Shown here: piece after piece, positions 1-53,396 of the stretch
How positions within the stretch are numbered: the first letter of the stretch is position 1
How the letters are laid out: each line of letters opens with the position of its first letter
Assembly (NCBI GenBank): GCA_964580765.1
Contig: CAZOKW010000003.1
Coordinates: 1 to 53,396 of the forward strand
Length of the DNA: 53,396 bases
Source of the DNA: an uncultured Candidatus Saccharibacteria bacterium
GTDB taxonomy: Bacteria; Patescibacteriota; Minisyncoccia; 2-02-FULL-40-12; IGHO2-12-FULL-4
Direction of reading: 5' to 3'
Translations under genes and position numbers: made by a program
The notes under the pieces: model-generated
The model's database searches: none
What the model saw: only the letters and a program-made list of their open reading frames with translations
What the model was told of the DNA's origin: nothing

Positions 1-61
1 GACATATGGAATCAGCTTACTTGGTTAAGTGATTCCAAGCTATTGGGATATTACGTTTTTA

Positions 62-90
62 TTGACTTATGTCATAAAACAGTTTATAGT
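62..90 (+). promoter_or_regulatory. sigma70-like promoter TTGACT-N17-TATAGT upstream of the moxR-like gene
   Basis: ttgact at 62-67, 17-nt spacer, tatagt at 85-90. SD aaaaggag lies 10 nt before ATGATG at 128. Confidence 0.4.
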
Positions 91-127
91 TGATAGCAGC
101 CATACTGAAGACAAAAAAGGAGAAGAG

Positions 128-838
128 ATGATGCAGACACAGTCCTTTGAAATTCCGTTAAGTCATACGGGCGAAGAGGTCAAAAAACGCATTGAGATTT
201 GCGTAGCGGAACAAATACCGGTCCTGCTGACAGGGGGAACCGGCTTGGGAAAAACCTACTTTCTTTCCCGTTTAGCCAGACAGCACAATCAGCATCTGAC
301 CAAAATAAACCAAGTGGGCTCTTCGGCCGATATGGTTTTAGGGATGCTGGTGGCCACAAATTTCACCACTCGTTGGCAGGATGGACTTTTAACTGACAAG
401 GTCCGGCACGGCGGATGGTTAAGTGTGGAGGAAATTGCCAGATTGGACCAAGAAATACAAGGAAGAATGTTCAGTTTGCTGGACACGGATGACCCGGTCC
501 TTTCTTTGGTAGAAATGGGCGAGAACTTAACTCCCCATCCTGATTTCAGGTTTTTTGCTACCACTAACGAAGGCAGCGAATATTTTGTGCGGGGCATTGA
601 TAAGGCCTTGCGCGACCGATTTTTTGTCCAAGAGTGGGGATTAGATTTCTGGAATCTGGATGTACTGGATGACCAAGTTGGTGTTGGCAAAAGTAATGGC
701 AACAAATTAAGGCAAATGCTAAGCCAAGGAGTGGTTACCCTACGAAAAGTGGTGATAGCCATCCATCTTATCCAAAAAGGATTAGAGCCCCGCCAAGCTT
801 GGACGATCTGCGGCATCAACGCCGCCATGGAGGCCTAG
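128..838 (+). CDS. MoxR/CbbQ/NorQ-like AAA+ ATPase (AAA_5 type)
   Basis: Walker A LLTGGTGLGKT, then FFATTNEG and ALRDRF sensor-like motifs. The ORF is open from 29, but the promoter at 62-90 and the SD before ATG 128 favour 128 as the start. Confidence 0.7.
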   Translation: MMQTQSFEIPLSHTGEEVKKRIEICVAEQIPVLLTGGTGLGKTYFLSRLARQHNQHLTKINQVGSSADMVLGMLVATNFTTRWQDGLLTDKVRHGGWLSVEEIARLDQEIQGRMFSLLDTDDPVLSLVEMGENLTPHPDFRFFATTNEGSEYFVRGIDKALRDRFFVQEWGLDFWNLDVLDDQVGVGKSNGNKLRQMLSQGVVTLRKVVIAIHLIQKGLEPRQAWTICGINAAMEA

Positions 839-839
839 A

Positions 840-2303
840 GTGGACCAAGCCACCCTTCAGAAAAATTTAGAATTTGTCCGGCCGGAAATTGAATGGAAAA
901 CCGTAGACAATCTGCCCCTAGCTGGCGCGCTGGCGGCTGTAAGCGTTGACCTGGGGGTTTGTTGTGTCATGATGGGGCGTATTTTCGGCGACAGCCATGT
1001 GGCTATCCATGAAATCCTGCACGCCAAAGGTTTACCCAAAGAAGACGCGCTGGAAGCGGTGGTTGGTAAATTTCCCCGGATATCCCCGGAAAAAGCCAGG
1101 GGCCTCATCTGGCTTTTGGAAGAACTGCGCGTAGAACGCCTGGTTAAAGAACGGGGCTATTTAATGCCACCAGATCGTTTTGAAAAGGCCAGCAATCTGC
1201 TTTCCGCGGCTATTGTAGAAATTTGGTCCTTGCCAATCCCCATATTATTTCCCTGGCCCGACCAAGCCAGACGTCTGGCCAAGGTGGTAATGTCTTACCA
1301 AGAACTGCCCACTACCCCTCAAAAGGTGGCGGAGTGGATGACAGACGCCCTGCCTAAAGCCTGGGAGGCCTTACAGTTAACCTCCTGGGAAAAATGGCTT
1401 TGGCGGATAACCAATCTATTCTTTAAAATTCTAAACCTTTTCCGACCAACGATTAATCCTTATGATCCTTTGTCGGAGACGGTCTTTAAGTCAAAATTTC
1501 TGGAAGAGGACCTGAAAAACGCTCTGGAAACGAAACAAAAAGAGCGCTCCGAAAGCCCTTTGGAGCAAAAAATCAAAAAACTTGATTTTTTGCCTGGCCA
1601 TTCTTATAAAAAATGGACCTCGTTTCTGTGGCCCGCTCATTCCCCCTGCCCGCCAGACACCCTTTCTATGGAAATTCCCGCTTATCTAACCAAGGCCTTA
1701 CAGGTGGGGCTTAAAAATAAGGAGCGCCGTTATTCTCGAAGCGGCCGGAAGTTAGCGGTCTCGCGCCTCCTCTCTCATGCCCCGCCTTTTGCCAAAGATT
1801 TTCTTCGCACCCAAAAAATTCTTATCTTGTTGGACTTTTCCAACAGTATGCAGAAATGGCTGGAACCAATGCTCCAGGTGGTGGCCGCCATGGCCGTTAG
1901 CACGGATTTTGAGGTGATGGCTTACAGCGCTGATGAGAAGCGATTTATTCTGCATTTAATCTACAGCGACGGGTATTTTTCTCATGCCGTTCACTACCAA
2001 GTTGGCAATGCCGATTGCGCCACGTTTTATCTGGCCAGGCATCTTCAGATAGATTACGATAAAATGATTATCATCGGCGATATGAGATTTAACGGCCCGT
2101 CTCCCTTTGACAAAAATCCTAGCAAACTTTTCTATCAATCCCTTAGTGAACTTAAAGAATTAGTTAAGGGTAAACGCGTTTCAGTAATTAGCCCTCAAAA
2201 AGTACCAGAAGGCATCCATTCTATTTTGGGAAATCGGTCAAGTGTATTTAAAAACAAAGAAGAACTCAAAAAAATACTAGAAACACAAATTCGCGCCTAT
2301 TAA
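840..2303 (+). CDS. VWA-domain protein, CoxE/NorD-like partner of the MoxR ATPase
   Basis: GTG start abuts the ATPase stop. C-terminal half carries ILILLDFSNSM (DxSxS MIDAS-like). The adjacent AAA_5 ATPase is the classical pairing. Confidence 0.6.
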   Translation: MDQATLQKNLEFVRPEIEWKTVDNLPLAGALAAVSVDLGVCCVMMGRIFGDSHVAIHEILHAKGLPKEDALEAVVGKFPRISPEKARGLIWLLEELRVERLVKERGYLMPPDRFEKASNLLSAAIVEIWSLPIPILFPWPDQARRLAKVVMSYQELPTTPQKVAEWMTDALPKAWEALQLTSWEKWLWRITNLFFKILNLFRPTINPYDPLSETVFKSKFLEEDLKNALETKQKERSESPLEQKIKKLDFLPGHSYKKWTSFLWPAHSPCPPDTLSMEIPAYLTKALQVGLKNKERRYSRSGRKLAVSRLLSHAPPFAKDFLRTQKILILLDFSNSMQKWLEPMLQVVAAMAVSTDFEVMAYSADEKRFILHLIYSDGYFSHAVHYQVGNADCATFYLARHLQIDYDKMIIIGDMRFNGPSPFDKNPSKLFYQSLSELKELVKGKRVSVISPQKVPEGIHSILGNRSSVFKNKEELKKILETQIRAY

Positions 2304-2314
2304 GAGAAGTCCTT

Positions 2315-2341
2315 AACCCGAGCTATCGGGTTTTCTTTTTG
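2315..2341 (+). terminator. rho-independent terminator after the VWA gene
   Basis: Hairpin aacccgagctatcgggtt followed by ttttcttttt. Confidence 0.6.
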
Positions 2342-2366
2342 TCCAAAAAATGTTAAATTTACTAGC

Positions 2367-2436
2367 CAGAGGCGTAGTGGGTACAGTTTTTGTTTTAAGA
2401 TATTAAAACGAAAACTATGTACCCCGAAAGCCTCTC
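2367..2436. repeat. family-1 covarying hairpin element, divergent copy, 7 nt upstream of the alaS start
   Basis: ggcgtagtGGGTACAGTTTT ... AAAACTATGTACCCC with an outer agaggc/gcctct stem. The arms match the other family-1 copies with compensatory substitutions. Confidence 0.55.
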
Positions 2437-2442
2437 GCGATT

Positions 2443-4095
2443 ATGACTCATCAAGAAATTAGAAAAAAGTTCATAAACTTCTTCAAAGAAAAAGGGCATG
2501 TGCTGGTGCCGTCTTCTTCGCTTGTTCCGGCTGATCCTTCGGTGCTTTTTACGACCGCCGGCATGCAGCAATTTAAACCATATTACACCGGTGAAGCCGA
2601 CCCGGAAAAAGATTTTGGCTCCAAAAATGTTATCTCAATTCAAAAATGCCTCCGCACCTCCGATATAGACGAGGTGGGGGATGAGTCCCACCTGACCTTT
2701 TTTGAAATGTTGGGAAATTTTTCTTTTGGCGGATACGGGAAAAAAGAAGCTATTCAATATGCTCACGAATTTATTACCAAGGAAATTGGACTGGAGATAG
2801 ATTATGTAACTGTTTTTGAGGGAGATACAGACATATCCGCCGACACAGAGTCAGAAGAAATATGGAAATCATTAGACCCTTCTCTGGAAATTAAAAAATC
2901 GGGCAAGAAAGATAATTTCTGGGGACCGACCGGAGATGCGGGCCCCTGCGGTCCCACTACCGAGATTTATGTGAACGGAGTGGAGGTTTGGAATCTCGTT
3001 TTTAACCAATACTATCAAAACAAAGATAAAACCCTGAACGAGCTCAAAATAAAAGGCATCGATACTGGCATGGGACTAGAGCGTCTGGCCATGGTCTCAC
3101 AAGGCGCACCGAATATCTTTGGATCCGATCTTTTTGCCTTTGGGAAAGAATTGCCAAGGATTATTGCTGATCACGCCAGGGCTATTGCATTTCTTATTTC
3201 TGATGGAGTATTGCCATCAAATAAAGAACAAGGCTACGTTTTACGACGCTTAATACGACGAATCATGGTTAAGAGTGGTGAACATACTGATCTTCGCGAT
3301 TTATTTAATTCAATCATTAGAGAATATAGACCTTTTTATGACAACTTGGATGAAAATAGAATATGGGAGGTATTTCAGACAGAAGCCGAAAAATTTTGGA
3401 AAACAATGGCCAAAGGACTTGGGGAACTCAATAAATTCGAATCCATTGATGCGCCAACTGCCTTTAAACTTTACGAGAGCTATGGTTTGCCCTATGAGAG
3501 CATTAAAGATTCCGGGAAGGCAAAAGATTTGACTCGCGAGAAATTCGACGAAGAATTTAAGAAGCATCAAGAAATTTCTAGAGCGGGAGCGGAAAAAAAA
3601 TTCGGAGGACACGGATTACTTCTAGATACAGGGGAAATTAAGGCGGTCACGGAAGAGGAAGTTAAGATTGTCACCCGCCTGCATACGGCTACCCACCTCT
3701 TGCATGCCTCGTTAAGAAAAATTCTCGGCGAAGAAGTTAAGCAAGCCGGTTCTGATATTACCGCCGAACGACTCCGATTTGATTTTACTTTTCCCAAAAA
3801 ATTAACCCCCGAAGAGCTGGAAAAAGTGGAAGATTTGGTAAACGAGGTGATTAAACAGGACTGGCCTGTTACCAAAGAAGAGATGCCTTATGAAGAAGCT
3901 ATAAAAACCGGGGCTTTGAGTTTTTTCAAACAGAAGTACCCCGAAGTCGTAAGTATTTACTCGGTGGGGGACTTTTCCAAAGAGCTTTGCGGCGGCCCTC
4001 ATGTTTCCCATACCGCCGTCATCGGCCGTTTTAAAATCATTAAGGAGGAAGCAGTTTCCGCCGGCACTCGAAGAATCAGAGCAGTAATATCCTAA
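2443..4095 (+). CDS. alaS: alanyl-tRNA synthetase, compact 550-aa form
   Basis: N-terminal FTTAGMQQFKPYY and GPCGPTTEIY catalytic motifs. Editing-domain HTATHLLH and CGGPHVSHT motifs lie at the C-terminus. No C-Ala domain. Confidence 0.85.
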   Translation: MTHQEIRKKFINFFKEKGHVLVPSSSLVPADPSVLFTTAGMQQFKPYYTGEADPEKDFGSKNVISIQKCLRTSDIDEVGDESHLTFFEMLGNFSFGGYGKKEAIQYAHEFITKEIGLEIDYVTVFEGDTDISADTESEEIWKSLDPSLEIKKSGKKDNFWGPTGDAGPCGPTTEIYVNGVEVWNLVFNQYYQNKDKTLNELKIKGIDTGMGLERLAMVSQGAPNIFGSDLFAFGKELPRIIADHARAIAFLISDGVLPSNKEQGYVLRRLIRRIMVKSGEHTDLRDLFNSIIREYRPFYDNLDENRIWEVFQTEAEKFWKTMAKGLGELNKFESIDAPTAFKLYESYGLPYESIKDSGKAKDLTREKFDEEFKKHQEISRAGAEKKFGGHGLLLDTGEIKAVTEEEVKIVTRLHTATHLLHASLRKILGEEVKQAGSDITAERLRFDFTFPKKLTPEELEKVEDLVNEVIKQDWPVTKEEMPYEEAIKTGALSFFKQKYPEVVSIYSVGDFSKELCGGPHVSHTAVIGRFKIIKEEAVSAGTRRIRAVIS

Positions 4096-4099
4096 TCTT

Positions 4100-4178
4100 G
4101 TTAGAGATCAGGCGGAGTGGGAACACTTTTGTGAGCGCCGTCGAATCAAAAGTATGTTCCCCGGAGCATGATCTCTAA
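4100..4178. repeat. family-1 hairpin element
   Basis: Perfect 12-bp outer inverted repeat tgttagagatca/tgatctctaaca enclosing ggcggagtgggaacactttt...aaaagtatgttccccggagc. Confidence 0.65.
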
Positions 4179-4254
4179 CATATTGTTGACATTTTGGCTT
4201 TGAATCTCTCTCAAAAAGCTATAAACTATAAACTAAGAACTATAAACTTCTTTT

Positions 4255-5868
4255 ATGGGGTCTACTAAGATTATCAATGTCCTCAAAAACGATAATTTCG
4301 AGGATGTTTTGGATGCCTTTCAAAAAACCGAAGCCGAGGAGGTCATCTTTATTTTCCCCAAAAATTCCTTATTGTCCAAGAAAGAACAACATTTCGCCCA
4401 ACTGGCCAGTGAGGCCGAAAAAACCAATAAACAAATCAGCGTCATAACGGCCGACCAAAACATCGAAAATTATGCCGAAAAATATGGCCTGCGGTTTATG
4501 GCCCAGCCGATTAAAAGTAAAAAGACCCCAGTTCTAGCCAAAATTGAGGCTAAGCCTCAATTAGAAGAAGTAGACAATGGACTTGGCGATGAGACAGAGA
4601 ACCACGAGGAACAATTAGCCGAATTGACCATGGCCAGCCCGAGGAAAACTTCCAAAACCGGAACGGCTAACAAGAAATTAGAAAAACTGGAAAGTTTTTG
4701 GGGAGGGTTTAATTTATCCTTGATTAAAAGAGGCGGGGGGCACCATAAATTAAATCTCCTTTTAATTTCTTCGGCTGTGGCCGCACTTCTTTTGACTTTG
4801 TTCATATTTTTAGGAAACGCCCAGATAATTATCAAACCGCAAAAACAAAAAATCCATTTTGAACTACCTGTATCTGTTTCGACCAACCTTGCTAAAACCG
4901 ATGCTATGGCAAACCAAATTCCCGGACAATTTCTGGCTTTTCGGGCCGATGTTTCCAAAGATTTTCCCTCCACCGGCGAAGAGGAGTTGGTCAGAAAAGC
5001 CAGAGGAGAACTTACCGTTTTTAATAATTTTAATTCCGATCCCCAAGGGTTAAGGGCCACCACCCGTTTTGAATCATCAAAAGGTTTAATTTTTAGAACG
5101 CCTCGGGCGATTATCGTCCCCGGAGCCAAACTGGTTAACGGCAAACTCGTTCCCGGCTCAATGACCGTCGAGGTGATTGCCGATAAACCTGGCCAGGAAT
5201 ACAATATTAATGCCGATCGTTTCACCATTCCCGGTTTTGCCGGTACGCCCAAATTTGAAGGTTTTTACGCCGAATCTTCCCAGCCAATGAGCGGGGGAAT
5301 GATTGGCCTCTCTAAAGTGGTAACCGAAAAGGACTTTAATTCGGCTAAGGACCTGGTAACCAAAGAATCCCTGGCCAAATCTCTGGAAAATTTAAAAACT
5401 AAAAAAGGGGAGCTGGAAATTGTTGAACCGATTACCAACAACATTATCTCCCTCAAATCTACGGCAGAAATAGACGATTCCGCCGATGGTTTTGCTATCG
5501 CCGCTACGGCCGAGGCGAAAACAATCGGTTTCTCCAAAGAAGATCTTCTCAAACTGATTGAGGCCTCCCTCAATAAAAACGGCCGTTGGATGCTTTTGGA
5601 AGAAGGTCTGCGGGTAGATTACACAAATATTAAATTTGATTTTGCCAAAAACACCCTAAACTTTACCGCTACGACTACCGGAACAGCGGTGGCCAGAATT
5701 GAAGAAGAAAAAATTATTGACGGCTTACCGGGCTTAAAACAAAACAAAATAGAAAATTACCTTTTAGGCTTTAAAGAAATTGAGTCGGCCCGGGTGATCC
5801 TTTCCCCTTTTTGGGTTAAAAGCATTCCCAAAGACAAACAAGATATACGAATAAAAATCGTCTATTAA
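4255..5868 (+). CDS. hypothetical single-pass membrane protein (537 aa)
   Basis: Long ORF preceded by tataaact repeats. One hydrophobic helix LLLISSAVAALLLTLFIFLG after a roughly 165-aa N-terminal region. No recognisable motifs. Confidence 0.5.
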   Translation: MGSTKIINVLKNDNFEDVLDAFQKTEAEEVIFIFPKNSLLSKKEQHFAQLASEAEKTNKQISVITADQNIENYAEKYGLRFMAQPIKSKKTPVLAKIEAKPQLEEVDNGLGDETENHEEQLAELTMASPRKTSKTGTANKKLEKLESFWGGFNLSLIKRGGGHHKLNLLLISSAVAALLLTLFIFLGNAQIIIKPQKQKIHFELPVSVSTNLAKTDAMANQIPGQFLAFRADVSKDFPSTGEEELVRKARGELTVFNNFNSDPQGLRATTRFESSKGLIFRTPRAIIVPGAKLVNGKLVPGSMTVEVIADKPGQEYNINADRFTIPGFAGTPKFEGFYAESSQPMSGGMIGLSKVVTEKDFNSAKDLVTKESLAKSLENLKTKKGELEIVEPITNNIISLKSTAEIDDSADGFAIAATAEAKTIGFSKEDLLKLIEASLNKNGRWMLLEEGLRVDYTNIKFDFAKNTLNFTATTTGTAVARIEEEKIIDGLPGLKQNKIENYLLGFKEIESARVILSPFWVKSIPKDKQDIRIKIVY

Positions 5869-5931
5869 CGGGGAATTTGACTTTTTATTGCTAATTTGAT
5901 AACATTTCCAAATCTATAGAAAAGCCCTTAT

Positions 5932-6147
5932 TTGCCAGAAAAAGATATAAAACCAAAAACAGGGGGGACGGTTATTGAGGCATTGCCTGATACCACCTTT
6001 AAAGTACGGCTGGAAGACGGTCGGGAGATTTTAGCGTATTTATCAGGAAAAATGCGGATGAATTACATAAAAGTAATGATGGGAGATAGGGTCACTTTAG
6101 AATTAAGTCCGGACGGAACAAGAGGTAGAATTATTTTTAGAGGATGA
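5932..6147 (+). CDS. infA: translation initiation factor IF-1
   Basis: TTG start. S1-like sequence [44 protein letters not shown]...GRIIFR. Confidence 0.85.
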
Positions 6148-6257
6148 AAGTTAGAGCTTCTGTTAAAAAAATCTGTCGAAATTGTAAAATTGTCCGAAGA
6201 AAGGGCAAAATTTTTTGTATTTGTAAGAATAAAAAACATAAACAAAGACAAGGATAA
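6144..6257 (+). CDS. rpmJ: 50S ribosomal protein L36
   Basis: Hand translation gives [37 protein letters not shown] (37 aa). ATGA overlap with the infA stop and TAATG overlap with the rpsM start. Absent from the ORF track because it is under 60 aa. Confidence 0.85.
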
Positions 6258-6643
6258 TGGCACGAATTTCCGGGATGGTCATCCCAGACCATAAAAAAAT
6301 AAATATCGCTCTAACCTACATTTACGGCATCGGGCCTGTTTCCAGCCAACTGATTCTAAAATCGGCTGGCATTAATTCAGATAAAAAGGCCGCCGAATTA
6401 ACGGCCGAAGAAATAAATAAAATCCAAAATATCATTGATAAAAATTTCCAGGTGGGAGGAGAATTAAAACGGGAAATCGCCAAAAATATTCAGCGGCTAA
6501 GAGAAATCGGCTCTTGGCGCGGGATGCGGCATAGCCGCCGGTTGCCGATTCACGGTCGAACCAAAACAAATTCCCGTACCACCAGAGGCAACGTCAGAAA
6601 GACCATGGGCTCCGGACGCAAATCCTCAACCGAAAAGACTTAA
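6257..6643 (+). CDS. rpsM: 30S ribosomal protein S13
   Basis: [26 protein letters not shown]. Confidence 0.9.
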   Translation: MARISGMVIPDHKKINIALTYIYGIGPVSSQLILKSAGINSDKKAAELTAEEINKIQNIIDKNFQVGGELKREIAKNIQRLREIGSWRGMRHSRRLPIHGRTKTNSRTTRGNVRKTMGSGRKSSTEKT

Positions 6644-6651
6644 TTTTATAT

Positions 6652-7098
6652 ATGGGCAAAAAGCGCATAATAACTAAAGCAGAAGTTAAGGAAGAAACTT
6701 CAGCCGAAAAAAGCGGTCCGGTTTCTACTTCCAAAAAAGTGCTGAAACGTCAGGTTCTTAAAGGAATCGCCGCCATTTTTTCTTCTTACAATAATACTAT
6801 TGTTTCCATCACTGATCAGAAAGGGGAAGTGTTGTCCTGGTCTTCGGCCGGCTCGCTGGGATTTAAAGGCGCCAGAAAATCAACCCCTTATGCCGCCACG
6901 ATGGTCGCTAAAGAGGCCTTGGAAAAAGCCAAGAAATTCAATCTGTCTGAATTGGGAATTTCCGTCAAAGGAATCGGACCGGGGCGGGAAGCCGCTATCA
7001 GAGCCCTCGCTGGAACAGGATTGAACATAAACTCTTTGGTAGACAATACGCCTATTCCCCATGGCGGAGTGAGACCGCCTAAGCCGAGGAGAGTTTAA
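6652..7098 (+). CDS. rpsK: 30S ribosomal protein S11
   Basis: GIAAIFSSYNNTIVSITDQKGEVLSWSSAG...TPYAA. Confidence 0.9.
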   Translation: MGKKRIITKAEVKEETSAEKSGPVSTSKKVLKRQVLKGIAAIFSSYNNTIVSITDQKGEVLSWSSAGSLGFKGARKSTPYAATMVAKEALEKAKKFNLSELGISVKGIGPGREAAIRALAGTGLNINSLVDNTPIPHGGVRPPKPRRV

Positions 7099-7182
7099 GA
7101 AAGTTTATAGTCTAGAGTCATTAGTCAATAGAAAGAAATCTTTAAACTATGGCCTCTTGATTATAAACTGTAAACTATTTGT

Positions 7183-7818
7183 ATGGCACGATATACCGGA
7201 CCAAAAGAAAAATTAGAGAGACGCATCGGCACCAAGCTTTTTTTAAAAGGAGAGCGTTCCCTTTCCCCAAAATCAGCGACAGTTAGAAAACCCTATCCGC
7301 CCGGTATGCATGGCAAGGCTAAGTTTAAAAAATTATCGGAATATGGTCTTCAACTGCAATCCAAACAAAAAATTAAATATATTTACCGTCTTTTAGAAAA
7401 GCAGTTTAAGCGTTATGTCAAAGAGGCGATGAAGTCAAAAAAAGAAACTACCGCCCTGCTGATTAAGAACCTAGAAGAACGGCTAGACAATACGGTTTAC
7501 CGTATGGGACTGGCTCAATCCCGGGACCAAGCCCGTCAACTGGTCAACCATGGCCACATTTTGGTGAACAAAGTCAAAACAAATATTCCATCATTTAGAG
7601 TAAAAAAGGGGGACCAGATCAGTATCAGAGAAGGAAGTAAAAATACCAAATATTTTTCCGTTCTTCTGCCGGAGTGGTTCGCCAAACACGAAAGTCCGGA
7701 CTGGATTAAAGTAGAAAAAAACATCATGACAGGAACTATTGAGAAATCACCGGACATCAACAACAGCGGATTGGAATTTAAAGATATTCGGTCAATTATT
7801 GAATATTATTCAAAATAA
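7183..7818 (+). CDS. rpsD: 30S ribosomal protein S4
   Basis: MARYTGPKEKLERRIG... and the S4 domain LVNHGHILVN. Confidence 0.9.
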   Translation: MARYTGPKEKLERRIGTKLFLKGERSLSPKSATVRKPYPPGMHGKAKFKKLSEYGLQLQSKQKIKYIYRLLEKQFKRYVKEAMKSKKETTALLIKNLEERLDNTVYRMGLAQSRDQARQLVNHGHILVNKVKTNIPSFRVKKGDQISIREGSKNTKYFSVLLPEWFAKHESPDWIKVEKNIMTGTIEKSPDINNSGLEFKDIRSIIEYYSK

Positions 7819-7907
7819 AAATAAGTTATAAAGTTCATAAAGTTCATAAAGTAAAAAATTTTGACTTGATGGACTTGATAAACTTTATAACTTGATAAAC
7901 TAATATC

Positions 7908-8804
7908 ATGATTCAACTACCGGAAAAGTTATTAATTTTAAACGAAAAAGGAGATAAAATGACCTTTGAACTCTTACCTTTATATCCCGGTTACGGCATA
8001 ACCGTCGGCAATACTTTAAGAAGAATCCTTTTATCTTCCATAGAAGGCGCGGCCATTACTACCATTAAAATAAAGGGGGTCAGCCACGAATTCGCTACCA
8101 TTGAAGGCGTCTTGGAGAATGTCATTGAGATTATCATGAATATCAAGAAAATCAGATTGAAATCTTTCAACGAAGAACCGATAACTATGGAACTCAAGGT
8201 AAGCGGAGAAAAAGAAGTACTGGCTAAGGACATTAAAACAGGTCCGGATGTGGAGATAACCAACAAGGAACAGCTGATTGCCACTTTGACCAATAAGAAA
8301 GCGGAGTTAGAAATAGAATTAACCGTTGAGAAAGGCATCGGTTATGTACCAATCGAGCAAAGACAAAAAGAAAAAATTTCCGTGGGGACAATTGCCATTG
8401 ACGCCCTTTTCTCCCCCGTTAAAAACGCTAATTTTACTGTGGAAAATATCCGAGTTGGCCAAAGAACCGATTATAATAAGCTGGTATTTGAAGTGGAGAC
8501 AGATGGAATTATTTCACCAAGACAAGCAGTTCGGCAAGGATTGGACATCCTGTTAAAACATCTGGAAGTCATTGCCCAGGGATTGGGCAATGACGGTCAG
8601 GAATTGGCCAATAACGGTCAGGAATTGGGCACTAACAGTAGAGAATTGACCAATAACAGTAGAGAATTGGGCACCCCCGTACTCGCCTCGCCGAAGCCTC
8701 CGGCGGAGCGCGGGCCGGCCTTGACTTCCGTTAAGACGAAGTCCCCGGAGCCAAAAGTGGAGAAAGAGGAAAAGAAAGCGAAAAGAAAATCAAAAGAGAA
8801 ATAA
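7908..8804 (+). CDS. rpoA: RNA polymerase alpha subunit, NTD only plus repeat/lysine-rich tail
   Basis: The NTD reads GYGITVGNTLRRILLSSIEGAAIT. After about residue 225 there is no recognisable alpha-CTD, only 4 x 21-nt tandem repeats and a K/E/P-rich tail. Confidence 0.85.
   Translation: MIQLPEKLLILNEKGDKMTFELLPLYPGYGITVGNTLRRILLSSIEGAAITTIKIKGVSHEFATIEGVLENVIEIIMNIKKIRLKSFNEEPITMELKVSGEKEVLAKDIKTGPDVEITNKEQLIATLTNKKAELEIELTVEKGIGYVPIEQRQKEKISVGTIAIDALFSPVKNANFTVENIRVGQRTDYNKLVFEVETDGIISPRQAVRQGLDILLKHLEVIAQGLGNDGQELANNGQELGTNSRELTNNSRELGTPVLASPKPPAERGPALTSVKTKSPEPKVEKEEKKAKRKSKEK
8590..8673 (+). repeat. 4 x 21-nt in-frame tandem repeat in the rpoA 3' region
   Basis: caatgacggtcaggaattggc / caataacggtcaggaattggg / cactaacagtagagaattgac / caataacagtagagaattggg, encoding NDGQELA, NNGQELG, TNSRELT, NNSRELG. 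Confidence 0.8.
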
Positions 8805-8815
8805 ATTAATAATAG

Positions 8816-8899
8816 CCCTCCTGCGCTAAAGCTTCGGAAGGGCACTTCTTCGCTCTATGAAGAAATGCCTGCCCTGCGAAGCTCCGAAGGAGCGAAGAA
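8816..8899. repeat. family-3 (CCGAAGC) palindromic element in the rpoA-rplQ spacer
   Basis: ccctcctgcgctaaagcttcggaaggg plus the perfect 11-bp inverted repeat cttcttcgctc/gagcgaagaag. Its end gaaggagcgaagaaGTG supplies the SD for the rplQ GTG start. Confidence 0.55.
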
Positions 8900-9250
8900 G
8901 TGAAACACCATAAAAAAGGAAAAACTTTTGGAAGAGTAAGAAAACTGCGTGTGGCTTTAGTGCGGGATTTAATGCGCGCTTTGATAGAAAAAGAAAAAAT
9001 TATCACCACCGAGGCAAAAGCCAAAGCGCTGCGGCCAAAAATCGAAAAAGTTATCACCAGAGGAAAGCAAAAAAATATTTCCAATATAAGATTCCTGTCT
9101 TCGGAACTGGGCATGGGATTGGCCAAAAAAGTTTATGACACCTTATCTCCACGTTATCAAAATAGGGCGGGGGGATATACGAGAATTTTAAAAATAGCTC
9201 CCAGAAAAAGCGATAATTCCCTAATGGCTCTCATTGAATTCGTGAAATAA
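8900..9250 (+). CDS. rplQ: 50S ribosomal protein L17
   Basis: GTG start. GGYTRILKIAPR motif near the C-terminus. Confidence 0.85.
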   Translation: MKHHKKGKTFGRVRKLRVALVRDLMRALIEKEKIITTEAKAKALRPKIEKVITRGKQKNISNIRFLSSELGMGLAKKVYDTLSPRYQNRAGGYTRILKIAPRKSDNSLMALIEFVK

Positions 9251-9262
9251 TAACTAGCACTT

Positions 9263-9601
9263 ATGGAACACCAGATTGACGCCGCCAACCAAATATTCGG
9301 GCGATTAGCCAGTAAAGTGGCCGTAGTTTTGCGCGGAAAAAACAAAGCGTCATTTGATCCCGCTGTGATGCCCAAAGAAAAAGTGACCGTTTTTAATATT
9401 AACAAATTACGCTTCAGCGGAAAAAAAATGGCCCAGAAAGAATATAACCACTACTCCGGATATCCCGGAGGAATAAGAACCCGCTTTCTGGAAGAGGAAT
9501 GGGTCAAAAATCCTTCCAAAATTTTTCAGATGACCGTTTACCAAATGTTGCCTAAAAATAGATTGCGCGATAAAATTATAAAAAACTTAATTGTAAAATA
9601 G
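9263..9601 (+). CDS. rplM: 50S ribosomal protein L13
   Basis: IFGRLASKVAVVLRGKNK... typical L13 N-terminus. Confidence 0.85.
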   Translation: MEHQIDAANQIFGRLASKVAVVLRGKNKASFDPAVMPKEKVTVFNINKLRFSGKKMAQKEYNHYSGYPGGIRTRFLEEEWVKNPSKIFQMTVYQMLPKNRLRDKIIKNLIVK

Positions 9602-9607
9602 TTCAAA

Positions 9608-10123
9608 ATGGTCACAAAAGCCGCTAAAAAAAAGGTAGCAAAAAAGCTGGAGCAAAATCAGATAGCAGCCACAACCAGTCAAAGCGAGAAATACTATGAA
9701 GCGGTCGGCCGCCGCAAAAGCGCTATGGCCAGAGTCAGAATTTACACTAAAAAATCATCTGATTTGTCATTGTCGGAAAGTGAAAATGGAACAGAGAGCA
9801 AAGCCATGATTATCATTAATGATCAAGACCATGCCGATTATTTTCACCATAACGAAGAATTGCAAAACATTGCCGGAGCGCCTCTCAAGAAACTAAAATC
9901 CGTCAACCGTTTCAAGACCACTGTAAAAGTATCCGGCGGCGGAATTCACGGACAAGCCGAAGCGATTCGTCACGGTTTAGCCAGGGCCTTAATACTATTT
10001 GATCCCAATTTTGCTAAAAAACTAAAAAAGTCCGGTTATCTTACCAGGGATTCGCGAGAAAAAGAACGCCGAAAGTATGGATTAAAAAAAGCCCGCAAAG
10101 CCCCGCAGTGGGCCAAACGTTAA
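9608..10123 (+). CDS. rpsI: 30S ribosomal protein S9 with lysine-rich N-terminal extension
   Basis: YYEAVGRRKSAMARVRI, GGGIHGQAEAIRHGLARAL and the C-terminal KKARKAPQWAKR. Confidence 0.85.
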   Translation: MVTKAAKKKVAKKLEQNQIAATTSQSEKYYEAVGRRKSAMARVRIYTKKSSDLSLSESENGTESKAMIIINDQDHADYFHHNEELQNIAGAPLKKLKSVNRFKTTVKVSGGGIHGQAEAIRHGLARALILFDPNFAKKLKKSGYLTRDSREKERRKYGLKKARKAPQWAKR

Positions 10124-10148
10124 AAAAATCCCTCTAGGGATTTTTTTA
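10123..10148. terminator. bidirectional rho-independent terminator between rpsI (+) and the PEGA gene (-)
   Basis: aaaaaaatccctctagggattttttt: a perfect hairpin flanked by an A-run and a T-run. Confidence 0.7.
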
Positions 10149-10228
10149 ACGTTCACATGTCGACATATCGAAATTTAGAAACACCAGCCACTACGGCATA
10201 TCAATTAAAGCCAGGCCGCTTAAATTAC

Positions 10229-11488
10229 TCATTTTATCGTGTAGCGATTGTGAGCATCGCGAGAATCAATTTCAATAACTTCTAACCCTTTTTCTAATTC
10301 CAAAAAGGCATAGTTGCTGTTCTTGTACCAACTTAATCCGCGAATATTTTCAGATACACTGGCCACCATTTCTCTTTCTCCGGCTTTTTTCAGAGGTTGA
10401 TATTCTGTATCTTTAAGCCACTCAATCCAAAACTCATGCCTATTGCGCCAGCCCAGAATAGAATTATCCGGCGAAACAGCAAATCCTTCAGCGTTATTGG
10501 AAAGCAAAATCAGTTCTCCATTTTTTAAAGAATAAAGATGGGAACCGATAAGCGCATAATAAGACCCGTTTTTACTCTCTATTTGTTTAATAACTGGCTT
10601 TACGAAAGAGCCCAGTTCAGCTAAAATCTGTCTATTTTCTCCGTTCCAACCCATTTTTAGTAATTGGCGGGGAGGGTTGGTAACGGCATATACTTCATTT
10701 CCGACAGCCAAAAAGGAGGCCAAATTTTTAGATAGAACAATACTTTTCAAATTATCCACCGAAAAACTGATAAGCTCATTCTTGCCACCGACTGACTGTT
10801 TGGGCGATGGTTTCAAAAAGTAAATCCGGCCGTTGTTTAATGCGGCAGTTCCCAGGTGATATGGCTTGGGAGAACCGATATCGCGAAAAGTTTTTTTATT
10901 CAAATCGAAATAAACAGTTCGGGATGTGTCAAAGGCCAAGGCCTCTTTTCCATTTAAACCCCAGATAATTCCCAAAGTGGCTGGGTCAAAAAGCAAGGAC
11001 TCGCTTTTATAAATAAGCTGGTTACTGTCCATTTCATAAAAACTAAGAGCGTCCTTTCCCAAGTAAGCGGTTTTATGCAATGCCCGGTTAACAAAAAGAA
11101 TATCCGCCTGATCATTCAGAGTCCGCTCAATTTGTCCTTGGCTGAATAAAACAATCCTGGAAAAATCACTGACCAAACCCTCTGCAACTTCAATCTCTTT
11201 TTGCCAAGAGAAATAACCCTCCCTCTGCACTCTGACAGTATAGATACCCGGCAAAAGCTGTTTTTTAGAAAAAGAACCACTCAAAAAAGAAGTATGGCCC
11301 TCCAGTTTATCATTAATAAAAACCTGCGCTTCCGTATTTGATTTTATCACCAAAGAACCAGTTTTAACCAAGCGGTTATTTTGAAAATCATACCGAAAGC
11401 CAAAAGCCAGAGTTAATACTAAAACGCTTAGGCAAATAAAAACAGCCACCGCCCATATAAACAAAATGCGTCTGCTTTGTCTGGTCAT
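10229..11488 (-). CDS. membrane-anchored PEGA-domain protein, probable beta-propeller C-terminal region
   Basis: N-terminal TM helix ILFIWAVAVFICLSVLVLTLAF. PEGA-like segment LVIKSNTEAQVFINDKLEGHTS. The remainder is hydrophilic and repeat-like. Confidence 0.5.
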   Translation of the reverse strand: MTRQSRRILFIWAVAVFICLSVLVLTLAFGFRYDFQNNRLVKTGSLVIKSNTEAQVFINDKLEGHTSFLSGSFSKKQLLPGIYTVRVQREGYFSWQKEIEVAEGLVSDFSRIVLFSQGQIERTLNDQADILFVNRALHKTAYLGKDALSFYEMDSNQLIYKSESLLFDPATLGIIWGLNGKEALAFDTSRTVYFDLNKKTFRDIGSPKPYHLGTAALNNGRIYFLKPSPKQSVGGKNELISFSVDNLKSIVLSKNLASFLAVGNEVYAVTNPPRQLLKMGWNGENRQILAELGSFVKPVIKQIESKNGSYYALIGSHLYSLKNGELILLSNNAEGFAVSPDNSILGWRNRHEFWIEWLKDTEYQPLKKAGEREMVASVSENIRGLSWYKNSNYAFLELEKGLEVIEIDSRDAHNRYTIK

Positions 11489-11490
11489 CT

Positions 11491-11656
11491 TATAGAGGTC
11501 ATCTCAAACCCTCTTTCATTACGAAATTTTAAAAACTTTAAGCGAAAATAATGAAGATTGAGGAAGGATACTAATAGTATTTTGACGAAATCTGAATTAT
11601 TTGTAGCTAAAGTTTTTAAATTGCAGTAGAATATGGGGTTTGAGATGACCTCTACA
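11491..11656. mobile_element. MITE-like element with 21-bp terminal inverted repeats (20/21 match)
   Basis: Left arm tatagaggtcatctcaaaccc at 11491-11511; right arm gggtttgagatgacctctaca at 11636-11656. The left arm starts 3 nt from the start codon of the minus-strand PEGA gene. The right arm is an inverted copy of that gene's 5' end. Confidence 0.45.
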
Positions 11657-11738
11657 CTATTATGCATAAAGTAGAAGTGATTGTAAATCTTGCTTAAACA
11701 CCTGATGGATTATAAACTAGGGACGATAACATCTTATT

Positions 11739-12746
11739 ATGTTTGTAAAAAAGATTGGAATAGATCTGGGCACTACTAATACTTTGGTGTTTGTGCCGAA
11801 AAAAGGAATCGTTATTAACGAACCGTCGGTGGTTTCGATTTCAATTTTAGACAACAAAATAATCGCCGTAGGGAATGAGGCCAAAGAAATGATCGGCCGG
11901 GCGCCGGATAGCATCATTGTTTCCCGTCCGCTTAAAGACGGAGCGATTGCCGACTATCGCGTAACCGAAGCCATGCTCCGGTATTTTATCAGAAAGGCGG
12001 TCGGCAAAATCGGCCTGGTCAAACCGGAAGTGCTTATCTCTGTACCGGCTGGAATTAACTCCACCGAAAGAAGAGCGGTCATTGAAGCCACCATGAACGC
12101 CGGGGCCAAGGCTGCTTATCTGGTCAAGGAACCTGTTTTGGCGGCCATCGGAGCCAAGATAGCCATCAACAGCGCTTCCGGCAACATGATCTTAAATATC
12201 GGCGGGGGAACCGTGGAAGTGGCCATCATCAGCTTGGGAGGGATAGTCAACGCTTCTTCAGCCCGGGTGGGCGGAAACAAAATAGATGAGGCCATCGTTG
12301 ATTACATTAAAAAAAAACACGGCTTGGCCATCGGGAACCGCACCGCCGAATTGATCAAGATCGCCATTGGCAGCGCTATTAAACAAAGTAATGAAGAAAA
12401 AATTAATGTGCGAGGAAGAGATCTGACTACCGGTTACCCCAAAACAGTGGAGATTGGTTCCAATGAAATCACCGAGGCCATGCAAGACCAACTGCGGGAA
12501 ATTATTCAGACCACCAAAAATGTTTTGCAAGATACGCCGCCGGAACTTTGTTCCGATATCATCGATAAAGGCATCGTCATTTCCGGCGGGGGAGCGCTGC
12601 TAAAAAATATCGACACCCTAGTAACTAAAATCACGGGGGTGCCATGCCGAATCGCCGACGACCCCCTTCTCTGTGTGGCCAAAGGCACCGGCGTAGTTTT
12701 AGAAAACTTGGAAGTCTACAAAAGAAATATAATGACGAAAAGATAG
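11739..12746 (+). CDS. mreB: rod-shape determining actin homologue MreB
   Basis: IGIDLGTTNTLVFV..., actin-fold phosphate motifs, ILNIGGGT. Confidence 0.85.
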   Translation: MFVKKIGIDLGTTNTLVFVPKKGIVINEPSVVSISILDNKIIAVGNEAKEMIGRAPDSIIVSRPLKDGAIADYRVTEAMLRYFIRKAVGKIGLVKPEVLISVPAGINSTERRAVIEATMNAGAKAAYLVKEPVLAAIGAKIAINSASGNMILNIGGGTVEVAIISLGGIVNASSARVGGNKIDEAIVDYIKKKHGLAIGNRTAELIKIAIGSAIKQSNEEKINVRGRDLTTGYPKTVEIGSNEITEAMQDQLREIIQTTKNVLQDTPPELCSDIIDKGIVISGGGALLKNIDTLVTKITGVPCRIADDPLLCVAKGTGVVLENLEVYKRNIMTKR

Positions 12747-12750
12747 AGTG

Positions 12751-12972
12751 GTCATAATGCCAAGTACTGCTTTTTCCGGACGCTCACTTTTTTCCGGCGA
12801 AAAAGCTCGCTCATTGTAAGCAGTGGATTCGGAAAGAATTAAAAGATTAATTATATTCTTTCCGTCCAGCTCGCTACTTTTTCCGCATAATTCTGCTGAA
12901 TAGATTGCAAAAGTAGCTCGCGAGCAATCCACCGCTTACAGAGCCTTCAAAAGCAATACTTGGCATTATGAC
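12751..12972. mobile_element. MITE-like element with 24-bp terminal inverted repeats and nested internal palindromes
   Basis: gtcataatgccaagtactgctttt at 12751 and aaaagcaatacttggcattatgac at 12949 (23/24 match). Internal partner pairs ctcattgtaagcagtggattc / gaatccaccgcttacagag. Confidence 0.5.
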
Positions 12973-12982
12973 TTTGATATTG

Positions 12983-13012
12983 CAAACAAAAAAGCGCGGG
13001 GAATCCCCACGC
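12983..13012 (-). terminator. rho-independent terminator after the small minus-strand ORF
   Basis: Minus strand reads gcgtggggattccccgcgc followed by tttttt. Confidence 0.5.
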
Positions 13013-13019
13013 CGCAGTA

Positions 13020-13139
13020 CTACTCTTCATCATCATTCGCCATTTTTTCGAGACTTTCATGGATCTTGGATAGTTTCCAACTGATCATGACAAGCATGTA
13101 AGCAATAAACACCACCAACCCAAAAAATACTGACTCCAT
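13020..13139 (-). CDS. small hydrophobic protein (39 aa)
   Basis: Hand translation MESVFFGLVVFIAYMLVMISWKLSKIHESLEKMANDDEE. Strong SD GGAGGTG 5 nt before the ATG. Terminator immediately downstream. Confidence 0.35.
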   Translation of the reverse strand: MESVFFGLVVFIAYMLVMISWKLSKIHESLEKMANDDEE

Positions 13140-13191
13140 AGGACACCTCCTTCTTTACTTTTAATCATAAACATACAGTTTAGTACTTAAA

Positions 13192-14445
13192 ATGTCAAGT
13201 AATCCCCTGAAAAAAATCGCCTTAGTTCATGACTGGCTTTTGGGATTGGGGGGGGCGGAGAGGACACTGAAGGTTCTGCATGAGATGTTTCCCCAAGCGC
13301 CAATTTATACTTTTTTTTACAACAAAAAATTTACCGATAAATTTTTACCGAACGCTCAAATTAGACCCTCCTTCATCCAGAAAATTTGTAAACTAAAAAC
13401 TATAAACTATAAACTATTCTTGCCCCTTCTGCCCATTGCCGCCGAGTCATTTGATTTAAGCCATTTTAATCTGGTCATCTCATCTTCCATCGCCTTTTCC
13501 AAGGGACTGATTTTGAAACCGAAAACAAAACATATCTGCTATTGCTACAGTCCCACTCGATTTTTGTGGGATTGGCACCAGGAATATTTACTTGGAAACG
13601 GGGTTTCCAAGTTAAATAAAGGATGGGGAGTTAAAATACTTCAACATTTTTTAAGAATCTGGGACCGGCAGTCCGCCAATCGGGTGGACCAGTTTGTGGC
13701 TATTTCCAAAACTGTTCAGCAACGCATTAAAAAATATTACGGACGAGATTCGATTGTAATTTATCCGCCAGTTACCAGAATTGAAAGCAGTGTACTCCCT
13801 CGGGACATTGATTTTCCCAGCGAGAAAATCAATTCACTGTCGGCTATGGATTTTGTCCGAAGTGAGGAAATTATACTTCGTCCAAACCATGCAATCCACA
13901 GCCGACAGTGCCCTCTGGAGTACACTGCTTCCAAATCTGATCTCATACCAAATTATTACTTAATCGTTTCCCGTTTATTCCCACACAAAAACATTGATAT
14001 CGCTATCAGGGCCTTTAACAAATTGGAACTGCCTCTGATAATTATCGGCGCTGGGCCGGAATATGGAAAATTAAAAAAAATAATTGAGAACAAGAATATG
14101 ATAAAATTACTGGGAGAGGTGCCGGATACAGAATTAGGAAACTATTACGCCGATACTAAGGCCTTTATCATGCCACAGGAAGAGGACTTTGGCATGACTC
14201 CATTGGAAGCCATGGCCTTTGGCAAACCGGTTCTGGCCTTGCGAAAAGGAGGGGCGCTGGAGTATGTTTTAGAAGGAATCAATGGAGAATTTTTTGACGA
14301 CCCTCATCCCGCCATTTTAGCCGACGGGGTCCGCCGTTTAAACGAAAATTATAAAAATTACAGCCCTTTAGTCATAAAAAAAACTGCGGAAAGATTTTCA
14401 CGCAGTCGGTTTGAAGAGGAGATAAAAAACATTATTTCAAAATGA
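13192..14445 (+). CDS. GT4-family glycosyltransferase with an in-frame palindromic-element insertion
   Basis: N-terminal ALVHDWLLGLGGAERT glycosyltransferase motif. The 141-bp family-4 element at 13788-13928 is a multiple of 3 and keeps the frame. Confidence 0.7.
   Translation: MSSNPLKKIALVHDWLLGLGGAERTLKVLHEMFPQAPIYTFFYNKKFTDKFLPNAQIRPSFIQKICKLKTINYKLFLPLLPIAAESFDLSHFNLVISSSIAFSKGLILKPKTKHICYCYSPTRFLWDWHQEYLLGNGVSKLNKGWGVKILQHFLRIWDRQSANRVDQFVAISKTVQQRIKKYYGRDSIVIYPPVTRIESSVLPRDIDFPSEKINSLSAMDFVRSEEIILRPNHAIHSRQCPLEYTASKSDLIPNYYLIVSRLFPHKNIDIAIRAFNKLELPLIIIGAGPEYGKLKKIIENKNMIKLLGEVPDTELGNYYADTKAFIMPQEEDFGMTPLEAMAFGKPVLALRKGGALEYVLEGINGEFFDDPHPAILADGVRRLNENYKNYSPLVIKKTAERFSRSRFEEEIKNIISK
13788..13928. 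mobile_element. family-4 palindromic element (TIR gcagNNtact...ccctc) inside the GT4 gene
   Basis: Outer inverted repeat gcagtgtactcc / ggagtacactgc. Inner pair cactgtcggctatggat / atccacagccgacagtg. Core ggattttgtccgaagtga...ttcgtccaaaccatgcaatcc is shared with the copy at 50689-50839. Confidence 0.6.
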
Positions 14446-14537
14446 CATCATTACTTTATTCTGAAACCTCTTTCCAGTACCACCTCAATACCAGTCACGC
14501 AAACAACAATCAAACAAAACCATAAAAAAGTTTCCAT

Positions 14538-15512
14538 ATGTCACCTCGTGTTTTTATAATCATTCTCCAGTACAACCATTCCCAAGACACTATTAAGTGC
14601 CTTGATTCGGTTGGGAAATTGACCTACCCCAACTTTCAAACAGTTGTCGTGGACAATGCTTCTCAAAGTTCTGAAAAAGATAATATCAAGAACTACATAA
14701 AAAGTCAAGGCAACATTGTTTTGCTCGAAAATGAAAAAAATTTGGGATACGCCGGAGGAAATAATACCGGAATAAAATACGCTTTAGCCCATGGCGCGGA
14801 TTATGTTTTCATTTTAAATAACGACACGACTGTTCCGCCGGACTTACTTGAGAAATTGGTAAACGAAGGGGAAAGTGACTCTAAAATTGGAATAGTGGGA
14901 CCGGCCATCAAAGAAGGGGATGGGCGAATCGCTTACTACGGAAAAATCTCCTGGCTCAAAGCAGAACTGAAACATGTCTATGGAAAATCAGCCATACACC
15001 TACTCGAAAATTCCCGAGCGACAAGTCGAGGGTCGAGAGTGGGTGGTATGGCTGATTTTCCCGATCGAGTACGAGTATTAGGGCCGAAAGAATATGTCAT
15101 CGGGGCGGGAATGCTTATCAAAAAAGAGGTACTGGAAAAGATAGATGGTTTTGATGAGGTTTACTTTCTATATTTTGAAGATGCCGACCTCTGTCTGCGC
15201 GCCCAATTAGCCGGTTATAAGCTCAAAATTGCCCCAGAAACAATGATTTATCACCAAGGAGCCGCCAGCACCTCTACTCTTGGCAAACCGCTACTTTTAC
15301 GGTACCATATGAGGAACGCTCTGATTTTTAACTCGCTCAACGCGCCTTGGCCAGTTAAGTTTAGTTTAATCTTCTGGTCCAGCTACATTTTACTGAAAAA
15401 CTTTTTGAAAGTTTTTCTTTTGCCATCCAAAGTAACGGCCGGAGAAGCCATCATTGACGGCGTGCTGGATTTTTATAAAAACAACTACGGAAAAATAAAT
15501 ACTCCCAATTAA
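14538..15512 (+). CDS. GT2-family glycosyltransferase with an in-frame family-2 element insertion
   Basis: VVDNASQ, GYAGGNNTG and EDADLCLRAQLAGYKL motifs. The frame is maintained across the 14985-15058 insert, which encodes KSAIHLLENSRATSRGSRVGGMADF. Confidence 0.75.
   Translation: MSPRVFIIILQYNHSQDTIKCLDSVGKLTYPNFQTVVVDNASQSSEKDNIKNYIKSQGNIVLLENEKNLGYAGGNNTGIKYALAHGADYVFILNNDTTVPPDLLEKLVNEGESDSKIGIVGPAIKEGDGRIAYYGKISWLKAELKHVYGKSAIHLLENSRATSRGSRVGGMADFPDRVRVLGPKEYVIGAGMLIKKEVLEKIDGFDEVYFLYFEDADLCLRAQLAGYKLKIAPETMIYHQGAASTSTLGKPLLLRYHMRNALIFNSLNAPWPVKFSLIFWSSYILLKNFLKVFLLPSKVTAGEAIIDGVLDFYKNNYGKINTPN
14985..15058. mobile_element. family-2 RPE-like palindromic element, copy 1, in-frame in the GT2 gene
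   Basis: aaatcagccatacacc...ctcgaaaattcccgagcgacaagtcgagggtcgagagtgggtgg...tatggctgattt with a terminal 16-bp imperfect inverted repeat. Confidence 0.7.
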
Positions 15513-15520
15513 TTAAATTG

Positions 15521-15691
15521 CTAGCTTTCGTTCAAATATGACCGATTGGCTGCAAATTACCGAAGCGGAGTGAAAATTTGGCCGGTAGATTAAAATTCGG
15601 TCCGACTCTTGGAGGGGTACTGAATTTTAGTCGGCAAATTGAGCAAAGCGAGGATAATTTGTCCAAGAGGACATCTTGAAAAGAGAGCTGG
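15521..15691 (+). ncRNA. candidate structured element SE, copy 1, upstream of the GT4 gene
   Basis: Near-identical to 34399-34589 over about 160 nt (ttcaaatatgNNcgattgg...ggaggggtactgaattttagtcggcaaattga...gcgaggataatttgtccaagagg.catcttgaaaagaga). It ends 17 nt before the ATG at 15709. Confidence 0.4.
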
Positions 15692-15708
15692 CAATTTAAT
15701 TAAAAAAT

Positions 15709-16875
15709 ATGTTAAGAATTGGTATAGAGTGCCATGCTCTAGAGGCAAATCGTTGGGGAGTGGGGCACCACTTAGCAAAACTGCTTGAAGAAATTTCTAT
15801 AAAATCTGAACTCGCCAACGAGTTCAGATTTTATCTTTACTTTAAAGGTCGTATTCCTGACGATTCTTACCTTAATAACCCCATCTTTGTAAAAAGAATT
15901 TTAAAACTACCCCTCATTAGTCCATCTTTTAACATTTTTTTTCATTTTCTTTTGCCCCTGGTCTACTTCAGAGACCATCTGCAAGCGGTCTTTTTTGCCG
16001 GTTTTATGTTGCCGGCATTTTTTCTGGGAAAATCATTGGTTCTTCTGACTAGCGACGTCTACTACGAATACACTCAAGGCCAATTGCCATTTCGCTACAA
16101 ATTGAGCTACGCCCTTTTCGCTAATTGGGCCGCTTGGCGCGCCACCAAAATTACCTCTCTATCAAACACGGACAAAGAGGAAATAGTAAAGATGTTTAAA
16201 ATTGCTCCTGAAAAAATCTCAGTCAATTATTTAGGGGTTGACCAAAAGCAGGTGGTTACCTCCCTTTTGCAGTTCGTCGGCGACGAGTCCGACGCAAAAA
16301 AGGGAGGTAACCACCTGCCTTTAAATTATCTTTTGTATGTTGGTCAAGCTTTTCCCCGAAGGAGAGCCAAGGAAACTATTCAATCCTTTGCTATTTTAGC
16401 TCCTAAGTATCCTGATTTAAAATTAATTCTGGTCGGCCAAGATAAATACAATCCGCCCGTTCTGCAAAATTTAGTTAAAGAAACAAACCAAAAACTCGGC
16501 GGGGAAAGAATAATTTATCATGGTTACATAGAAAACGACGATGAACTGCAAAAACTGATGGCCGGAGCAAAATTATTTATTTATCTATCGTCTTCCGAGG
16601 CCTTTGGTATTCCACCCCTGGAAGCACTAGCCGCCGGCGTTCCTCCGATAGTTAAAGACAACGACCTGAATCATGAACTTTATGAAGGCCATGCTTTTTA
16701 TGTGAAAGATGAAAAAGACCCGGTACAAATTGCCCTTGCTCTGGAAAAAGCTCTGACCGATATCGTCCGCCGTCAAGAAATTATTCAAAATTCAGAAAAA
16801 GTAATTTCAAAGTTCAACTGGAAAAATCACGCCGAAAAATTCCTTGAGACCATGAGAGAAATAGTAAAAAATTAA
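15709..16875 (+). CDS. GT4/GT1-family glycosyltransferase
   Basis: C-terminal EAFGIPPLEALAAGVPPIV retaining-GT motif. Confidence 0.7.
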   Translation: MLRIGIECHALEANRWGVGHHLAKLLEEISIKSELANEFRFYLYFKGRIPDDSYLNNPIFVKRILKLPLISPSFNIFFHFLLPLVYFRDHLQAVFFAGFMLPAFFLGKSLVLLTSDVYYEYTQGQLPFRYKLSYALFANWAAWRATKITSLSNTDKEEIVKMFKIAPEKISVNYLGVDQKQVVTSLLQFVGDESDAKKGGNHLPLNYLLYVGQAFPRRRAKETIQSFAILAPKYPDLKLILVGQDKYNPPVLQNLVKETNQKLGGERIIYHGYIENDDELQKLMAGAKLFIYLSSSEAFGIPPLEALAAGVPPIVKDNDLNHELYEGHAFYVKDEKDPVQIALALEKALTDIVRRQEIIQNSEKVISKFNWKNHAEKFLETMREIVKN

Positions 16876-18749
16876 TGCGAGAGGCTCCGGTGGACATACT
16901 TTTGTTCGACGGCGCTACAGGGATTCCGCAACGGGCCACTGCAGACATTGTGGCTACCGTTGCGGAACCTTCCATGCGACACAAAAGTGTCCCCACTCCG
17001 CCTCTGGTAAATATGTTTAAACACTTTGATACTCTTAAAAAACCAGTTAATGTCATCTTCCTAGTCCAAATTGTGGTCGTCTTTTTGGTGGCCTTCGGTG
17101 TCTGGCCAAGAACACTGATAATTCCTTTGACGGCCTTAATCGCCATTTTTATTTTACGAGCCGATTTGGAAACATCCGCTTCTTTTTTTATCCGCTCCAT
17201 ACCACTTTTCGTGGCCATTCCTTTTACCTCTTATTTTGATTCTTTCAATATCTGGCGAATCGCCGGGGGATTGATTTTTTTGAAATGGTTTTATCAATCG
17301 TACAAAGAAAGGATAAGAATAGCGGGCAAATCAGCCATACACCTACTCGAAAATTCCCGAGGAGATTCTATGGGCGGGCTAAAGCACCGCCCACCAGAAA
17401 CTTCTCCTGACAGCGACAGTCGAGGGTCGAGAGTGGGTGGTATGGCTGATTTGCTAGTCATAAAAATTAAAAAATATCCTTTAGCGTCTTTGTTAACGAC
17501 TTTTCTTTTACTTTCCACCCTATCCCTTCTAGCCGCCGAAGATATTTTTACTGGAATCAAAAGAATAATTTATTTAATCAATTTGAGTTTAGTTCCTCTA
17601 GTCGTTTACGACTTGATTAAAAAAAAACCCGCCCTCATCAAAAAGTTCTTAGATAGCATTTTGATTTCTGGAGTAATCGTGGCCGGAGTCGGCATCACCC
17701 AGTTAGTCAGCGCTTACTTAATGCCTTTGGGCGCTTTTCTGGATTTTTGGGGAGGTACGGTTCAGCTTGGCTTTTATGGCTCACAGTGGTCCAGTATCGC
17801 TTTAGAAGGGAACACTTGGTTTGCCTACTTCGGCGACCAACTATCTTTGCGAATTTTTTCAACTTTTACGGACTCTCACTCTTTTCCGGTTTACCTTTTA
17901 ATGACAATTCCAGCTCTCTTGGCTTTAGCTAAACTCACTTGGAAACGGGGTTTCCAAGTGAGTGGAATCGTTCTCCTTGTCTTGTATCTTCTGATTATCC
18001 TAAGCGGCACCCGAGGAATATGGTTAGCCGTTTTAGGACCTTTACTGGCTTGGCCGGTTTTAGTTAATTTTCTAAAAAGGGATGGGGGGAGTTTAGAAAA
18101 AAGTTTGTTAAAAAAACTCGGATTGCTCCTTTTGCCATTTTTTCTTCTTTTCGCCGCCGCTTTTCCTATTATGGGCTCGGACCAATTCTGGGTTGAAAAA
18201 GAAAATAATCAAATTCTGGCCAAACGGATTCGTTCCGTTCTCGATTTGAACGAGACATCAAATAGTGGACGGGTAGAAATCTGGAAAAAAACGGTCAAAT
18301 CAATTATTCACCGTCCGCTCCTGGGGGTGGGGATTGGTAACTTTCCAACTGTTCTTTCTCAGCATACTGACTTGGCCAAAGCCGGCTCTTCTGCGCATAA
18401 TCTCTATCTCCATATTGCCGCCGAAATCGGCCTAGTCGGGCTTTTAGCCGCTTTAGGTATTTTGTTCATAATTTTAAAAAGAAGTTGGGATGTTTTCCGA
18501 AGAGCCAATCAGCCACACCCCCACTCGAAAATTCCCGAGCGAGGAGTCGGGGGTCGAGAGTGGGTCGGTGTGGCTGATTGGCTCACTATTAAAACCTACG
18601 CTGCCGCTTTTGTCCTTTACAGTTTGTGGGTTTTGTTTTACTCTTTAACGGATGCGATAATGTTTGACGAGCGCGTTTTTCTCGTTTTTGCCATTAATTC
18701 AGCCGTTATTTTAGGTCTATATAAAACAAAATCCGCCTTAGCGGATTAA
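16875..18749 (+). CDS. O-antigen ligase (Wzy_C)-like polytopic membrane protein, with two in-frame family-2 element insertions
   Basis: Many TM helices. HNLYLHIAAEIGLVGLL Wzy_C-like motif. The start is uncertain because the first 40 codons overlap a family-1 remnant. Confidence 0.6.
   Translation: MREAPVDILLFDGATGIPQRATADIVATVAEPSMRHKSVPTPPLVNMFKHFDTLKKPVNVIFLVQIVVVFLVAFGVWPRTLIIPLTALIAIFILRADLETSASFFIRSIPLFVAIPFTSYFDSFNIWRIAGGLIFLKWFYQSYKERIRIAGKSAIHLLENSRGDSMGGLKHRPPETSPDSDSRGSRVGGMADLLVIKIKKYPLASLLTTFLLLSTLSLLAAEDIFTGIKRIIYLINLSLVPLVVYDLIKKKPALIKKFLDSILISGVIVAGVGITQLVSAYLMPLGAFLDFWGGTVQLGFYGSQWSSIALEGNTWFAYFGDQLSLRIFSTFTDSHSFPVYLLMTIPALLALAKLTWKRGFQVSGIVLLVLYLLIILSGTRGIWLAVLGPLLAWPVLVNFLKRDGGSLEKSLLKKLGLLLLPFFLLFAAAFPIMGSDQFWVEKENNQILAKRIRSVLDLNETSNSGRVEIWKKTVKSIIHRPLLGVGIGNFPTVLSQHTDLAKAGSSAHNLYLHIAAEIGLVGLLAALGILFIILKRSWDVFRRANQPHPHSKIPERGVGGREWVGVADWLTIKTYAAAFVLYSLWVLFYSLTDAIMFDERVFLVFAINSAVILGLYKTKSALAD
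16878..16918. repeat. truncated family-1 hairpin element (half copy, minus orientation)
   Basis: gaggctccggtggacatacttttgttcgacggcgct matches the left half of the reverse-oriented copy at 36301-36380. Confidence 0.4.
17328..17452. mobile_element. family-2 RPE-like element, copy 2, with a 50-nt internal insertion
   Basis: Same termini aaatcagccatacacc / ggtatggctgattt. The extra internal hairpin is gggcgggctaaagcaccgccc. It is in-frame in the ligase gene. Confidence 0.65.
18505..18581. mobile_element. family-2 RPE-like element, copy 3
   Basis: ccaatcagccacacc / ggtgtggctgattgg is a perfect 15-bp terminal stem with paired compensatory changes (atac to acac, gtat to gtgt). It is read in a different frame from copy 2 within the same ligase gene. 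Confidence 0.65.
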
Positions 18750-18764
18750 GCAAAACATATCAAA

Positions 18765-19022
18765 CTAGCAAGAACGAACAACATTTCTAAAATAACCGTA
18801 TTGACTAAAAGACGATTGCACTTTTGAAATCTTATTTTTCTTTACTAAATTGTCAAGCGCTAATTGTATTTCTTGATCATTTGCAAAGATCAATTTATCT
18901 CTCAATAACGCACCTATGAAATCCAAGGTGGGGTCGCCGCTAGTAGCCAATAGACCGAATATTTCTTCTTCCAGTTCCATCTTTCCAATATCCTTTTTTC
19001 CAACTATAACTTTCCAAGCCAT
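18765..19022 (-). CDS. hypothetical small protein (85 aa)
   Basis: Start assigned at the MAWKV ATG, which has AAGGAG 9 nt upstream. The ORF-track start at 19103 lacks an RBS. Confidence 0.35.
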   Translation of the reverse strand: MAWKVIVGKKDIGKMELEEEIFGLLATSGDPTLDFIGALLRDKLIFANDQEIQLALDNLVKKNKISKVQSSFSQYGYFRNVVRSC

Positions 19023-19090
19023 TAGCCATTTCTCCTTTTGACACAATATCTGTAAAGAACTTTCCCTAATAAAATCATTTAAAACCAAAA

Positions 19091-20143
19091 ATGTCAACTC
19101 CACTGGTTACAATTAATTTAGTCGTTCTCAACGGTAAAAAATATGTCCGCCATTGTTTGAAGGCGGTGCAAGAGCAAACTTATCAGAATCTGGAAGTAAA
19201 TGTTTTTGATAATGGTTCCACCGATGGCACCAAAGAGATAATCCAAAATTGGAAATTGGAAATTGGAAATTGGAAATTGATTAATTTTATAGAAAGTAAA
19301 ATTAATCTCGGCACTTGGCCAGGGCAGGAAAAAGCGATGGAATCCTCACGAGGAAAATATATCGTGGCCCTTTCGGTAGATGTCTTAATGGAACCCACCG
19401 CGATTGAGAAAGCAGTAGTGGTTTTGGAAAAAGACGAAAGCATTGGCGCTCTGGAAGCCAAAATTTTACAATACACAATTGAGGCTAAGCCTCAATTTGA
19501 AGAAGGGGAGATTGTCAAAACAAATCTCATTGACACAATCGGTTTTCAAATTTTCCGCTCCAGAAGGATAACTAATTTGGGCCATGGAGAAGAAGATAGA
19601 GGACAATACAACCAAGAAAAAGAAATTTTTGCTGTAGAAGGAGCAGCGCCCGTTTTGCGAAAATCCGCTCTGGAAGAAATGCGGGTCTTGGGGGAAATAG
19701 CCGACCGGGAAATGTTTTGGTATGGAGATGACTTGGACTTGGCCTGGCGGATGAGATTGTTTGGCTGGAAACAAGTTTACAGCCCGGAAGTGGTGATGTA
19801 TCATGACCGTTCTACCACTAAAGGGGTAAGCCGAGGATGGAAAGATTATCTCTTCAGAGTGGGAGATAGAAAGAAAATTCCTACTTTAAAAAAGCGCCTG
19901 GACTGGCGGAATAAACGGCTGGCCAGAATAAAAAATGACCATTGGCAAAACGCGCTGAAAGACCTTTGGCCTATCGCTTGGCGAGAGCTCCGCGAATTGG
20001 GATATATTGCTCTTTTTGAACCGGCGGTTTTGCTGGAAATCCCCAAACTAATTCGCCTCCTTCCGCGCACTCTTAAAAAAAGGAAGGTGATAATGGCCCG
20101 AGCCAAAGTCGGCCCTAAAGAAATGAGTAAATGGTTTTTATGA
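19091..20143 (+). CDS. GT2-family glycosyltransferase containing a heptanucleotide tandem repeat
   Basis: VFDNGSTDGT and YGDDLDLAWR motifs. (ggaaatt)n at 19233-19268 lies inside the coding region. Confidence 0.7.
   Translation: MSTPLVTINLVVLNGKKYVRHCLKAVQEQTYQNLEVNVFDNGSTDGTKEIIQNWKLEIGNWKLINFIESKINLGTWPGQEKAMESSRGKYIVALSVDVLMEPTAIEKAVVVLEKDESIGALEAKILQYTIEAKPQFEEGEIVKTNLIDTIGFQIFRSRRITNLGHGEEDRGQYNQEKEIFAVEGAAPVLRKSALEEMRVLGEIADREMFWYGDDLDLAWRMRLFGWKQVYSPEVVMYHDRSTTKGVSRGWKDYLFRVGDRKKIPTLKKRLDWRNKRLARIKNDHWQNALKDLWPIAWRELRELGYIALFEPAVLLEIPKLIRLLPRTLKKRKVIMARAKVGPKEMSKWFL
19233..19268 (+). repeat. heptanucleotide simple-sequence repeat, 4 perfect GGAAATT units (about 5 AAATTGG-like units)
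   Basis: aaaattggaaattggaaattggaaattggaaattga. The unit length is not a multiple of 3, so a one-unit change would shift the GT2 frame. Confidence 0.75.
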
Positions 20144-21138
20144 ACAGAAAAAAGAAAATTATATTAATAGCCGGTATGATGATTTTTCTTTACACTATTT
20201 CTACTCTCGGAAAAAGCTCCCGTGTCATCACGGCCGAAAATCCACCCTGGTGGCAAAAAGTCGGCTTATTTTTAAACTTCGGCCTACCCATCTCTTCTTC
20301 TCGGGAGCAAAAAGAAATCCTGGACAAAAACTTCCCCTTACCAACGGAAGAAGAAAATCGCTGGGATGTTTTGATCCTGGGCATTCGGGGATCTGAAGAT
20401 CCGGATGGCGGACTGTTAAGCGACAGTATCTTGCTTTTCAGTTTAAACAAAGAAACGGGAAAATCGGGTTTAACTTCCATCCCGCGAGATATTTACGCGG
20501 AAATGCCCGGATTAGCTAAAGGAAAAGTAAATGAAATTTACGAAAAGGGGATAGCCCGCCGAAAAGCACTTGATTTTTCTAAAGAAGCCTTTTCCCGTTT
20601 AACCGCAATCTACATAGACAATGTGATTATTTTTGATTTCAAGGCCTTTAGGGAAATTGTTGATGCTTTAGAAGGAATAGATCTCAATCTTAAAAAACCA
20701 TTTGAAGAAAAAAACCAATGGGGCTATGAATTTTCTTTGCCAGTCGGTCCAAACCATCTCAACGGCCAAGAAGCCCTTTACTTTGTCCGCTCCCGCTACA
20801 GCACCAGTGATTTTGACCGGTCTTTGCGCCAACAACAAGTTATTTTGGCCATAAAAAATAAAGCGTTCAGCGCCGGAATTTTAAGCAATCCGCTTAAACT
20901 CGGACCTCTTTTAAAAAGCGTCACTAAAAATATCATGACTGACCTGAATATTTTTGACACCGGCCATCTGATTAAATTAGCCAACTCTTTCAACCCCAAA
21001 GAAAATGAGCCGGCTCTCGGCCATCTTTCCACTAATAATATTCTTGACCAGACCTTTCAAGACGATATTTATATTCTCCGGCCGAAAAATAACGACTGGC
21101 AGTTATTCCGAAAGTATTTTAAGGATATATTAAATTAG
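20131..21138 (+). CDS. LytR-CpsA-Psr (LCP) family cell-envelope glycopolymer ligase
   Basis: N-terminal TM helix. DSILLFSLNKETGKSGLTSIPRDIY and NEIYEKG are LCP hallmarks. Confidence 0.7.
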   Translation: MVFMNRKKKIILIAGMMIFLYTISTLGKSSRVITAENPPWWQKVGLFLNFGLPISSSREQKEILDKNFPLPTEEENRWDVLILGIRGSEDPDGGLLSDSILLFSLNKETGKSGLTSIPRDIYAEMPGLAKGKVNEIYEKGIARRKALDFSKEAFSRLTAIYIDNVIIFDFKAFREIVDALEGIDLNLKKPFEEKNQWGYEFSLPVGPNHLNGQEALYFVRSRYSTSDFDRSLRQQQVILAIKNKAFSAGILSNPLKLGPLLKSVTKNIMTDLNIFDTGHLIKLANSFNPKENEPALGHLSTNNILDQTFQDDIYILRPKNNDWQLFRKYFKDILN

Positions 21139-21143
21139 CTATC

Positions 21144-21213
21144 AAGAGGCGGAGGGGAACACTTTTTTTGAGCGCCGTCGAATAAAAAAGTATGTTCACC
21201 AGAGCCTCTGGCG
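21144..21213. repeat. family-1 hairpin element
   Basis: aagaggcggaggggaacactttttttgagcgccgtcgaataaaaaagtatgttcaccagagcctctgg. It is the reverse complement of the copy at 36301-36380. Confidence 0.65.
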
Positions 21214-21218
21214 AGTAT

Positions 21219-22049
21219 ATGACTTTATCAATTATCATCGTTCACTATAAAAATCTTGAGCTTTTAAAATTGTGCCTCAAATCCATCCGAGAGACACTGC
21301 CACTGGAAAATTTAACCTATGAAACATTGGTGATTGATTCGTATGCCCAACCGGAAACCGGAGCGGTCTTATTCGAAAACTTTCCCGAAACAAAATATTT
21401 TCCTTTCAAAAAAAATATCGGCTATGCCGTTGGGGTCAACAGTGGGTTTAAAAATTCCTCCGGCCAATATTGTCTGATCTTAAACCCTGATATTGTTGTC
21501 ACTAAGGGGGCTATCTCTAAAATGCTTGAGCATCTGCAAAATCATCCGGAAGTGGGCCTGCTCGGGCCGCGCCTCCTTGGTTTCAACGGAGAAATCCAAA
21601 ATTCCCGCTTTCGGTTTTATCGCCCCTGGACCATCGCCTGCCGCCGGACATTTTTAGGAAAAAATATTTTAGGCCAAAAAGAACTAAGCCGTTTCAACTT
21701 GGCCAACCTCAATCCTTTAGATCAAATTTATCCCGATTGGATTATGGGTTCAGCCATACTGACTAGACGAGAAACCGTAGAGAAAGTAGGGCCAATGGAT
21801 GAAAGATTTTTTTTGTATTTTGAGGATGTTGACTGGGCCAGAAGATTTTGGGAAAATGGCTTTAAGGTGCTGTATTTTCCTGAAGCAGTCATGCTTCATT
21901 ATCACCAACGCAGTTCCCGAGCCGGATTTGATTTTTTAGATTTTTTCCTGCGCCGGGAAACTCGCTGGCACATTGCCAGTGGCCTAAAATATTTTCTAAA
22001 GCACGGCTGGCGCTATCGGTCAGGAGAAGAACTATATCATGCCAAATAA
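21219..22049 (+). CDS. GT2-family glycosyltransferase
   Basis: Start placed at ATG 21219 (MTLSIIIVHYKN...). The ORF-track start at 21192 lies inside the family-1 hairpin. DXD-type YFEDVDWARR motif. Confidence 0.7.
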   Translation: MTLSIIIVHYKNLELLKLCLKSIRETLPLENLTYETLVIDSYAQPETGAVLFENFPETKYFPFKKNIGYAVGVNSGFKNSSGQYCLILNPDIVVTKGAISKMLEHLQNHPEVGLLGPRLLGFNGEIQNSRFRFYRPWTIACRRTFLGKNILGQKELSRFNLANLNPLDQIYPDWIMGSAILTRRETVEKVGPMDERFFLYFEDVDWARRFWENGFKVLYFPEAVMLHYHQRSSRAGFDFLDFFLRRETRWHIASGLKYFLKHGWRYRSGEELYHAK

Positions 22050-23265
22050 TTTAACACGACGAATCTTGCTAGTAGTTTTAATTGCCGCTCTTTTGGGGAT
22101 TGGTTTTTACAGCGGGGCCAAATTTGAAAAATTTAAAATAAATCAGTCGGTCAACAATGTTGCTACTCAAATTATCAACAAAAACAATAGCCAACCATCC
22201 TCGATTGATTTTGGTCTGTTTTGGACGGTTTTACAAAAACTGGAAGAAAAATTTGTCGATCAAGACAAGCTTACCGACAAAAGTAAATTAGTTTATGGAG
22301 CCATTGCGGGAATGGTTGAGGCGGCTGGAGATCCCTACACCGTTTTTTTGGAGCCGGTGGAAAGCAAAAAGTTTGAAGAACAAATTAACGGTTCATTCGG
22401 CGGAATCGGCATAGAAATCGGCATGCGCAAAAATCTGCTGACCGTGATTACCCCCATCAAAAATACTCCAGCTGAAAAAGCCGGAATTTTGACGGGCGAC
22501 ATCATCATTAAGATTAACGACAAAGATGCCACCAACTTAAAAATAGACGAGGCCGTTACCCAAATCAGAGGCAAGAAAGGCACGGCCGTAAAATTAAGCA
22601 TCCAAAGAGCCGGTCTTAAGGAATCAAAGGACTTCTCCATTGTCCGGGATGAAATTAAAGTGCCCACTGTTGAATGGAAATTACTGGACGGAAACATCGC
22701 CCATCTGCAAATATTTAGTTTCAACCGTAACACCGAAAAGGATTTTAACGGAATCGCCAAAGAAATTCTGGCTTCCAAAGCTGATCGGATAATTTTAGAC
22801 CTCCGCAATAATCCGGGAGGAATTTTGGACTCCGCCATCAATATTGCCAGCTGGTTTCTAGATTCCAACCAAACCGTCGTCATTGAAAAATTTGCCGACG
22901 GCACGGAGACCGCCCTCCGCACCACCAAATCAGCTGAACTAAAAAAATACCCCATCGTCATCGTTACTAACAACGGCTCCGCTTCCGCCTCGGAAATTTT
23001 GGCCGGGGCTCTGCGCGACAACCGCGGCGCAAAAATAATCGGAGAAACTTCTTTTGGAAAAGGGTCGGTTCAGGAATTGGTAGAATTTCCCACCGCCTCC
23101 GGCAAAGCCACTCTGAAAGTAACCATCGCTAAATGGTTTACTCCCAGTGGTATTTCTATCAGCGACAACGGCATCAAACCGGACATTGAAGTCAAACGCA
23201 CTCCGGAAGATATAGAAAAAAATCTCGACCCGCAGTTAGACAAAGCCAAAGAAGTTATAAAATAA
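22039..23265 (+). CDS. ctpA: S41 family C-terminal processing peptidase
   Basis: PDZ segment GIGIEIG...GDIIIKIN. S41 catalytic region ILDLRNNPGG, NGSASASEILAGAL, GETSFGKG. Confidence 0.8.
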   Translation: MPNNLTRRILLVVLIAALLGIGFYSGAKFEKFKINQSVNNVATQIINKNNSQPSSIDFGLFWTVLQKLEEKFVDQDKLTDKSKLVYGAIAGMVEAAGDPYTVFLEPVESKKFEEQINGSFGGIGIEIGMRKNLLTVITPIKNTPAEKAGILTGDIIIKINDKDATNLKIDEAVTQIRGKKGTAVKLSIQRAGLKESKDFSIVRDEIKVPTVEWKLLDGNIAHLQIFSFNRNTEKDFNGIAKEILASKADRIILDLRNNPGGILDSAINIASWFLDSNQTVVIEKFADGTETALRTTKSAELKKYPIVIVTNNGSASASEILAGALRDNRGAKIIGETSFGKGSVQELVEFPTASGKATLKVTIAKWFTPSGISISDNGIKPDIEVKRTPEDIEKNLDPQLDKAKEVIK

Positions 23266-23353
23266 CAAGGGTAAGCGTTTTATTTGCCTTAAATACTAAA
23301 TCATGTTATGGTCTTGTTAAATTTGGATTCTTTAAAAACTTGGGGAAAGATTT

Positions 23354-23599
23354 ATGAAAGAACAAGAAAAACCAAAAATAAAGATGTTTTTGGATATCCC
23401 AAATGCCGCTGAATTGACAGGATTCTCTATTCGTCAATTCCAAAGAATTATTGAGGAAGACCATGTTCCCATTTTTCAAATCAAAAAAAAGTTTTTTATC
23501 CTCGGTCGAGATTTCGAGTTATGGAAGCAGTCTAAAAAACCCAGACATCTTGAAACCCTAAAAAAATTACGGAAATCGAGAAGACCGCGTCTTTACTAA
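23354..23599 (+). CDS. excisionase/AlpA-type HTH DNA-binding protein
   Basis: LDIPNAAELTGFSIRQFQRII...IPIFQIKKKFFILGRDFELW fits the HTH_17/Xis-like pattern. Basic C-terminal tail. Confidence 0.5.
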   Translation: MKEQEKPKIKMFLDIPNAAELTGFSIRQFQRIIEEDHVPIFQIKKKFFILGRDFELWKQSKKPRHLETLKKLRKSRRPRLY

Positions 23600-23602
23600 A
23601 AC

Positions 23603-23628
23603 TACCTGGATTTATCCGGGTTTTTTGT
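23603..23628 (+). terminator. rho-independent terminator
   Basis: Stem cctgga/tccggg, loop ttta, followed by tttttt. Confidence 0.45.
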
Positions 23629-23669
23629 TTTGACAGTATCGATTAGTTTTGTTATCATAATTAAACTTT

Positions 23670-24122
23670 ATGGCTAAGGTAATCTTTCTCCAAAACATCA
23701 GGAATGTGGCTCAAGTAGGGGATATTAAAAATGTGGCGGACGGATATGCCCGTAATTTTTTGTTACCAAGAAAGTTGGCGGTTTTGGCTACGAACAACTC
23801 TCTTAAAATGGCTGAACAGCTCAAACAAAAAAGAGCGCTGGAAACACAAAAAGAAGAAGGGGTGATTATAGAGTTGATTGAGAAACTAACTAACTACACT
23901 TTAAATATTGAAAGAGCAGCTAACGAGGACGGAACCCTCTACGACGGATTGGATTCAGCCGAAATATCCGGCTATTTAAAAAAAGAACATTTTCTGATAG
24001 AGCCCGAGCAAATCAATCTGGAAGCGTCTCTAAAAAAAGTGGGGGTTTACGAAATAGAAATTGAGTTCTCTAAAGATAAAAAAGTAACTCTGAAAATAGA
24101 AATTAAAAAACTGGCCGACTAG
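23670..24122 (+). CDS. rplI: 50S ribosomal protein L9
   Basis: MAKVIFLQNIRNVAQVGDIKNVADGYARNFLLPRKLA. Confidence 0.85.
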   Translation: MAKVIFLQNIRNVAQVGDIKNVADGYARNFLLPRKLAVLATNNSLKMAEQLKQKRALETQKEEGVIIELIEKLTNYTLNIERAANEDGTLYDGLDSAEISGYLKKEHFLIEPEQINLEASLKKVGVYEIEIEFSKDKKVTLKIEIKKLAD

Positions 24123-24135
24123 CCAGTTTTCTAAA

Positions 24136-24197
24136 GCCGACTCATAATACTCGTCGGCATCTCATCTTTTATTTTGCCCCTTCGGGGCTTTTTTTGT
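24136..24197 (+). terminator. tandem two-hairpin terminator module after rplI
   Basis: Hairpin gccgactcataatactcgtcggc, then atctcatcttttatttt, then hairpin gccccttcggggc followed by tttttttg. The same module is found inverted after ndh. Confidence 0.6.
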
Positions 24198-24238
24198 CGT
24201 AGCGCAGACAGCGGACTGTCTGCATCTCAACTTTCAAG

Positions 24239-24535
24239 TTACCCTTTCAGGGTTTTCTCGTTGTAGATAACACTGACAATTTTAACCAAACGGCGGTGGC
24301 CGTTAAATTTGAGCATCCTTTTGGTGGTAAATTTAATCTGGCCGTTTCGCACAGCATAAATAGTATCGTCCTTGCCAAGCCGCGCGCCTGTTCCTGGAAC
24401 AACTTTAGTACCCCGCTGGCGAATAATTATATTGCCGACTCTGGCCTTTTGTCCCCCGGACAATTTTACCCCCAAGTATTTGGGTCGGGAATCTTTACCG
24501 TATTTTCCGGCTCCTATTGCTTTTGTATGTGCCAT
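24239..24535 (-). CDS. rpmA: 50S ribosomal protein L27
   Basis: MAHTKAIGAGKYGKDSRPKYLGVK...GNIIIRQRGTK. Confidence 0.9.
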   Translation of the reverse strand: MAHTKAIGAGKYGKDSRPKYLGVKLSGGQKARVGNIIIRQRGTKVVPGTGARLGKDDTIYAVRNGQIKFTTKRMLKFNGHRRLVKIVSVIYNEKTLKG

Positions 24536-24549
24536 AGATAGGTTATAAC

Positions 24550-24993
24550 TTGAGTAAACTGGAAAGTTCTATTAGAATGTTGTTTATTAAAGACATGTTA
24601 TCAAAATTATTGGAATTTATCAAGTCCAAGCAGGCGGAGGTGGTTTTGGCCATAGGGGTTGTTTTAATAGCCATAATTGCCTTTGAAAGCGGGAAAATAT
24701 CGGCCCTGCGCCGATTCAACGATCCGTTGGAAATAAAATACGCTCCGGCCTCGCCGGCCGGCGGACCGGCCGCCATAACTAATCCGGATTCCGGCACAAA
24801 AACAAATCCCCAAACAAGCCAAAGCCCTCAAAAACTAGATCTGCGTGTCGTCGCCTCAAAAAATTCCACCTTATATCATTTTCTCTGGTGCTCCGGAGCG
24901 CAAAAAATAAAAGAAGAAAACAAAATAACTTTTGCCACCGAGCAGGAGGCGCAAAGCAGGGGATATGAGCTTGCTTCTAATTGCCGAAAATAG
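24550..24993 (+). CDS. hypothetical membrane-anchored protein with an Ada-Zn-like C-terminal motif
   Basis: TM helix VVLAIGVVLIAIIAF, a P/T/S-rich linker, then LYHFLWCSGAQKIKEENKITFATEQEAQSRGYELASNC. Confidence 0.4.
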   Translation: MSKLESSIRMLFIKDMLSKLLEFIKSKQAEVVLAIGVVLIAIIAFESGKISALRRFNDPLEIKYAPASPAGGPAAITNPDSGTKTNPQTSQSPQKLDLRVVASKNSTLYHFLWCSGAQKIKEENKITFATEQEAQSRGYELASNCRK

Positions 24994-25032
24994 TATCTTA
25001 AGTTCCAGAACATTAAATAAAGGAGAGAGCAA

Positions 25033-25518
25033 ATGAACGGAAGAGCCGTAATTAAAACAAACGATCCTAACCTGACAAAGTTAAGCGAGGAACTGATAAA
25101 CAGCGGGGTAATTCAAGTAGTGGGGCAAGTGGCACCTGATACCTGTTGGCTCGATAGCACTCGCTGTCCTTATGGCTACCCCGAAGGAACTTTTGAAAAA
25201 CGACCGGTATCCTGTTTTATGGGAGATGGCGGATGTGGAAAATTGAATGACCATAAATCGGACATAGTAAAATTCTCCGGCAACTTAATTGAAGCGGAGT
25301 CCGAGCCCAAACTTCGAGAAGTTTTTGATAGGTTTGGCATAACTTTATCTAGTGAACTTGTCATGCTGGCGGATGGAGGGGAATATGAAATATCAGAATT
25401 GGAAAAAACGATCTTGGTTGCCGCGGCGAATATTATTGAAAGAGAGGAAAAGAACGAAGACAGAGCGCCGATTGACAATAAAATTATCAGAAGAAAAGAT
25501 TTTGAAGCAGAGTTATAA
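25033..25518 (+). CDS. hypothetical Cys-rich protein
   Basis: 161-aa ORF with CWLDSTRCPYG and CFMGDGGCGK cysteine clusters. No recognisable family. Confidence 0.4.
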   Translation: MNGRAVIKTNDPNLTKLSEELINSGVIQVVGQVAPDTCWLDSTRCPYGYPEGTFEKRPVSCFMGDGGCGKLNDHKSDIVKFSGNLIEAESEPKLREVFDRFGITLSSELVMLADGGEYEISELEKTILVAAANIIEREEKNEDRAPIDNKIIRRKDFEAEL

Positions 25519-25546
25519 TTTGCCAAGCCCTGAAAGGGCTTTTTAT

Positions 25547-26344
25547 TTATCTTATCCGGCTCAACCAGAATTGGTTTTCCCACTCCCAAAGAGTTTTGCA
25601 AGCCAAAAAAGCGGAAAAATCATGATTCTGACCGGGCAATTCTTTCAGCTCCGCTTCTCCGACCATTTCACTCCATTGGTGTTGGCAATTTTTTCCTTTG
25701 CCCTCCGAAGCTTTACTGTGTCCGTCCGAAGCGCTTCGCGAAGGAGGAGCGTAGGAGGGGACTCTTATCTTAGGTGTACCGCCCTTCAAACGCAAAGTAG
25801 CCGGACAATTTAAGCATTTATGGTGCTGGTCCAAACGCAATATCCAGCGGGTCATAGAAGAGGGAAGGCCATTTTCTATCAAGGCCTCCACATAAGCAGC
25901 GGTCTGGATGCCATAATCCCTATAAATGGAATAGGAAGTTTTAATATCTAAAACTCCAAGTTGGCCGTTCACTTCCGCCAAGACATCCAAAGTGCCGGAG
26001 TAGCGGTGCTTTTTACTGACTAATCTTTCCTCGATCTGTTTGGCCGAGACCTGGTTGTGATTTAGAAAATTCATAAAAGCGTCAATAACCGGGCGGATGT
26101 TTTCCGGAATGACCGGCTGCCGGCCGCTTAAAATCGCCTCAACCGTTTCGTGAATTAAAGTTCCTTCTTCCGCCGATTTAGCCTTCATCGCTTCCCCGGC
26201 TTCAAAACTTTCCTGCTCCGCATAAAATTTATAAAGCCCCGGCTTAGCTTTCATGGAAACAATTTGAGTAACCCGCGGATACCAAAAACCATCAATGGTA
26301 TAACCGGAAGCCATCTTAAAATCTTCTAGAGTCCGATAAAACAT
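25547..26344 (-). CDS. PD-(D/E)XK nuclease, Cas4/RecB-exonuclease-like, with an embedded family-3 element
   Basis: GTLDVL...LGVLDIKTS...YGIQTAAY (D, EXK and QxxxY motifs). C-terminal Cys cluster HHKCLNCP...C, interrupted by the element at 25700-25760 that encodes APPSRSASDGHSKASEG. Confidence 0.55.
   Translation of the reverse strand: MFYRTLEDFKMASGYTIDGFWYPRVTQIVSMKAKPGLYKFYAEQESFEAGEAMKAKSAEEGTLIHETVEAILSGRQPVIPENIRPVIDAFMNFLNHNQVSAKQIEERLVSKKHRYSGTLDVLAEVNGQLGVLDIKTSYSIYRDYGIQTAAYVEALIENGLPSSMTRWILRLDQHHKCLNCPATLRLKGGTPKIRVPSYAPPSRSASDGHSKASEGKGKNCQHQWSEMVGEAELKELPGQNHDFSAFLACKTLWEWENQFWLSRIR
25700..25760. mobile_element. family-3 (CCGAAGC) palindromic element inside the Cas4-like gene
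   Basis: gccctccgaagctttactgtgtccgtccgaagcgcttcgcgaaggaggagcgtaggagggg. The central cgaagcgcttcg is a perfect palindrome. It matches 32380-32439. Confidence 0.65.
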
Positions 26345-26406
26345 AATTGAAAAAATTTTAACATAGTGTATAGTTTTTAAAAAGCACCTTAAAAATATGG
26401 GGGATA

Positions 26407-28077
26407 GTGATGATAAGTATTAGCCAGTTATTTTTGGAGAAATTGAGCTGGGGTGGGATGGCTTACCAATATCAACCGGCCATGGTCTTTTTAAAAAAAG
26501 ACGGAGTGGAAATTGAGTACACCTGGTTTGACTACAAAGAGAAAACTCTACAGGCAATGGAGGGCCTAAAAGGACGCGGCCTAAAAGCGGGGGAGTTTGT
26601 AGCCATAATTGCGTTGAATCTTCCCGAGTCATTTTTTGCCATGCTCGGCGCCATTCTAATGAGAGCAGTTCCCGTACCGATCAATGTGATGCTCCTGAAA
26701 GAAAAGGAACAAAAGGAATTAAAAAAGATTTTGGATGATTGTAAACCAGGATTAGTTTTAGGAAACGGATGTTTAAAAAAACTGCTGCCTGAATATTGCA
26801 TTCCCATTGAACAAATAATCTCGGAAGGAGTAGAAAAAATTGCCGGAAAACCTTATGGAAAAAATGTTAATCCGGCTCCCCGCCAAATAGCCATCCCCAT
26901 TGACGAACGAGATCCTCAAGAGATGCTCATCATGCCCTACACTTCGGGCACTTCCGGCCAGCCCAAAGGAGTAATGCTAAGCACTGAAGCCGTCCTTGAT
27001 CGAGTGGCTGCTATTAATGATGCATTAGAAACGATAAAAAACGGCAGGGTTTTGTCTTATCTGCCCCTAGGCCATATTTCCGAACTGGTAGCCACATTTT
27101 TCGGACAAATCTACAAAGGTTACACCATTTATTTCACCGAATACATTGAGGAAATGGTCCGGGATCGAGAAAAGTTTAGGAAAGCCTTTCCGGAAATTTT
27201 ACGACAGGTCCAGCCAACTACTTTTCTGGCCGTACCAAAGGTCTGGATCAATTTTCAAAAAGAAATCCAGAAAAAGATGAACGGGATTGTTCCGCGCGTC
27301 CTAAAACGACTCAAAACGGGTAGAAAACTCCTCATTAAACTGGTGAAGAAAGAACTGGGTTTCATCAACACTCGCATTTTCATCAGCGCCGGTGCGCCGA
27401 TCGATCAAAGCATCATAGAATTTTTCAAAAATCTGGAAATCAATATAGACGACATTTATGGCCAGACTGAAGCTAGTGGGCCGGTCTTAATTAACGGCCA
27501 ACCAATTGGCAATATCCGGGTAATGATCAACTACCACCAAGGCAAAGAAGAAATTTTAGTGCAAGGCAAAAGTTTAATGCTTGGCTACTATAACAATCTG
27601 GAAGCCACTCTCCAAGCCATCGAAAATCTTAATGGCAGTGGAGAACTGGTTTACCACACCGGAGACGCCGGAATCTGGGGAAAAGGACTGGCCCAATTAA
27701 TTTACGCTGGCCGACTGGATGATGGGTTTAAATTAGCCAACGGGGAATTTGTTTCCGCCCCCAAACTTTACGAACTGGAAAATAGACTTAAAAAAATAGA
27801 AGATGTAGAAGAAGCCATCATCTGTGGAGAGGGGAAACCCTTTTTGGTAGCTTTAATTTTCACTAATGGGGATTTTCTACAAAGTTGCACCTTATTTCGC
27901 ACCAAAATCATTAAAAATATCAAAGAACATCTTATTGAGAAAGGGGAGGGTATTTATAAAGTAAAATTTTTTGAACTTCTGGATAAAGATGGGCTGGAGC
28001 TTACCCCAACCATGAAAGTAAGAAGAAAACTAGTCATCAAAAAATTCCAAGAAGTTATTGACCGATTGACCACCTGA
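26407..28077 (+). CDS. AMP-dependent synthetase/ligase (acyl-CoA synthetase-like)
   Basis: YTSGTSGQPKGVMLS AMP-binding motif, then YGQTE, then a C-terminal lysine region. Confidence 0.75.
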   Translation: MMISISQLFLEKLSWGGMAYQYQPAMVFLKKDGVEIEYTWFDYKEKTLQAMEGLKGRGLKAGEFVAIIALNLPESFFAMLGAILMRAVPVPINVMLLKEKEQKELKKILDDCKPGLVLGNGCLKKLLPEYCIPIEQIISEGVEKIAGKPYGKNVNPAPRQIAIPIDERDPQEMLIMPYTSGTSGQPKGVMLSTEAVLDRVAAINDALETIKNGRVLSYLPLGHISELVATFFGQIYKGYTIYFTEYIEEMVRDREKFRKAFPEILRQVQPTTFLAVPKVWINFQKEIQKKMNGIVPRVLKRLKTGRKLLIKLVKKELGFINTRIFISAGAPIDQSIIEFFKNLEINIDDIYGQTEASGPVLINGQPIGNIRVMINYHQGKEEILVQGKSLMLGYYNNLEATLQAIENLNGSGELVYHTGDAGIWGKGLAQLIYAGRLDDGFKLANGEFVSAPKLYELENRLKKIEDVEEAIICGEGKPFLVALIFTNGDFLQSCTLFRTKIIKNIKEHLIEKGEGIYKVKFFELLDKDGLELTPTMKVRRKLVIKKFQEVIDRLTT

Positions 28078-28091
28078 CTTCAAGAAGCTTA

Positions 28092-28112
28092 AAGCCGAAA
28101 TTCGGCTTTTTT
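28092..28112 (+). terminator. rho-independent terminator
   Basis: aagccgaaattcggctttttt. Confidence 0.65.
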
Positions 28113-28187
28113 AGTTATAGGGGATAAAGGAGTTTAAAATATGGACTAGGACGCACAATATACATTTTACGACCTACTATCCTTTTA

Positions 28188-28577
28188 CTAAAACCGGCTG
28201 GTCAATATATCTAATAGAACTTTAAAGATGCCCAGGGTAGTATTTAGGGTGGTAATGATCAGCCGGATGAAAAGGGCCAGCACGGCTTTGGCGCTAGAAC
28301 CGATATCATTGGAAGAGAATCCCTCCGTATTGGTCAAATCGCTAAAAGACAGCCCCTTAGGGTCGCTCTTGATGAACTTGGTAACATCAATAGGACTAAA
28401 CTGAAGAGGATTTTGGTTGAAGATGGACTTTGTAGCTTTATCCAAAGGACCAGCTGGATCGTCAAGAGAGTAGGCCCCGGCCGGACCGGCCGGAGAAGAA
28501 AAAAAAGACAAAACAAAAAATAAAATATAAATTATAAAAAATATCCTTCTTCTCAAATATAACAAAATTATACTCAT
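28188..28577 (-). CDS. hypothetical secreted or membrane small protein (possible pilin-like)
   Basis: N-terminal signal-like hydrophobic stretch ending AGPAGA. C-terminal hydrophobic helix AVLALFIRLIITTLNTTLGIFKVLL. Confidence 0.4.
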   Translation of the reverse strand: MSIILLYLRRRIFFIIYILFFVLSFFSSPAGPAGAYSLDDPAGPLDKATKSIFNQNPLQFSPIDVTKFIKSDPKGLSFSDLTNTEGFSSNDIGSSAKAVLALFIRLIITTLNTTLGIFKVLLDILTSRF

Positions 28578-28635
28578 CCCTGTCTTAACTTGACAACATT
28601 AATAAACTTATGTCAAGTGAGTTATCCACAACTGG

Positions 28636-28697
28636 GAAGCCCCAACGGGGCGAAATTAAAAGGTGAGATGCCGACGAGTCTTACGAGCCGGCGCCGC
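28636..28697 (-). terminator. two-hairpin terminator module after ndh, the same family as 24136-24197
   Basis: Minus strand reads gccggctcgtaagactcgtcggc, atctcacctttt, aatttc, gccccgttggggc. Confidence 0.45.
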
Positions 28698-28736
28698 AGG
28701 CCAATTCATGAGACCTTTCTCCCCCGTTCCATGCCT

Positions 28737-29975
28737 CTAATCATTTTTACCAAACACTGAAATCTCCTCACTTAACAAAGAAACCGCTTTAGAGACCGGC
28801 AAAATCGACAAGAAATACCTAAAGTCAACCAACTCCCGCGCCACCCATCCCCAAAATCCGGAAATGGTCAGCCGTTTAGTCAAATGAGCGACGGCAAACT
28901 TCCCTCCCACTGGAGCGATCCAAACATTGTAAAACGGCTGATACGATTTAAGCTGTTTATTTTTAATCAAACGCTCAATATTTTCTGCCACGACCTTTCC
29001 TTCATCCACCGCCACATAAGCTAAGCCGGGAATGGGCTTTTTGGTGGCTTCATCAACAAAAACTGTATTATCCCCCAGGCCAAAAACATCAGCCCACCCC
29101 TCGGCTTGCAAAAAATTATTGACGAGCATTTTACCTTTCTCATCCAACCTTAGTCCAAAAATATTTTTCAAAAACGAAGAAGCGCGGATACCCGCCGCCC
29201 AGATGATAAAGTCCGCTTCATGTTTTTGTCCGCCATCAATTTGCACAAAATTAGAACCGACTTCGGTAATCTTACTGTTCTCCAAAATTTCTATTTTTAG
29301 ATTGGTCAATCTTTTTCGAATTATTCCTCTTTCTTTTTCCGAAATCATCGGCAAGATCTGTGGAGCGGCTTCAACTATTTTAATATTGTAGCCGACAGTC
29401 TTGGTTTTCTGTAAATTTCCGGCCAAAGAGGCCAGTTCCGCCGCCAATTCAATACCGTTAAATCCCCCGCCGGCCACTATAAACCCGACCGGTGAAGAAC
29501 GCCGTCCTTCCTTGGCCACTTGAAAAGCTTCGTTTACTTTTTGATTCAAAAAGAGCGCTTCGTCTAAGTTCTTAAACTTGTAGGCATATTCCGAAACGCC
29601 CGGAATACCGAAAGTGTCCGTCTCCGCTCCTAGACCCAAAACCAAATAGTCATAAGCGAAAATTCTCCCCCCTCCGGAAGCAGCTTCTTTTTTTTCTAAG
29701 TCAATCCCGGTAATGGCCGCCTGAACAAAATTGACTTTAGTCCCCTCAAAAATATCGGCATAGGGGATATTAACGGTTCGTCTCAATTCCACATGATAAC
29801 GGTCAGCCCACTTCCCCACCGCCGAACCGACTTCATAGAGAGCGGGCAAGAAAAGGTGGGAATTATTCTTATCCACCAAAACAATCTCCGCTTCCTTAGT
29901 GGAAAGTTTCTTGTCTAAATCCAAAGCCGTTCTGATTCCCCCAAAACCACCCCCTATTATAAGCACCTTTTTCAT
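28737..29975 (-). CDS. ndh: type II NADH dehydrogenase (NDH-2), FAD-dependent oxidoreductase
   Basis: N-terminal KKVLIIGGGFGG dinucleotide fold, plus a second GxGxxG at IVAGGGFNGIELAAEL. Confidence 0.8.
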   Translation of the reverse strand: MKKVLIIGGGFGGIRTALDLDKKLSTKEAEIVLVDKNNSHLFLPALYEVGSAVGKWADRYHVELRRTVNIPYADIFEGTKVNFVQAAITGIDLEKKEAASGGGRIFAYDYLVLGLGAETDTFGIPGVSEYAYKFKNLDEALFLNQKVNEAFQVAKEGRRSSPVGFIVAGGGFNGIELAAELASLAGNLQKTKTVGYNIKIVEAAPQILPMISEKERGIIRKRLTNLKIEILENSKITEVGSNFVQIDGGQKHEADFIIWAAGIRASSFLKNIFGLRLDEKGKMLVNNFLQAEGWADVFGLGDNTVFVDEATKKPIPGLAYVAVDEGKVVAENIERLIKNKQLKSYQPFYNVWIAPVGGKFAVAHLTKRLTISGFWGWVARELVDFRYFLSILPVSKAVSLLSEEISVFGKND

Positions 29976-30065
29976 AATATTTATTTTTATTCCCCTCCCC
30001 CGCCGATAATTAAAATTTGTTTCACAAATTTAGTTCATCAAGAACATTATAACCTTATAACTCTT

Positions 30066-31397
30066 TTATAGGTAATCTAATGGATTTATTGAACCTTCAA
30101 AATAGTTAAAATATAACTGGCCGTTTTTTTCGTTGATATAAGTAAAGAAATCTTTATAAACACTTAGATGTAAATGGGAGCCGGTGGAATTTCCGGTAGA
30201 CCCCTCATAACCGATAACATCACTGGCCGTAACCGCCAAACCATTAACCAAACCGGAAGGAGCGCGCAGATGAGCGTAAACACTGACCAATCCGCCATTG
30301 TGCCGCACAGCCACCCAATGGCCGAAACCATCGTTAAACCCGCTGGCCAAAATATTTCCGGCGGCCATCGGATGAATGGCCGTACCATAACCGCCCGCCA
30401 AATCAATCCCGTTATGAGGAGCGCCACCATAAGGTTTTCGTCTGGAACGGGCATAAGCGGTATATCCGTAACCTTGGGTAATGTGATATTCATCTTCCGG
30501 CCATTGAAAAATTTTAGTTCCCCGCGGAGGAACCGCATCAGCCGTCACATGTACGATAAAAGCCCCAGACTGCAAGGCCTGATCTTCCAAATTCTTTAAT
30601 TCCGCGAAAAACTCCGCTTCTTTCTTCTCCGTTTCCGCCAGTAATTTTTGATACTCCGCCTCCTGCCCCTTGGTCCTGACCAAAAGATTGTTCTTGTTCG
30701 ATTTGGTGCCGCTTAAAGCCACCTGCTGATTCTTCTGTGAATTATTCAACTTTTCCAAATCCTGTTTTTTTATTTCCAGTTCGGTCTTATTTTCTTCCAG
30801 TTCTTGGCGTTCGTTTTTTAAAACAGTAATGGCGGCCAACAAACTCTTGTTTAAATTATCGGCCTGCTTGGCTTGATCCAAAAAATCGGAAAGGTGGTTA
30901 TTTTTCAACAAAATAGCCAGCCAGTTTTCCCGGTCGTTTTGATACATCATTTTCAGTAAACTGCCCACCGTATCTTGACGATTTTTGATCTTTTCGTGCC
31001 GGTCAAAAATTTTATCGCGCAAATCCCCGATTACCAACTGTGTAGAGGAAATCTTATTTCCGGTTATTCTGACTTCCGTTTCCAACCGGCTGATCTGATT
31101 GGTCAAAACGCTTATTTCTTTTTGTAAACTAGTCGCCTCCTTTTGCTTGCCGGAAACAACTTTTTTATATTCATCTGATTTCTTTTGCAGTTCTTCCAAC
31201 TGTTTTCTCAAGTCCAATATTTTCTGATTGACATCTTCCGCCGCCAATCCAGATCCGGAATAAAAAAAGAAAGAGAAGAAAACGACCAGGCAAATCAGCC
31301 ATACACCTACCTGAAAACTCCCGAGCGACAAGTCGAGGGTCGAAGGTAGGTTGTATTGCTGATTTGCTAAAAATTTACTTTTGAATTGCTTTTTCAA
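30066..31397 (-). CDS. M23 family metallopeptidase with coiled-coil region (EnvC-like)
   Basis: Long coiled-coil. C-terminal HNGIDLA...GSTGNSTGSHLHLSV M23 motifs. The N-terminal 35 codons are encoded by the family-2 element copy at 31292-31365. Confidence 0.7.
   Translation of the reverse strand: MKKQFKSKFLANQQYNLPSTLDLSLGSFQVGVWLICLVVFFSFFFYSGSGLAAEDVNQKILDLRKQLEELQKKSDEYKKVVSGKQKEATSLQKEISVLTNQISRLETEVRITGNKISSTQLVIGDLRDKIFDRHEKIKNRQDTVGSLLKMMYQNDRENWLAILLKNNHLSDFLDQAKQADNLNKSLLAAITVLKNERQELEENKTELEIKKQDLEKLNNSQKNQQVALSGTKSNKNNLLVRTKGQEAEYQKLLAETEKKEAEFFAELKNLEDQALQSGAFIVHVTADAVPPRGTKIFQWPEDEYHITQGYGYTAYARSRRKPYGGAPHNGIDLAGGYGTAIHPMAAGNILASGFNDGFGHWVAVRHNGGLVSVYAHLRAPSGLVNGLAVTASDVIGYEGSTGNSTGSHLHLSVYKDFFTYINEKNGQLYFNYFEGSINPLDYL
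31292..31365. mobile_element. family-2 RPE-like element, copy 4, antisense within the 5' end of the M23 peptidase gene
   Basis: aaatcagccatacacctacc...cccgagcgacaagtcgagggtcgaaggtaggttgtattgctgattt. Confidence 0.6.
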
Positions 31398-32835
31398 TTC
31401 TAGTAAGTGTTTTATCTCGTCCTAATATACCCATAATCTGCACCGGATCGGGAGAAAACTTCTCTCCGCTTAAAGCCACCCGCAAAGGCCAATAAACCGC
31501 CCCTCTGTCTCCGCCGAATTCTTTTTCGGCCAATTGATCCAACTCGGAACGAATATATTTCTCATCAAAAATCTCCCACTCAGTTTTGCTTTCCAAAATT
31601 TCTTTAGCTAATTCTAGGGCCTTTTTTGCCCCCTCCTTATCCGATTTTTTCCAGACCAGTAAATCAGATTCGTACTCCGGCTCGACAAAGAAAAACTTAA
31701 ATTCTTTAACCTGCTCAAAATGTTCTAATCGCTCCCGCAACATCGGCGCTATTTTGATAATTTTTTCATTGGCCTGCTCTCCAAAATATTTTTCCACAAA
31801 GTGTTTGGCTGCTTCGGCCAGTCCCTCGTCGTTGAACATTTTAATATACTGCGAGTTAACCCAGTTTAATTTTTTGATATCAAAAATCGCTCCGCTTTGA
31901 TGAACTTTTTCTAAACTAAACTGCTCAATAATTTCATTCTTGGTTAGTATCTCTCTGTCTCCCTCCGAACTCCACCCCAACGCCGCCAAAAAATTCACCA
32001 TGGCCTCCGGCAGATAACCAGACTCTTTGTAAAAAGAAAAATCAGTTGATCCGTGTCGTTTGGAAAGCTTGGAACGGTCCGCCCCCAAAAGCAAAGGCAA
32101 ATGGGCAAATTGTGGGACCGGCGCTCCCAACGCTTCGAAAATTAGAATTTGTTTGGGAGTGTTGGAAATGTGGTCTTCGCCACGAATGACATGACTTATT
32201 TGCATTTCATAGTCGTCCACCGCCACGGCAAAATTGTAGAGCGGAGTTTGCAGGTTTTTCGCCAAACTCAAATCCCCCACCACTTTCTGCTCAAACTCAA
32301 TATGACCCCGAACCGCGTCTTCAAAATGAATAATTCTGGTCGAATTTTCATCTACCGCCAATCTAATGATCCCTGGCTTGCCCTCCGAAGCTTTACTGTG
32401 TCCGTCCGAAGCGCTTCGCGAAGGAGGAGCGAAGGAGGGATATTTATGTTCGCAAATATGGCGTGGCGCTTCTTTTTTGGTCATCTGCTCCTCTTTTTCT
32501 TTATTTAGTTCCTCAATGGAGTGATAGCACCAAAAGGCCTTTTTCTCTTCCAAAAGTTTTTGTAAATATTTTTCATAGAGGGCCGACCGTTCACTGGAAC
32601 GATAAAACTCATCCCATTTTAAACCCAGCCACTCCAAACCGGACATGATGCTTTTCTCAAATTCGGATCTTGATCTTTCCTTGTCGGTATCCTCAATTCG
32701 TAAAATAAATTCACCGCCATGGTGGCGGGCAAAAAGCCAATTATACAAAGCCGATTGAGCTGTGCCCACATGTAAATTCCCCGTCGGCGAAGGCGCCACC
32801 CTAGTCCGAATTTTTAGCTTTTGAACTTTAGTCAT
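31375..32835 (-). CDS. gltX: glutamyl-tRNA synthetase with an in-frame family-3 element insertion
   Basis: RVAPSPTGNLHVGTAQSALYNWLFARHHGG and KLSKRHG class-I motifs. The insert EHKYPSFAPPSRSASDGHSKASEGK precedes the conserved PGIIRLAV. Confidence 0.85.
   Translation of the reverse strand: MTKVQKLKIRTRVAPSPTGNLHVGTAQSALYNWLFARHHGGEFILRIEDTDKERSRSEFEKSIMSGLEWLGLKWDEFYRSSERSALYEKYLQKLLEEKKAFWCYHSIEELNKEKEEQMTKKEAPRHICEHKYPSFAPPSRSASDGHSKASEGKPGIIRLAVDENSTRIIHFEDAVRGHIEFEQKVVGDLSLAKNLQTPLYNFAVAVDDYEMQISHVIRGEDHISNTPKQILIFEALGAPVPQFAHLPLLLGADRSKLSKRHGSTDFSFYKESGYLPEAMVNFLAALGWSSEGDREILTKNEIIEQFSLEKVHQSGAIFDIKKLNWVNSQYIKMFNDEGLAEAAKHFVEKYFGEQANEKIIKIAPMLRERLEHFEQVKEFKFFFVEPEYESDLLVWKKSDKEGAKKALELAKEILESKTEWEIFDEKYIRSELDQLAEKEFGGDRGAVYWPLRVALSGEKFSPDPVQIMGILGRDKTLTRIEKAIQK
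32380..32439. mobile_element. family-3 (CCGAAGC) element inside gltX
   Basis: gccctccgaagctttactgtgtccgtccgaagcgcttcgcgaaggaggagcgaaggaggg, differing at 1 of 60 positions from 25700-25759. Confidence 0.7.
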
Positions 32836-32903
32836 ATTAAAATATTAACATATTTTTATGACTATCCTCAATACTTAATATTTGTGATAATTTAAAGGTA
32901 TAG

Positions 32904-33536
32904 ATGTATGTAATTGAGGTCATCCCCCTTGTCGCTATTCAGCGCAATCAAAAACGGATTTATAGCTTTTTCCATGCCGAAAACCTTCCGGCCGGAAGTT
33001 TGGTGGAGGTGCTTGTTAGTGGTAAAAAAACAAAAGCCGTTGCTATAAATTCCCAAAGTATAAAATACCTTAAAATCCGGCTCAAAAAAGAGGCCGATTT
33101 TGAATTAAAGCCGATTATTAAAGTTCTAAACAAAAACCCTGCTCCGAATTTTGACATCGCTCTTTGGTTTCCGGCCCCAAAAATTAAAGAGAAAAAAACA
33201 AAAGAACGACCGAGCGAAGAGCGAGGAAGTGGTGAGCCCAGCAGGGCGAATCCAGAGAAAGTTGAAAACTTGTTAAACGGTTACTTAGAAAAACTGGCCG
33301 AAAGAAAAGTGGCCAGCAAAGCTAAAAACTACATGCAGGAAACGGCCGAGGAATATCTTAAATATATTGATTGGGAGAATGATTCGTTTGAGGAAGACAT
33401 GCGCCTCTTCTGGATATCGGCCTCAAATTACTATAAAAGGCATACACATCACGATTTTGTAAAAATTTTGGAATGGGTAAAGAAAAAGGACTCCTTAAGC
33501 CCGAAACAAGTGGCTAAACTGTTCAACAAAGAATAA
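32904..33536 (+). CDS. hypothetical protein with a PriA N-terminal (3' DNA-binding)-like domain, no helicase domains
   Basis: VIEVIPLVAIQRNQKRIYSFFHAENLPAGSLVEVLVSGKKTKAVAI resembles the PriA N-terminus. It occupies the priA position upstream of def-fmt. Confidence 0.4.
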   Translation: MYVIEVIPLVAIQRNQKRIYSFFHAENLPAGSLVEVLVSGKKTKAVAINSQSIKYLKIRLKKEADFELKPIIKVLNKNPAPNFDIALWFPAPKIKEKKTKERPSEERGSGEPSRANPEKVENLLNGYLEKLAERKVASKAKNYMQETAEEYLKYIDWENDSFEEDMRLFWISASNYYKRHTHHDFVKILEWVKKKDSLSPKQVAKLFNKE

Positions 33537-33555
33537 AAAAGGTATATTAAGCGCG

Positions 33556-34002
33556 ATGGACATCATTAAAGAACCGAATCAAATACTGCATCAAAAACTG
33601 GCGGAAGTGCCGGAGATTTCGGCTGGAATAAAAGAACTTATTGCAGAAATGAGAATAAAAATGGTGGAAGCACAAGGAGTAGGACTGGCCGCTAATCAGG
33701 TTGGAGAAAATTTGCAGATTTTTGTGATTGATAAAAAACTAGCTGAAGAAAACAAAGTTCCCGATACCTTCATCAATCCGGAAGTCAGCGAATATTCCCG
33801 TGAACAAGAGGAAATGGAAGAAGGGTGTTTGTCGCTTCCCGAATATTTTATCTCCATATCTCGTTCTAAAAAGATAAAAATAAAAGCCATGGATGAGAAC
33901 GGTAAAAAGATCCGTTTTAAGGCCAAAGGATTTTTGGCCAGAGTTTTACAGCACGAAACCGATCATCTAAATGGTCTATTAATTAAAGATAGGGTGAGCT
34001 AG
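33556..34002 (+). CDS. def: peptide deformylase
   Basis: GVGLAANQVG, EGCLSLPE and QHETDHLNG motifs. Confidence 0.85.
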   Translation: MDIIKEPNQILHQKLAEVPEISAGIKELIAEMRIKMVEAQGVGLAANQVGENLQIFVIDKKLAEENKVPDTFINPEVSEYSREQEEMEEGCLSLPEYFISISRSKKIKIKAMDENGKKIRFKAKGFLARVLQHETDHLNGLLIKDRVS

Positions 34003-34014
34003 TGCCAACAAAAT

Positions 34015-34338
34015 ATGATTACTTATGAAGACTTCAAAAAATTAGAATTGCGTGTGGCCAAAATAATAGAAGCGGAAAGAGTAGAAGGATCGGAGAAACT
34101 TTTGAAATTAAAACTGGATTTAGGCGAGCCGGAACCCAGGCAAGTCATCGCCGGCATCGGCAAAAATTATGAGCCCGAAAAACTAATTGGCCAAGAAATT
34201 ATTATTGTGGCCAATTTGGAACCAAAACAATTAATAGGACTGGAAAGCAACGGCATGCTTTTGGCCGCCGACAGCATCAACGGCCCGGTAATTTTAATAC
34301 CGGAAAAAGAAGTCGAACCGGGCGCAATTATAAAGTAG
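34015..34338 (+). CDS. tRNA-binding (CsaA/EMAP/MetRS-C-like) domain protein
   Basis: LELRVAKIIEAERVEGSEKLLKLKLDLGE...RQVIAGIG is a typical OB-fold tRNA-binding domain. Confidence 0.7.
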   Translation: MITYEDFKKLELRVAKIIEAERVEGSEKLLKLKLDLGEPEPRQVIAGIGKNYEPEKLIGQEIIIVANLEPKQLIGLESNGMLLAADSINGPVILIPEKEVEPGAIIK

Positions 34339-34398
34339 AGGGGAAGAAATTGGCTGGCATTGCTTTTGAAAGTGCTGCGCTTTAATTATTTTAAGCAA

Positions 34399-34589
34399 AG
34401 TACCCACCCATCTTTTTTCAAATATGGTCGATTGGTTGCAAATTACCGAAGCGGAGTGAAAATTTGGCCGGTAGATTAAAATTCGGTCCGACTCTTGGAG
34501 GGGTACTGAATTTTAGTCGGCAAATTGAACGGAGCGAGGATAATTTGTCCAAGAGGGCATCTTGAAAAGAGAGGGGTGGGGACGGAGCT
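34399..34589 (+). ncRNA. candidate structured element SE, copy 2, upstream of fmt
   Basis: About 95% identical to copy 1. The 5' end gtacccacccatcttttttcaa is complementary to the 3' end cttgaaaagagaggggtggggac. It ends 9 nt before the fmt ATG. Confidence 0.4.
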
Positions 34590-34597
34590 GAAAACAA

Positions 34598-35488
34598 ATG
34601 AAAATTATTTTCTTTGGAACTTTTCAGTACGCCGTTCCGGCTTTGGAACGGTTAATTAAGGCCGGCTATGAGATTGTGGCCGTTGTCACTAACCCCGATT
34701 CTTTTCAGGGAAGAAAGAAAGAATTGGTGGCCAGTCCCGTCAAACTCGCCGCCCAGCAATACGGCTTAACTGTTTTTCAGCCTCCCAGTTTGAAAATTGG
34801 AAAATTAGAAAATTATTTGGAAATTGAAAATTTTAAATTGAAAATTAAATCCGCCGATCTGGGCATCGTCGTAGCCTACAGCAAAATAATCCCAAAAGAA
34901 ATTTTGGGATTATTTCCTAAAGGTGTTTTGAACATTCACCCCTCTCTCCTGCCCCTTTACCGGGGTCCCTCCCCTATTCAGTCGGCTATTTTAAACGGAG
35001 AAAAAGAAACGGGAGTAACCATTATGCAAATTGACGAAGAAGTGGATCACGGGGCCATTTTATCTCAAGCCAAATATGTAATTCCTCCCGAAGCGCTCCA
35101 CCCCCAAATTGCCATGGAAATTTTCCAGTTAGGAGCAGAACTTTTAATTAAAACTATCCCCGATTGGCTGGCTGGAAAAATCATCCCCCAGCCCCAAGAA
35201 CACACTTGTGCCACTTTTACTAAAAAATTCTCCTGGGAAAACGGGCGAATTGATTGGAATCAGCCGGCGGAAAAAATATATAACCAAATCCGCGCCCTCA
35301 ATCCTGAACCCGGCACCTGGACCACTTGGAAACGGGGTTTCCAAGTGAAAATCTTGAAAATATTAAAAGCCGAAATCGGAGAGGATGGAAAAGTACTTCC
35401 TCAAGAAGTCCAACCGGAAGGCAAAAAAGCCATGCCTTTCCAAGATTTCCTCCGTGGAGTTGGCCAAAAAGAACTGGATTTTAAATAG
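34598..35488 (+). CDS. fmt: methionyl-tRNA formyltransferase
   Basis: IIFFGT and HPSLLPLYRGPSPIQ SLLP-type motifs. There is a low-complexity AT-rich insertion LKIGKLENYLEIENFKLKIKS at 34795-34860. Confidence 0.85.
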   Translation: MKIIFFGTFQYAVPALERLIKAGYEIVAVVTNPDSFQGRKKELVASPVKLAAQQYGLTVFQPPSLKIGKLENYLEIENFKLKIKSADLGIVVAYSKIIPKEILGLFPKGVLNIHPSLLPLYRGPSPIQSAILNGEKETGVTIMQIDEEVDHGAILSQAKYVIPPEALHPQIAMEIFQLGAELLIKTIPDWLAGKIIPQPQEHTCATFTKKFSWENGRIDWNQPAEKIYNQIRALNPEPGTWTTWKRGFQVKILKILKAEIGEDGKVLPQEVQPEGKKAMPFQDFLRGVGQKELDFK

Positions 35489-35512
35489 AAAACTTGCTAT
35501 TGTAAAAATCTA

Positions 35513-36301
35513 ATGACTGAAAAATCACCGGACCTGCCCTTCCGAAGCTCCGATTTATCCTTCGAAACTTTAGTGAAGGAGGAAGGAGCGAAGGAGGGAA
35601 AAATATTGGAAGTTAAGGACTTGGCTGTCTCTTTTGACAGTTTTAATGTTTTTCATGACATCTCTTTTGAACTGGCCCGCGGAGAAGTGATGGCGGTAGT
35701 CGGACCGAACGGCTCCGGAAAGACGGTTTTATTCCGGGCGCTTTTGAAATTAATTCGTTATCAAGGCGCGGTAATCTGGAACAAGGACATCAAGATTGGC
35801 TATGTGCCCCAAAAACTTTTTGTGGATAGCCAATTCCCCGTCAGCGTCGGTGACTTTTTTAAATTCAAAACTAAATCCAAGGAAGCCATGACAGAGGCCC
35901 TAAATTCCGTTGGTTTCAGCGAAGATTTTGAACATCTCAAACATCATGTCTTAAACAAAAAGTTAGGAGCGCTTTCTGGAGGACAACTCCAAAGAGTCCT
36001 GATTGCCTGGAGCATCATCAACAAGCCGGACATCCTTCTTTTTGACGAACCGACTTCCGGTATCGATATCGGCGGAGAAGAAACTATTTACAACCTCCTG
36101 CACAAACTCCAAGCCAGTTCCCACTTAGCGCTCATTTTAATTTCGCACGACCTGAATATTGTTTACAAATATGCCGATAAGGTTTTATGCCTTAACAAAG
36201 AAGCAATTTGCTACGGCCCCCCGCATGAAGTATTAAATACTGCCAATTTAAGCCAGCTCTACGGAGGAGAAACAAAATTTTACGAACACAAACATGAGTA
36301 G
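35513..36301 (+). CDS. ABC transporter ATP-binding protein (ZnuC/MntB-like)
   Basis: Walker A GPNGSGKT, signature LSGGQLQRV, Walker B LLFDEPTSGID. The first 30 codons are a family-3 element. An alternative TTG start at 35606 has AGGAGG 8 nt upstream, supplied by the element. Confidence 0.75.
   Translation: MTEKSPDLPFRSSDLSFETLVKEEGAKEGKILEVKDLAVSFDSFNVFHDISFELARGEVMAVVGPNGSGKTVLFRALLKLIRYQGAVIWNKDIKIGYVPQKLFVDSQFPVSVGDFFKFKTKSKEAMTEALNSVGFSEDFEHLKHHVLNKKLGALSGGQLQRVLIAWSIINKPDILLFDEPTSGIDIGGEETIYNLLHKLQASSHLALILISHDLNIVYKYADKVLCLNKEAICYGPPHEVLNTANLSQLYGGETKFYEHKHE
35535..35598. mobile_element. family-3 (CCGAAGC) element at the 5' end of the ABC ATPase gene
   Basis: gcccttccgaagctccgatttatccttcgaaactttagtgaaggaggaaggagcgaaggaggg. 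Confidence 0.55.
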
Positions 36302-36380
36302 ATTGGATTGTAGGCTCCGGTGAACATACTTTTTTATTCGACGGTGCTCAAAAAAAAGTGTTCCCCTCCGCCTCCAATCC
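36301..36380. repeat. family-1 hairpin element (reverse orientation) between the ABC ATPase and permease genes
   Basis: gattggattgtaggctccggtgaacatacttttttattcgacggtgctcaaaaaaaagtgttcccctccgcctccaatcc. It is the reverse complement of 21144-21213, with a copy-specific outer stem. Confidence 0.65.
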
Positions 36381-36394
36381 ATCTTTAAATTTTT

Positions 36395-37159
36395 ATGCCC
36401 CCCTTAATTTTATCTTTAATCGTCGGTGGATTTGTCGGATTGGCCTCCGGCTATTTGGGTTCTCTGATGGTCCTAAGAAGAATGTCGCTGGTGGGCGATG
36501 CTCTCTCTCATGTCGCTCTGCCGGGTTTGGCTCTCGGCCTTTTGTGGAATTTTAATCCTTTTTTTGGGGCCTTCGGCGCCTTGGTTTTGGCCATAACTTT
36601 GATTTGGCTGATAGAAAACCGTACTAAACTTTCCACTGAAACACTGGTCGGTATCTTTTTTACCCTAAGCTTGGCCATCGGTTTAATTATCACTCCCGAA
36701 CCAGAATTGCTGGAGGCCCTTTTTGGAAATATTTCCCAAACCGCTTTACGGGAAACCATTTTAGCTGTTATTTTTTCACTAATCGCCATTGTGGCCGTCC
36801 ACAAAATTTACCATCGCCTGGTTCTGGGAACTATTTCTAACGATTTGGCCAGTTCAGTCGGCATCCGTACTAAAAAAATTGATTTTATTTTCCTCTTGAT
36901 TGTCGCTTTGATCGTCGCTCTGGGAATTAAAATAGTCGGCACCCTTTTAATGGGCGCCCTGGTGATTATCCCCGCCGCTTCTGCCAAAAACCTAGCCCAT
37001 AATCTTTCCGCTTATGGCGGACTAAGCGCCTTATTCGGCCTCATTAGCGCCGCTGGAGGGGTTTATCTTGCCTCTCTCCTTCACTTCTCCCCCGGCCCCA
37101 TCGTCGTCCTCGCCAGCGCCGCTATCTTTTTCGTTTCATTGATTTTTAGAAAGAGTTAG
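36395..37159 (+). CDS. ABC-3 family metal transporter permease (ZnuB-like)
   Basis: Eight or so TM helices. MSLVGDALSHVALPGLALG is the typical ZnuB/MntC motif. Confidence 0.75.
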   Translation: MPPLILSLIVGGFVGLASGYLGSLMVLRRMSLVGDALSHVALPGLALGLLWNFNPFFGAFGALVLAITLIWLIENRTKLSTETLVGIFFTLSLAIGLIITPEPELLEALFGNISQTALRETILAVIFSLIAIVAVHKIYHRLVLGTISNDLASSVGIRTKKIDFIFLLIVALIVALGIKIVGTLLMGALVIIPAASAKNLAHNLSAYGGLSALFGLISAAGGVYLASLLHFSPGPIVVLASAAIFFVSLIFRKS

Positions 37160-37177
37160 ATATAATAGTTCTTGCTT

Positions 37178-37750
37178 ATGGCCTTAGGAATGAATGACTT
37201 AAAAGCGGGGGTTTTTTTTATTTACGAGGGACAGCCCTATGTGGTTTTGGAAACCCATCATTTAAAAATGCAACAGCGCCGGCCGACTTTGCAGACCAAG
37301 TTTAAAAACATGCTCAATGGAAAAACATATGAACGGAACTTTCAGCAGTCCGATGTTTTTGAAGAAGCTGATATTGTCCGCCAAAATGTAAAGTTTTTGT
37401 ACAGCCACCGGGAAGAATACTGGTTCTCTTACGAAAAAGATCCCGGCCAGCGGTTTAAACTAGATCGAGGAATGATCGGCGAAGTGGTTAAGTATTTAAA
37501 AGCCAACACCATCTTAAGCGCTGTTTTGTTTAATCAAAAAATTATCAATGTGGAACTGCCGGTTAAAATGGATTTTAAAGTAATCGAGGCCCCTCCGGCC
37601 ATCCGCGGAGACACCGCCCAAGGCGGAGTAAAACAGGTCAAAATAGAGACCGGCACCCTCGTCAATGTCCCCCTCTTTATCAACGAAGGCGATGTGATTC
37701 GCTTAAACACCCAAAGCGGGGATTATGTCGAAAGAGTAGATAAGAAGTGA
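37178..37750 (+). CDS. efp: elongation factor P
   Basis: Start taken at the ATG of MALGMNDLKAGVFF. KOW-like N-terminus, then OB domains. Confidence 0.85.
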   Translation: MALGMNDLKAGVFFIYEGQPYVVLETHHLKMQQRRPTLQTKFKNMLNGKTYERNFQQSDVFEEADIVRQNVKFLYSHREEYWFSYEKDPGQRFKLDRGMIGEVVKYLKANTILSAVLFNQKIINVELPVKMDFKVIEAPPAIRGDTAQGGVKQVKIETGTLVNVPLFINEGDVIRLNTQSGDYVERVDKK

Positions 37751-37824
37751 TACCCTCTCGAGAGCTTGTCTGCTGGGAGCAGACAAGCGGTGAACATCCC
37801 CGCTCGGCCTCTGGCCAATTATTG

Positions 37825-38409
37825 TTAGATTACTTTTTTGCGTCTAAGAAATAACAAAGACAAAAGCGGGACAAAAGACCAGATAAAAGAGGCCGGCGGC
37901 CAAGCTAAATATTTCCTTATTACGGGATAGGAATTAAAAATAGAGTTATCAAAAGGAGGCGCATAAGAAATAATAATTGACAGCCAAAAGATTCCTTGCA
38001 GAATACTTAAGAAGAGAATAGTCATCGGCGGGGATTCTTGTAAAGACATCTTCGGTCTTAAAATCGAGCGGTTCAAGATCAAAACGGAAATGATGAAGAA
38101 AATTACAAAAATCAGGAGACGGGCCCAAAATATGGCCGGCAGGTTTAGAAAATCGCCAAAAAATTTAGCCAGTTCCAGCCGATAAATAAAGGTTGATTCC
38201 AGAAAAGCGGAAATATAAGTGGCCAATAGAGCCAGAACGATCTTGGTTTTACCAAAACTCAAAGCAATCAAAAAGATCACCAAAAGAAAAAACAAGAAAA
38301 ACAAACTGCCGCCACTGGTGACAGTTGAACTCATCAGGCCGTCCAGCCCGCTGAAATTTTTAGAAAAACTTCCGACAGAAGATAGGATTTTGATTAAAAA
38401 TTCCTGCAT
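37825..38409 (-). CDS. hypothetical polytopic membrane protein (CvpA-like topology)
   Basis: Four or more hydrophobic helices. Last gene of the minus-strand heat-shock operon. Confidence 0.45.
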   Translation of the reverse strand: MQEFLIKILSSVGSFSKNFSGLDGLMSSTVTSGGSLFFLFFLLVIFLIALSFGKTKIVLALLATYISAFLESTFIYRLELAKFFGDFLNLPAIFWARLLIFVIFFIISVLILNRSILRPKMSLQESPPMTILFLSILQGIFWLSIIISYAPPFDNSIFNSYPVIRKYLAWPPASFIWSFVPLLSLLFLRRKKVI

Positions 38410-38411
38410 TT

Positions 38412-38945
38412 TTAAACTTCGTCGTGAAAAACAACTTTAACAAATAAATCTCCGCCGGGAGCATGACCCTCGTTGTTTATCTGCAAAACAGCGCCGGCGA
38501 CAGTATCTTTGGGAATTTTTATTTCCACTCGCCGAGAAGCCGGTACCCTCCCCGCCCCGTTACATTTTAAACAATTAGGCGTCCGGAGAGTATTTTTATC
38601 CCGGCATTGCGAGCAAAAAATATACCGCTGATACTCCAAATAAACATACCCGCCTTGCCGGGCCTTTTGAGTACTGACCGGTAAATCCAAAAAAATGTCC
38701 CTCCCCTCTTTAAGGTCCTCTGGATTTTGGGATAGTTTTATCTGGCCGGTCGCACTGATAATATTTTTAAGGGCCGTTTGAAAAATTTCCGTGAAATTTT
38801 CCGGCAGCAGGCCTTCGGAATCATCAAAATCCAAATCTAAACCTTCAAGATTTTTTTCCGGAGTGACCGCCGTGCCAATCAAACTTCCCTGCCCTATTTT
38901 AGAAATGTCCAGTCCGTCAAAACTTTTGTCGTCTTTATTTGTCAT
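38412..38945 (-). CDS. DnaJ C-terminal-like protein (Cys-rich zinc-finger plus CTD, no J domain)
   Basis: CSQC...CLKCNGAG CxxCxG repeats and VEIKIPKDTVAGAVLQINNEGHAPGGDLFVKV match the DnaJ zinc-finger and CTD. No HPD-bearing J domain was seen. Confidence 0.55.
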   Translation of the reverse strand: MTNKDDKSFDGLDISKIGQGSLIGTAVTPEKNLEGLDLDFDDSEGLLPENFTEIFQTALKNIISATGQIKLSQNPEDLKEGRDIFLDLPVSTQKARQGGYVYLEYQRYIFCSQCRDKNTLRTPNCLKCNGAGRVPASRRVEIKIPKDTVAGAVLQINNEGHAPGGDLFVKVVFHDEV

Positions 38946-38956
38946 CTTGCTGTTGG

Positions 38957-39790
38957 TTAAAAATTAATTACATCCGCCTCTTTAGAGGCCTTTTCTATTT
39001 TTATGACTTTCAAGACCTTTAAGAACCAGAATAGGAACAAAGTCATCGCTACGGCCAGCCAGATAAATATCGTGCTTAATCCTTGCAGGATCAAAAACAA
39101 GCTAAAAGCGAAAATGGGGGGTAAGAAAACAAAATAAGGATTCAGAAAATTGGTAATCTGGCTAAGCACTGTTTCGGTGGCTTGGGCTCTTAAACTCGGA
39201 TTGGCTATCTCCAGATTTTCACTGACATAACTGCCCACCACCACTTGCACCGTTTTACGGACCGCGCCAGGCAATTCTTTTTTTTGGGCCGCCGCCTGCA
39301 CACCGCTGCTCAAAAAATATCCAAAGGAAATCAAAATTAAAACAGAGGTAATCAACCGCCGCAATCCCGGATCAACGGTTAATTTCAGATTGATTCGCAA
39401 ATGATTATTTTTTTCTCCCTGAATAATCTTGCGGGCGTAGAGTTGAAAGAAAAGAGCAATGGCCACTCCTCCCCAAGTAATAATATTGGTCGGATTAAAC
39501 AAAAGGGCAAAGATAATCAAATTCAAACCCATCACCAACCAAGTCGCCCATTGATCCAGCAATAGAAAAGAAAGCGCCAACAGGCCAGCCAACAGACAAA
39601 GCAACACCAACGGCCACAGCCATGTCTCCACGGCTTGAATCCGCCAGCCGGCGGACATCGGCCCTTCAATTAATGGCTTGGTCACCAACCAAAAAACCAG
39701 AGCCGCCACCGTCGTCACCGCCAAGAGAATTATTTGTTTGAGCATGCTAGATTTTCTTACTGAACAAAGTGAAGTTAGAAACATCTGCAC
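38957..39790 (-). CDS. hypothetical polytopic membrane protein
   Basis: Six or more TM helices. Located between the DnaJ-CTD-like gene and clpB. Confidence 0.45.
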   Translation of the reverse strand: MQMFLTSLCSVRKSSMLKQIILLAVTTVAALVFWLVTKPLIEGPMSAGWRIQAVETWLWPLVLLCLLAGLLALSFLLLDQWATWLVMGLNLIIFALLFNPTNIITWGGVAIALFFQLYARKIIQGEKNNHLRINLKLTVDPGLRRLITSVLILISFGYFLSSGVQAAAQKKELPGAVRKTVQVVVGSYVSENLEIANPSLRAQATETVLSQITNFLNPYFVFLPPIFAFSLFLILQGLSTIFIWLAVAMTLFLFWFLKVLKVIKIEKASKEADVINF

Positions 39791-39884
39791 CCAGCTCTTT
39801 CTAAGCTACCCACGACTAATAACTTGGACAGATTAATTCTGTTACATATTCTTCTTTTTGTGGATACTTTAGAAAGAGCTGGGT
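39789..39884. mobile_element. MITE-like element with 17-bp inverted repeats
   Basis: acccagctctttctaag at 39789 and ttagaaagagctgggt at 39869 (16/17 match), about 60 bp apart. Confidence 0.4.
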
Positions 39885-39939
39885 AACTATTTGTTATCGT
39901 ACTCGTCTCGCTAAGCTCGACTGCGTACGGACAAATAAG

Positions 39940-42624
39940 TTACTTAAATACTACAATAAATATCCCATCTTTGAAATCCACATTTATCACCGTTCCCCGC
40001 GCCGGCTTCTCCCGCAAGATCTCATCGGAGATGCGGTTCTCAATTTGTTTTTGGATTATCCTGCGCAACTCCCGCGCTCCAAAATGAGGGTCATATCCTT
40101 CTTCGGCAATTTTAGCGACGGCCTCCGGACTGATCTTTAAATCATAACCGGATTTATTTAAGCGGGATTGCAAAAATCCTAATTGCAATTTTACTATTTC
40201 GGCGATCTGTTCTCTGGGTAAACCGTGGAAAACAATAATTTCATCCAAACGGTTTAAAAACTCCGGCCGGAAATACTTTTTAAGCTCATCTTTAAGTTTG
40301 ACCCGCAAGTCCTCGTAAGCCATCTGTTTCTTTTCTTCTTTGTCCAGTTCGTGCTGAATAATATCAGAACCGACATTACTGGTGGCGATAATAATAGTAT
40401 TGGTAAAATCAACTACCCGGCCCTGCCCGTCGGTCAGTCGTCCGTCCTCCAAAACCTGCAAAAGGACATTAAAAATATCCGGATGGGCTTTTTCAATTTC
40501 ATCCAACAGAACGATAGAGTGGGGACGGCGGCGGACCGCTTCGGTCAACTGTCCCCCTTCTTCAAACCCCACATAGCCTGGAGGAGCGCCGATCAACCGC
40601 GCCACATTGTGCCTCTCCATATATTCCGACATATCCAGCCGAATCATGGCCTCCTGATTTCCGAACATCACCTGCGCTAAAGAACGGGATAATTCCGTCT
40701 TGCCCACTCCGGTCGGACCTAAAAATATAAAAGAAGCGATGGGACGATGCGGATCGCCCAAGCCCGCCCGGGACCGACGAATAGCGCTGGCCACCGCTTT
40801 GATGGCCTCTTCTTGTCCGATCACCCGCAAAGACAACTTTTTCTCCAGATTCAAAAGTTTTTCCCGCTCTTCTTCGGTTAGTTCACTGACCGGAATGCCA
40901 GTTAATTTGGAAACAACCTCCGCAATGGCATGCTCGTTCACCACCGGAATACTTCGGCCGATTGATTCCTGCCATTGGTCAAAAAGCTGTTCCCTCTTTT
41001 TTTCCAATTCACCAATCTCTTTTTTAATTTTATCCGCTTCTTTTATTTTCTTGGCTCGCTGGGCCGCTTCTAACTCTTTTTTAAGAGAATGGATATTTTC
41101 ATCCAATTCCCGTACCTCCTGCGGTTCGGAGGTAGATTGAATCCGCACCCGCGCCGCCGCCTGATCCATCAGGTCAATGGCTTTATCCGGCAAAAAACGA
41201 GAAGTAATATAACGATCGGAAAGCTCCGCCGCCGCCGCCAGCGCTTCGTCTAAAATCTTGATCCGGTGATGTGATTCATAACGATCCCGCAAACCGCGCA
41301 AAATTTCAACGGCCTGTCCTACGGTCGGTTCTGGTATGACAATCGGCTGGAATCTTCTTTCCAGCGCCTGGTCTTTCTCAATGTATTTTTTGTATTCTTT
41401 TAAAGTAGTAGCCCCCACCACATGCAGTTCACCTCGGGCCAAAGATGGTTTGAAAATATTAGCCGCGTCCATCCCCGATTCCCCGCCGGAACCGGTGCCG
41501 ACTAAAAGATGCAATTCATCTATAAAAATTATTAAGTTATCCCGATTAGCTTTTATTTCTTCAATGATAACCTTGAGCCGTTCTTCCAAATCACCCCGAA
41601 AACGGGTACCGGACATAATGGCCGCCAAATCCAGTTCCGCTAATCTTTTTCCAAACAATGACTCCGGCACACTGCCGGAAACAATGCGTTGCGCTAATCC
41701 CTCCACGATAGCGGTCTTACCAACCCCCGGCTCCCCGATTAGCACCGGATTGTTTTTGGTGCGGCGGGACAAAATTTCCACCGCCGTTTCAATTTCTTTA
41801 GACCGGCCAATAACCGGGTCCAGTTTCCCTTCCCTAGCCAACTGGGTCAGATCGCGGGAAAATTTGTCTAAAGTAGGCGTATTCATTTTAATAACACTCT
41901 CCGCTTTGCCCATCCCCACTTTTTTGATGATTTTCTGGCGCAAAGGGCCGGCATCGGCCAGACCATATCTTTTCAAAAGCTGACTGGCCAATCCCTCGCC
42001 TTCTTTAATCAAGGCCAGAACTAAATGTTCCGGGCCGATGTAATTGTGATTCAAAGCGCGAGCTTCGTCCAAAGACAGATCAAAAACCCTTTTCAAGCGG
42101 GGAGAATATTCTAATTCCTGTGGCACAGTTGTGCCCTTGATCATATTATCTTTGATCTCTTTTTCCAGTGATTTAACATCAATTTTTAACTGCTTCAGAA
42201 CGCCGGCCACGATCTCGTTTTGCAACAAACTAAACAAAAGATGCTCCGTATCGATCATGGCATGCCTGCTATCTTGGGCGAACTCCGCCGCCCGGTCTAA
42301 AATACCGTTGGCCTCATCGGAAAGATAATCTGTGAAATCCACTCTTTCTTCCGAGGGAGCGCGCATTTGGCCGGGCAAACCAAGTCCCTCCAATCCACTA
42401 CCACCCAGACCACCGCCCTGACCGCTTCCGCCACCTCCAAAAATATCTCCAAAAAGACCGCCAAAGATGTCATTTAAATTGCCGAACTCCCGGCCACTGG
42501 AACGACCCTGGGTCTTATTGGCGCACTGCTGGCAAATATCCTTAACCTGTTTGACGCCATTTTTTATAATGCTGATTTTGCCGCTCGCCCTATTCTTCTT
42601 ACAAATATCGCAAATATTATTCAT
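39940..42624 (-). CDS. clpB: ClpB/ClpC-type Hsp100 chaperone ATPase with an N-terminal ClpX-like C4 zinc ribbon and a Gly/Phe-rich linker
   Basis: Two AAA+ modules (GEPGVGKTAIVEGLA and FLGPTGVGKTELSRSLA), a coiled-coil M-domain, a Clp_N-like segment and GAPPGYVGFEEGG. The N-terminus CDICKK-x21-CQQC followed by DIFGGLFGDIFGGGGSGQGGG is unusual. Confidence 0.85.
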   Translation of the reverse strand: MNNICDICKKNRASGKISIIKNGVKQVKDICQQCANKTQGRSSGREFGNLNDIFGGLFGDIFGGGGSGQGGGLGGSGLEGLGLPGQMRAPSEERVDFTDYLSDEANGILDRAAEFAQDSRHAMIDTEHLLFSLLQNEIVAGVLKQLKIDVKSLEKEIKDNMIKGTTVPQELEYSPRLKRVFDLSLDEARALNHNYIGPEHLVLALIKEGEGLASQLLKRYGLADAGPLRQKIIKKVGMGKAESVIKMNTPTLDKFSRDLTQLAREGKLDPVIGRSKEIETAVEILSRRTKNNPVLIGEPGVGKTAIVEGLAQRIVSGSVPESLFGKRLAELDLAAIMSGTRFRGDLEERLKVIIEEIKANRDNLIIFIDELHLLVGTGSGGESGMDAANIFKPSLARGELHVVGATTLKEYKKYIEKDQALERRFQPIVIPEPTVGQAVEILRGLRDRYESHHRIKILDEALAAAAELSDRYITSRFLPDKAIDLMDQAAARVRIQSTSEPQEVRELDENIHSLKKELEAAQRAKKIKEADKIKKEIGELEKKREQLFDQWQESIGRSIPVVNEHAIAEVVSKLTGIPVSELTEEEREKLLNLEKKLSLRVIGQEEAIKAVASAIRRSRAGLGDPHRPIASFIFLGPTGVGKTELSRSLAQVMFGNQEAMIRLDMSEYMERHNVARLIGAPPGYVGFEEGGQLTEAVRRRPHSIVLLDEIEKAHPDIFNVLLQVLEDGRLTDGQGRVVDFTNTIIIATSNVGSDIIQHELDKEEKKQMAYEDLRVKLKDELKKYFRPEFLNRLDEIIVFHGLPREQIAEIVKLQLGFLQSRLNKSGYDLKISPEAVAKIAEEGYDPHFGARELRRIIQKQIENRISDEILREKPARGTVINVDFKDGIFIVVFK

Positions 42625-42737
42625 GTTTGCTTCGCAAACTAGTTTATAAAGTTCGTAAAGTTCTTCAAGTTTATCAAGTAAGATTCTTTTTCAACTTCTT
42701 TACTTTATAAACTTGATGGACTTTATAACTTGATAAA

Positions 42738-43493
42738 CTAATTTAACTCGTTCATTTTTTTTGTTATGTATTTTAACAAAGATAGATTTCTGTGATAAGC
42801 CATGCGCATCGGCCCAATGACGGCCGAGACACCTTCATGCCCCTCCGGCAACGGATAGCGGGCAATAATTATGGCCTCTTTTTGAGTATGCTTATGGGGA
42901 TTTTCCCGGCCAATATAGACCACTAATTCTTTGGGGCCTTGTCCCAAAAACTGACTGAAATAATTTTCAAATTCATCAAAGATATTTCCAAAACCGAAAA
43001 AGTCATCCCTCTCCCTCGCCTCGCTGGAGCTCCGGCGAAGCGGGTCGAACTCCGGCGATTCCAAAATATTGGAAAACCCCATGCGATAAAATTCGTTGGT
43101 GTCGGCAAGACCGCTAATCACAAAATCATCCACCAGGTTAGACATGGTTTTGGCCAAACCGGAACTGATGGCATGCGCTTCACGGGGAGAATGCTCAATG
43201 GCCCGGTCAATCGCTCGGCGGTCCTGCGCCGGCAAGTCGCCGGTTTTTTCTTTTTCCTGAAGCAATTTATCCACAAAAAAACGGTAGGCCTTGTCGGTTG
43301 GCACCCGCCCGGCGGAAGTATGGGGCTGGCGAAGATAACCATCCTTTTCCAATCCCATCATCTCCGCCCGCAAAGTGGCCGGACTGCAGTCAAACCCGCA
43401 TTTTTCCGCCAAAAAACTTGAGCTGATTGGTTCGGCCTTTTTGACATATTCTTTAATTAAGACCTGGAGTATTTCCTCCTGCCTGGAAGTCAT
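42738..43493 (-). CDS. hrcA: heat-inducible transcription repressor HrcA
   Basis: N-terminal winged-helix ILQVLIKEYVKKAEPISSSFLAEKCGFDCSPATLRAEMMGLEKDGYL. Sits directly upstream of clpB. Confidence 0.85.
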   Translation of the reverse strand: MTSRQEEILQVLIKEYVKKAEPISSSFLAEKCGFDCSPATLRAEMMGLEKDGYLRQPHTSAGRVPTDKAYRFFVDKLLQEKEKTGDLPAQDRRAIDRAIEHSPREAHAISSGLAKTMSNLVDDFVISGLADTNEFYRMGFSNILESPEFDPLRRSSSEARERDDFFGFGNIFDEFENYFSQFLGQGPKELVVYIGRENPHKHTQKEAIIIARYPLPEGHEGVSAVIGPMRMAYHRNLSLLKYITKKMNELN

Positions 43494-43517
43494 TTTACTC
43501 TCATTATATCCCTATGA

Positions 43518-43544
43518 TTAGCAGTGTCAAGCCGAGAGTGCTAA
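43518..43544. promoter_or_regulatory. CIRCE-like operator (HrcA site) upstream of hrcA
   Basis: TTAGCAGTG-N9-GAGTGCTAA against the consensus TTAGCACTC-N9-GAGTGCTAA (2 mismatches in the left arm). A second TAGCACTC ... GAGTGCCAA pair with a 45-nt hairpin-forming spacer lies at 43564-43627. Confidence 0.6.
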
Positions 43545-43694
43545 TCATAAAACTAGCACTCTCAAGCCTGCCCCGTAGGGTCGCGAAAGCGACTCCTTCG
43601 GGGTCAAGAGTGCCAACATTTTAATTCCTCTTGACTCAAGTGTTAGAAGATGGTATCGTTGTCCAAAGTTTGTTTTCTTTTAAAAGGAGCTGTC

Positions 43695-43988
43695 ATGCGA
43701 CCTAAAATCATTGAAACTGATAGCCGAGTTTACAGCAAGCCCACTATGTGTTTGGATTGTCATCTGGTTGTGAATATGTCTCACGAACAAAACACTGATC
43801 CAGTTAAAGGGGCCTGGCAGTGTCCTAAATGTGGACATCAATATAAATTTGCTCACTGGAAGATTAAGAATAGAAAAGGAAAAAATGAACCGACACCGGA
43901 ACCAGAGACAGAAAATAAAAAAGGGGCGACATTCTTACCAAACTGGTCGGACGCACTCTCCCAAAGTCAAAATTATAAAAGAAAATAG
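43695..43988 (+). CDS. hypothetical zinc-ribbon protein
   Basis: Start at the MRPKIIE ATG, which has AAGGAG upstream. CLDCH...CPKCGH is a C4 zinc ribbon. Basic C-terminal tail. Confidence 0.4.
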   Translation: MRPKIIETDSRVYSKPTMCLDCHLVVNMSHEQNTDPVKGAWQCPKCGHQYKFAHWKIKNRKGKNEPTPEPETENKKGATFLPNWSDALSQSQNYKRK

Positions 43989-43992
43989 AACG

Positions 43993-44021
43993 AAATCCCG
44001 GGATAACCCTAGGATTTTTTT
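43993..44021 (+). terminator. rho-independent terminator
   Basis: aaatcccgggataaccctaggattttttt. Confidence 0.45.
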
Positions 44022-44049
44022 ATTAATAAGAAAGTGTTAAAATTTTAGG

Positions 44050-45303
44050 GTGGGCAAACTCAAAAAATTTTGGCGGTGGATGGGGCCTGGCCTGATCACC
44101 GGCGCGGTGGACGATGACCCCTCCGGTATCGCCACTTACTCCATCGCCGGAGCTAAAGCCGGTTTTTCTGTTTTGTGGACCATGCTTTATAGTTTGCCGA
44201 TGATGATTGCTCTGCAAGAAATGAGCGGGCGCATCGGACTGACTTCCCGTTGCGGTTTGGCCGGCAACCTCAAGCGCTACTATCCTAAACAGCTTTTGGT
44301 TATTTTCGCGGCCTTAATCGTCGTAGCTAATGTCTTTAACATCGGCGCTGATATCTCCGGCATGGCCGCCGCGATTAATCTTCTTTTGCCTAATTCTCAT
44401 CAACTAATTTCCATAATTTTGGTCACCGGAGTTATTTTTCTGACGGTAGTCATGCCTTATCGCAAAATGGTTCTGATTTTTAAGTGGCTCTCGCTTTCTT
44501 TGGGAGCATACATCATCGCCGGACTAATCGCCGTTAACAACTGGCCAGTCGTATTTTTAAAAACCCTTGTCCCCCACCTGGAATTTAATAAGGACTTTTT
44601 TATCCTGCTTCTGGCCATTCTTGGCACAACCATCTCTCCCTATCTTCCGGTCTGGCAGGCCAACGAAGAAGCGGAAGAAAAAAAGCTTGACGGCCAAGTC
44701 ACTCGCATCTGCAAATTCAGAACGGTAGCCGGCAAAGAACTTTCCCATGCGAATAAAGAAGACATTTTTGGCATGTTTTTCTCCAACCTCATCGGATTTT
44801 TTATCATCGCCCTGACCGGTTCGGTGATTTTCGGCGCCGGATTGCAAAACATCGAGACAATCAAAGAAGCCGCCGAAGCGCTCCGCCCTTTAGCCGGGCC
44901 TTACGCCTACTGGTTATTTGCTTTTGGCTTGATTAGCGCCGGCTTGTTGGCCATCCCCATTTTGGCCGGCTCAGCCGCCTATGTTATATCCGAGGCCTTT
45001 GGCTGGGAAGCCAGTTTGGACAAGCCATTCAATAAAGCGAAAGGGTTTTATTTAGTAATAATTATTGCTACCGTTTTGGGACTGGGAATCACCTATTTAG
45101 GCATCAGCCCCATCAAGGCCTTGTTTTATACGGCTATTCTTCACGGATTGGTGGGACCGGTGCTGATTGGCGCCCTTATTCACATGTCCAACAATCCCAA
45201 AATTGTCGGCCCAAATAAAAGTAGCCACCTGAATAATTTCTTCGCTTATACTGCTATGGTTCTGCTAACAGTCGGAGCGGTATTTTTCTTTACTACTTTG
45301 TGA
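44050..45303 (+). CDS. mntH: NRAMP-family divalent cation transporter (MntH-like, variant DPSG motif)
   Basis: GPGLITGAVDDDPSGIATYS stands where the canonical motif is DPGN. Eleven or so TM helices. Confidence 0.7.
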   Translation: MGKLKKFWRWMGPGLITGAVDDDPSGIATYSIAGAKAGFSVLWTMLYSLPMMIALQEMSGRIGLTSRCGLAGNLKRYYPKQLLVIFAALIVVANVFNIGADISGMAAAINLLLPNSHQLISIILVTGVIFLTVVMPYRKMVLIFKWLSLSLGAYIIAGLIAVNNWPVVFLKTLVPHLEFNKDFFILLLAILGTTISPYLPVWQANEEAEEKKLDGQVTRICKFRTVAGKELSHANKEDIFGMFFSNLIGFFIIALTGSVIFGAGLQNIETIKEAAEALRPLAGPYAYWLFAFGLISAGLLAIPILAGSAAYVISEAFGWEASLDKPFNKAKGFYLVIIIATVLGLGITYLGISPIKALFYTAILHGLVGPVLIGALIHMSNNPKIVGPNKSSHLNNFFAYTAMVLLTVGAVFFFTTL

Positions 45304-46739
45304 TGAAAATCTACAACACTCTAACCAAACAAAAAGAAGAGTTCATTCCGCGAGAAGGCAAAAAAATTAAAATGTTTGTCTGCGGACCGACCGTTTATGA
45401 TTACATCCACATCGGCAACGCCCGCTCGTTTGTTTTTTTTGATGTGGTGGCTAAATACCTCCGCCACAGCGGATACGAGGTGGAATACATCCAAAATATC
45501 ACGGATATTGATAACAAGATTATTGAGCGCGCCCAAGAAGAAAACATCAATCCGTTGGAATATGCCAAGAAATACAGCGAAATTTTCCAAGAAGATATGC
45601 GGTCTTTGGGAGTTACTTCTCCGGAATATAAAAACGCCACTGACCATATTCCGGAAGTTATAAAACAGGTCCAAACTTTGCTGGACAAAGGCAACGCCTA
45701 TATAATTGATAACGACCCCGAACCACAACAAGTTGGCTACGGGGCAGGCGGTATATATTTTGATTTATCAACTTTCCCCGACTATGGAAAACTTTCCGGC
45801 CGAACTGCCAAGATGGCCGACGACGCCGTCAGCCGGATAGATGAAAATGACCAAAAAAGAAATAAAGGTGACTTTTGCTTATGGAAAATATCCAAACCTG
45901 GAGAACCATCCTGGGAAACTGAACTTGGGAAAGGCAGACCGGGATGGCATATCGAAGACACCGCCATTACCGAAAAATATTTCGGTCCGCAATATGACCT
46001 GCACGGCGGAGGGCAGGATTTAATCTTCCCCCACCACGAAGCGGAAATCGCTCAACAAGAATCCGCCTCCGGCCTAAAACCTTTTGTAAAATACTGGATG
46101 CACAGCGGATTTCTGGTTAATAAAGAAAAAAAAATGTCCAAGTCGTTGGGAAATTTTTTGACTCTGAACGAAGCCCTAAAAAATTATTCCCCTGAAACCC
46201 TCCGCTTTTATTTCCTAAGTGCCCACTACCGCTCCCCGCTTGATTTCAGCGAAGAAATTCTCAAACAAGCCGAAGCGGCGGTAGCTAGGCTCGGAGAATT
46301 TAAATATAAAATAAAAATCATAGCCGAAACAGAAGAGAAAGGTGGAATTATTTCGGATGATACTTTCAATAAATTTTTCAACGATTTAACAAAAAACTTT
46401 CAAGAAGGAATGAACGATGATTTCAATACACCCAAAGCTTTGGCTAGTTTATTTCAAGCTGTTAAGAACTGGCATCTTATTTCAAGCGGCGGGGTTATAT
46501 CAAAAGACAGAGCCAAGGAAATAATAACCATTCTTGCAGAAATAAACCAAATTCTTGGAGTAATCCCAGAGAAAGTTATTAAAATCAGCAAAAAGATGGA
46601 GAACTTAATCGAAGAAAGAGAAAAAGCCCGGGAAACAAAGGACTTCGCCGTCGCCGACCAACTCCGTTCCCAAATTGAATCTCTCGGCTATCAAATCGAC
46701 GACACGATTTATGGGCCTTTGGTGAAGAAAAAGGGATAA
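45300..46739 (+). CDS. cysS: cysteinyl-tRNA synthetase
   Basis: CGPTVYDYIHIGNAR (HIGN) and KMSKSLGN (KMSKS) motifs. Confidence 0.9.
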   Translation: MMKIYNTLTKQKEEFIPREGKKIKMFVCGPTVYDYIHIGNARSFVFFDVVAKYLRHSGYEVEYIQNITDIDNKIIERAQEENINPLEYAKKYSEIFQEDMRSLGVTSPEYKNATDHIPEVIKQVQTLLDKGNAYIIDNDPEPQQVGYGAGGIYFDLSTFPDYGKLSGRTAKMADDAVSRIDENDQKRNKGDFCLWKISKPGEPSWETELGKGRPGWHIEDTAITEKYFGPQYDLHGGGQDLIFPHHEAEIAQQESASGLKPFVKYWMHSGFLVNKEKKMSKSLGNFLTLNEALKNYSPETLRFYFLSAHYRSPLDFSEEILKQAEAAVARLGEFKYKIKIIAETEEKGGIISDDTFNKFFNDLTKNFQEGMNDDFNTPKALASLFQAVKNWHLISSGGVISKDRAKEIITILAEINQILGVIPEKVIKISKKMENLIEEREKARETKDFAVADQLRSQIESLGYQIDDTIYGPLVKKKG

Positions 46740-46751
46740 AAAAGCCCAGGA

Positions 46752-46782
46752 GGTCATGAGTGAAATGTTTCACCTCACGACC
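46752..46782. terminator. hairpin between the convergent cysS and flotillin genes
   Basis: ggtcatgagtgaaatgtttcacctcacgacc, about a 14-bp stem with one mismatch. Confidence 0.4.
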
Positions 46783-46802
46783 CCCATGGGTTAGGACTAC
46801 GA

Positions 46803-48812
46803 CTAGGTGTCTGTGGAAACAACAACCTCGCCGTTAGTTGGTTGCCCCGGAATCACGGCAGGAACCGTGGACTCTGGAATTGAAGCCGGCTTCATGTGTT
46901 TCAGAAAGCCGAACATCCCAGCACTGATGGCCGCCATTGGATCTGTTCCGCCGGCTCCACCTTGAACAAGAATGTCGGGAACGAATCGTGTCGCACTTCT
47001 TACGAGCGCGTTCACAACGTTCACTATCGCCGTCCCTTCGGCACCAAGAGCAGCAACCTGCTCCTTGTATCCCAGGGCCTGAGCTAGACCAGTGGCCTCG
47101 ATTTCGACGGCCTTGGCACGGCCGACCTCTCTGAGATAAGTGGCTTCGCCCCTGGCCGTCTCAACCCTGGCATTGGCCTTATTCTTTTCGATTGTGATCT
47201 CGACCTCTGAAGTGGCCAGATCTTTCTGCTTGTCGGCGAGACCCGTCGCTTTCTCCATATCAAGACGCTTTTCCTGAGATTCCTTCTGCTTTTCGAAGGT
47301 CTTGATCTCCTGATTTGCAATCTCACGTTCCTGGAGAACAACGACGATATCCGGAGGGAGGACGACATCCTGAATGTAGACACCGCGCGTCTCCACATTG
47401 TATTTTTGAATCTGCTCAGCAATGTACGCCTGAGCCGTTACCTGAACTTCAGCACGCTTCTCGATGAAATCGATTGCTCCCATGCCCTGGAGCTGGTCGC
47501 GGAAGTAGTTGCCGACGACCGCCTGCAGAACTTCGTTGACAAGGTTCTGCATTGTGCCAACCATGGAGATGACTTTGGGAGCCATCTTGTCGGCCACATG
47601 GATCTGAACCTGAAGGTCGATCTTGAAGACGAACCCTTCCTTCGATTTGGCTTCAATCTGGCTCAAACCCTTGTCCAGGTTATGTGCCTGGGAAGTGGCC
47701 GCAGCCCAATTGAGAGTCAAGATCGCCGTAGGAACGACCTCCGCAGAGTAGATCCGCGGATTGATGGCGTACTTGCCTGTGCGCAAAGGTTCCTGCCAGA
47801 TACCGCGATGACCCGGCTTAACGATCGAACCAAATTTGAACTCTGCGCCGGATGTGTCCTCGGTGGGCAGACCGACCGCGGCCTTGATAACCGCCACTTC
47901 GCCCTGCTTCACGACGAGCATCGGCACGGTCTCTACCCTAACGAGGTAAGGATTGACTGTGTACGCGCCGTAGAGAAGCGGGTCGTGCTGAAGACCGATC
48001 TTGCCGCCGTTGTCCAGAAAGGCCTGGAAGTCCTGGTAGTTGTTGTGGAGGTTGTTCTTATTACCGATGAGCACATCGGCAATATCCGAATCGCTCTTGT
48101 GCTCATCCTCCATCTTTTTTACATCATCAAAACGGCCAAGACGCCCGGCCATATCACCAGATGCGAGTGGGTCACCCTCGTTGGTGGTCACAATCCCCAC
48201 CATATCGATGGTCTTTCCGTCATCGCGTCTCGGCTCAATCAATGTCAGCTTCAGGTCTTCCGACTTGACACCAAAGTGTTCGGGACCGAACCTCCCATCA
48301 CGATATTGCTCGTTCACAGGCAACCCGAATTGCTTGCTTTTGGTCATGACGAGAAATGCGATGGGGTGAAGAGGCAGAAGTGCACCAGGAGGTAGCACGG
48401 GACGCTGAACGCCCTGCTGACCACCGTTTTCGAGAAATATCCGTAGGTCGGTGAATTGACCAAATTCAGATTTGTAGATGGCGGACTTGGCCCCTGTCGG
48501 TAACGGGCCGCCAATCTGCGACACAACGAGGCCAATCTCTCCCGGGGGAATCTGTACCCAAGGATGCCTTTCTACTTTGTAAAGGGGCCAAAGTTTGAAC
48601 GGAATGCCTGACATGAGCAGGTCGGCTTGGTAGCCGGACTCGCCGGTCAGGGAAATAGGCCCCGAGGATGTCTTCGTCTTGCCAAAACGCTTGGTAACAA
48701 GACCGACCTGGTCGGGGCCTATCTTGTGAAATGACATTGCAACGGTAAAAATGACCGCCACTGCCACCACAAGAAATGGTGAGTACCAAATCCACGAAAT
48801 CAAAGTTTCCAT
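46803..48812 (-). CDS. flotillin/SPFH-domain protein with EA-repeat coiled-coil; GC-rich (about 60%) gene
   Basis: N-terminal TM helix, SPFH domain, long E/A/Q-rich coiled-coil (EVQVTAQAYIAEQIQKYN...). A 60-nt sample at 47041-47100 is 62% GC against about 40% for the window. Confidence 0.75.
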   Translation of the reverse strand: METLISWIWYSPFLVVAVAVIFTVAMSFHKIGPDQVGLVTKRFGKTKTSSGPISLTGESGYQADLLMSGIPFKLWPLYKVERHPWVQIPPGEIGLVVSQIGGPLPTGAKSAIYKSEFGQFTDLRIFLENGGQQGVQRPVLPPGALLPLHPIAFLVMTKSKQFGLPVNEQYRDGRFGPEHFGVKSEDLKLTLIEPRRDDGKTIDMVGIVTTNEGDPLASGDMAGRLGRFDDVKKMEDEHKSDSDIADVLIGNKNNLHNNYQDFQAFLDNGGKIGLQHDPLLYGAYTVNPYLVRVETVPMLVVKQGEVAVIKAAVGLPTEDTSGAEFKFGSIVKPGHRGIWQEPLRTGKYAINPRIYSAEVVPTAILTLNWAAATSQAHNLDKGLSQIEAKSKEGFVFKIDLQVQIHVADKMAPKVISMVGTMQNLVNEVLQAVVGNYFRDQLQGMGAIDFIEKRAEVQVTAQAYIAEQIQKYNVETRGVYIQDVVLPPDIVVVLQEREIANQEIKTFEKQKESQEKRLDMEKATGLADKQKDLATSEVEITIEKNKANARVETARGEATYLREVGRAKAVEIEATGLAQALGYKEQVAALGAEGTAIVNVVNALVRSATRFVPDILVQGGAGGTDPMAAISAGMFGFLKHMKPASIPESTVPAVIPGQPTNGEVVVSTDT

Positions 48813-48887
48813 ACACTTCTCTTTCTACTATTTAAGGCATAGCTGCCATTTGAATTGTTTACGAACTAGGACCAATTGATGTTGAAT

Positions 48888-48918
48888 AGTATACTATATT
48901 ACTAATAAACTTGTCAAG
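48888..48918 (-). promoter_or_regulatory. sigma70-like promoter TTGACA-N19-TATACT for the flotillin gene
   Basis: Minus strand reads ttgacaagtttattagtaatatagtatact, about 75 nt upstream of the start at 48812. Confidence 0.4.
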
Positions 48919-48961
48919 ACCAGGTAGAAAATCGTCATTACTCCACATCTTATCCCCTTTT

Positions 48962-48985
48962 AAATTCCGTTGTGCGGAATTTTTT
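48962..48985 (+). terminator. rho-independent terminator-like hairpin
   Basis: aattccgttgtgcggaatt followed by ttttt. Confidence 0.4.
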
Positions 48986-49032
48986 ATTATAATGAGGCGA
49001 CCCATTAGAGTGCTTAAAGAATTTCAAGCGCA

Positions 49033-49291
49033 GTCCCACCCACCTTCTTTTCAAATATGAGCTCGCCGGCATAAATAAACGAAGATTTCTGAAATCAAGC
49101 CGGTAATAAAAATTGGGTCCGATGGTTTCGAGGGGTACTGAATTTTTGTCGGCTTGATGCGGTTAAAGTGAATTGTTTCACTTTAACCCCGAATTTTAGT
49201 CCGAGCTCCTGCGAGGACGTTAGGAAATTCGGAAAACCTTTTTATTGGCACGGCGAGTGATTCTTGAAAAGAGGTGGGTGGGGACGGAGCG
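49033..49291 (+). ncRNA. candidate structured element SE, copy 3 (divergent, with an extra internal hairpin), upstream of dnaB
   Basis: Shares ttcaaatatg, gccgg, ggtccga...gaggggtactgaatttt.gtcggc, gcgagga and cttgaaaagagg with copies 1 and 2. The 5' end gtcccacccaccttcttttcaa pairs with the 3' end cttgaaaagaggtgggtggggac. The inserted perfect hairpin is gttaaagtga/tcactttaac. Confidence 0.4.
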
Positions 49292-49318
49292 ATTTAGTTT
49301 CAATACTATCCAAACAAC

Positions 49319-50683
49319 ATGCCACAAAAGACCTCACAAATTTTTAATAACAGCCAGCTACCTCCGCAGAACATTGAAGCCGAGAAATCCACTCTCGGAG
49401 CTATTTTGTTGGATAAAGAAGCCCTCAACCAAGTGGTTGACTTTCTCCGTCCGGAAGATTTCTATAATCGCGCCCACCAGTTGATTTTCGGCGGCATGGC
49501 CGCGCTTTTCGAAAAAAGAGAGCCGATTGACCTTTTAAGTTTATCCAACAAACTGGACGAAATGGGGCAGTTAGAAGCCATCGGGGGAACCGGCTATCTC
49601 ACCTCGCTAATCAATACCGTTCCGAGTTCCTCTCACATCCTTCACTACGCCAAAATAGTGGAAAGAAAAAAGATTCTGCGGGACTTGATTGACTCGGCCC
49701 ATCACATTATCGGCCTAAGCAATCAAGAGGAAGAAGAAATTGATATTATTTTAGACCAGGCCGAACAAAAGTTATTTTCCATTTCCCAAAAATCAACCCC
49801 CTCAACTTTTGCCCACATCGGCGGCCCGATCATCAAAGAGGCCTTTGAACGCATTGATCGCCTGCACAAAGGCGACGGCAAACTACGCGGACATTCTACC
49901 GGTTTTTACGATCTGGATGGCTATTTGGGCGGCCTGCAAAAGTCCGACTTAATCGTTTTAGCCGCTCGTCCCTCTTTGGGTAAAACCAGTTTGGCTTTAG
50001 ATATTGCCAAACATGTTGCCCAGCACGAAAAAGTACCGGTTGGCATTTTCAGCATAGAAATGGCCAAAGAACAGATCGTGGACCGTTTGATCTGCGCCGA
50101 AGCCAACATCAATTTATGGAAACTGCGCACCGGCCGTTTGTCTTCGGAGGGAGACGGTAATGATTTTGAAAAAGTGGCCGTCGCCCTGGACCGCCTCGCT
50201 CAAGCCCCCATTTTCATTGATGATGTCCCCTCGCCCACTATTTTACAGATGCGCACCATGGCCCGCCGTTTACAAGCCGAACACGGTCTGGGTTTGCTGG
50301 TGGTTGATTACTTGCAGCTCATCCGGCCCACCAGAGCATCCGACAGCGAGGTCCAACAGGTGACGGAAATTTCCCGCAATCTTAAAGCCCTGGCCAAAGA
50401 GTTGAATATACCCATTCTGGCCGTTTCCCAGCTTTCCCGTAATTCCGAAATGCGCACTGACCAGCGGCCGAAGTTATCTGACCTGCGTTCTTCCGGCAGT
50501 ATTGAACAGGACGCCGATGTGGTGCTCTTGATCTACCGCGAGGATAAAGTTAAAAAAGATACCGAAAAAAAAGGGATTGCCGAAATTATGATTGAAAAAC
50601 ATCGCAACGGCCCTACCGGTAAAGTAGAGTTGTTTTTCGACGAAGAGAGCGTCTCGTTTAAAAATCTGGCTAAAGGGATATAA
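49319..50683 (+). CDS. dnaB: replicative DNA helicase
   Basis: N-terminal NIEAEKSTLGAILLD, Walker A AARPSLGKTSLALDIA, and the RecA-like C-terminal domain. Confidence 0.9.
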   Translation: MPQKTSQIFNNSQLPPQNIEAEKSTLGAILLDKEALNQVVDFLRPEDFYNRAHQLIFGGMAALFEKREPIDLLSLSNKLDEMGQLEAIGGTGYLTSLINTVPSSSHILHYAKIVERKKILRDLIDSAHHIIGLSNQEEEEIDIILDQAEQKLFSISQKSTPSTFAHIGGPIIKEAFERIDRLHKGDGKLRGHSTGFYDLDGYLGGLQKSDLIVLAARPSLGKTSLALDIAKHVAQHEKVPVGIFSIEMAKEQIVDRLICAEANINLWKLRTGRLSSEGDGNDFEKVAVALDRLAQAPIFIDDVPSPTILQMRTMARRLQAEHGLGLLVVDYLQLIRPTRASDSEVQQVTEISRNLKALAKELNIPILAVSQLSRNSEMRTDQRPKLSDLRSSGSIEQDADVVLLIYREDKVKKDTEKKGIAEIMIEKHRNGPTGKVELFFDEESVSFKNLAKGI

Positions 50684-50688
50684 GTTTC

Positions 50689-50839
50689 GCAGATACTGCC
50701 CTCTTCAGTACGCTCACTCCGCCAGCGTCTCCGTTCGCTCGCGGCGTCTGGGGATTTTGTCCGAATTGAAAGAGATTAATTATAATTCGTCCAAACCATG
50801 CAATCCCCATCCTTAGCGACTTCAGAGGGCAGTATCTGC
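50689..50839. mobile_element. family-4 palindromic element (TIR gcagatactgccctcttcag / cttcagagggcagtatctgc) in the dnaB-recR spacer
   Basis: 16-20-bp terminal inverted repeats. Core ggattttgtccgaattga...ttcgtccaaaccatgcaatcc is shared with 13788-13928. Confidence 0.6.
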
Positions 50840-50855
50840 TACGCTATAAATAACT

Positions 50856-51467
50856 ATGTCATCCAAATTTAAAAAGGCCGTCGAATATATCGCCAAACTG
50901 CAAGGCATCGGGCCGCGGCAAGCCACCCGCATCGCTCTGGCGGTTTTGAACTGGCCCAAAGAGGAAATCGCCAGATTTTCCGAAGTAATCTTTAACCTTT
51001 CCGAAGGAGTGAGCCTTTGCCAAGAATGCTTCAACTTCAGTGAGGACAAAACCTGCCGTCTCTGCTCCGATCCCAAAAGAGAACATGGTAAAATCTGCGT
51101 GGTGGAGAAAATCACCGACTTGGAAGCCATTGAAAAAACTGGCTTGTATCGGGGAGTTTACCATGTCTTGGGTGGAGCGATTAATCCTTTGGAAGGTTCT
51201 TTGCCGCAAAATTTGAAAATCAAAGAGTTGGAAAACAGAATTAAAAATCGGCTAGCCGACTACACCAACGGCTCTAAAGAGGAGTTGGAAATTATTATCG
51301 CCACCAATCCCCAGACCACCGGAGAAACTACGGCTTTGTACTTGGAAGAAGTTTTGAAGCCAATAGGGATAAAAATAACCCGCCTGGCCAAAGGTCTGGC
51401 CAGCGGGTCCACTCTAGAATACGCCGATGCGGCTACTCTGCATCATGCTTTTAAGAACCGGAAGTAA
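50856..51467 (+). CDS. recR: recombination protein RecR
   Basis: LQGIGPRQATRIA HhH, C4 zinc finger CQECFNFSEDKTCRLC, Toprim domain. Confidence 0.9.
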   Translation: MSSKFKKAVEYIAKLQGIGPRQATRIALAVLNWPKEEIARFSEVIFNLSEGVSLCQECFNFSEDKTCRLCSDPKREHGKICVVEKITDLEAIEKTGLYRGVYHVLGGAINPLEGSLPQNLKIKELENRIKNRLADYTNGSKEELEIIIATNPQTTGETTALYLEEVLKPIGIKITRLAKGLASGSTLEYADAATLHHAFKNRK

Positions 51468-51564
51468 TAGCTATATCCCCATTTGCCTCTTTTCAAGATT
51501 CCCTCGAGAGTAAATCCTAGTTTGATTTCGTCATAAAGCCTTATAAAAATCAGGTACCTGGAGG

Positions 51565-51727
51565 GCTTACTGATATTACACTCCTTCGGGACGCTGTGAG
51601 CTTGTGGATTGCTCGGTTGGTTGGAGTATAATTTTCTTACTCCAGCCAAATCCACAGGCGAACGGCGAGTGGGGGCCGCTCGCTGGAAAGCGGCATAACG
51701 ACCCGAGGGAGTGTAATATCAGTAAGC
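51565..51727. ncRNA. candidate structured ncRNA or MITE with a 26-bp closing stem
   Basis: gcttactgatattacactccttcggg pairs with cccgagggagtgtaatatcagtaagc (one U-G). Internal stems gcttgtggatt/aatccacaggc, ttggagta/tactccag and gcgag/ctcgc, plus cgctGGAAagcg. It lies in the convergent recR/rplU spacer. Confidence 0.35.
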
Positions 51728-51745
51728 TCAATTAAAAATCACCCT

Positions 51746-52066
51746 TTAAACGGTGATTTTTAGTATTTCTACTTTAGTTTCTGGCTGGCGATGGCCCTTC
51801 TTCTTTTTGTATCTGGTTTTAGAGTGGTACTTAAAAACAATCTTTTTATCGGCTCTCTGATGAGCTAATACTTTAGCCCTGACTTTGGCTCCTTCCACTA
51901 AGGGCTGGCCAATTTGGGCATTTTCCGGCGAAGCATTCCCCACTAGTAAAACCTCCGCAAAATCAAACTCCTCCCCCTCTGGAGTAGTTATTTTTTCAAT
52001 CAAAAGCTTGTCCCCCTCCGAGACCCTGTACTGTTTGCCCCCTGTTTTAATAACGGCAAAAGACAT
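51746..52066 (-). CDS. rplU: 50S ribosomal protein L21
   Basis: MSFAVIKTGGKQYRVSEGDKLLIEKI. Confidence 0.85.
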   Translation of the reverse strand: MSFAVIKTGGKQYRVSEGDKLLIEKITTPEGEEFDFAEVLLVGNASPENAQIGQPLVEGAKVRAKVLAHQRADKKIVFKYHSKTRYKKKKGHRQPETKVEILKITV

Positions 52067-52117
52067 GATTTAGAGATGATATCAAAATAAATGGAAAATG
52101 TCCAATTTCTAAGACGC

Positions 52118-52181
52118 AAAAAAAAAGACCCCCGAACGAAGTTGCGAGGGCACACAGCGTGCCTCTACTTCGTACGGGGTC
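52118..52181 (-). terminator. rho-independent terminator after the Clp-D2-like gene
   Basis: Minus strand reads gaccccgtacgaagtagaggcacgctgtgtgccctcgcaacttcgttcggggg followed by tctttttttttgcg. Confidence 0.6.
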
Positions 52182-52198
52182 AATCACGGAAACGGTCG

Positions 52199-53314
52199 CT
52201 ATCTCCCTGGTGCCGCAGAAAAGGTCTGCGACTCCTGTTCCTTCGAGAAAGTGAGCTTATCGCTCGACGGAGCCAGGTCGATCTTGATCACATCACCCAG
52301 GCCGATCTGACCTGTCGCGATCAGATTCGACAACGGATAGACGAAGTGCCGTTCGATGGCGCGTTTTAAATGACGCGCACCATACTTCAGGTCGGTACCT
52401 TCGCGAAGGAGAAATTCTTTCGCCTCAGCCATGCATCGGAAATAAAACCTAATGTCCAACGAAGACGCCATGATGCGGTTCTGAACTTCATTCAGCTCGA
52501 TGTCCAGCACCTGCCTCAGGTCTTGATGGTTGAGCGTTCGGAAAACAACTACCTTATCGAGTCTGTTCATGAACTCGGGCGAGAACTTGCGTTTCGCCAC
52601 CTCGAGAGCGGTATGGTACATCTTCCGGTCAATCGATTCGAGGTTCGATGCGTCGGTGCGCACACCGGAAGTAAAGCCGATTCCTCCGCTGAGCATTTCG
52701 CTCATCTCGACGGCTCCGAGATTCGAGGTCATGAACACAACGCATCGCGACAGATCGACTTTGCGATTATCGCCCAGCGTCAATGTCGCCTTATCGAGGA
52801 TGCCCAGCAGGAGCTGCCACAGGGCCTCGTTTGCCTTCTCGATCTCGTCAAACAGGACGAAGGTCATTCGGCAACGATCGGTTTGATGCTGGTCGATCGC
52901 CTCCTGCGTCAGCAAAGGCGGAGTCTCACGGTGTCCGAGATAGCCCGGAGGGGAGCCGATCAATTTTGCGATTTCGTGGCTGTGCTGGAATTCGGCACAG
53001 TCAAGTTTTACAAAAGCCCGGGGGCTGCCGAAGAGAATCTCTGCAGAGGCCTCTACCACTCTTGTTTTACCTGAACCCGTTGGACCCAGAAAAAGCAGGT
53101 TACCGATCGGACGGCCCGGTACCGCCATGCCGGCCAGATAGATTTGATACATGTTCACAATTCTGCGAACCGCTCGATCCTGGCCGACGATCTTGCCCGA
53201 AAGACGGCGTTCGAAGTCGAGAACTTCCGAACTTCTTATTTCAGGATCGAGGAGTACCTCTTTTTGCGTTTGGGGCTTCATAAGCCCTCCTTTCTTAGTT
53301 ATTTGGGGCTTCAT
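52199..53314 (-). CDS. stand-alone Hsp100 D2-like AAA+ ATPase (ClpB C-terminal module homologue); GC-rich gene
   Basis: VGQDRAVRRIVN, FLGPTGSGKT and LIGSPPGYLGH...VLFDEIEKA...VFMTSNLG match the ClpA/B D2 module. Visibly GC-rich by eye (not counted). Two tandem start sites. Confidence 0.7.
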   Translation of the reverse strand: MKPQITKKGGLMKPQTQKEVLLDPEIRSSEVLDFERRLSGKIVGQDRAVRRIVNMYQIYLAGMAVPGRPIGNLLFLGPTGSGKTRVVEASAEILFGSPRAFVKLDCAEFQHSHEIAKLIGSPPGYLGHRETPPLLTQEAIDQHQTDRCRMTFVLFDEIEKANEALWQLLLGILDKATLTLGDNRKVDLSRCVVFMTSNLGAVEMSEMLSGGIGFTSGVRTDASNLESIDRKMYHTALEVAKRKFSPEFMNRLDKVVVFRTLNHQDLRQVLDIELNEVQNRIMASSLDIRFYFRCMAEAKEFLLREGTDLKYGARHLKRAIERHFVYPLSNLIATGQIGLGDVIKIDLAPSSDKLTFSKEQESQTFSAAPGR

Positions 53315-53336
53315 AAGCCCTCCTTTCTTAGTTATT
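53271..53336. repeat. perfect 2 x 33-bp tandem duplication covering the RBS and start codon of the Clp-D2-like gene
   Basis: tggggcttcataagccctcctttcttagttatt occurs twice. On the minus strand each unit carries AAGGAGGG followed by ATG, giving in-frame starts at 53314 and 53281. Confidence 0.8.
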
Positions 53337-53396
53337 TGAAGTTAATTGTTAAAAGGGTTTTTAAACCCTGACTTTCTTACTTATATTATACTAAAT

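Follow-up and report, generated by a model that had tools for sequence, protein, structure and literature searches.

From our analysis, a gene cluster on the minus strand of a Parcubacteria contig is probably a five-gene heat-shock operon of this lineage, in which a CIRCE-like operator and promoter are followed by hrcA, an 894-aa ClpG-like Hsp100 gene, a membrane protein gene (tm1), a 177-aa gene derived from DnaJ that lacks the J-domain, and a second membrane protein gene (tm2), and which would act by the mechanism proposed below. The ClpG-type architecture is already known; its conserved pairing with a J-less DnaJ we could not find described, and in the literature we found neither a paper on a ClpG-type disaggregase under HrcA control nor one in which such an enzyme goes together with a pair of membrane proteins and a DnaJ module lacking the J-domain. 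The features are collected in Table 1. The sequence comes from an uncultured groundwater bacterium, and by the window we mean the whole stretch analysed, 53,396 nucleotides (53 kb).

Table 1. Positions of the operon features in the window, in the order of transcription
Feature	Position	Strand	Basis
Distal disrupted CIRCE, arms TTGGCACTC and GAGTGCTAG	43553..43616	-	sequence, inverted repeats
Proximal HrcA operator, CIRCE-like, TTAGCACTC-TCGGCTTGA-CACTGCTAA (minus-strand reading)	43518..43544	-	pattern match, inverted repeat
Sigma-70-type promoter, TTGACA-16 nt-TATAAT	43503..43530	-	12/12 consensus match
hrcA, short HrcA-family repressor, 251 aa	42738..43493	-	PF01628, PF03444
ClpG/ClpK-type Hsp100 AAA+ disaggregase gene (activity predicted), 894 aa	39940..42624	-	NF033607, identity, domains
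N1 zinc-ribbon domain, aa 1-41, predicted Zn ligands C5/C8/C31/C34	42502..42624	-	alignment, AF2, profile search
Disordered Gly/Phe-rich N1-N2 linker, aa 42-98	42331..42501	-	pLDDT <50, alignment
N2 domain, Clp_N repeats, aa 99-240	41905..42330	-	PF02861 E 1e-24; AF2; Foldseek
AAA1 module, aa ~270-535, Walker A GEPGVGKT at 297	41020..41817	-	PF00004, PF17871
Short M-domain, single coiled-coil wing, aa ~536-598, boundaries approximate	40831..41019	-	Walker A spacing, alignments
AAA2 + D2-small, aa 627-881, Walker A GPTGVGKT at 636	39982..40746	-	PF07724, PF10431
Membrane protein 1 (tm1), 262 aa, ~6 hydrophobic segments, no known family	38957..39745	-	hydropathy
J-domain-less DnaJ derivative, 177 aa: disordered N-terminus, helix, CTD-I with one Zn centre	38412..38945	-	profile, Foldseek, BLASTP
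FDGLD motif, aa 9-13	38907..38921	-	family alignment
Single zinc centre C111-x2-C114-x10-C125-x2-C128	38562..38615	-	sequence, BLASTP to DnaJ
Membrane protein 2 (tm2), 194 aa, several hydrophobic segments, no known family, last operon gene	37825..38409	-	hydropathy

The same-strand gene order, already read by the initial annotation from the DNA letters, holds, and it is kept in all 18 related loci examined. The hrcA gene was found in each of the eight related loci with contigs reaching far enough upstream, tm1 stays at the same position in 16 of the 18, that is, wherever the contig extends that far, and adjacent operon genes abut or overlap in the relatives. The neighbourhood consists of housekeeping genes (Nramp, cysS and efp, the last lying convergently on the opposite strand downstream of tm2), is the same in several relatives and is not a mobile island. 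The grpE-dnaK-dnaJ set is indeed missing here, as had been stated earlier: neither dnaK nor grpE nor a further dnaJ was detected in the 53-kb window by tblastn (with hand-typed dnaK and grpE queries), and Pfam scans of the large open reading frames in the window agree.

Control by HrcA and CIRCE, also suggested in the initial annotation, looks plausible. The proximal repeat has two mismatches to TTAGCACTC-N9-GAGTGCTAA and inverted-repeat arms of 16 nt; with up to three mismatches allowed, nothing else in the window fits the pattern, and 100 shuffles yielded no match. The -35 hexamer sits within its spacer and right arm, by which operator and promoter overlap, and the -10 hexamer ends 9 nt ahead of the hrcA ATG. 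The arms of the distal CIRCE stand 46 nt apart instead of the usual 9, with a G+C-rich hairpin (43571-43603), unique in the window, inside the spacer. Relatives carry an intact CIRCE, TTGGCACTC-N9-GAGTGCCAA, a near-perfect palindrome with TTGAC(T) in the spacer, and in four of them the canonical CIRCE has the -35 hexamer there. The repressor scores above the cut-offs of PF01628 (47.7 bits) and PF03444 (21.4 bits), and against TIGR00331 (E 1e-50) its 173 bits fall under the 197-bit cut-off because the protein is shorter; its relatives have 241-258 aa.

With the HrcA-CIRCE regulon the locus shares an HrcA-family gene in first place and a 9-N9-9 inverted repeat overlapping the promoter. The classical regulon comprises hrcA-grpE-dnaK-dnaJ and groESL, whereas here a clpG-like gene and a DnaJ remnant would be regulated instead, and the consensus arms of the clade, TTGGCACTC and GAGTGCCAA, differ from the classical ones. 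At normal temperature HrcA bound to CIRCE would occlude the promoter, and heat would cause its release. The mismatches of the proximal CIRCE, and an HrcA about 90 aa shorter than usual, count against the operon model.

By its architecture, the 894-aa ATPase is a ClpG/ClpK-type disaggregase, with an activity predicted from sequence: an N1 zinc ribbon, a disordered F/G-rich linker, a ClpC-like N2 domain, AAA1, a short M-domain and AAA2 follow one another. Residues 3-887 align without a break to the ClpG model NF033607, which is of the 'exception' type and was made for close proteobacterial ClpG; the 993 bits stay below the cut-off of 1900, and the alignment reaches only position 881 of 932 of the model. 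About 50% full-length identity, from residue 1-4 on, connects the protein with proteobacterial and Deinococcus genes named 'AAA family ATPase' (ClpG-type; plasmids). The N2 domain is modelled with pLDDT >95, and its best Foldseek matches are the N-terminal domains of ClpC1 and ClpC (target-normalised TM 0.8-0.89).

The label ClpB, given to this gene at first, had to be abandoned. It is true that two AAA modules, Clp_N, D2-small, the lack of a ClpP loop and a high overall score are shared with ClpB, but TIGR03346 gives 994 bits against a cut-off of 1232, and both ClpB models and PDB chains of ClpB align in two pieces that break at the M-domain, where the alignment to ClpC is continuous. The two Walker A motifs are 339 aa apart, compared with about 399 aa in E. 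coli ClpB; the M-domain is about 60 aa shorter, of the ClpC/ClpG kind, and an N1 domain is present in addition.

Compared with P. aeruginosa ClpG and ClpG-GI and with the Klebsiella/E. coli ClpK of the LHR/TLPQC heat-resistance island, the domain order (N1-F/G-N2-AAA1-short single-wing M-AAA2) is identical, and the ClpP loop is likewise lacking. The protein differs from them in its score below the NCBIfam ClpG cut-off, in a linker far richer in glycine, and in its end 13 aa past D2-small, without the Pro/Lys-rich extension of 20-40 residues that in ClpG is reported to be dispensable for in vitro disaggregation. The gene stands among housekeeping genes rather than on a mobile island, and a DnaJ remnant and two membrane proteins are encoded in genetic linkage with it. 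It is also placed immediately under HrcA/CIRCE, while for clpG a lack of heat induction has been reported (PMC8129007).

All four cysteines of the Hsp100 (C5, C8, C31 and C34) belong to N1 and are spaced CxxC-x22-CxxC, not with x21 as noted originally. The AF2 model (pLDDT 84-91) has strands at 15-21 and 24-30 and a helix at 32-40, a beta-hairpin plus helix, and thus predicts the zinc-ribbon-type domain that had been supposed for these cysteine pairs. The alignment runs in register with ClpK and other N1 domains, C5, C8 and C31 being invariant. A profile of the N1 family matches ClpK N1 (8p66, E 5e-16), McsA (1e-8) and ClpE (1e-6), and a clade-only profile gives McsA at E 0.07 and ClpE at E 1.1 and does not reach ClpK N1. 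The NMR structure of ClpG N1, a beta-sheet followed by a helix, has its zinc site at C6/C9/C31/H34 (PMC10641755); the ligand positions match, with a C4 site here against C3H in ClpG, and I17 stands at the place of the substrate-contacting V17 of ClpG, a hydrophobic beta-strand residue. The N-terminal zinc fingers of Firmicutes ClpE and McsA are members of this small zinc-ribbon family as well, the profile matches being in register from the first residue, and this homology is also stated in the ClpG structure paper. The ClpE structure itself aligns only from query residue 252. In contrast to our protein, ClpE has no Clp_N, and it cooperates with ClpP; McsA activates the kinase McsB and is not itself an ATPase.

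The 177-aa protein, judged from its sequence and model, is a remnant of DnaJ, in which the CTD-I that binds clients in class A DnaJ is joined with a zinc finger of half the size. This agrees with the initial annotation, which had called it a J-domain-less DnaJ zinc-finger/CTD protein, and speaks against its being unrelated to DnaJ. The protein matches TIGR02349 (E 4e-12) and, at E 0.002 and with 18.7 bits, below the 26.6 cut-off, PF01556; all Foldseek matches in PDB at E <=1e-3 are Hsp40 CTDs, the AF2 model being moderate (mean pLDDT 56, about 70 for residues 81-177). BLASTP to canonical Patescibacteria DnaJ (E 6e-8) gives two overlapping alignments, residues 80-140 to 122-185 and 106-171 to 191-261. 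Only two CxxC motifs are found in place of four CxxCxGxG motifs; they contain all four cysteines of the protein (C111/C114 and C125/C128), and the single zinc centre corresponds to the first and the fourth CxxC motif in the zinc-finger-like region of DnaJ. There is no J-domain, with only 11 nt left to the upstream gene, and no CTD-II or dimerisation domain, the protein ending at about 255-261 of a 354-359-residue DnaJ. A helix is predicted at residues 51-65, within ENFTEIFQTALKNII. In the FDGLD motif, which lies in a region predicted to be disordered, D10, G11 and D13 are invariant family-wide, members with a J-like domain included.

The HPD motif is absent from all 15 relatives with a J-like domain, against its presence in three of three canonical DnaJs, and the deeper relatives P0142 and P0283-P0287 retain four CxxC motifs. 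Such relatives, with an HPD-less J-like domain and four CxxC motifs, indicate that the 177-aa protein arose by stepwise reduction of DnaJ. It resembles class A DnaJ (also Ydj1/DNAJA2) in being modelled as a CTD-I with a CxxC...CxxCxGxG zinc site, and differs by having one of two zinc centres and no J-domain, true G/F region, CTD-II or dimerisation domain; it would therefore not be able to activate the ATPase of Hsp70, and it is probably a monomer. HPD-less J-like ('type IV') proteins and plastid DnaJ-like zinc-finger proteins, such as BSD2 and OR, are likewise derived from DnaJ and do not stimulate Hsp70, and the longer relatives of our protein share with them a J-like fold without HPD. Those proteins, however, are eukaryotic or plastid and mostly consist of the zinc finger only, whereas here a bacterial CTD-I module stands in an Hsp100 operon. 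CTD-I binds clients, and the holdase activity of DNAJA2 goes up on removal of the J-domain (PMC10480186).

The two membrane proteins have no Pfam or NCBIfam match. For tm1, a GTG at 39790 is probably too far upstream to be the start, as homologues align from residue 15-17, and the gene was called at 262 aa.

In the mechanism that we propose, the ClpG-like hexamer would bind aggregates directly through several N1 domains and thread polypeptides without DnaK, by analogy with Pseudomonas ClpG, an autonomous disaggregase whose N1 function has been described (PMC8024975, PMC8129007, PMC10641755). The DnaJ remnant, not stimulating Hsp70, may serve as a holdase or an aggregate-marking cofactor of the disaggregase system, possibly docking by the invariant FDGLD or the N-terminal helix onto the disaggregase or the two membrane proteins, and in the latter case the system would be put at the membrane. 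It is gene linkage from which we infer the partnership of remnant and disaggregase. Also counting against this explanation are the ClpG score below the cut-off, the missing C-terminal extension, the weak reach of the clade-only N1 profile to McsA and ClpE, the moderate AF2 model of the 177-aa protein, and the autonomy of characterised ClpG together with the reported lack of heat induction of clpG. More boldly, and with a good deal of doubt, one may suggest that the ClpG-type enzyme is here not stand-alone, an Hsp70-stripped client-binding module of DnaJ having been recruited as its dedicated targeting cofactor and the two membrane proteins as an anchor, which jointly would make a self-contained, Hsp70-independent machine under HrcA control. 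If true, such a machine may replace the missing hrcA-grpE-dnaK-dnaJ arrangement in these reduced genomes.

Not the likeliest explanation, but one to be taken seriously, is that the five genes share no more than their heat-shock regulation, while the DnaJ remnant forms with the membrane proteins a holdase or quality-control unit of its own at the membrane and the disaggregase works alone. The characterised ClpG is autonomous; the dnaJ-like gene lies between tm1 and tm2 and nearly touches both (gaps of 11 and 2 nt in the window, overlaps in relatives); and among relatives the DnaJ-like protein, at 26-61% identity, evolves much faster than the ATPase, which mostly keeps 76-89%. Against this stand the clp and tm1 genes, which too abut or overlap in relatives (9202/9203 in L006, 5113/5113 in L010), and the fact that among the related loci examined none was found with the trio of tm1, dnaJ-like gene and tm2 but without the upstream clp gene.

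Far less probable, and by our data largely refuted, is the origin implied in the initial annotation, a ClpB into which shuffling brought the zinc-binding domain of ClpX and the G/F region of DnaJ, with DnaJ parts distributed over two genes, and with it a system still working through DnaK. What invites this idea is DIFGGLFGDIFGGG, which resembles the DIF-containing G/F segment of DnaJ, together with weak PDB matches to DnaJ G/F (E 0.7-2.4), the presence of LGDMFGGFGDIFGFGGGG in canonical Patescibacteria DnaJ, and the modulation of the DnaK cycle by the DIF motif (Cajo 2006, as cited in PMC6887450). The zinc ribbon as such stands as a prediction, but it is not ClpX-like: Pfam zf-C4_ClpX does not match the isolated N-terminus at E up to 10, no ClpX chain is among the PDB profile matches of N1 at E up to 10, and the domain is a ClpG/ClpK N1 that groups with McsA and ClpE; a zinc-ribbon/treble-clef-type fold class may possibly be common to N1 and the ClpX domain. 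The linker, with DIFGGLFGDIFGGGGSGQGGG at residues 52-72 after the N1 cysteines and the clade motif ND(I/L)FGGL(F/L)GD(I/L)FG kept in L003, L006, L010 and L012, aligns with SPLExLFG..LFDDFFG, the F/G-rich segment that follows N1 in ClpG-like proteins of many phyla, and has no significant match to the Patescibacteria DnaJ G/F region (composition-corrected BLASTP, E >4). Its likeness to DnaJ is compositional only, and recent module shuffling is therefore not supported. Moreover, the M-domain is not of the long two-wing form by which ClpB binds DnaK, and the DnaJ-like family is without HPD even where the J-like domain persists. A DnaJ split between two genes does not emerge from our analysis; instead, a known disaggregase architecture stands beside a reductively evolved DnaJ.

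It is just as hard to believe that the ATPase is an unfoldase of the ClpC/ClpE type, feeding ClpP for degradation and not refolding. Its best matches among solved structures are to ClpC (877 bits), N2 is like the ClpC N-terminal domain and N1 is homologous to that of ClpE, but the (I/L/V)-G-(F/L) docking loop for ClpP is absent from the last AAA module, the 'YVGF' of B. subtilis ClpC falling in alignment gaps; the only other xGF motifs are in the conserved PPGYVGF pore region and in LGF of D2-small, and a GIGF loop is present in another Clp ATPase of the window, one with a single AAA module. Finally, that the 177-aa gene is a decaying, non-functional fragment, as the progressive loss of HPD, J-domain, two CxxC motifs and CTD-II and the fastest evolution in the operon might imply, seems very improbable, as each of the 18 loci has an intact reading frame at this position, with 26-61% identity, 54 positions including all four cysteines and FDGLD are invariant in the close family, and translational coupling with the neighbouring genes is retained.

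According to our analysis, the five genes listed in the table, all on the minus strand (the initial annotation had placed them on one strand), probably form a unit in which HrcA controls a ClpG-type disaggregase and a DnaJ remnant acts as its cofactor. The partnering of the remnant with the disaggregase is the weakest step of this account; what the sequences show is the domain architecture, the overlap of operator and promoter, and the gene linkage. The operon is convergent at its 3' end with efp, and its two membrane proteins, tm1 and tm2, have several hydrophobic segments each and matched no Pfam or NCBIfam family. A grpE-dnaK-dnaJ cluster had been noted as missing, and tblastn indeed found no dnaK, grpE or second dnaJ in the 53-kb window, the sole DnaK-like match being an MreB-like ORF of 335 aa. 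Scanning the window for Rfam families and tRNAs gave no match.

Genes of the putative HrcA-controlled operon, in order of transcription
Gene	Position	Strand	Product
hrcA	42738-43493	minus	251 aa
Hsp100 gene (clp)	39940-42624	minus	894 aa
membrane protein 1 (tm1)	38957-39745	minus	262 aa, from ATG supported by homologues
DnaJ-like gene	38412-38945	minus	177 aa
membrane protein 2 (tm2)	37825-38409	minus	194 aa

The ATPase had been taken for ClpB; judged by its sequence, it is of the ClpG type. Pfam recognises Clp_N, AAA, AAA_lid_9, AAA_2 and ClpB_D2-small domains, and the NCBIfam ClpG model aligns continuously over residues 3-887, as against the ClpB models, which split in two at the M-domain. 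Likewise, the best match among solved structures is ClpC (877 bits, in one stretch), with ClpB aligned in two pieces, and 339 residues separate the two Walker A motifs, a spacing typical of ClpC and ClpG and not of ClpB. The ClpP-docking 'YVGF' of ClpC falls in alignment gaps, and the protein is therefore not expected to be a ClpP partner. Searched by tblastn against plasmids, it matched, from residue 1-4 to the end and at about 50% identity, ClpG-type genes named 'AAA family ATPase' in Burkholderia, Paracoccus, Deinococcus and other bacteria. The architectural features of ClpG are present; as the C-terminal extension, reported to be dispensable in ClpG (PMC8024975), is absent and the score lies below the narrow NCBIfam cut-off, we name the protein ClpG-type and not an equivalog. 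Elsewhere in the window (52199-53314, minus strand) lies a single-module Clp ATPase of 371 aa with AAA_2 and D2-small domains and a GIGF ClpP-type loop, without a ClpX zinc-binding domain; the 5' end of its gene carries an exact tandem duplication of 33 nt (53269-53334), which doubles the peptide ITKKGGLMKPQ.

The only cysteines of the 894-aa protein, C5, C8, C31 and C34, had been described as a ClpX-like zinc ribbon. The ribbon itself stands, and its alignment and predicted fold identify it as a probable ClpG N1 domain; the kinship to ClpX does not. In an alignment of 27 N-termini of ClpG-like proteins (Proteobacteria, Actinomycetota and several Patescibacteria), C5, C8 and C31 are fully or almost fully conserved and the fourth ligand position holds either Cys or His, and the four cysteines align with the zinc site of ClpG N1, for which NMR gave the ligands C6/C9/C31/H34, a beta-sheet and then a helix ending at residue 41 (PMC10641755). 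The AlphaFold2 (AF2) model has strands at 15-21 and 24-30 and a helix at 32-40 (pLDDT 84-91), and I17 aligns with V17, the main substrate contact in ClpG N1 (PMC10641755), a domain required for aggregate binding (PMC10641755; PMC8024975). Compared with the PDB, the N1 family profile matched the ClpK N1 structure (E 5e-16), McsA (1e-8) and ClpE (1e-6); a profile from five clade members alone gave weak matches, in register, to McsA (E 0.07) and ClpE (E 1.1) and to nothing else. Neither of the two PDB profile searches returned a ClpX chain, and Pfam zf-C4_ClpX did not match the isolated N-terminus; a ClpX-type domain is rejected at family level. A fold search with the N-terminal model, aimed at N1, gave mostly ClpC N-terminal domains, which mask N1.

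Between N1 and the Clp_N domain, residues 42-95 (the DIFGGLFGDIFG linker) are predicted by AF2 to be disordered and contain a motif, ND(I/L)FGGL(F/L)GD(I/L)FG, kept across the clade. The linker resembles the DIF-containing part of DnaJ Gly/Phe regions and had been proposed to be such a region fused to the ATPase, a proposal which we abandon. Homology with DnaJ was marginal by phmmer against the PDB (E 0.7-2.4) and not significant by composition-corrected BLASTP against a Patescibacteria DnaJ, and the counterpart of the motif in ClpG-like proteins at large is the SPLExLFG..LFDDFFG segment after N1, with which it aligns. The likeness is thus read as compositional, and the linker as an existing ClpG segment that has become richer in glycine and not a piece derived from DnaJ.

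The description of the 177-aa protein as a DnaJ C-terminal domain (CTD) without a J-domain holds well, and sequence and model together point to a reduced class A DnaJ. Its matches to DnaJ models (TIGR02349, E 4e-12) cover the fourth CxxC motif and CTD-I, and in BLASTP a canonical Patescibacteria DnaJ aligned to it twice (80-140 to 122-185 and 106-171 to 191-261), which indicates that zinc motifs 1 and 4 remain and that motifs 2 and 3 were lost by deletion. Its AF2 model is moderate (pLDDT ~70, residues 81-177), and all significant Foldseek matches are Hsp40 CTDs (DNAJA2, Ydj1, Hdj1, bacterial DnaJ). The family is small, with 12 clusters in the first search and, in a representative search, only 4 members at E below 1e-30, followed by canonical DnaJs. 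Longer members, of 230-300 aa, have an N-terminal J-like domain recognised by Pfam, in which HPD is present in none of 15 sequences, as against all three canonical Patescibacteria DnaJs; the deepest of these J-like relatives retain four CxxC motifs, and in the homologue P0004 the J-like remnant is half deleted. These sequences give a reduction series in which HPD and CTD-II went first, zinc centre II next and the J-domain last. The disordered N-terminus contains an FDGLD motif whose D10, G11 and D13 do not vary anywhere in the family, a constancy that suggests a role in docking.

A tblastn survey of 18 related loci with the five window proteins found an identical gene order wherever the contig extends, with the genes abutting or overlapping and hrcA present in each of the eight loci whose contigs reach far enough upstream. 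Identity to the window proteins is mostly 76-89% for Clp (55-58% in two partial loci), 63-81% for HrcA, 34-79% for tm1, 36-79% for tm2 and 26-61% for the DnaJ-like protein. Two ClpG-like genes of other Patescibacteria, encoding P0090 (Andersenbacteria) and P0027 (WWE3), have no hrcA upstream, so that the hrcA link is specific to the clade of the window. Across several relatives clp stays in the same neighbourhood of housekeeping genes and not on a mobile island. On a Deinococcus wulumuqiensis plasmid (NZ_CP049359.1, locus L011), a ClpG-type gene lies beside transposases, with genes for small proteins of membrane or stress type (DUF308, DUF2382) downstream, a setting in line with the classical mobile-island context of ClpG and unlike the chromosomal surroundings of housekeeping genes here.

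The CIRCE-like operator reported upstream of hrcA was recovered at 43518-43544, with 2 mismatches against TTAGCACTC-N9-GAGTGCTAA, with no other CIRCE match in the window and none in 100 shuffles. It overlaps the -35 hexamer of a sigma-70 promoter (12/12 match) whose -10 hexamer ends 9 nt upstream of the hrcA ATG, and because of this overlap HrcA bound there would occlude RNA polymerase. Four relatives have a cleaner operator, TTGGCACTC-TTGACTGGA-GAGTGCCAA, then TGCTAAAAT, with the -35 hexamer in the spacer. An element of this type lies further upstream in the window (43553-43616) and is the surviving ancestral CIRCE; its arms are 46 nt apart, with ~37 extra bases, because a G+C-rich hairpin (43571-43603) sits in the spacer. 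The split distal CIRCE, with the second CIRCE and perfect promoter downstream, looks like the outcome of an insertion followed by replacement of operator and promoter; the hairpin is unique in the window, and we rejected it as a repeated mobile element. Pfam confirms HrcA itself, which, as in all relatives, is ~90 aa shorter than the TIGR00331 model (241-258 aa in the window and related loci L006, L010 and L012). In the clade, the Pfam profile for the C-terminal domain of HrcA finds no match over its first 90 positions, and part of the usual sensor/dimerisation region may thus be missing.

Judging from the ClpG literature, the ATPase would bind aggregates directly through several N1 domains and thread them without DnaK. 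Since client binding resides in CTD-I of DnaJ and holdase activity can increase when the J-domain is lost (PMC10480186), the remnant would most likely be a holdase or aggregate-marking cofactor, unable to signal to Hsp70, and may dock onto the disaggregase, the membrane proteins or both. The main rival explanation, that remnant and disaggregase share the operon and act independently, seems to us rather unlikely. If the two do cooperate, this would be a case in which the substrate-binding module of an Hsp40 works for an Hsp100 in the absence of Hsp70, with a bearing on how disaggregases acquire aggregate specificity and how Hsp70-dependent and autonomous disaggregation systems evolved with respect to each other. 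The family also offers a natural series for the function of CTD-I alone, from proteins that have an HPD-less J-like domain and a complete zinc finger, through a half finger, to no J-domain.

ClpG has been studied as a horizontally spread, partner-free disaggregase underlying extreme heat resistance of pathogens. Here its architecture is found in a conserved gene of an ultra-small uncultured bacterium, predicted to be wired to the classical HrcA heat-shock switch. Unlike described ClpG, which is located on a mobile island, the gene lies amid housekeeping genes in relatives and is constantly linked to genes for a J-less DnaJ module and a pair of membrane proteins; it is also under probable HrcA/CIRCE control, whereas clpG was reported as not heat-induced (PMC8129007). 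In the literature library searched, we found no paper on ClpG in Patescibacteria, and none on bacterial J-less DnaJ partners or on their pairing with ClpG.

Several repeats were observed in and around the operon. The hrcA-clp spacer, 113 nt in the window, shares a 44-nt A+T-rich repeat of TTGATAAACTT-type units (42699-42751) with another intergenic region (7861-7904), and, as hrcA and clp overlap in relatives, the repeat resembles an inserted small interspersed element. The clp-tm1 spacer (39791-39939) carries long inverted repeats, e.g. ACCCAGCTCTTTCTAA ... TTAGAAAGAGCTGGGT, ~60 nt apart, and is missing in relatives, where the two genes abut. A ~77-nt palindromic family (AATCAGCCATACACC...GGTATGGCTGATT), resembling a MITE- or REP-type element, has four copies (14967-15058, 17310-17452, 18488-18579, 31274-31365), some within ORFs or at ORF ends. 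A 157-nt direct repeat (15531-15687 and 34417-34573, 96% identity) lies upstream of unrelated genes, with a partial third copy near 49127-49153, and matched no Rfam family. Divergent from hrcA, a small plus-strand ORF (43650-43988) of 112 aa, publicly annotated as 97 aa, contains two pairs of cysteines (CLDC ... CPKC) together with a basic tail, and may encode a small zinc-ribbon protein.

Follow-up and report, generated by a model that had tools for sequence, protein, structure and literature searches.

Two genes of a 53,396-nt stretch of Parcubacterial DNA (hereafter the window), one encoding an SPFH/Band-7 protein and the other a stand-alone AAA+ ATPase, are very probably xenologues, acquired in two separate events and now fixed in the low-GC genome of a member of Parcubacteria (Patescibacteria/CPR). 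Judged by sequence comparison, the nearest relatives of both imports are Acidobacteriota, and the case illustrates a known phenomenon cleanly, without any new kind of element. The original prediction of single-gene horizontal acquisition is upheld for both genes by composition, codon usage, phylogeny and syntenic presence or absence in L013, a sister Parcubacteria genome that is distinct at species level, with ~20% DNA difference from the window. Deviant composition and codons, a conflicting phylogeny (neighbour-joining, no support values) and patchy or syntenic-site presence are all as found in xenologues. The phylogenetic placement proposed as a check was carried out using neighbour-joining trees for both proteins, with no bootstrap support, and found the AAA+ protein nested in Acidobacteriota and the SPFH protein sister to a Vicinamibacterales-type clade.

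Composition and codon usage

GC content is 0.435 across the whole window and 0.429 without the SPFH and AAA+ genes, i.e., a background of ~43%, not the ~40% first estimated. The predicted GC-rich islands are present at the SPFH coding sequence (46803-48812; GC 0.538) and the AAA+ coding sequence (GC 0.535 for 52199-53314, 0.538 for 52199-53281), but the gene-wide value is ~54% and not 55-62%; a 60-nt sample at 47041-47100, given earlier as 62% GC, has 61.7% on exact count. The other 48 genes have a mean GC of 0.431 (sd 0.029, maximum 0.481); the SPFH and AAA+ genes both lie at z = 3.8, and there are no other outliers. GC3 in two-fold codons is 0.655 for SPFH (z = 5.9) and 0.562 for AAA+ (z = 4.3), against a native value of 0.312 (sd 0.059), and the two genes prefer AAG, GAG, CAG, CTC and CTG where native genes prefer AAA, GAA, CAA, TTA and TTG. 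A sliding-window GC and codon usage analysis, the other check proposed, thus leaves these two as the sole outliers of 50 genes. When the window was scanned in 1-kb windows with a step of 100 nt, the 15 GC-richest all started inside, or no more than ~100 nt from, the two genes, and the highest value outside their regions was 0.507. As anticipated, the compositional shift coincides with the coding boundaries, falling at both genes no more than ~60 nt from the CDS ends. Native DNA on the right-hand side is slightly richer, with 0.45-0.46 at 39-47 kb and 48.8-52.2 kb and 0.42 at 1-39 kb.

The SPFH cassette

The SPFH gene is accompanied by the following features:

46803..48812, minus strand: SPFH/Band-7 (flotillin/YqiK-like) membrane protein, 669 aa; GC 0.538, GC3 0.621; Pfam PF01145
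46740..46802, minus strand: terminator hairpin and T-run, 3' of the SPFH gene, abutting the convergent gene cysS at its stop codon
48813..48866, minus strand: SPFH 5' leader, GTTCGTnnAC ... GGCAGCTATGCC ... RBS, with no counterpart in L013
48888..48917, minus strand: native sigma-70-type promoter TTGACA-18-TATACT (promoter scan, 11/12 matches)

Between dnaB and cysS the SPFH gene is absent from L013, which has two small ORFs where the window has the cassette, and a cysS-side spacer of only 22 nt. Three other loci (L008, L100 and L007) have homologous hairpins (CCCGTAAGGTCATG..GGTGAAnTTCACC..CCTTACGGG-T run) 3' of SPFH, and the leader motifs, common to the SPFH loci of the window, L004, L008 and L100, are absent from L013 and from Acidobacterial loci. 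Alignment A1 shows the leader stretch as an insertion of 39 nt specific to the window. On this comparative evidence the terminator hairpin and leader are parts of a mobile cassette. The promoter at 48888..48917 now drives SPFH, and the homologous sequence in L013 precedes orf187. The earlier view that both genes have native flanks therefore holds for the promoters, both of which are conserved in L013, and fails for the terminators, since the SPFH hairpin and leader travel with the gene.

The cassette of 2.1 kb (leader, CDS, terminator) is sporadic in Parcubacteria, with a locus that differs per genome, and would have landed here behind a native promoter in the dnaB-cysS interval. The Parcubacterial copies are found on contigs of 37-44% GC, in a different context each and GC-elevated there; one of these contigs (L008) is assigned to Candidatus Yanofskybacteria by its SecD protein. 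Their proteins (P0001-P0007) are monophyletic and comprise 7 clusters among 5.8 billion proteins, with ~70% identity to the sister Vicinamibacterales-type clade, and the copies are near-saturated at synonymous sites against one another. The SPFH lineage is sister to Vicinamibacterales-type (Acidobacteriota) SPFH proteins, and among sampled relatives no donor above 72% identity was found outside Parcubacteria.

That the gene moved the other way, from Parcubacteria to an Acidobacteriota-type lineage, or that both obtained it from a third, unsampled group, is unlikely. In the neighbour-joining tree (no bootstrap), the Parcubacterial sequences branch as sister to the Acidobacterial clade and not within it, which together with the want of a donor above 72% identity would suit such a history. 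However, all Parcubacterial copies exceed the GC content of their contigs, by 8-20 points, whereas Acidobacterial copies match theirs (0.62-0.64 vs 0.63-0.65), and the high-GC side of the tree contains >100 clusters and deeper outgroups against the 7 clusters on the low-GC side. The direction of transfer into Parcubacteria is read from this composition and from the rarity of the gene in Parcubacteria.

The AAA+ gene and its Acidobacterial relatives

The AAA+ locus occupies the right-hand end of the window:

52199..53281, minus strand: stand-alone Hsp100 D2-type AAA+ ATPase, 360 aa; GC 0.538, GC3 0.63; Pfam AAA_2 and ClpB_D2-small
53273..53338, minus strand: 33-nt perfect tandem duplication, CAAATAACTAAGAAAGGAGGGCTTATGAAGCCC x2, doubling the RBS and ATG of the AAA+ gene
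52119..52181, minus strand: GC-rich intrinsic terminator, GACCCCGTACGAAGT...ACTTCGTTCGGGGTC then T9, 3' of the AAA+ gene and before the rplU promoter; read from the sequence
53385..53396, minus strand: -10 box TATAAT of the AAA+ promoter, conserved in L013

The rplU promoter is TGGACA-17-TATCAT at 52104-52076 (promoter scan), and just past the window end (L001:5320-5402) come the AAA+ -35 box, TTGACT, and next to it the gene for tRNA-Glu(CUC). Promoter and tRNA are kept in L013 (924-996), the tRNA being ~100 nt upstream of the AAA+ gene in both L001 and L013. The gene likely starts at 53281 (360 aa) and not, as first annotated, at 53314 (371 aa), given that the upstream ATG arises from the 33-nt duplication, which copied the RBS and ATG, and that homologues and the L013 copy begin at the downstream ATG.

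The AAA+ protein is 83-88% identical to members of its closest Acidobacterial clade, which lie on ~55% GC contigs, while identity within the family is 62-69% phylum-wide. Of 596 confirmed genome loci, the best 80 belong to Acidobacteriota, bar one from an Acidimicrobiia MAG, and a cluster member with a named source comes from an Acidobacteria bacterium. Identity to the D2 module of the native ClpB is 32%, against these 83-88% to Acidobacterial proteins, and the gene is therefore a xenologue, which overturns the suggestion of an accessory clpB paralogue. In the tree, the window and L013 proteins pair as long-branched sisters inside a tight Acidobacterial clade, with P0129, encoded in 55% GC DNA, as closest relative. 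The GC content of the gene tracks its host in Acidobacteriota, from 0.467 where the context is 0.434 to 0.615 where it is 0.621, and the value of 54% is therefore not intrinsic to the gene.

Among the matches listed, the only Parcubacterial copies are those of the window genome and of the L013 lineage. L013 carries its copy at the same site 3' of tRNA-Glu (0.536 GC in a 0.448 contig), in the gene order murE, tRNA-Glu, AAA+, rplU, recR, dnaB, ..., cysS, nramp, hrcA, clpB. Between window and L013 the pS of the AAA+ gene is 0.43 and that of the flanking genes 0.58-0.70, a lower value that is not predicted by simple vertical descent after one ancestral insertion. The donor's upstream DNA and its C-terminal tail (~30 aa) are absent at the window locus, and no donor closer than 88% was found among sampled relatives.

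The probable donor is a ~55% GC member of Acidobacteriota, from the clade that includes 'Acidobacteria bacterium 13_1_20CM_2_55_15' and gp5 AA68. The CDS alone would have survived the import, minus the ~30-aa tail, and would have been placed directly 3' of tRNA-Glu(CUC), where a native-type promoter (TTGACT-17-TATAAT) serves it. The event would belong to the lineage shared by the window genome and L013, or have spread across it, and the composition of the gene remains, as we see it, donor-like. Neither transfer appears recent, contrary to the original prediction: the AAA+ gene is shared with the ~20%-divergent L013, and synonymous sites have reached saturation in comparison with all Acidobacterial relatives sampled. 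A classical integrase-mediated genomic island finds little support here: no integrase or transposase domain occurs among the 40 window proteins scanned (a set without ~12 smaller ORFs), and no flanking direct (att-like) repeats were found at either gene beyond the 33-nt RBS duplication. Insertion beside a tRNA is true of the AAA+ gene alone; none was found near the SPFH loci.

A native origin of both genes, with high GC reflecting gene-specific constraint (expression, codon selection or amino-acid content), is highly improbable. It could draw on the raised GC1 (SPFH 0.61, AAA+ 0.59), on rplU, whose two-fold GC3 is the highest of the native genes (0.435) and hints at a mild preference for C-ending codons in expressed genes, on the GC3 that stays high in several Parcubacterial SPFH copies despite their near-saturated mutual divergence, and on the AAA+ synonymous divergence, which is below that of its flanks. 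However, ribosomal protein genes, rpoA, mreB and clpB of the window remain at 0.39-0.48 GC. Both families are also rare in Parcubacteria, and native origin is further opposed by the missing SPFH gene at the L013 syntenic site, by the host-tracking GC of the AAA+ gene and by the nesting of the AAA+ pair in the Acidobacteriota tree.

Acidobacterial reads spliced into a Parcubacteria contig, by chimeric assembly or binning contamination, would account for two sharp GC steps at gene boundaries and for best non-CPR homologues that are Acidobacterial, but this is very unlikely to the point of being scarcely credible, as it needs four breakpoints exactly at CDS ends, each with a working native promoter and RBS, while identity of the two proteins to Acidobacterial sequences is no more than 70-88%, the AAA+ gene sits at the same site in L013, Logan assemblies of other runs cross the AAA+ junctions (L101 from SRR8863434 the AAA+/rplU one, at 100% identity, and L014 from SRR13727529 both of those in the L013 version), the SPFH cassette recurs with the same leader and terminator on at least 5 other low-GC contigs, and the SPFH amino-acid composition has drifted toward low-GC usage. 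No differences separate the ENA, NCBI and window copies (100% identity), which may all stem from one sample and are thus not fully independent; the case is weaker at the SPFH junctions, which no independent-sample assembly spans, than at the AAA+ junctions, which independent assemblies and L013 reproduce.

Predicted protein function and wider context

The SPFH protein matches PF01145 (E = 3e-18; 66.9 bits vs a cut-off of 23.6) and consists of an N-terminal TM helix, an SPFH domain at 300-511 and a predicted long C-terminal helix. Residues 2-27 are hydrophobic and helical, so that both the domain and the membrane anchor of the SPFH/Band 7 superfamily are present, and a long helix is predicted at 487-605, albeit in a poor model (pLDDT 49). 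No NCBIfam model matched, nor any PDB sequence at E <= 0.01; homologues are labelled YqiK, HflC or SPFH in databases. Its inferred role is that of a flotillin/YqiK-type scaffold anchored in the membrane. The N-terminal anchor, Band-7/SPFH domain and predicted long C-terminal helical region are shared with E. coli YqiK and B. subtilis FloT; unlike these flotillin-like proteins, the window protein has 669 aa, with ~270 extra residues ahead of the SPFH domain.

The AAA+ protein has the domains and all catalytic and pore motifs of a Hsp100/Clp D2-type module: intact Walker A (GPTGSGKT), Walker B (FDEIEKA), pore loop (GYLG), sensor-1 (TSN), Arg finger (NRLD) and sensor-2 (GARHLKR), together with a GGIGFTSG loop. 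This loop aligns with the LGF/AGF loop of ClpC at the ClpP-docking position, its [I/V/M]GF motif is invariant across 69 family members, and it carries the [ILV]G[FL] surface tripeptide expected of ClpP partners; ClpB proteins, the native window ClpB included, have no loop of this type. ClpC, ClpA and ClpE are Hsp100 class I ClpP partners, and ClpX is a single-ring ClpP partner. With the D2 ring of ClpC/ClpA/ClpE the protein has AAA_2 and ClpB_D2-small, the catalytic and pore motifs and the IGF-type loop in common, but it is one AAA+ module without N-domain, D1 ring or M-domain, and its NCBIfam scores are far under the ClpC, ClpA and ClpB cut-offs, with the D2 part alone matched. ClpX is likewise a one-ring Clp-family ATPase with an IGF loop, differing in its zinc-binding domain, and human CLPB/Skd3 (PDB matches 7ttr and 7us2, ~1e-31) is likewise a one-ring, NBD2-type module, differing in its ankyrin repeats. 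Identification as ClpX was rejected (30.5 bits vs a cut-off of 359; no zinc-binding domain found with Pfam), as was ClpB disaggregase (231 bits vs an NCBIfam cut-off of 1232; D2 alone covered; IGF loop present). The protein is therefore predicted to be a single-ring hexameric unfoldase, which would not work as a ClpB-type disaggregase, and the invariant IGF loop suggests docking on ClpP in the manner of the ClpC D2 ring or ClpX. No clpP was found among the 40 proteins scanned in the 53-kb window.

To our knowledge, the hosts of Parcubacteria are largely unknown. A speculative and rather doubtful reading is that two Acidobacteriota-derived genes reflect physical association between Acidobacteriota and this soil/groundwater Parcubacteria group, and that the ATPase represents an unstudied single-ring, IGF-loop Clp class ('mini-ClpC'). 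If true, the association could be that of episymbiont and host, or of close neighbours, and a genome-reduced symbiont would have retained a 'mini-ClpC' family.

A recent study of Patescibacteria found most transfers to be between Patescibacteria (PMC12455944, mSystems 2025), and Acidobacteriota feature neither in its donor table (Table 1) nor in its main text. The SPFH cassette likewise appears to move mostly between Patescibacteria, and as in the published cases individual genes of foreign composition are carried by a streamlined CPR genome. Unlike those cases, no integrase or mobile-element gene was found here among the 40 proteins scanned, the AAA+ gene is tRNA-adjacent, and the SPFH gene took the place of two small ORFs, behind a promoter already resident there. 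The window genome itself is that of a tiny-celled member of the soil/groundwater Parcubacteria.

Composition and assembly of the two islands

Two genes on the minus strand of the window stand apart from their neighbours in composition, and a horizontal origin of both is well supported and, in our judgement, very probable:

46803-48812, minus strand, flotillin-like (SPFH) gene, GC 53.8%, GC3 0.62
52199-53314, minus strand, gene for a predicted one-ring Clp D2-type AAA+ ATPase, GC 53.5%, GC3 0.63

The window has a GC content of 43.5%, or 42.9% minus both genes, while GC in the remaining 48 ORF-defined genes lies between 0.38 and 0.48 (mean 0.431, sd 0.029), placing both islands 3.8 sd away. The top 15 1-kb windows by GC (100-nt steps) start inside, or no more than ~100 nt from, either island. 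The GC-rich islands of the original prediction were thus borne out by sliding-window GC, codon usage and their position as outliers among 50 genes, and the GC shift that it placed at the CDS boundaries takes place no more than about 60 nt from the CDS ends. Its 60-nt sample at 62% GC has an exact value of 61.7%, but its estimates for the whole genes (55-62%) and for the background (~40%) need correcting to ~54% and ~43%, respectively.

The contrast with native genes is greatest at two-fold degenerate codons, where GC3 is 0.655 for the SPFH gene and 0.562 for the AAA+ gene against 0.312 (sd 0.059) in native genes; the islands favour AAG, GAG, CAG, TTC, CTC and CTG, and the native genes AAA, GAA, CAA, TTT, TTA and TTG. 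Native codon usage is itself split, with a GC3 of ~0.31-0.32 at two-fold and 0.56 at four-/six-fold codons and a strong preference for GCC and ACC, therefore plain GC3 underrates the foreignness of the islands. Expression level was rejected as their cause, because the ribosomal protein genes, rpoA, mreB and clpB of the same window all lie at 0.39-0.48 GC. Present GC3 values suggest neutral decay from donor-like values in a rough two-state amelioration calculation, so we make no claim of selection for high GC. Native GC also rises mildly across the region, from 0.42 at 1-39 kb to 0.45-0.46 at 39000-52200 without the islands, with clpB, hrcA, nramp and dnaB at 0.47-0.48 each.

A chimeric assembly, which the original prediction had offered as an alternative source of both islands, is very unlikely, as it requires four breakpoints placed exactly on gene ends with a native promoter still working at each. 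Furthermore, the AAA+ junctions recur in independent assemblies: a Logan contig (SRR8863434) covers window positions 51532-53298 at 100% identity and spans the AAA+/rplU junction, and the related Parcubacteria genome L013 (GCA_030695705.1; flanking genes 70-93% identical in protein and ~80% in DNA) also has the AAA+ gene at this site, with both of its junctions spanned by a contig from a different run (L014). For the SPFH junctions, no spanning assembly from an independent sample was found. The window is 100% identical to VMFO01000002.1 (GCA_007376105.1, Parcubacteria group bacterium Gr01-1014_44) and to a 68-kb ENA contig, save for a 25-nt indel.

Horizontal acquisition of both genes, as originally proposed, is therefore backed by codon usage and composition, by phylogeny, and by the absence of the SPFH gene at its L013 site. 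Single-gene transfers into Patescibacteria have been documented, mostly within the phylum and occasionally from donors in other phyla (PMC12455944), and both imports belong to this known kind; Acidobacteriota are not among the entries of the donor table in that study.

The flotillin-like gene and its proposed cassette

The SPFH protein carries an N-terminal membrane helix, a Pfam Band_7 domain (residues 300-511) and, towards the C-terminus, a long predicted helix, and its homologues are labelled YqiK, HflC or SPFH in databases. It matched no NCBIfam model and, by sequence, no solved structure, and a structure prediction from a 33-sequence alignment (pLDDT 49, pTM 0.29) was too poor for fold comparison.

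Together with proteins 80-85% identical to it (P0002-P0007), the window protein forms one small clade, which is sister to a large ~70%-identity clade that includes Vicinamibacterales MAGs. All sampled small-clade copies lie on contigs of 37-44% GC with different neighbours each time, and tblastx of these contigs against the window gave no match beyond the SPFH gene itself. One contig (L008) is assigned to Candidatus Yanofskybacteria on the strength of its SecD, which shares 86% identity with the SecD of this group. The GC of the ~70% relatives matches that of their own contigs (63-65%).

GC of small-clade SPFH genes and of the low-GC contigs that carry them
Contig, SPFH gene GC, contig GC
L004, 0.504, 0.407
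L007, 0.474, 0.396
L008, 0.565, 0.437
L097, 0.577, 0.376
L100, 0.546, 0.373

The phylogenetic placing suggested for identifying a donor was only partly successful here: an Acidobacterial clade is indeed nearest, but the Parcubacterial clade is sister to it rather than nested within it, and so the direction of transfer is argued from composition and from rarity among Parcubacteria. A metagenome-contig search with the protein found only 3 loci.

Several Parcubacterial copies share more than the coding sequence. The 5' leader motifs GTTCGTnnAC, GGCAGCTATGCC and AATAGCAAGGAG are common to the window, L004, L008 and L100, and a two-tier terminator hairpin to the window, L008, L100 and L007; neither is present at the Acidobacterial loci. 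At the dnaB-cysS site of L013, two small ORFs of native composition (orf187 and orf85), of which the window holds no trace, stand in place of the SPFH gene. A promoter, TTGACA-18-TATACT (48917-48888), is homologous in both genomes, and window-specific DNA begins just 3' of it. We propose a 2.1-kb cassette (about 46740-48866) that is mobile among Parcubacteria and that, in the window genome, would have replaced the two ORFs behind the resident promoter.

The silent sites of the Parcubacterial copies are near-saturated among themselves (pS 0.60-0.81), which makes the original cross-phylum event old, and not recent as had been predicted; their GC3 values (0.45-0.69) have decayed to differing extents. 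Around the cassette in L004, blastn of the flanks found a ~70-nt direct repeat of 91% identity (L004:3985-4055 and L004:6170-6240) that may be an insertion footprint at that locus; no flanking repeat of this type was seen in the window.

Neither the SPFH nor the AAA+ gene fits the definition of an integrase-type island, as there is no recombinase domain among the window proteins scanned and a search for att-like direct repeats around both genes found none, although tRNA adjacency is present for the AAA+ gene.

Probable Acidobacterial ancestry of the AAA+ gene

The AAA+ protein shares 83-88% identity with hundreds of protein clusters, one of which has a named member from an Acidobacteria bacterium. 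Among one-genome-per-species data, 596 AAA+ loci were confirmed, and the best 80 of these 596 belong to Acidobacteriota (gp5-like, Terriglobia, Pyrinomonadaceae, Blastocatellia and Chloracidobacterium) save for one Acidimicrobiia MAG. This sole exception (CAVVYL010000062.1) is 68% identical, with a GC of 0.53 in both gene and flanks; a further transfer or a binning error could account for it. The phylogenetic placing called for earlier, here a neighbour-joining tree, puts the window and L013 proteins together as long-branched sisters deep within a tight Acidobacterial clade.

The nearest relative (P0129) and other close relatives lie on contigs of ~55% GC, with gene GC equal to flank GC. Across Acidobacteriota, gene GC follows that of the host genome (0.467 where the context is 0.434 and, at the other extreme, 0.615 where it is 0.621). 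The 54% GC is therefore a donor signature, and intrinsic composition is ruled out as its source. Compared with the donors, the Parcubacterial copies lack the donor upstream DNA and the last ~30 residues. Their promoter, TTGACT-17-TATAAT, is kept between the window and L013, and a tRNA-Glu(CUC) lies ~100 nt upstream, just past the window end; within the window ARAGORN found no tRNA.

As with the SPFH gene, the predicted recency did not hold, since against every Acidobacterial gene sampled the synonymous sites are saturated (pS 0.67-0.79). Between the window and L013 they are unsaturated, with a pS of 0.43 against 0.58-0.70 for the flanking native genes. The gene may have spread between the two lineages after their split, or its silent sites may have evolved more slowly, and neither reading makes the transfer recent as the word is normally used. 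We treat the low pS as a hint, not as proof, that the two Parcubacteria exchanged the gene later, because a simpler third-position measure gives a smaller gap (0.70 against 0.51-0.68).

The Acidobacterial gene order dapA-bshC-GT4-AAA+ was rejected as a functional link, being found only in the nearest donor clade (2/59 informative loci). On the P0129 contig (ENA ERZ1305449), a 138-aa Phage_integrase fragment two genes downstream may hint at mobility of the donor locus.

CPR/Patescibacteria genomes are very small, and a host is known for only a minority of them. Well-documented cross-phylum imports reveal added functions, in this case protein unfolding or quality control alongside the organisation of membranes, and can point to the organisms that CPR cells live with. 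The two genes also offer a worked example, with a before-and-after view of one insertion site through a sister genome, a cassette traceable across Parcubacteria by its own leader and terminator, and a donor family whose GC tracks the host genome closely enough to discount intrinsic composition.

The AAA+ protein and nearby minor features

The AAA+ protein comprises the Pfam domains AAA_2 and ClpB_D2-small with a full set of catalytic and pore motifs. NCBIfam models matched only by the D2 part of ClpB, ClpA and ClpC, far under their cut-offs, the ClpX model scored only 30 bits, and among solved structures the ClpB and ClpC D2 modules match best. The gene had been called an accessory paralogue of clpB; however, the protein is only 32% identical to the native ClpB D2 and carries a GGIGFTSG loop precisely where native ClpB has a gap, therefore it is not a clpB duplicate. 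ClpC proteins align an LGF/AGF loop, absent from ClpB, to this position; in Clp ATPases this tripeptide loop serves for docking on ClpP. The [I/V/M]GF motif is invariant in 69/69 aligned family members.

Judged by its sequence, the protein is a one-ring, ClpC-D2-like ATPase, resembling one ClpC D2 ring standing alone, and we predict that it partners ClpP. No clpP was found among the 40 window proteins scanned, and literature searches for single-ring IGF Clp ATPases in Acidobacteria and for ClpP in Parcubacteria gave no useful match. As no description of the family was found in NCBIfam, solved structures or the literature searched, this single D2-type ring with an invariant IGF loop across Acidobacteriota may be uncharacterised, and it would be a cheap target for biochemistry. 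That the shared Acidobacterial ancestry reflects physical association of this Parcubacteria lineage with Acidobacteriota and, jointly, that the ATPase is a new class of one-ring ClpP partner, we consider improbable.

A perfect 33-nt tandem duplication (53273-53338, minus strand) takes in both the ATG and the RBS of the AAA+ gene and creates two in-frame starts, for 371 or 360 aa; in L013 the unit occurs once, and one Logan contig terminates within the repeat.

Between the SPFH start and dnaB lies a conserved, strongly structured non-coding element upstream of dnaB (49033-49283, plus-strand coordinates, either strand possible), with an RNA fold of -114 kcal/mol (z = -8.8 against shuffles). In the two species-level sequences compared, L013 has compensatory changes in the ~20-bp closing stem, and a 13-bp inner stem and the core GAAATCAAGCCGGTAA ... 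GGGGTACTGAATTTTTGTCGGCTTGAT are invariant. Rfam gave no window match at gathering thresholds; relaxing the limit to E <= 1 for 48780-49340 gave none either. The 25 nt at 49036-49060, missing in VMFO01000002.1 and present in the ENA assembly, make up the closing stem's 5' half and reflect variation in the population or else a difference between assemblies.

Just past the window end, between murE and tRNA-Glu, the longer contig holding the window sequence has a ~210-nt insert (L001:5087-5300) that opens with a G11 run. A long inverted repeat, GGGGGGCAATATGCTCT ... AGAGCATATTGCCCCCC, bounds the insert. In L013, which is without the insert, the tRNA follows directly after murE; it is a candidate for a small mobile element or for a structured RNA.

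Native ClpB (39940-42624, minus strand; 894 aa) has its best Clp_N match at residues 186-222 and its first AAA module from ~residue 290, and so its N-terminal region seems longer than usual.

Follow-up and report, generated by a model that had tools for sequence, protein, structure and literature searches.

The 163-nt sequence in the convergent spacer between recR and rplU, in the 53,396-nt stretch of contig DNA analysed here (hereafter the window), is one copy of a multi-copy family of palindromic elements that share a three-way-junction fold. On balance this family is probably a non-autonomous mobile palindromic element of CPR/Parcubacteria genomes, similar in kind to the Rickettsia palindromic elements (RPEs) and to MITEs, for which neither a target-site duplication nor a partner enzyme was found. 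The family appears to be undescribed, yet of a known kind; a search of the full-text literature on palindromic repeats or MITEs in CPR/Patescibacteria returned no description of it.

As the original prediction had it, the recR/rplU copy (E5, Table 1) lies in a convergent spacer and is closed by a long helix around a multi-stem interior, which folding confirmed. The closing helix (P1) joins the 5′ 26 nt, gcttactgatattacactccttcggg, to the 3′ 26 nt in contiguous pairs, and its one U-G on the + strand corresponds to a C-A mismatch on the − strand. Folded as RNA, the + strand has a minimum free energy (MFE) of −100.6 kcal/mol, compared with a shuffle mean of −48.8 (z = −13.7; none of 200 shuffles was as stable), and the − strand reaches −87.4 kcal/mol (z = −12.1). 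As single-stranded DNA the element folds at −53.5 kcal/mol (z = −12.0). The structure is real and far beyond chance. E5 has a G+C content of 0.53, and its closest relatives are the copy in contig L057 and those in the rplJ-rplL spacers of two Yanofskybacteria MAGs, from all of which it differs in P1.

Two details of the original prediction have to be redrawn. It was written out on the + strand, and the family consensus matches the − strand of E5. It also proposed a GGAA-capped stem (cgctGGAAagcg), but this sequence is the complement of CGCU-UUCC-AGCG and thus uses the invariant CCAGCG loop; relatives leave CCAGCGA unpaired as the loop of a different, covarying hairpin, and the GGAA stem therefore lacks family support.

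Table 1. Family copies in the window, parts of the recR/rplU copy E5, and its flanking genes and hairpins. Positions are those of the window.
Feature	Position	Strand	Description
Copy E1	12751-12972	+	mreB-GT4 spacer; R1 match 12760-12966, 64.1 bits
Copy E2	13776-13939	+	in frame inside GT4 glycosyltransferase ORF 13192-14445; R1 match 13785-13933, 130.1 bits
Copy E4	50689-50839	+	dnaB-recR spacer; R1 match 50690-50841, 105.9 bits
Copy E5	51565-51727	−	recR/rplU spacer; complete family member by folds and by covariance-model R1 match 51568-51721 (−), 85.5 bits, E = 3e-21, full model length
E5, closing helix P1, arm 1	51565-51590		pairs with 51702-51727, 26 pairs
E5, closing helix P1, arm 2	51702-51727		pairs with 51565-51590
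E5, hairpin P2	51675-51694	−	stem GCCGC/GCGGC; loop UUUCCAGCGA
E5, motif in P2 loop	51680-51686		CCAGCGA, near-invariant in the family
E5, domain P3	51604-51655	−	stem GUGGAUU/AAUCCAC around hairpin P3a
E5, motif in P3a loop	51627-51633		AAUUAUA
E5, 3′ bulge	51611-51617		ACCGAGC; family consensus ACCRUGC
recR	50856-51467	+	Pfam Toprim and RecR
rplU	51746-52066	−	Pfam Ribosomal_L21p
Small CAGGUACCUG hairpin, then U-run	about 51545-51560	−	terminator-like; read by eye from sequence
Hairpin beside E5 (context only)	51731-51764		terminator-like; overlaps rplU stop codon; T-runs in both directions

E5 begins 19 nt past the rplU stop and ends 98 nt past the recR stop, bracketed by two terminator-like features. 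Judging from this arrangement, a recR transcript would cross E5 in antisense and then reach the hairpin beside it, which on the + strand would end transcription, and a rplU transcript would get to E5 by read-through only. E5 is thus probably part of the recR 3′ UTR, antisense and upstream of that hairpin. A promoter scan at E5 found no promoter-like site for the element itself, and the analysis saw no evidence of a site-specific role; E5 is most likely a passenger in its spacer.

An inverted-repeat scan of the window revealed other intergenic elements with long closing helices, and folding exposed the interior that they have in common. This interior, found on the − strand of E5, reads GGAUUU, a hairpin with an AAUUAUA loop, then CCAACCGAGCAAUCC, together with a hairpin loop CCAGCGAG. 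E5 had been thought single-copy within the window. By their shared interior and by a covariance model of the family (R1, below) there are instead four full-length copies in the 53 kb, three of them in addition to E5. E1 is a variant whose fold has an extra hairpin within the ACCRUGC bulge. E4 fills the dnaB-recR spacer, from 6 nt past the dnaB stop to 17 nt before the recR start, and folds at −68.9 kcal/mol (z = −8.7). A further inverted-repeat element of 195 nt at 15509-15703 was rejected as a member, since R1 gives it only 6.6 bits with filters off; relatives do carry a true family copy at the equivalent spacer. On this contig the family averages one copy in roughly 13 kb, and at least one other family of hairpin repeats is present as well. 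No tRNA or tmRNA was found in the window.

Beyond the window, species-representative genomes searched with an exact pattern yielded seven further copies, of which five belong to MAG C4_metabat.bin.47 and two to Candidatus Yanofskybacteria MAGs. A looser pattern recovered 94 stretches from metagenome contigs, about 62 of them clear family members, with groundwater as the main source. Viral contigs gave no match to the looser pattern. We built R1 from a MAFFT alignment of 50 non-identical members. At E ≤ 0.001 it matched 95 times across about 0.66 Mb of loci from related Parcubacteria/Yanofskybacteria; three are weak reverse-strand overlaps of stronger matches, which leaves 92 separate copies. 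These include copies without the search pattern, and as many as three occur in a single 8-12-kb locus.

Copies are 141-258 nt long and contain only short ORFs, whose frame is not conserved from copy to copy. Their G+C content (0.42-0.58) compares with 0.40-0.45 over most of the contig. They fill intergenic spacers nearly exactly, typically leaving 5-25 nt to the stop codon on the upstream side and to the start codon on the downstream side.

The original prediction offered a stable ncRNA, 6S-like or of another regulatory class, as one of two explanations, and E5 does resemble 6S RNA in having about the right length (6S RNAs are about 160-180 nt) and a long closing helix formed by its two ends. 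The fold is very stable, and the non-coding convergent spacer between terminator-like hairpins would suit an independent small RNA gene. However, Rfam 15, the check that had been proposed, gave no match for the window at the gathering threshold, and neither the E5 locus (51400-51800) nor the best-scoring relative matched 6S RNA or any other Rfam family at E ≤ 10, where the output was noise only (a terminator-like sRNA tail, snoRNA and miRNA hairpins). The family has a three-way junction where 6S RNA has a central, open-promoter-like bubble, and it is multi-copy, numbering four in the window and dozens among relatives, some within operons and some within a coding gene. Together with the missing promoter-like site at E5, this makes an independent small RNA gene extremely improbable.

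All copies are built on one plan, a three-way junction of a long closing helix, a hairpin with a CCAGCGA loop, and a GGAUU/AAUCC stem around a further hairpin, which has a UUAUA loop and the ACCRUGC bulge. The order from 5′ to 3′ on the family strand is P1, a short inner helix, P2, and P3 enclosing P3a. P1 has a median of 18 contiguous pairs and a maximum of 29. Every copy ends in inverted termini of 16-29 bp whose sequence differs between most copies and is shared within sub-lineages only, such as that of E4 and the copy in contig L007 or the ...GGCGAAUAAUGCC group. The P2 stem is similarly variable, with 30 different arm sequences around a loop that is CCAGCGA in 60 of 73 copies. P3 is GUGGAUU/AAUCCAC in most copies and itself covaries; the P3a loop contains (A/U)UUAUA and is accompanied by the 3′ bulge ACC(A/G)UGC. 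Even divergent copies with a different P3a retain both this bulge and the CCAGCGA loop. Some copies, E1 among them, have extra hairpins in the P2 region, the P3a loop or the bulge.

The covariation that supports this plan is very strong. In the model-guided alignment, standard pairs occupy 94.5% of 3147 pair cells, as against 35-41% when partners are slid by 1-3 columns, and in 35 of the 37 pairs both sides have changed. Covariation scored 0.739, a value that none of 500 shuffles reached; the slid controls scored at most 0.10. RNAalifold run on a structure-blind MAFFT alignment likewise found compensatory changes in 31 of 37 pairs. A pseudoknot between the P2 loop (AGCGAG) and a following CUCGCU was considered and rejected as a family feature, since the complement exists in one subfamily only; a GC/AU dinucleotide at the CUCGCU site covaries instead with the strand 5′ of P2.

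The type of covariation bears on whether RNA or DNA is under constraint. G-U and U-G pairs fill 50 of the 3147 cells (1.6%), and A-C and C-A combinations 89 (2.8%). In the core helices of the 60 best copies there are 1194 Watson-Crick cells, 7 G-U and 8 A-C, and in full-length P1 helices G-U and A-C are equally frequent at 39 each. As G-U is as rare as A-C, there is no signal of selection on a one-strand RNA: replacement proceeds from one Watson-Crick pair to another, including many flips from G-C to C-G. This is the expectation if both strands, or duplex or cruciform DNA, are constrained, and it argues against a one-strand RNA. Folding energy does not settle the strand. Of 78 copies, 74 are more stable on the antisense strand by MFE, but the unpaired motifs are A/C-rich on the family strand and G/U-rich on the other, so this asymmetry is no usable indicator.

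Orientation relative to neighbouring genes, for which gene calls were crude, was the same as the upstream gene in 36 cases and opposite in 18, and the same as the downstream gene in 35 and opposite in 23. Where both neighbours are co-directional, 18 copies are sense and 6 antisense, also on crude calls. The sense excess is a bias, not a rule, and the occurrence of both orientations is a second argument against an RNA selected on one strand. The excess is nevertheless one of several observations that would suit a cis-acting mRNA module used by the host. In such a module the long helix would serve as a signal for RNase III or as a block to exonucleases, separating the stability or expression of one cistron from that of its neighbour; a host protein would bind to the conserved loops, and mobility would be secondary or ancient. 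The very strong covariation around invariant loops, the A/C-rich unpaired motifs on the sense strand and the almost exact filling of spacers, including sense copies in rplJ-rplL of two Yanofskybacteria MAGs, all fit such a module. Against it, antisense copies are common, and their motifs would be transcribed as complements; the scarcity of G-U pairs is unlike RNAs selected on one strand. An intrinsic terminator is rejected too, as the closing helix has no U-run after it. An outward sigma-70 promoter is also unlikely: the invariant loop complements TATAAT, but the only −35-like hexamer (TTGCAT) is 13 nt off.

Evidence that copies come and go is provided by MAG C4_metabat.bin.47 (C4), which is syntenic with the window at 73-83% nucleotide identity. 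E1 is absent from C4, where the mreB stop and the GT4 start are separated by 10 nt (L006). Conversely, one C4 copy (L004:2214-2407) sits where the window has a 19-nt spacer (33537-33555), and another (L004:5815-5964) where the window has 12 nt between the genes for an ABC-3 permease and efp. Such presence/absence differences between close relatives at tight spacers count against a host-used module. In addition, the Logan short-read contig L003 stops 4 nt short of E5.

Two further comparisons point to movement of whole elements. E4 matches the copy at L007:1604-1774 with 91.7% identity over 168 nt, a span that takes in the closing helix and about 15 nt of 3′ flank, although the L007 copy lies in the spacer between a glutaredoxin-like gene and sod, non-orthologous to dnaB-recR, and orthologs shared by the two genomes reach only 73-83% identity. 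Compensatory changes distinguish these two copies, an observation in favour of the cis-acting module. Six contigs have a copy in the grx-sod spacer itself; as two of them carry the same sequence, these amount to five distinct loci, with SOD proteins 59-87% identical. The copy is sense in four contigs and antisense in two, so that both orientations occur even in one orthologous spacer, a third argument against a one-strand RNA. In L007 and L055 (SOD 87% identical) the same sub-type is flipped whole, its outermost 3-nt mismatch bubble included. Because this bubble is flipped too, a crossover within the arms would not account for the inversion.

The machinery of such movement was not seen. Neither a target-site duplication nor a consensus in the flanks turned up when 16 copies were inspected or when filled sites were compared with empty ones; the empty sites come from a relative 73-83% identical, too distant to recognise a 2-bp duplication. 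The window contains no transposase, integrase or reverse transcriptase, Pfam searches of about 50 ORFs giving housekeeping functions only, and no parent autonomous IS was found in it or among the ORFs flanking copies in 100 loci. The 759 flanking ORFs from these loci cluster into housekeeping families only, with no transposase-like gene recurring beside the copies.

E2 is the copy inside a gene. It lies in the interdomain linker of the GT4 glycosyltransferase, between Glyco_transf_4, which ends at amino acid 194, and Glycos_transf_1, which starts at amino acid 253, and the ORF runs through it. The C4 ortholog (L006; 80% amino-acid identity by BLASTP) and ortholog P0003 carry the same insertion in the same frame, again with an open ORF, and share the conserved peptide ..DFPSEKI..DFVRSEEIILRPNHAIHS.. 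We compared the linker among 24 orthologs and distinguished five states. The family is present in the E2 frame in the window, C4 and P0003, and in another frame in P0013, P0014 and P0017; R1 matches inside the P0014 gene at 89 bits (L106:2053-2205), and a Yanofskybacteria ortholog has an R1-positive copy in another frame. Unrelated repeat-derived segments occupy the linker in P0011, P0016, P0018 and P0019. P0004, 85% identical in alignment, has a deleted remnant that keeps only RDADFPSEKI and gives no R1 match, and in the fifth state nothing is inserted. The GT4 linker is thus a permissive hot spot for insertion. Length differences among the same-frame insertions are whole codons. With the frame kept, differences in multiples of three and two frames in use among lineages, the GT4 copies are evidently translated and not excised, and the conserved frame rules out an intron or other excised intervening sequence.

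These copies also bear on a self-processing or catalytic RNA, that is, a new small ribozyme or "punctuation" element cut from polycistronic transcripts. A three-way junction with few invariant unpaired nucleotides and freely covarying stems, present in many copies inside transcription units, is what such an RNA might look like, and as no Rfam family matches it would be a new one. Hammerhead and twister ribozymes are likewise multi-copy with a MITE-like spread. We nevertheless regard this explanation as very unlikely: the GT4 copies are translated in two frames, both orientations occur, pairing is Watson-Crick only, no covariation supports a pseudoknot, and the candidate partner of the P2 loop is not kept across subfamilies.

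Comparison of the window and C4 copies within GT4 shows what is constrained at a single locus. The flanking GT4 sequence (355 codons) has 77.7% nucleotide identity and 57.2% at third positions. The element core (38 codons) has 88.6% and 89.5%, and the closing-helix arms (13 codons) have 33.3% and 38.5%, the former from a protein-guided alignment; by eye, with indels permitted, the arms look somewhat more similar, and each copy still forms at least 20 pairs there. As the core third positions are far above those of the flanks, the core is constrained at the nucleotide level, and P1 is constrained to pair only. Either there would be selection on each copy, or gene conversion, with the many other copies as donors, would homogenise the cores and template-switch repair of quasi-palindromes would keep P1 perfect. 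A core held at 0.895 against flanks of 0.572, with a closing helix turned over yet still paired, again fits the cis-acting mRNA module; the translated copies inside coding sequence and the deleted remnant in P0004 do not. Weighing all of this, we consider the host-used module the main alternative, possible but unlikely as the primary explanation.

Among known systems, RPEs (Ogata et al. 2000; summarised in PMC10969869) are among the closest in form, and the in-frame, translated insertion into unrelated protein genes is behaviour reported for them (PMC10969869). Both they and the present elements are palindromic repeats about 150 bp long whose predicted hairpin is very stable. In both cases a small, reduced genome holds many copies, intergenic as well as in-frame and translated (here E2 in the GT4 linker, not E5), and the elements have no transposase of their own. 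The likeness is one of form, and no sequence kinship is expected; the host here is of the CPR/Parcubacteria, not an alphaproteobacterium. Unlike RPEs, most copies of this family are intergenic, their insertion frames vary without a conserved element-encoded peptide, and their defined three-way junction combines invariant loops with massive Watson-Crick covariation.

The original prediction's second option, a MITE with long terminal inverted repeats, comes closer than the first. MITEs are defined as elements of about 50-500 bp with no transposase gene, many copies, terminal inverted repeats, a target-site duplication, AT-rich sequence and a related autonomous IS (PMC10969869). The family is short, non-coding and without a transposase gene, dispersed in many copies, ends in inverted arms, and shows evidence of gain, loss and mobility. 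It departs from the classic definition in that its arms differ between most copies, no target-site duplication was seen, it is not AT-rich but above the genome in G+C, and no parent IS or transposase was found. The prediction had expected a MITE to appear as multiple dispersed, identical copies with target-site duplications; the copies are indeed many and dispersed, but they are neither identical nor flanked by duplications.

Co-transcribed MITEs that fold in mRNA include Correia in Neisseria, ERIC/IRU in enterobacteria and QMITE in Coxiella (PMC10969869). The Correia transcript hairpin is an RNase III substrate and the ERIC hairpin modulates mRNA decay; Correia duplicates TA and QMITE2 has 7-9 bp direct repeats, and these MITEs mostly have a recognisable parent IS (PMC10969869). 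Like them, the present elements are in the range of 100-200 bp, have terminal inverted arms and no ORF, occur in many copies at gene ends and between cistrons, and would form a long transcript hairpin. Theirs are conserved terminal repeats with duplications, in contrast to the differing arms, lack of duplication, elevated G+C and missing parent here. Judging by the analogy of Correia and ERIC, mobility and a role as a cis-acting RNA are not mutually exclusive.

A third comparison concerns mobilisation through folded single-stranded DNA. REP/BIME elements are moved by RAYT (TnpA-REP) HUH enzymes, and IS200/IS605 elements use single-strand "peel and paste" transposition. REPs are 20-40 nt long with a conserved GTAG tetranucleotide, and IS200/IS605 ends have two separate subterminal hairpins. 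These systems share with the family the hairpin repeats, insertion without target-site duplication and occurrence in both orientations, and their recognition operates on folded single-stranded DNA; we took them as the model for the mobilisation mechanism proposed here. The family elements do not qualify as REPs, being 141-258 nt long with a branched fold. They differ from IS200/IS605 in having one closing helix, and no Y1/HUH gene was seen in the available sequence.

Our preferred reading, mobile or recently mobile selfish DNA of the same general kind as RPEs and MITEs, would work as follows. Either strand may fold into the three-way junction, the 16-29-bp closing helix bringing the ends together and three conserved single-stranded motifs (the CCAGCGA loop, the UUAUA loop and the ACCRUGC bulge) being displayed. 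A trans-acting enzyme encoded elsewhere would recognise these motifs on folded or duplex DNA and move the whole hairpin. The motifs would then be constant because they are the recognition signal, and the stems, having only to pair, would drift by replacement of one Watson-Crick pair with another. An inserted copy would be co-transcribed with its neighbours as a compact hairpin, and may for that reason be tolerated in tight spacers and in frame in permissive linkers.

In favour of mobility we counted copy number, syntenic presence and absence, the near-identity of E4 and its L007 counterpart, the grx-sod flip, mixed orientation, Watson-Crick-only pairing, the GT4 hot spot, the L003 contig break and the strong DNA fold. 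On the other side stand the lack of a target-site duplication or flank motif, the unconserved arms, the missing enzyme, and absence from viral contigs. The third-position identity of the GT4 core also counts against it, as a decaying selfish copy would need gene conversion to account for it, as do the excess of sense copies in unidirectional contexts and the occupation of the same spacers across diverged genomes (grx-sod, GT4, and rplJ-rplL in the two Yanofskybacteria).

A bolder formulation, which we put forward only tentatively, is that the element is a three-way-junction nucleic acid whose invariant loops (CCAGCGA, UUAUA and ACCRUGC) are the ligand or substrate of a CPR protein, either as a new hairpin-end-recognising mobilisation system or as a domesticated signal that punctuates or insulates cistrons. 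If this is true, the former would be mobilisation by hairpin ends, in which a whole folded element is moved without recognition of terminal repeats or target duplication, and the constraint on the in-gene core together with the Watson-Crick-only covariation would reflect function on both strands.

The interest of the family lies in its host group, its density in a minimal genome, its translated in-gene copies and its clean covariation around invariant loops. CPR/Patescibacteria genomes are about 1 Mb in size and usually described as streamlined. If the density on this contig holds genome-wide, about 1% of such a genome would be structured palindromic repeats, a parallel to Rickettsia. Repeats of this type break short-read assemblies, cause inflated or disrupted gene calls, give CPR proteins spurious segments, and will keep appearing as "novel ncRNA" candidates; with the R1 covariance model, annotators could mask them. 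The family also offers unusually clean natural data on the maintenance of long helices by Watson-Crick-only replacement, and a way to trace the enzyme behind the movement of such elements.

NCBI contig VMFO01000002.1 (GCA_007376105.1) is 100% identical to the window save for 25 bp upstream of dnaB (window 49036-49060) that VMFO01000002.1 lacks. Toward the end of the window (52100-53396) the G+C content rises to about 0.53, and this region spans a gene for a 371-aa AAA_2/ClpB_D2-small protein (52199-53314, minus strand) in which Clp_N and the first AAA domain are missing; a full-length ClpB of 894 aa is encoded at 39940-42624. Since ENA contig L001 carries the same arrangement onward, the high-G+C end is not an assembly chimera. 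Neither tRNA nor tmRNA genes, nor any Rfam family at the gathering threshold, were found in the 53 kb, which are otherwise gene-dense housekeeping DNA.

A repeat search revealed more long imperfect palindromes in the intergenic DNA of the window, two of which, I5 and I9, share AAGTT.ATAAAGT-like arms. The window also holds a second family of hairpin repeats, about 75-80 nt long and unrelated to the R1 family (the palindromic repeats described by covariance model R1), with the core AAAATTCCCGAGCGAnnAGTCGrGGGTCGA and variable outer arms. Three copies of this core are present versus none expected by chance, and by blastn the family is found in C4_metabat.bin.47 as well. Two of the three copies lie within ORFs and leave the reading frame open: one in a GT2 glycosyltransferase (14538-15512), between Pfam-matched segments, and one in a Wzy_C protein (16875-18749). 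The peptide GDSMGGLKHR.PETSP occurs in the GT4 linkers of relatives and at an earlier position in the latter ORF.

Coordinates of repeat features and conserved loops in the window
Feature	Position	Location or extent
Palindrome I1/I2	11493-11654	intergenic
Palindrome I5	7823-7893	rpsD-rpoA spacer
Palindrome I9	42656-42725	between clpB and hrcA
Second hairpin family, core	15007-15036	hairpin ~14985-15058
Second hairpin family, core	18528-18557	hairpin ~18503-18579
Second hairpin family, core	31314-31343	hairpin ~31290-31367
P3a loop AAUUAUA	51627-51633	
P3a loop AAUUAUA	50778-50784	
P3a loop AAUUAUA	13869-13875	
P3a loop AAUUAUA	12849-12855	

The GT2-GT4 spacer is filled by a 195-nt inverted-repeat element (15509-15703) with 41-nt arms and an MFE of -78.3 kcal/mol (z = -8.2), which R1 does not recognise (6.6 bits with filters off). 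The same spacer carries a true, antisense R1-family copy both in C4 (L005:155-303) and in a Yanofskybacteria MAG (L106:3836-3999). The window element belongs either to a third family or to the R1 family as a strongly diverged copy.

A GT4 ortholog on L105 (P0004), 85% identical in alignment, has no R1 match and, relative to the window copy E2 (13776-13939), keeps only the RDADFPSEKI codons, corresponding to the P1b-P2 part. This gene looks like the product of an internal deletion in which P3 and the 3' arm were lost and the frame was kept.

The rplU stop codon (51746-51748) lies in the loop of a bidirectional terminator-like hairpin (51731-51764), and the stem therefore encodes the final L21 codons.

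The P3a loop AAUUAUA, conserved family-wide, exactly complements TATAAT(T), so that the opposite strand reads as a perfect -10 hexamer. The sole -35-like hexamer is TTGCAT, complementary to the conserved AUGCAA; its distance of 13 nt is too short for a standard sigma-70 promoter in duplex DNA. The ending ..CGCY(W)TWAATAA is shared by E4 (window 50840-50858) and a relative 92% identical to it (L007 about 1600-1617); it lies 3-6 nt upstream of the start codons of recR and sod, respectively, and no Shine-Dalgarno sequence is apparent. The 3' tail of the element may give the following gene its -10 region or a leaderless start.
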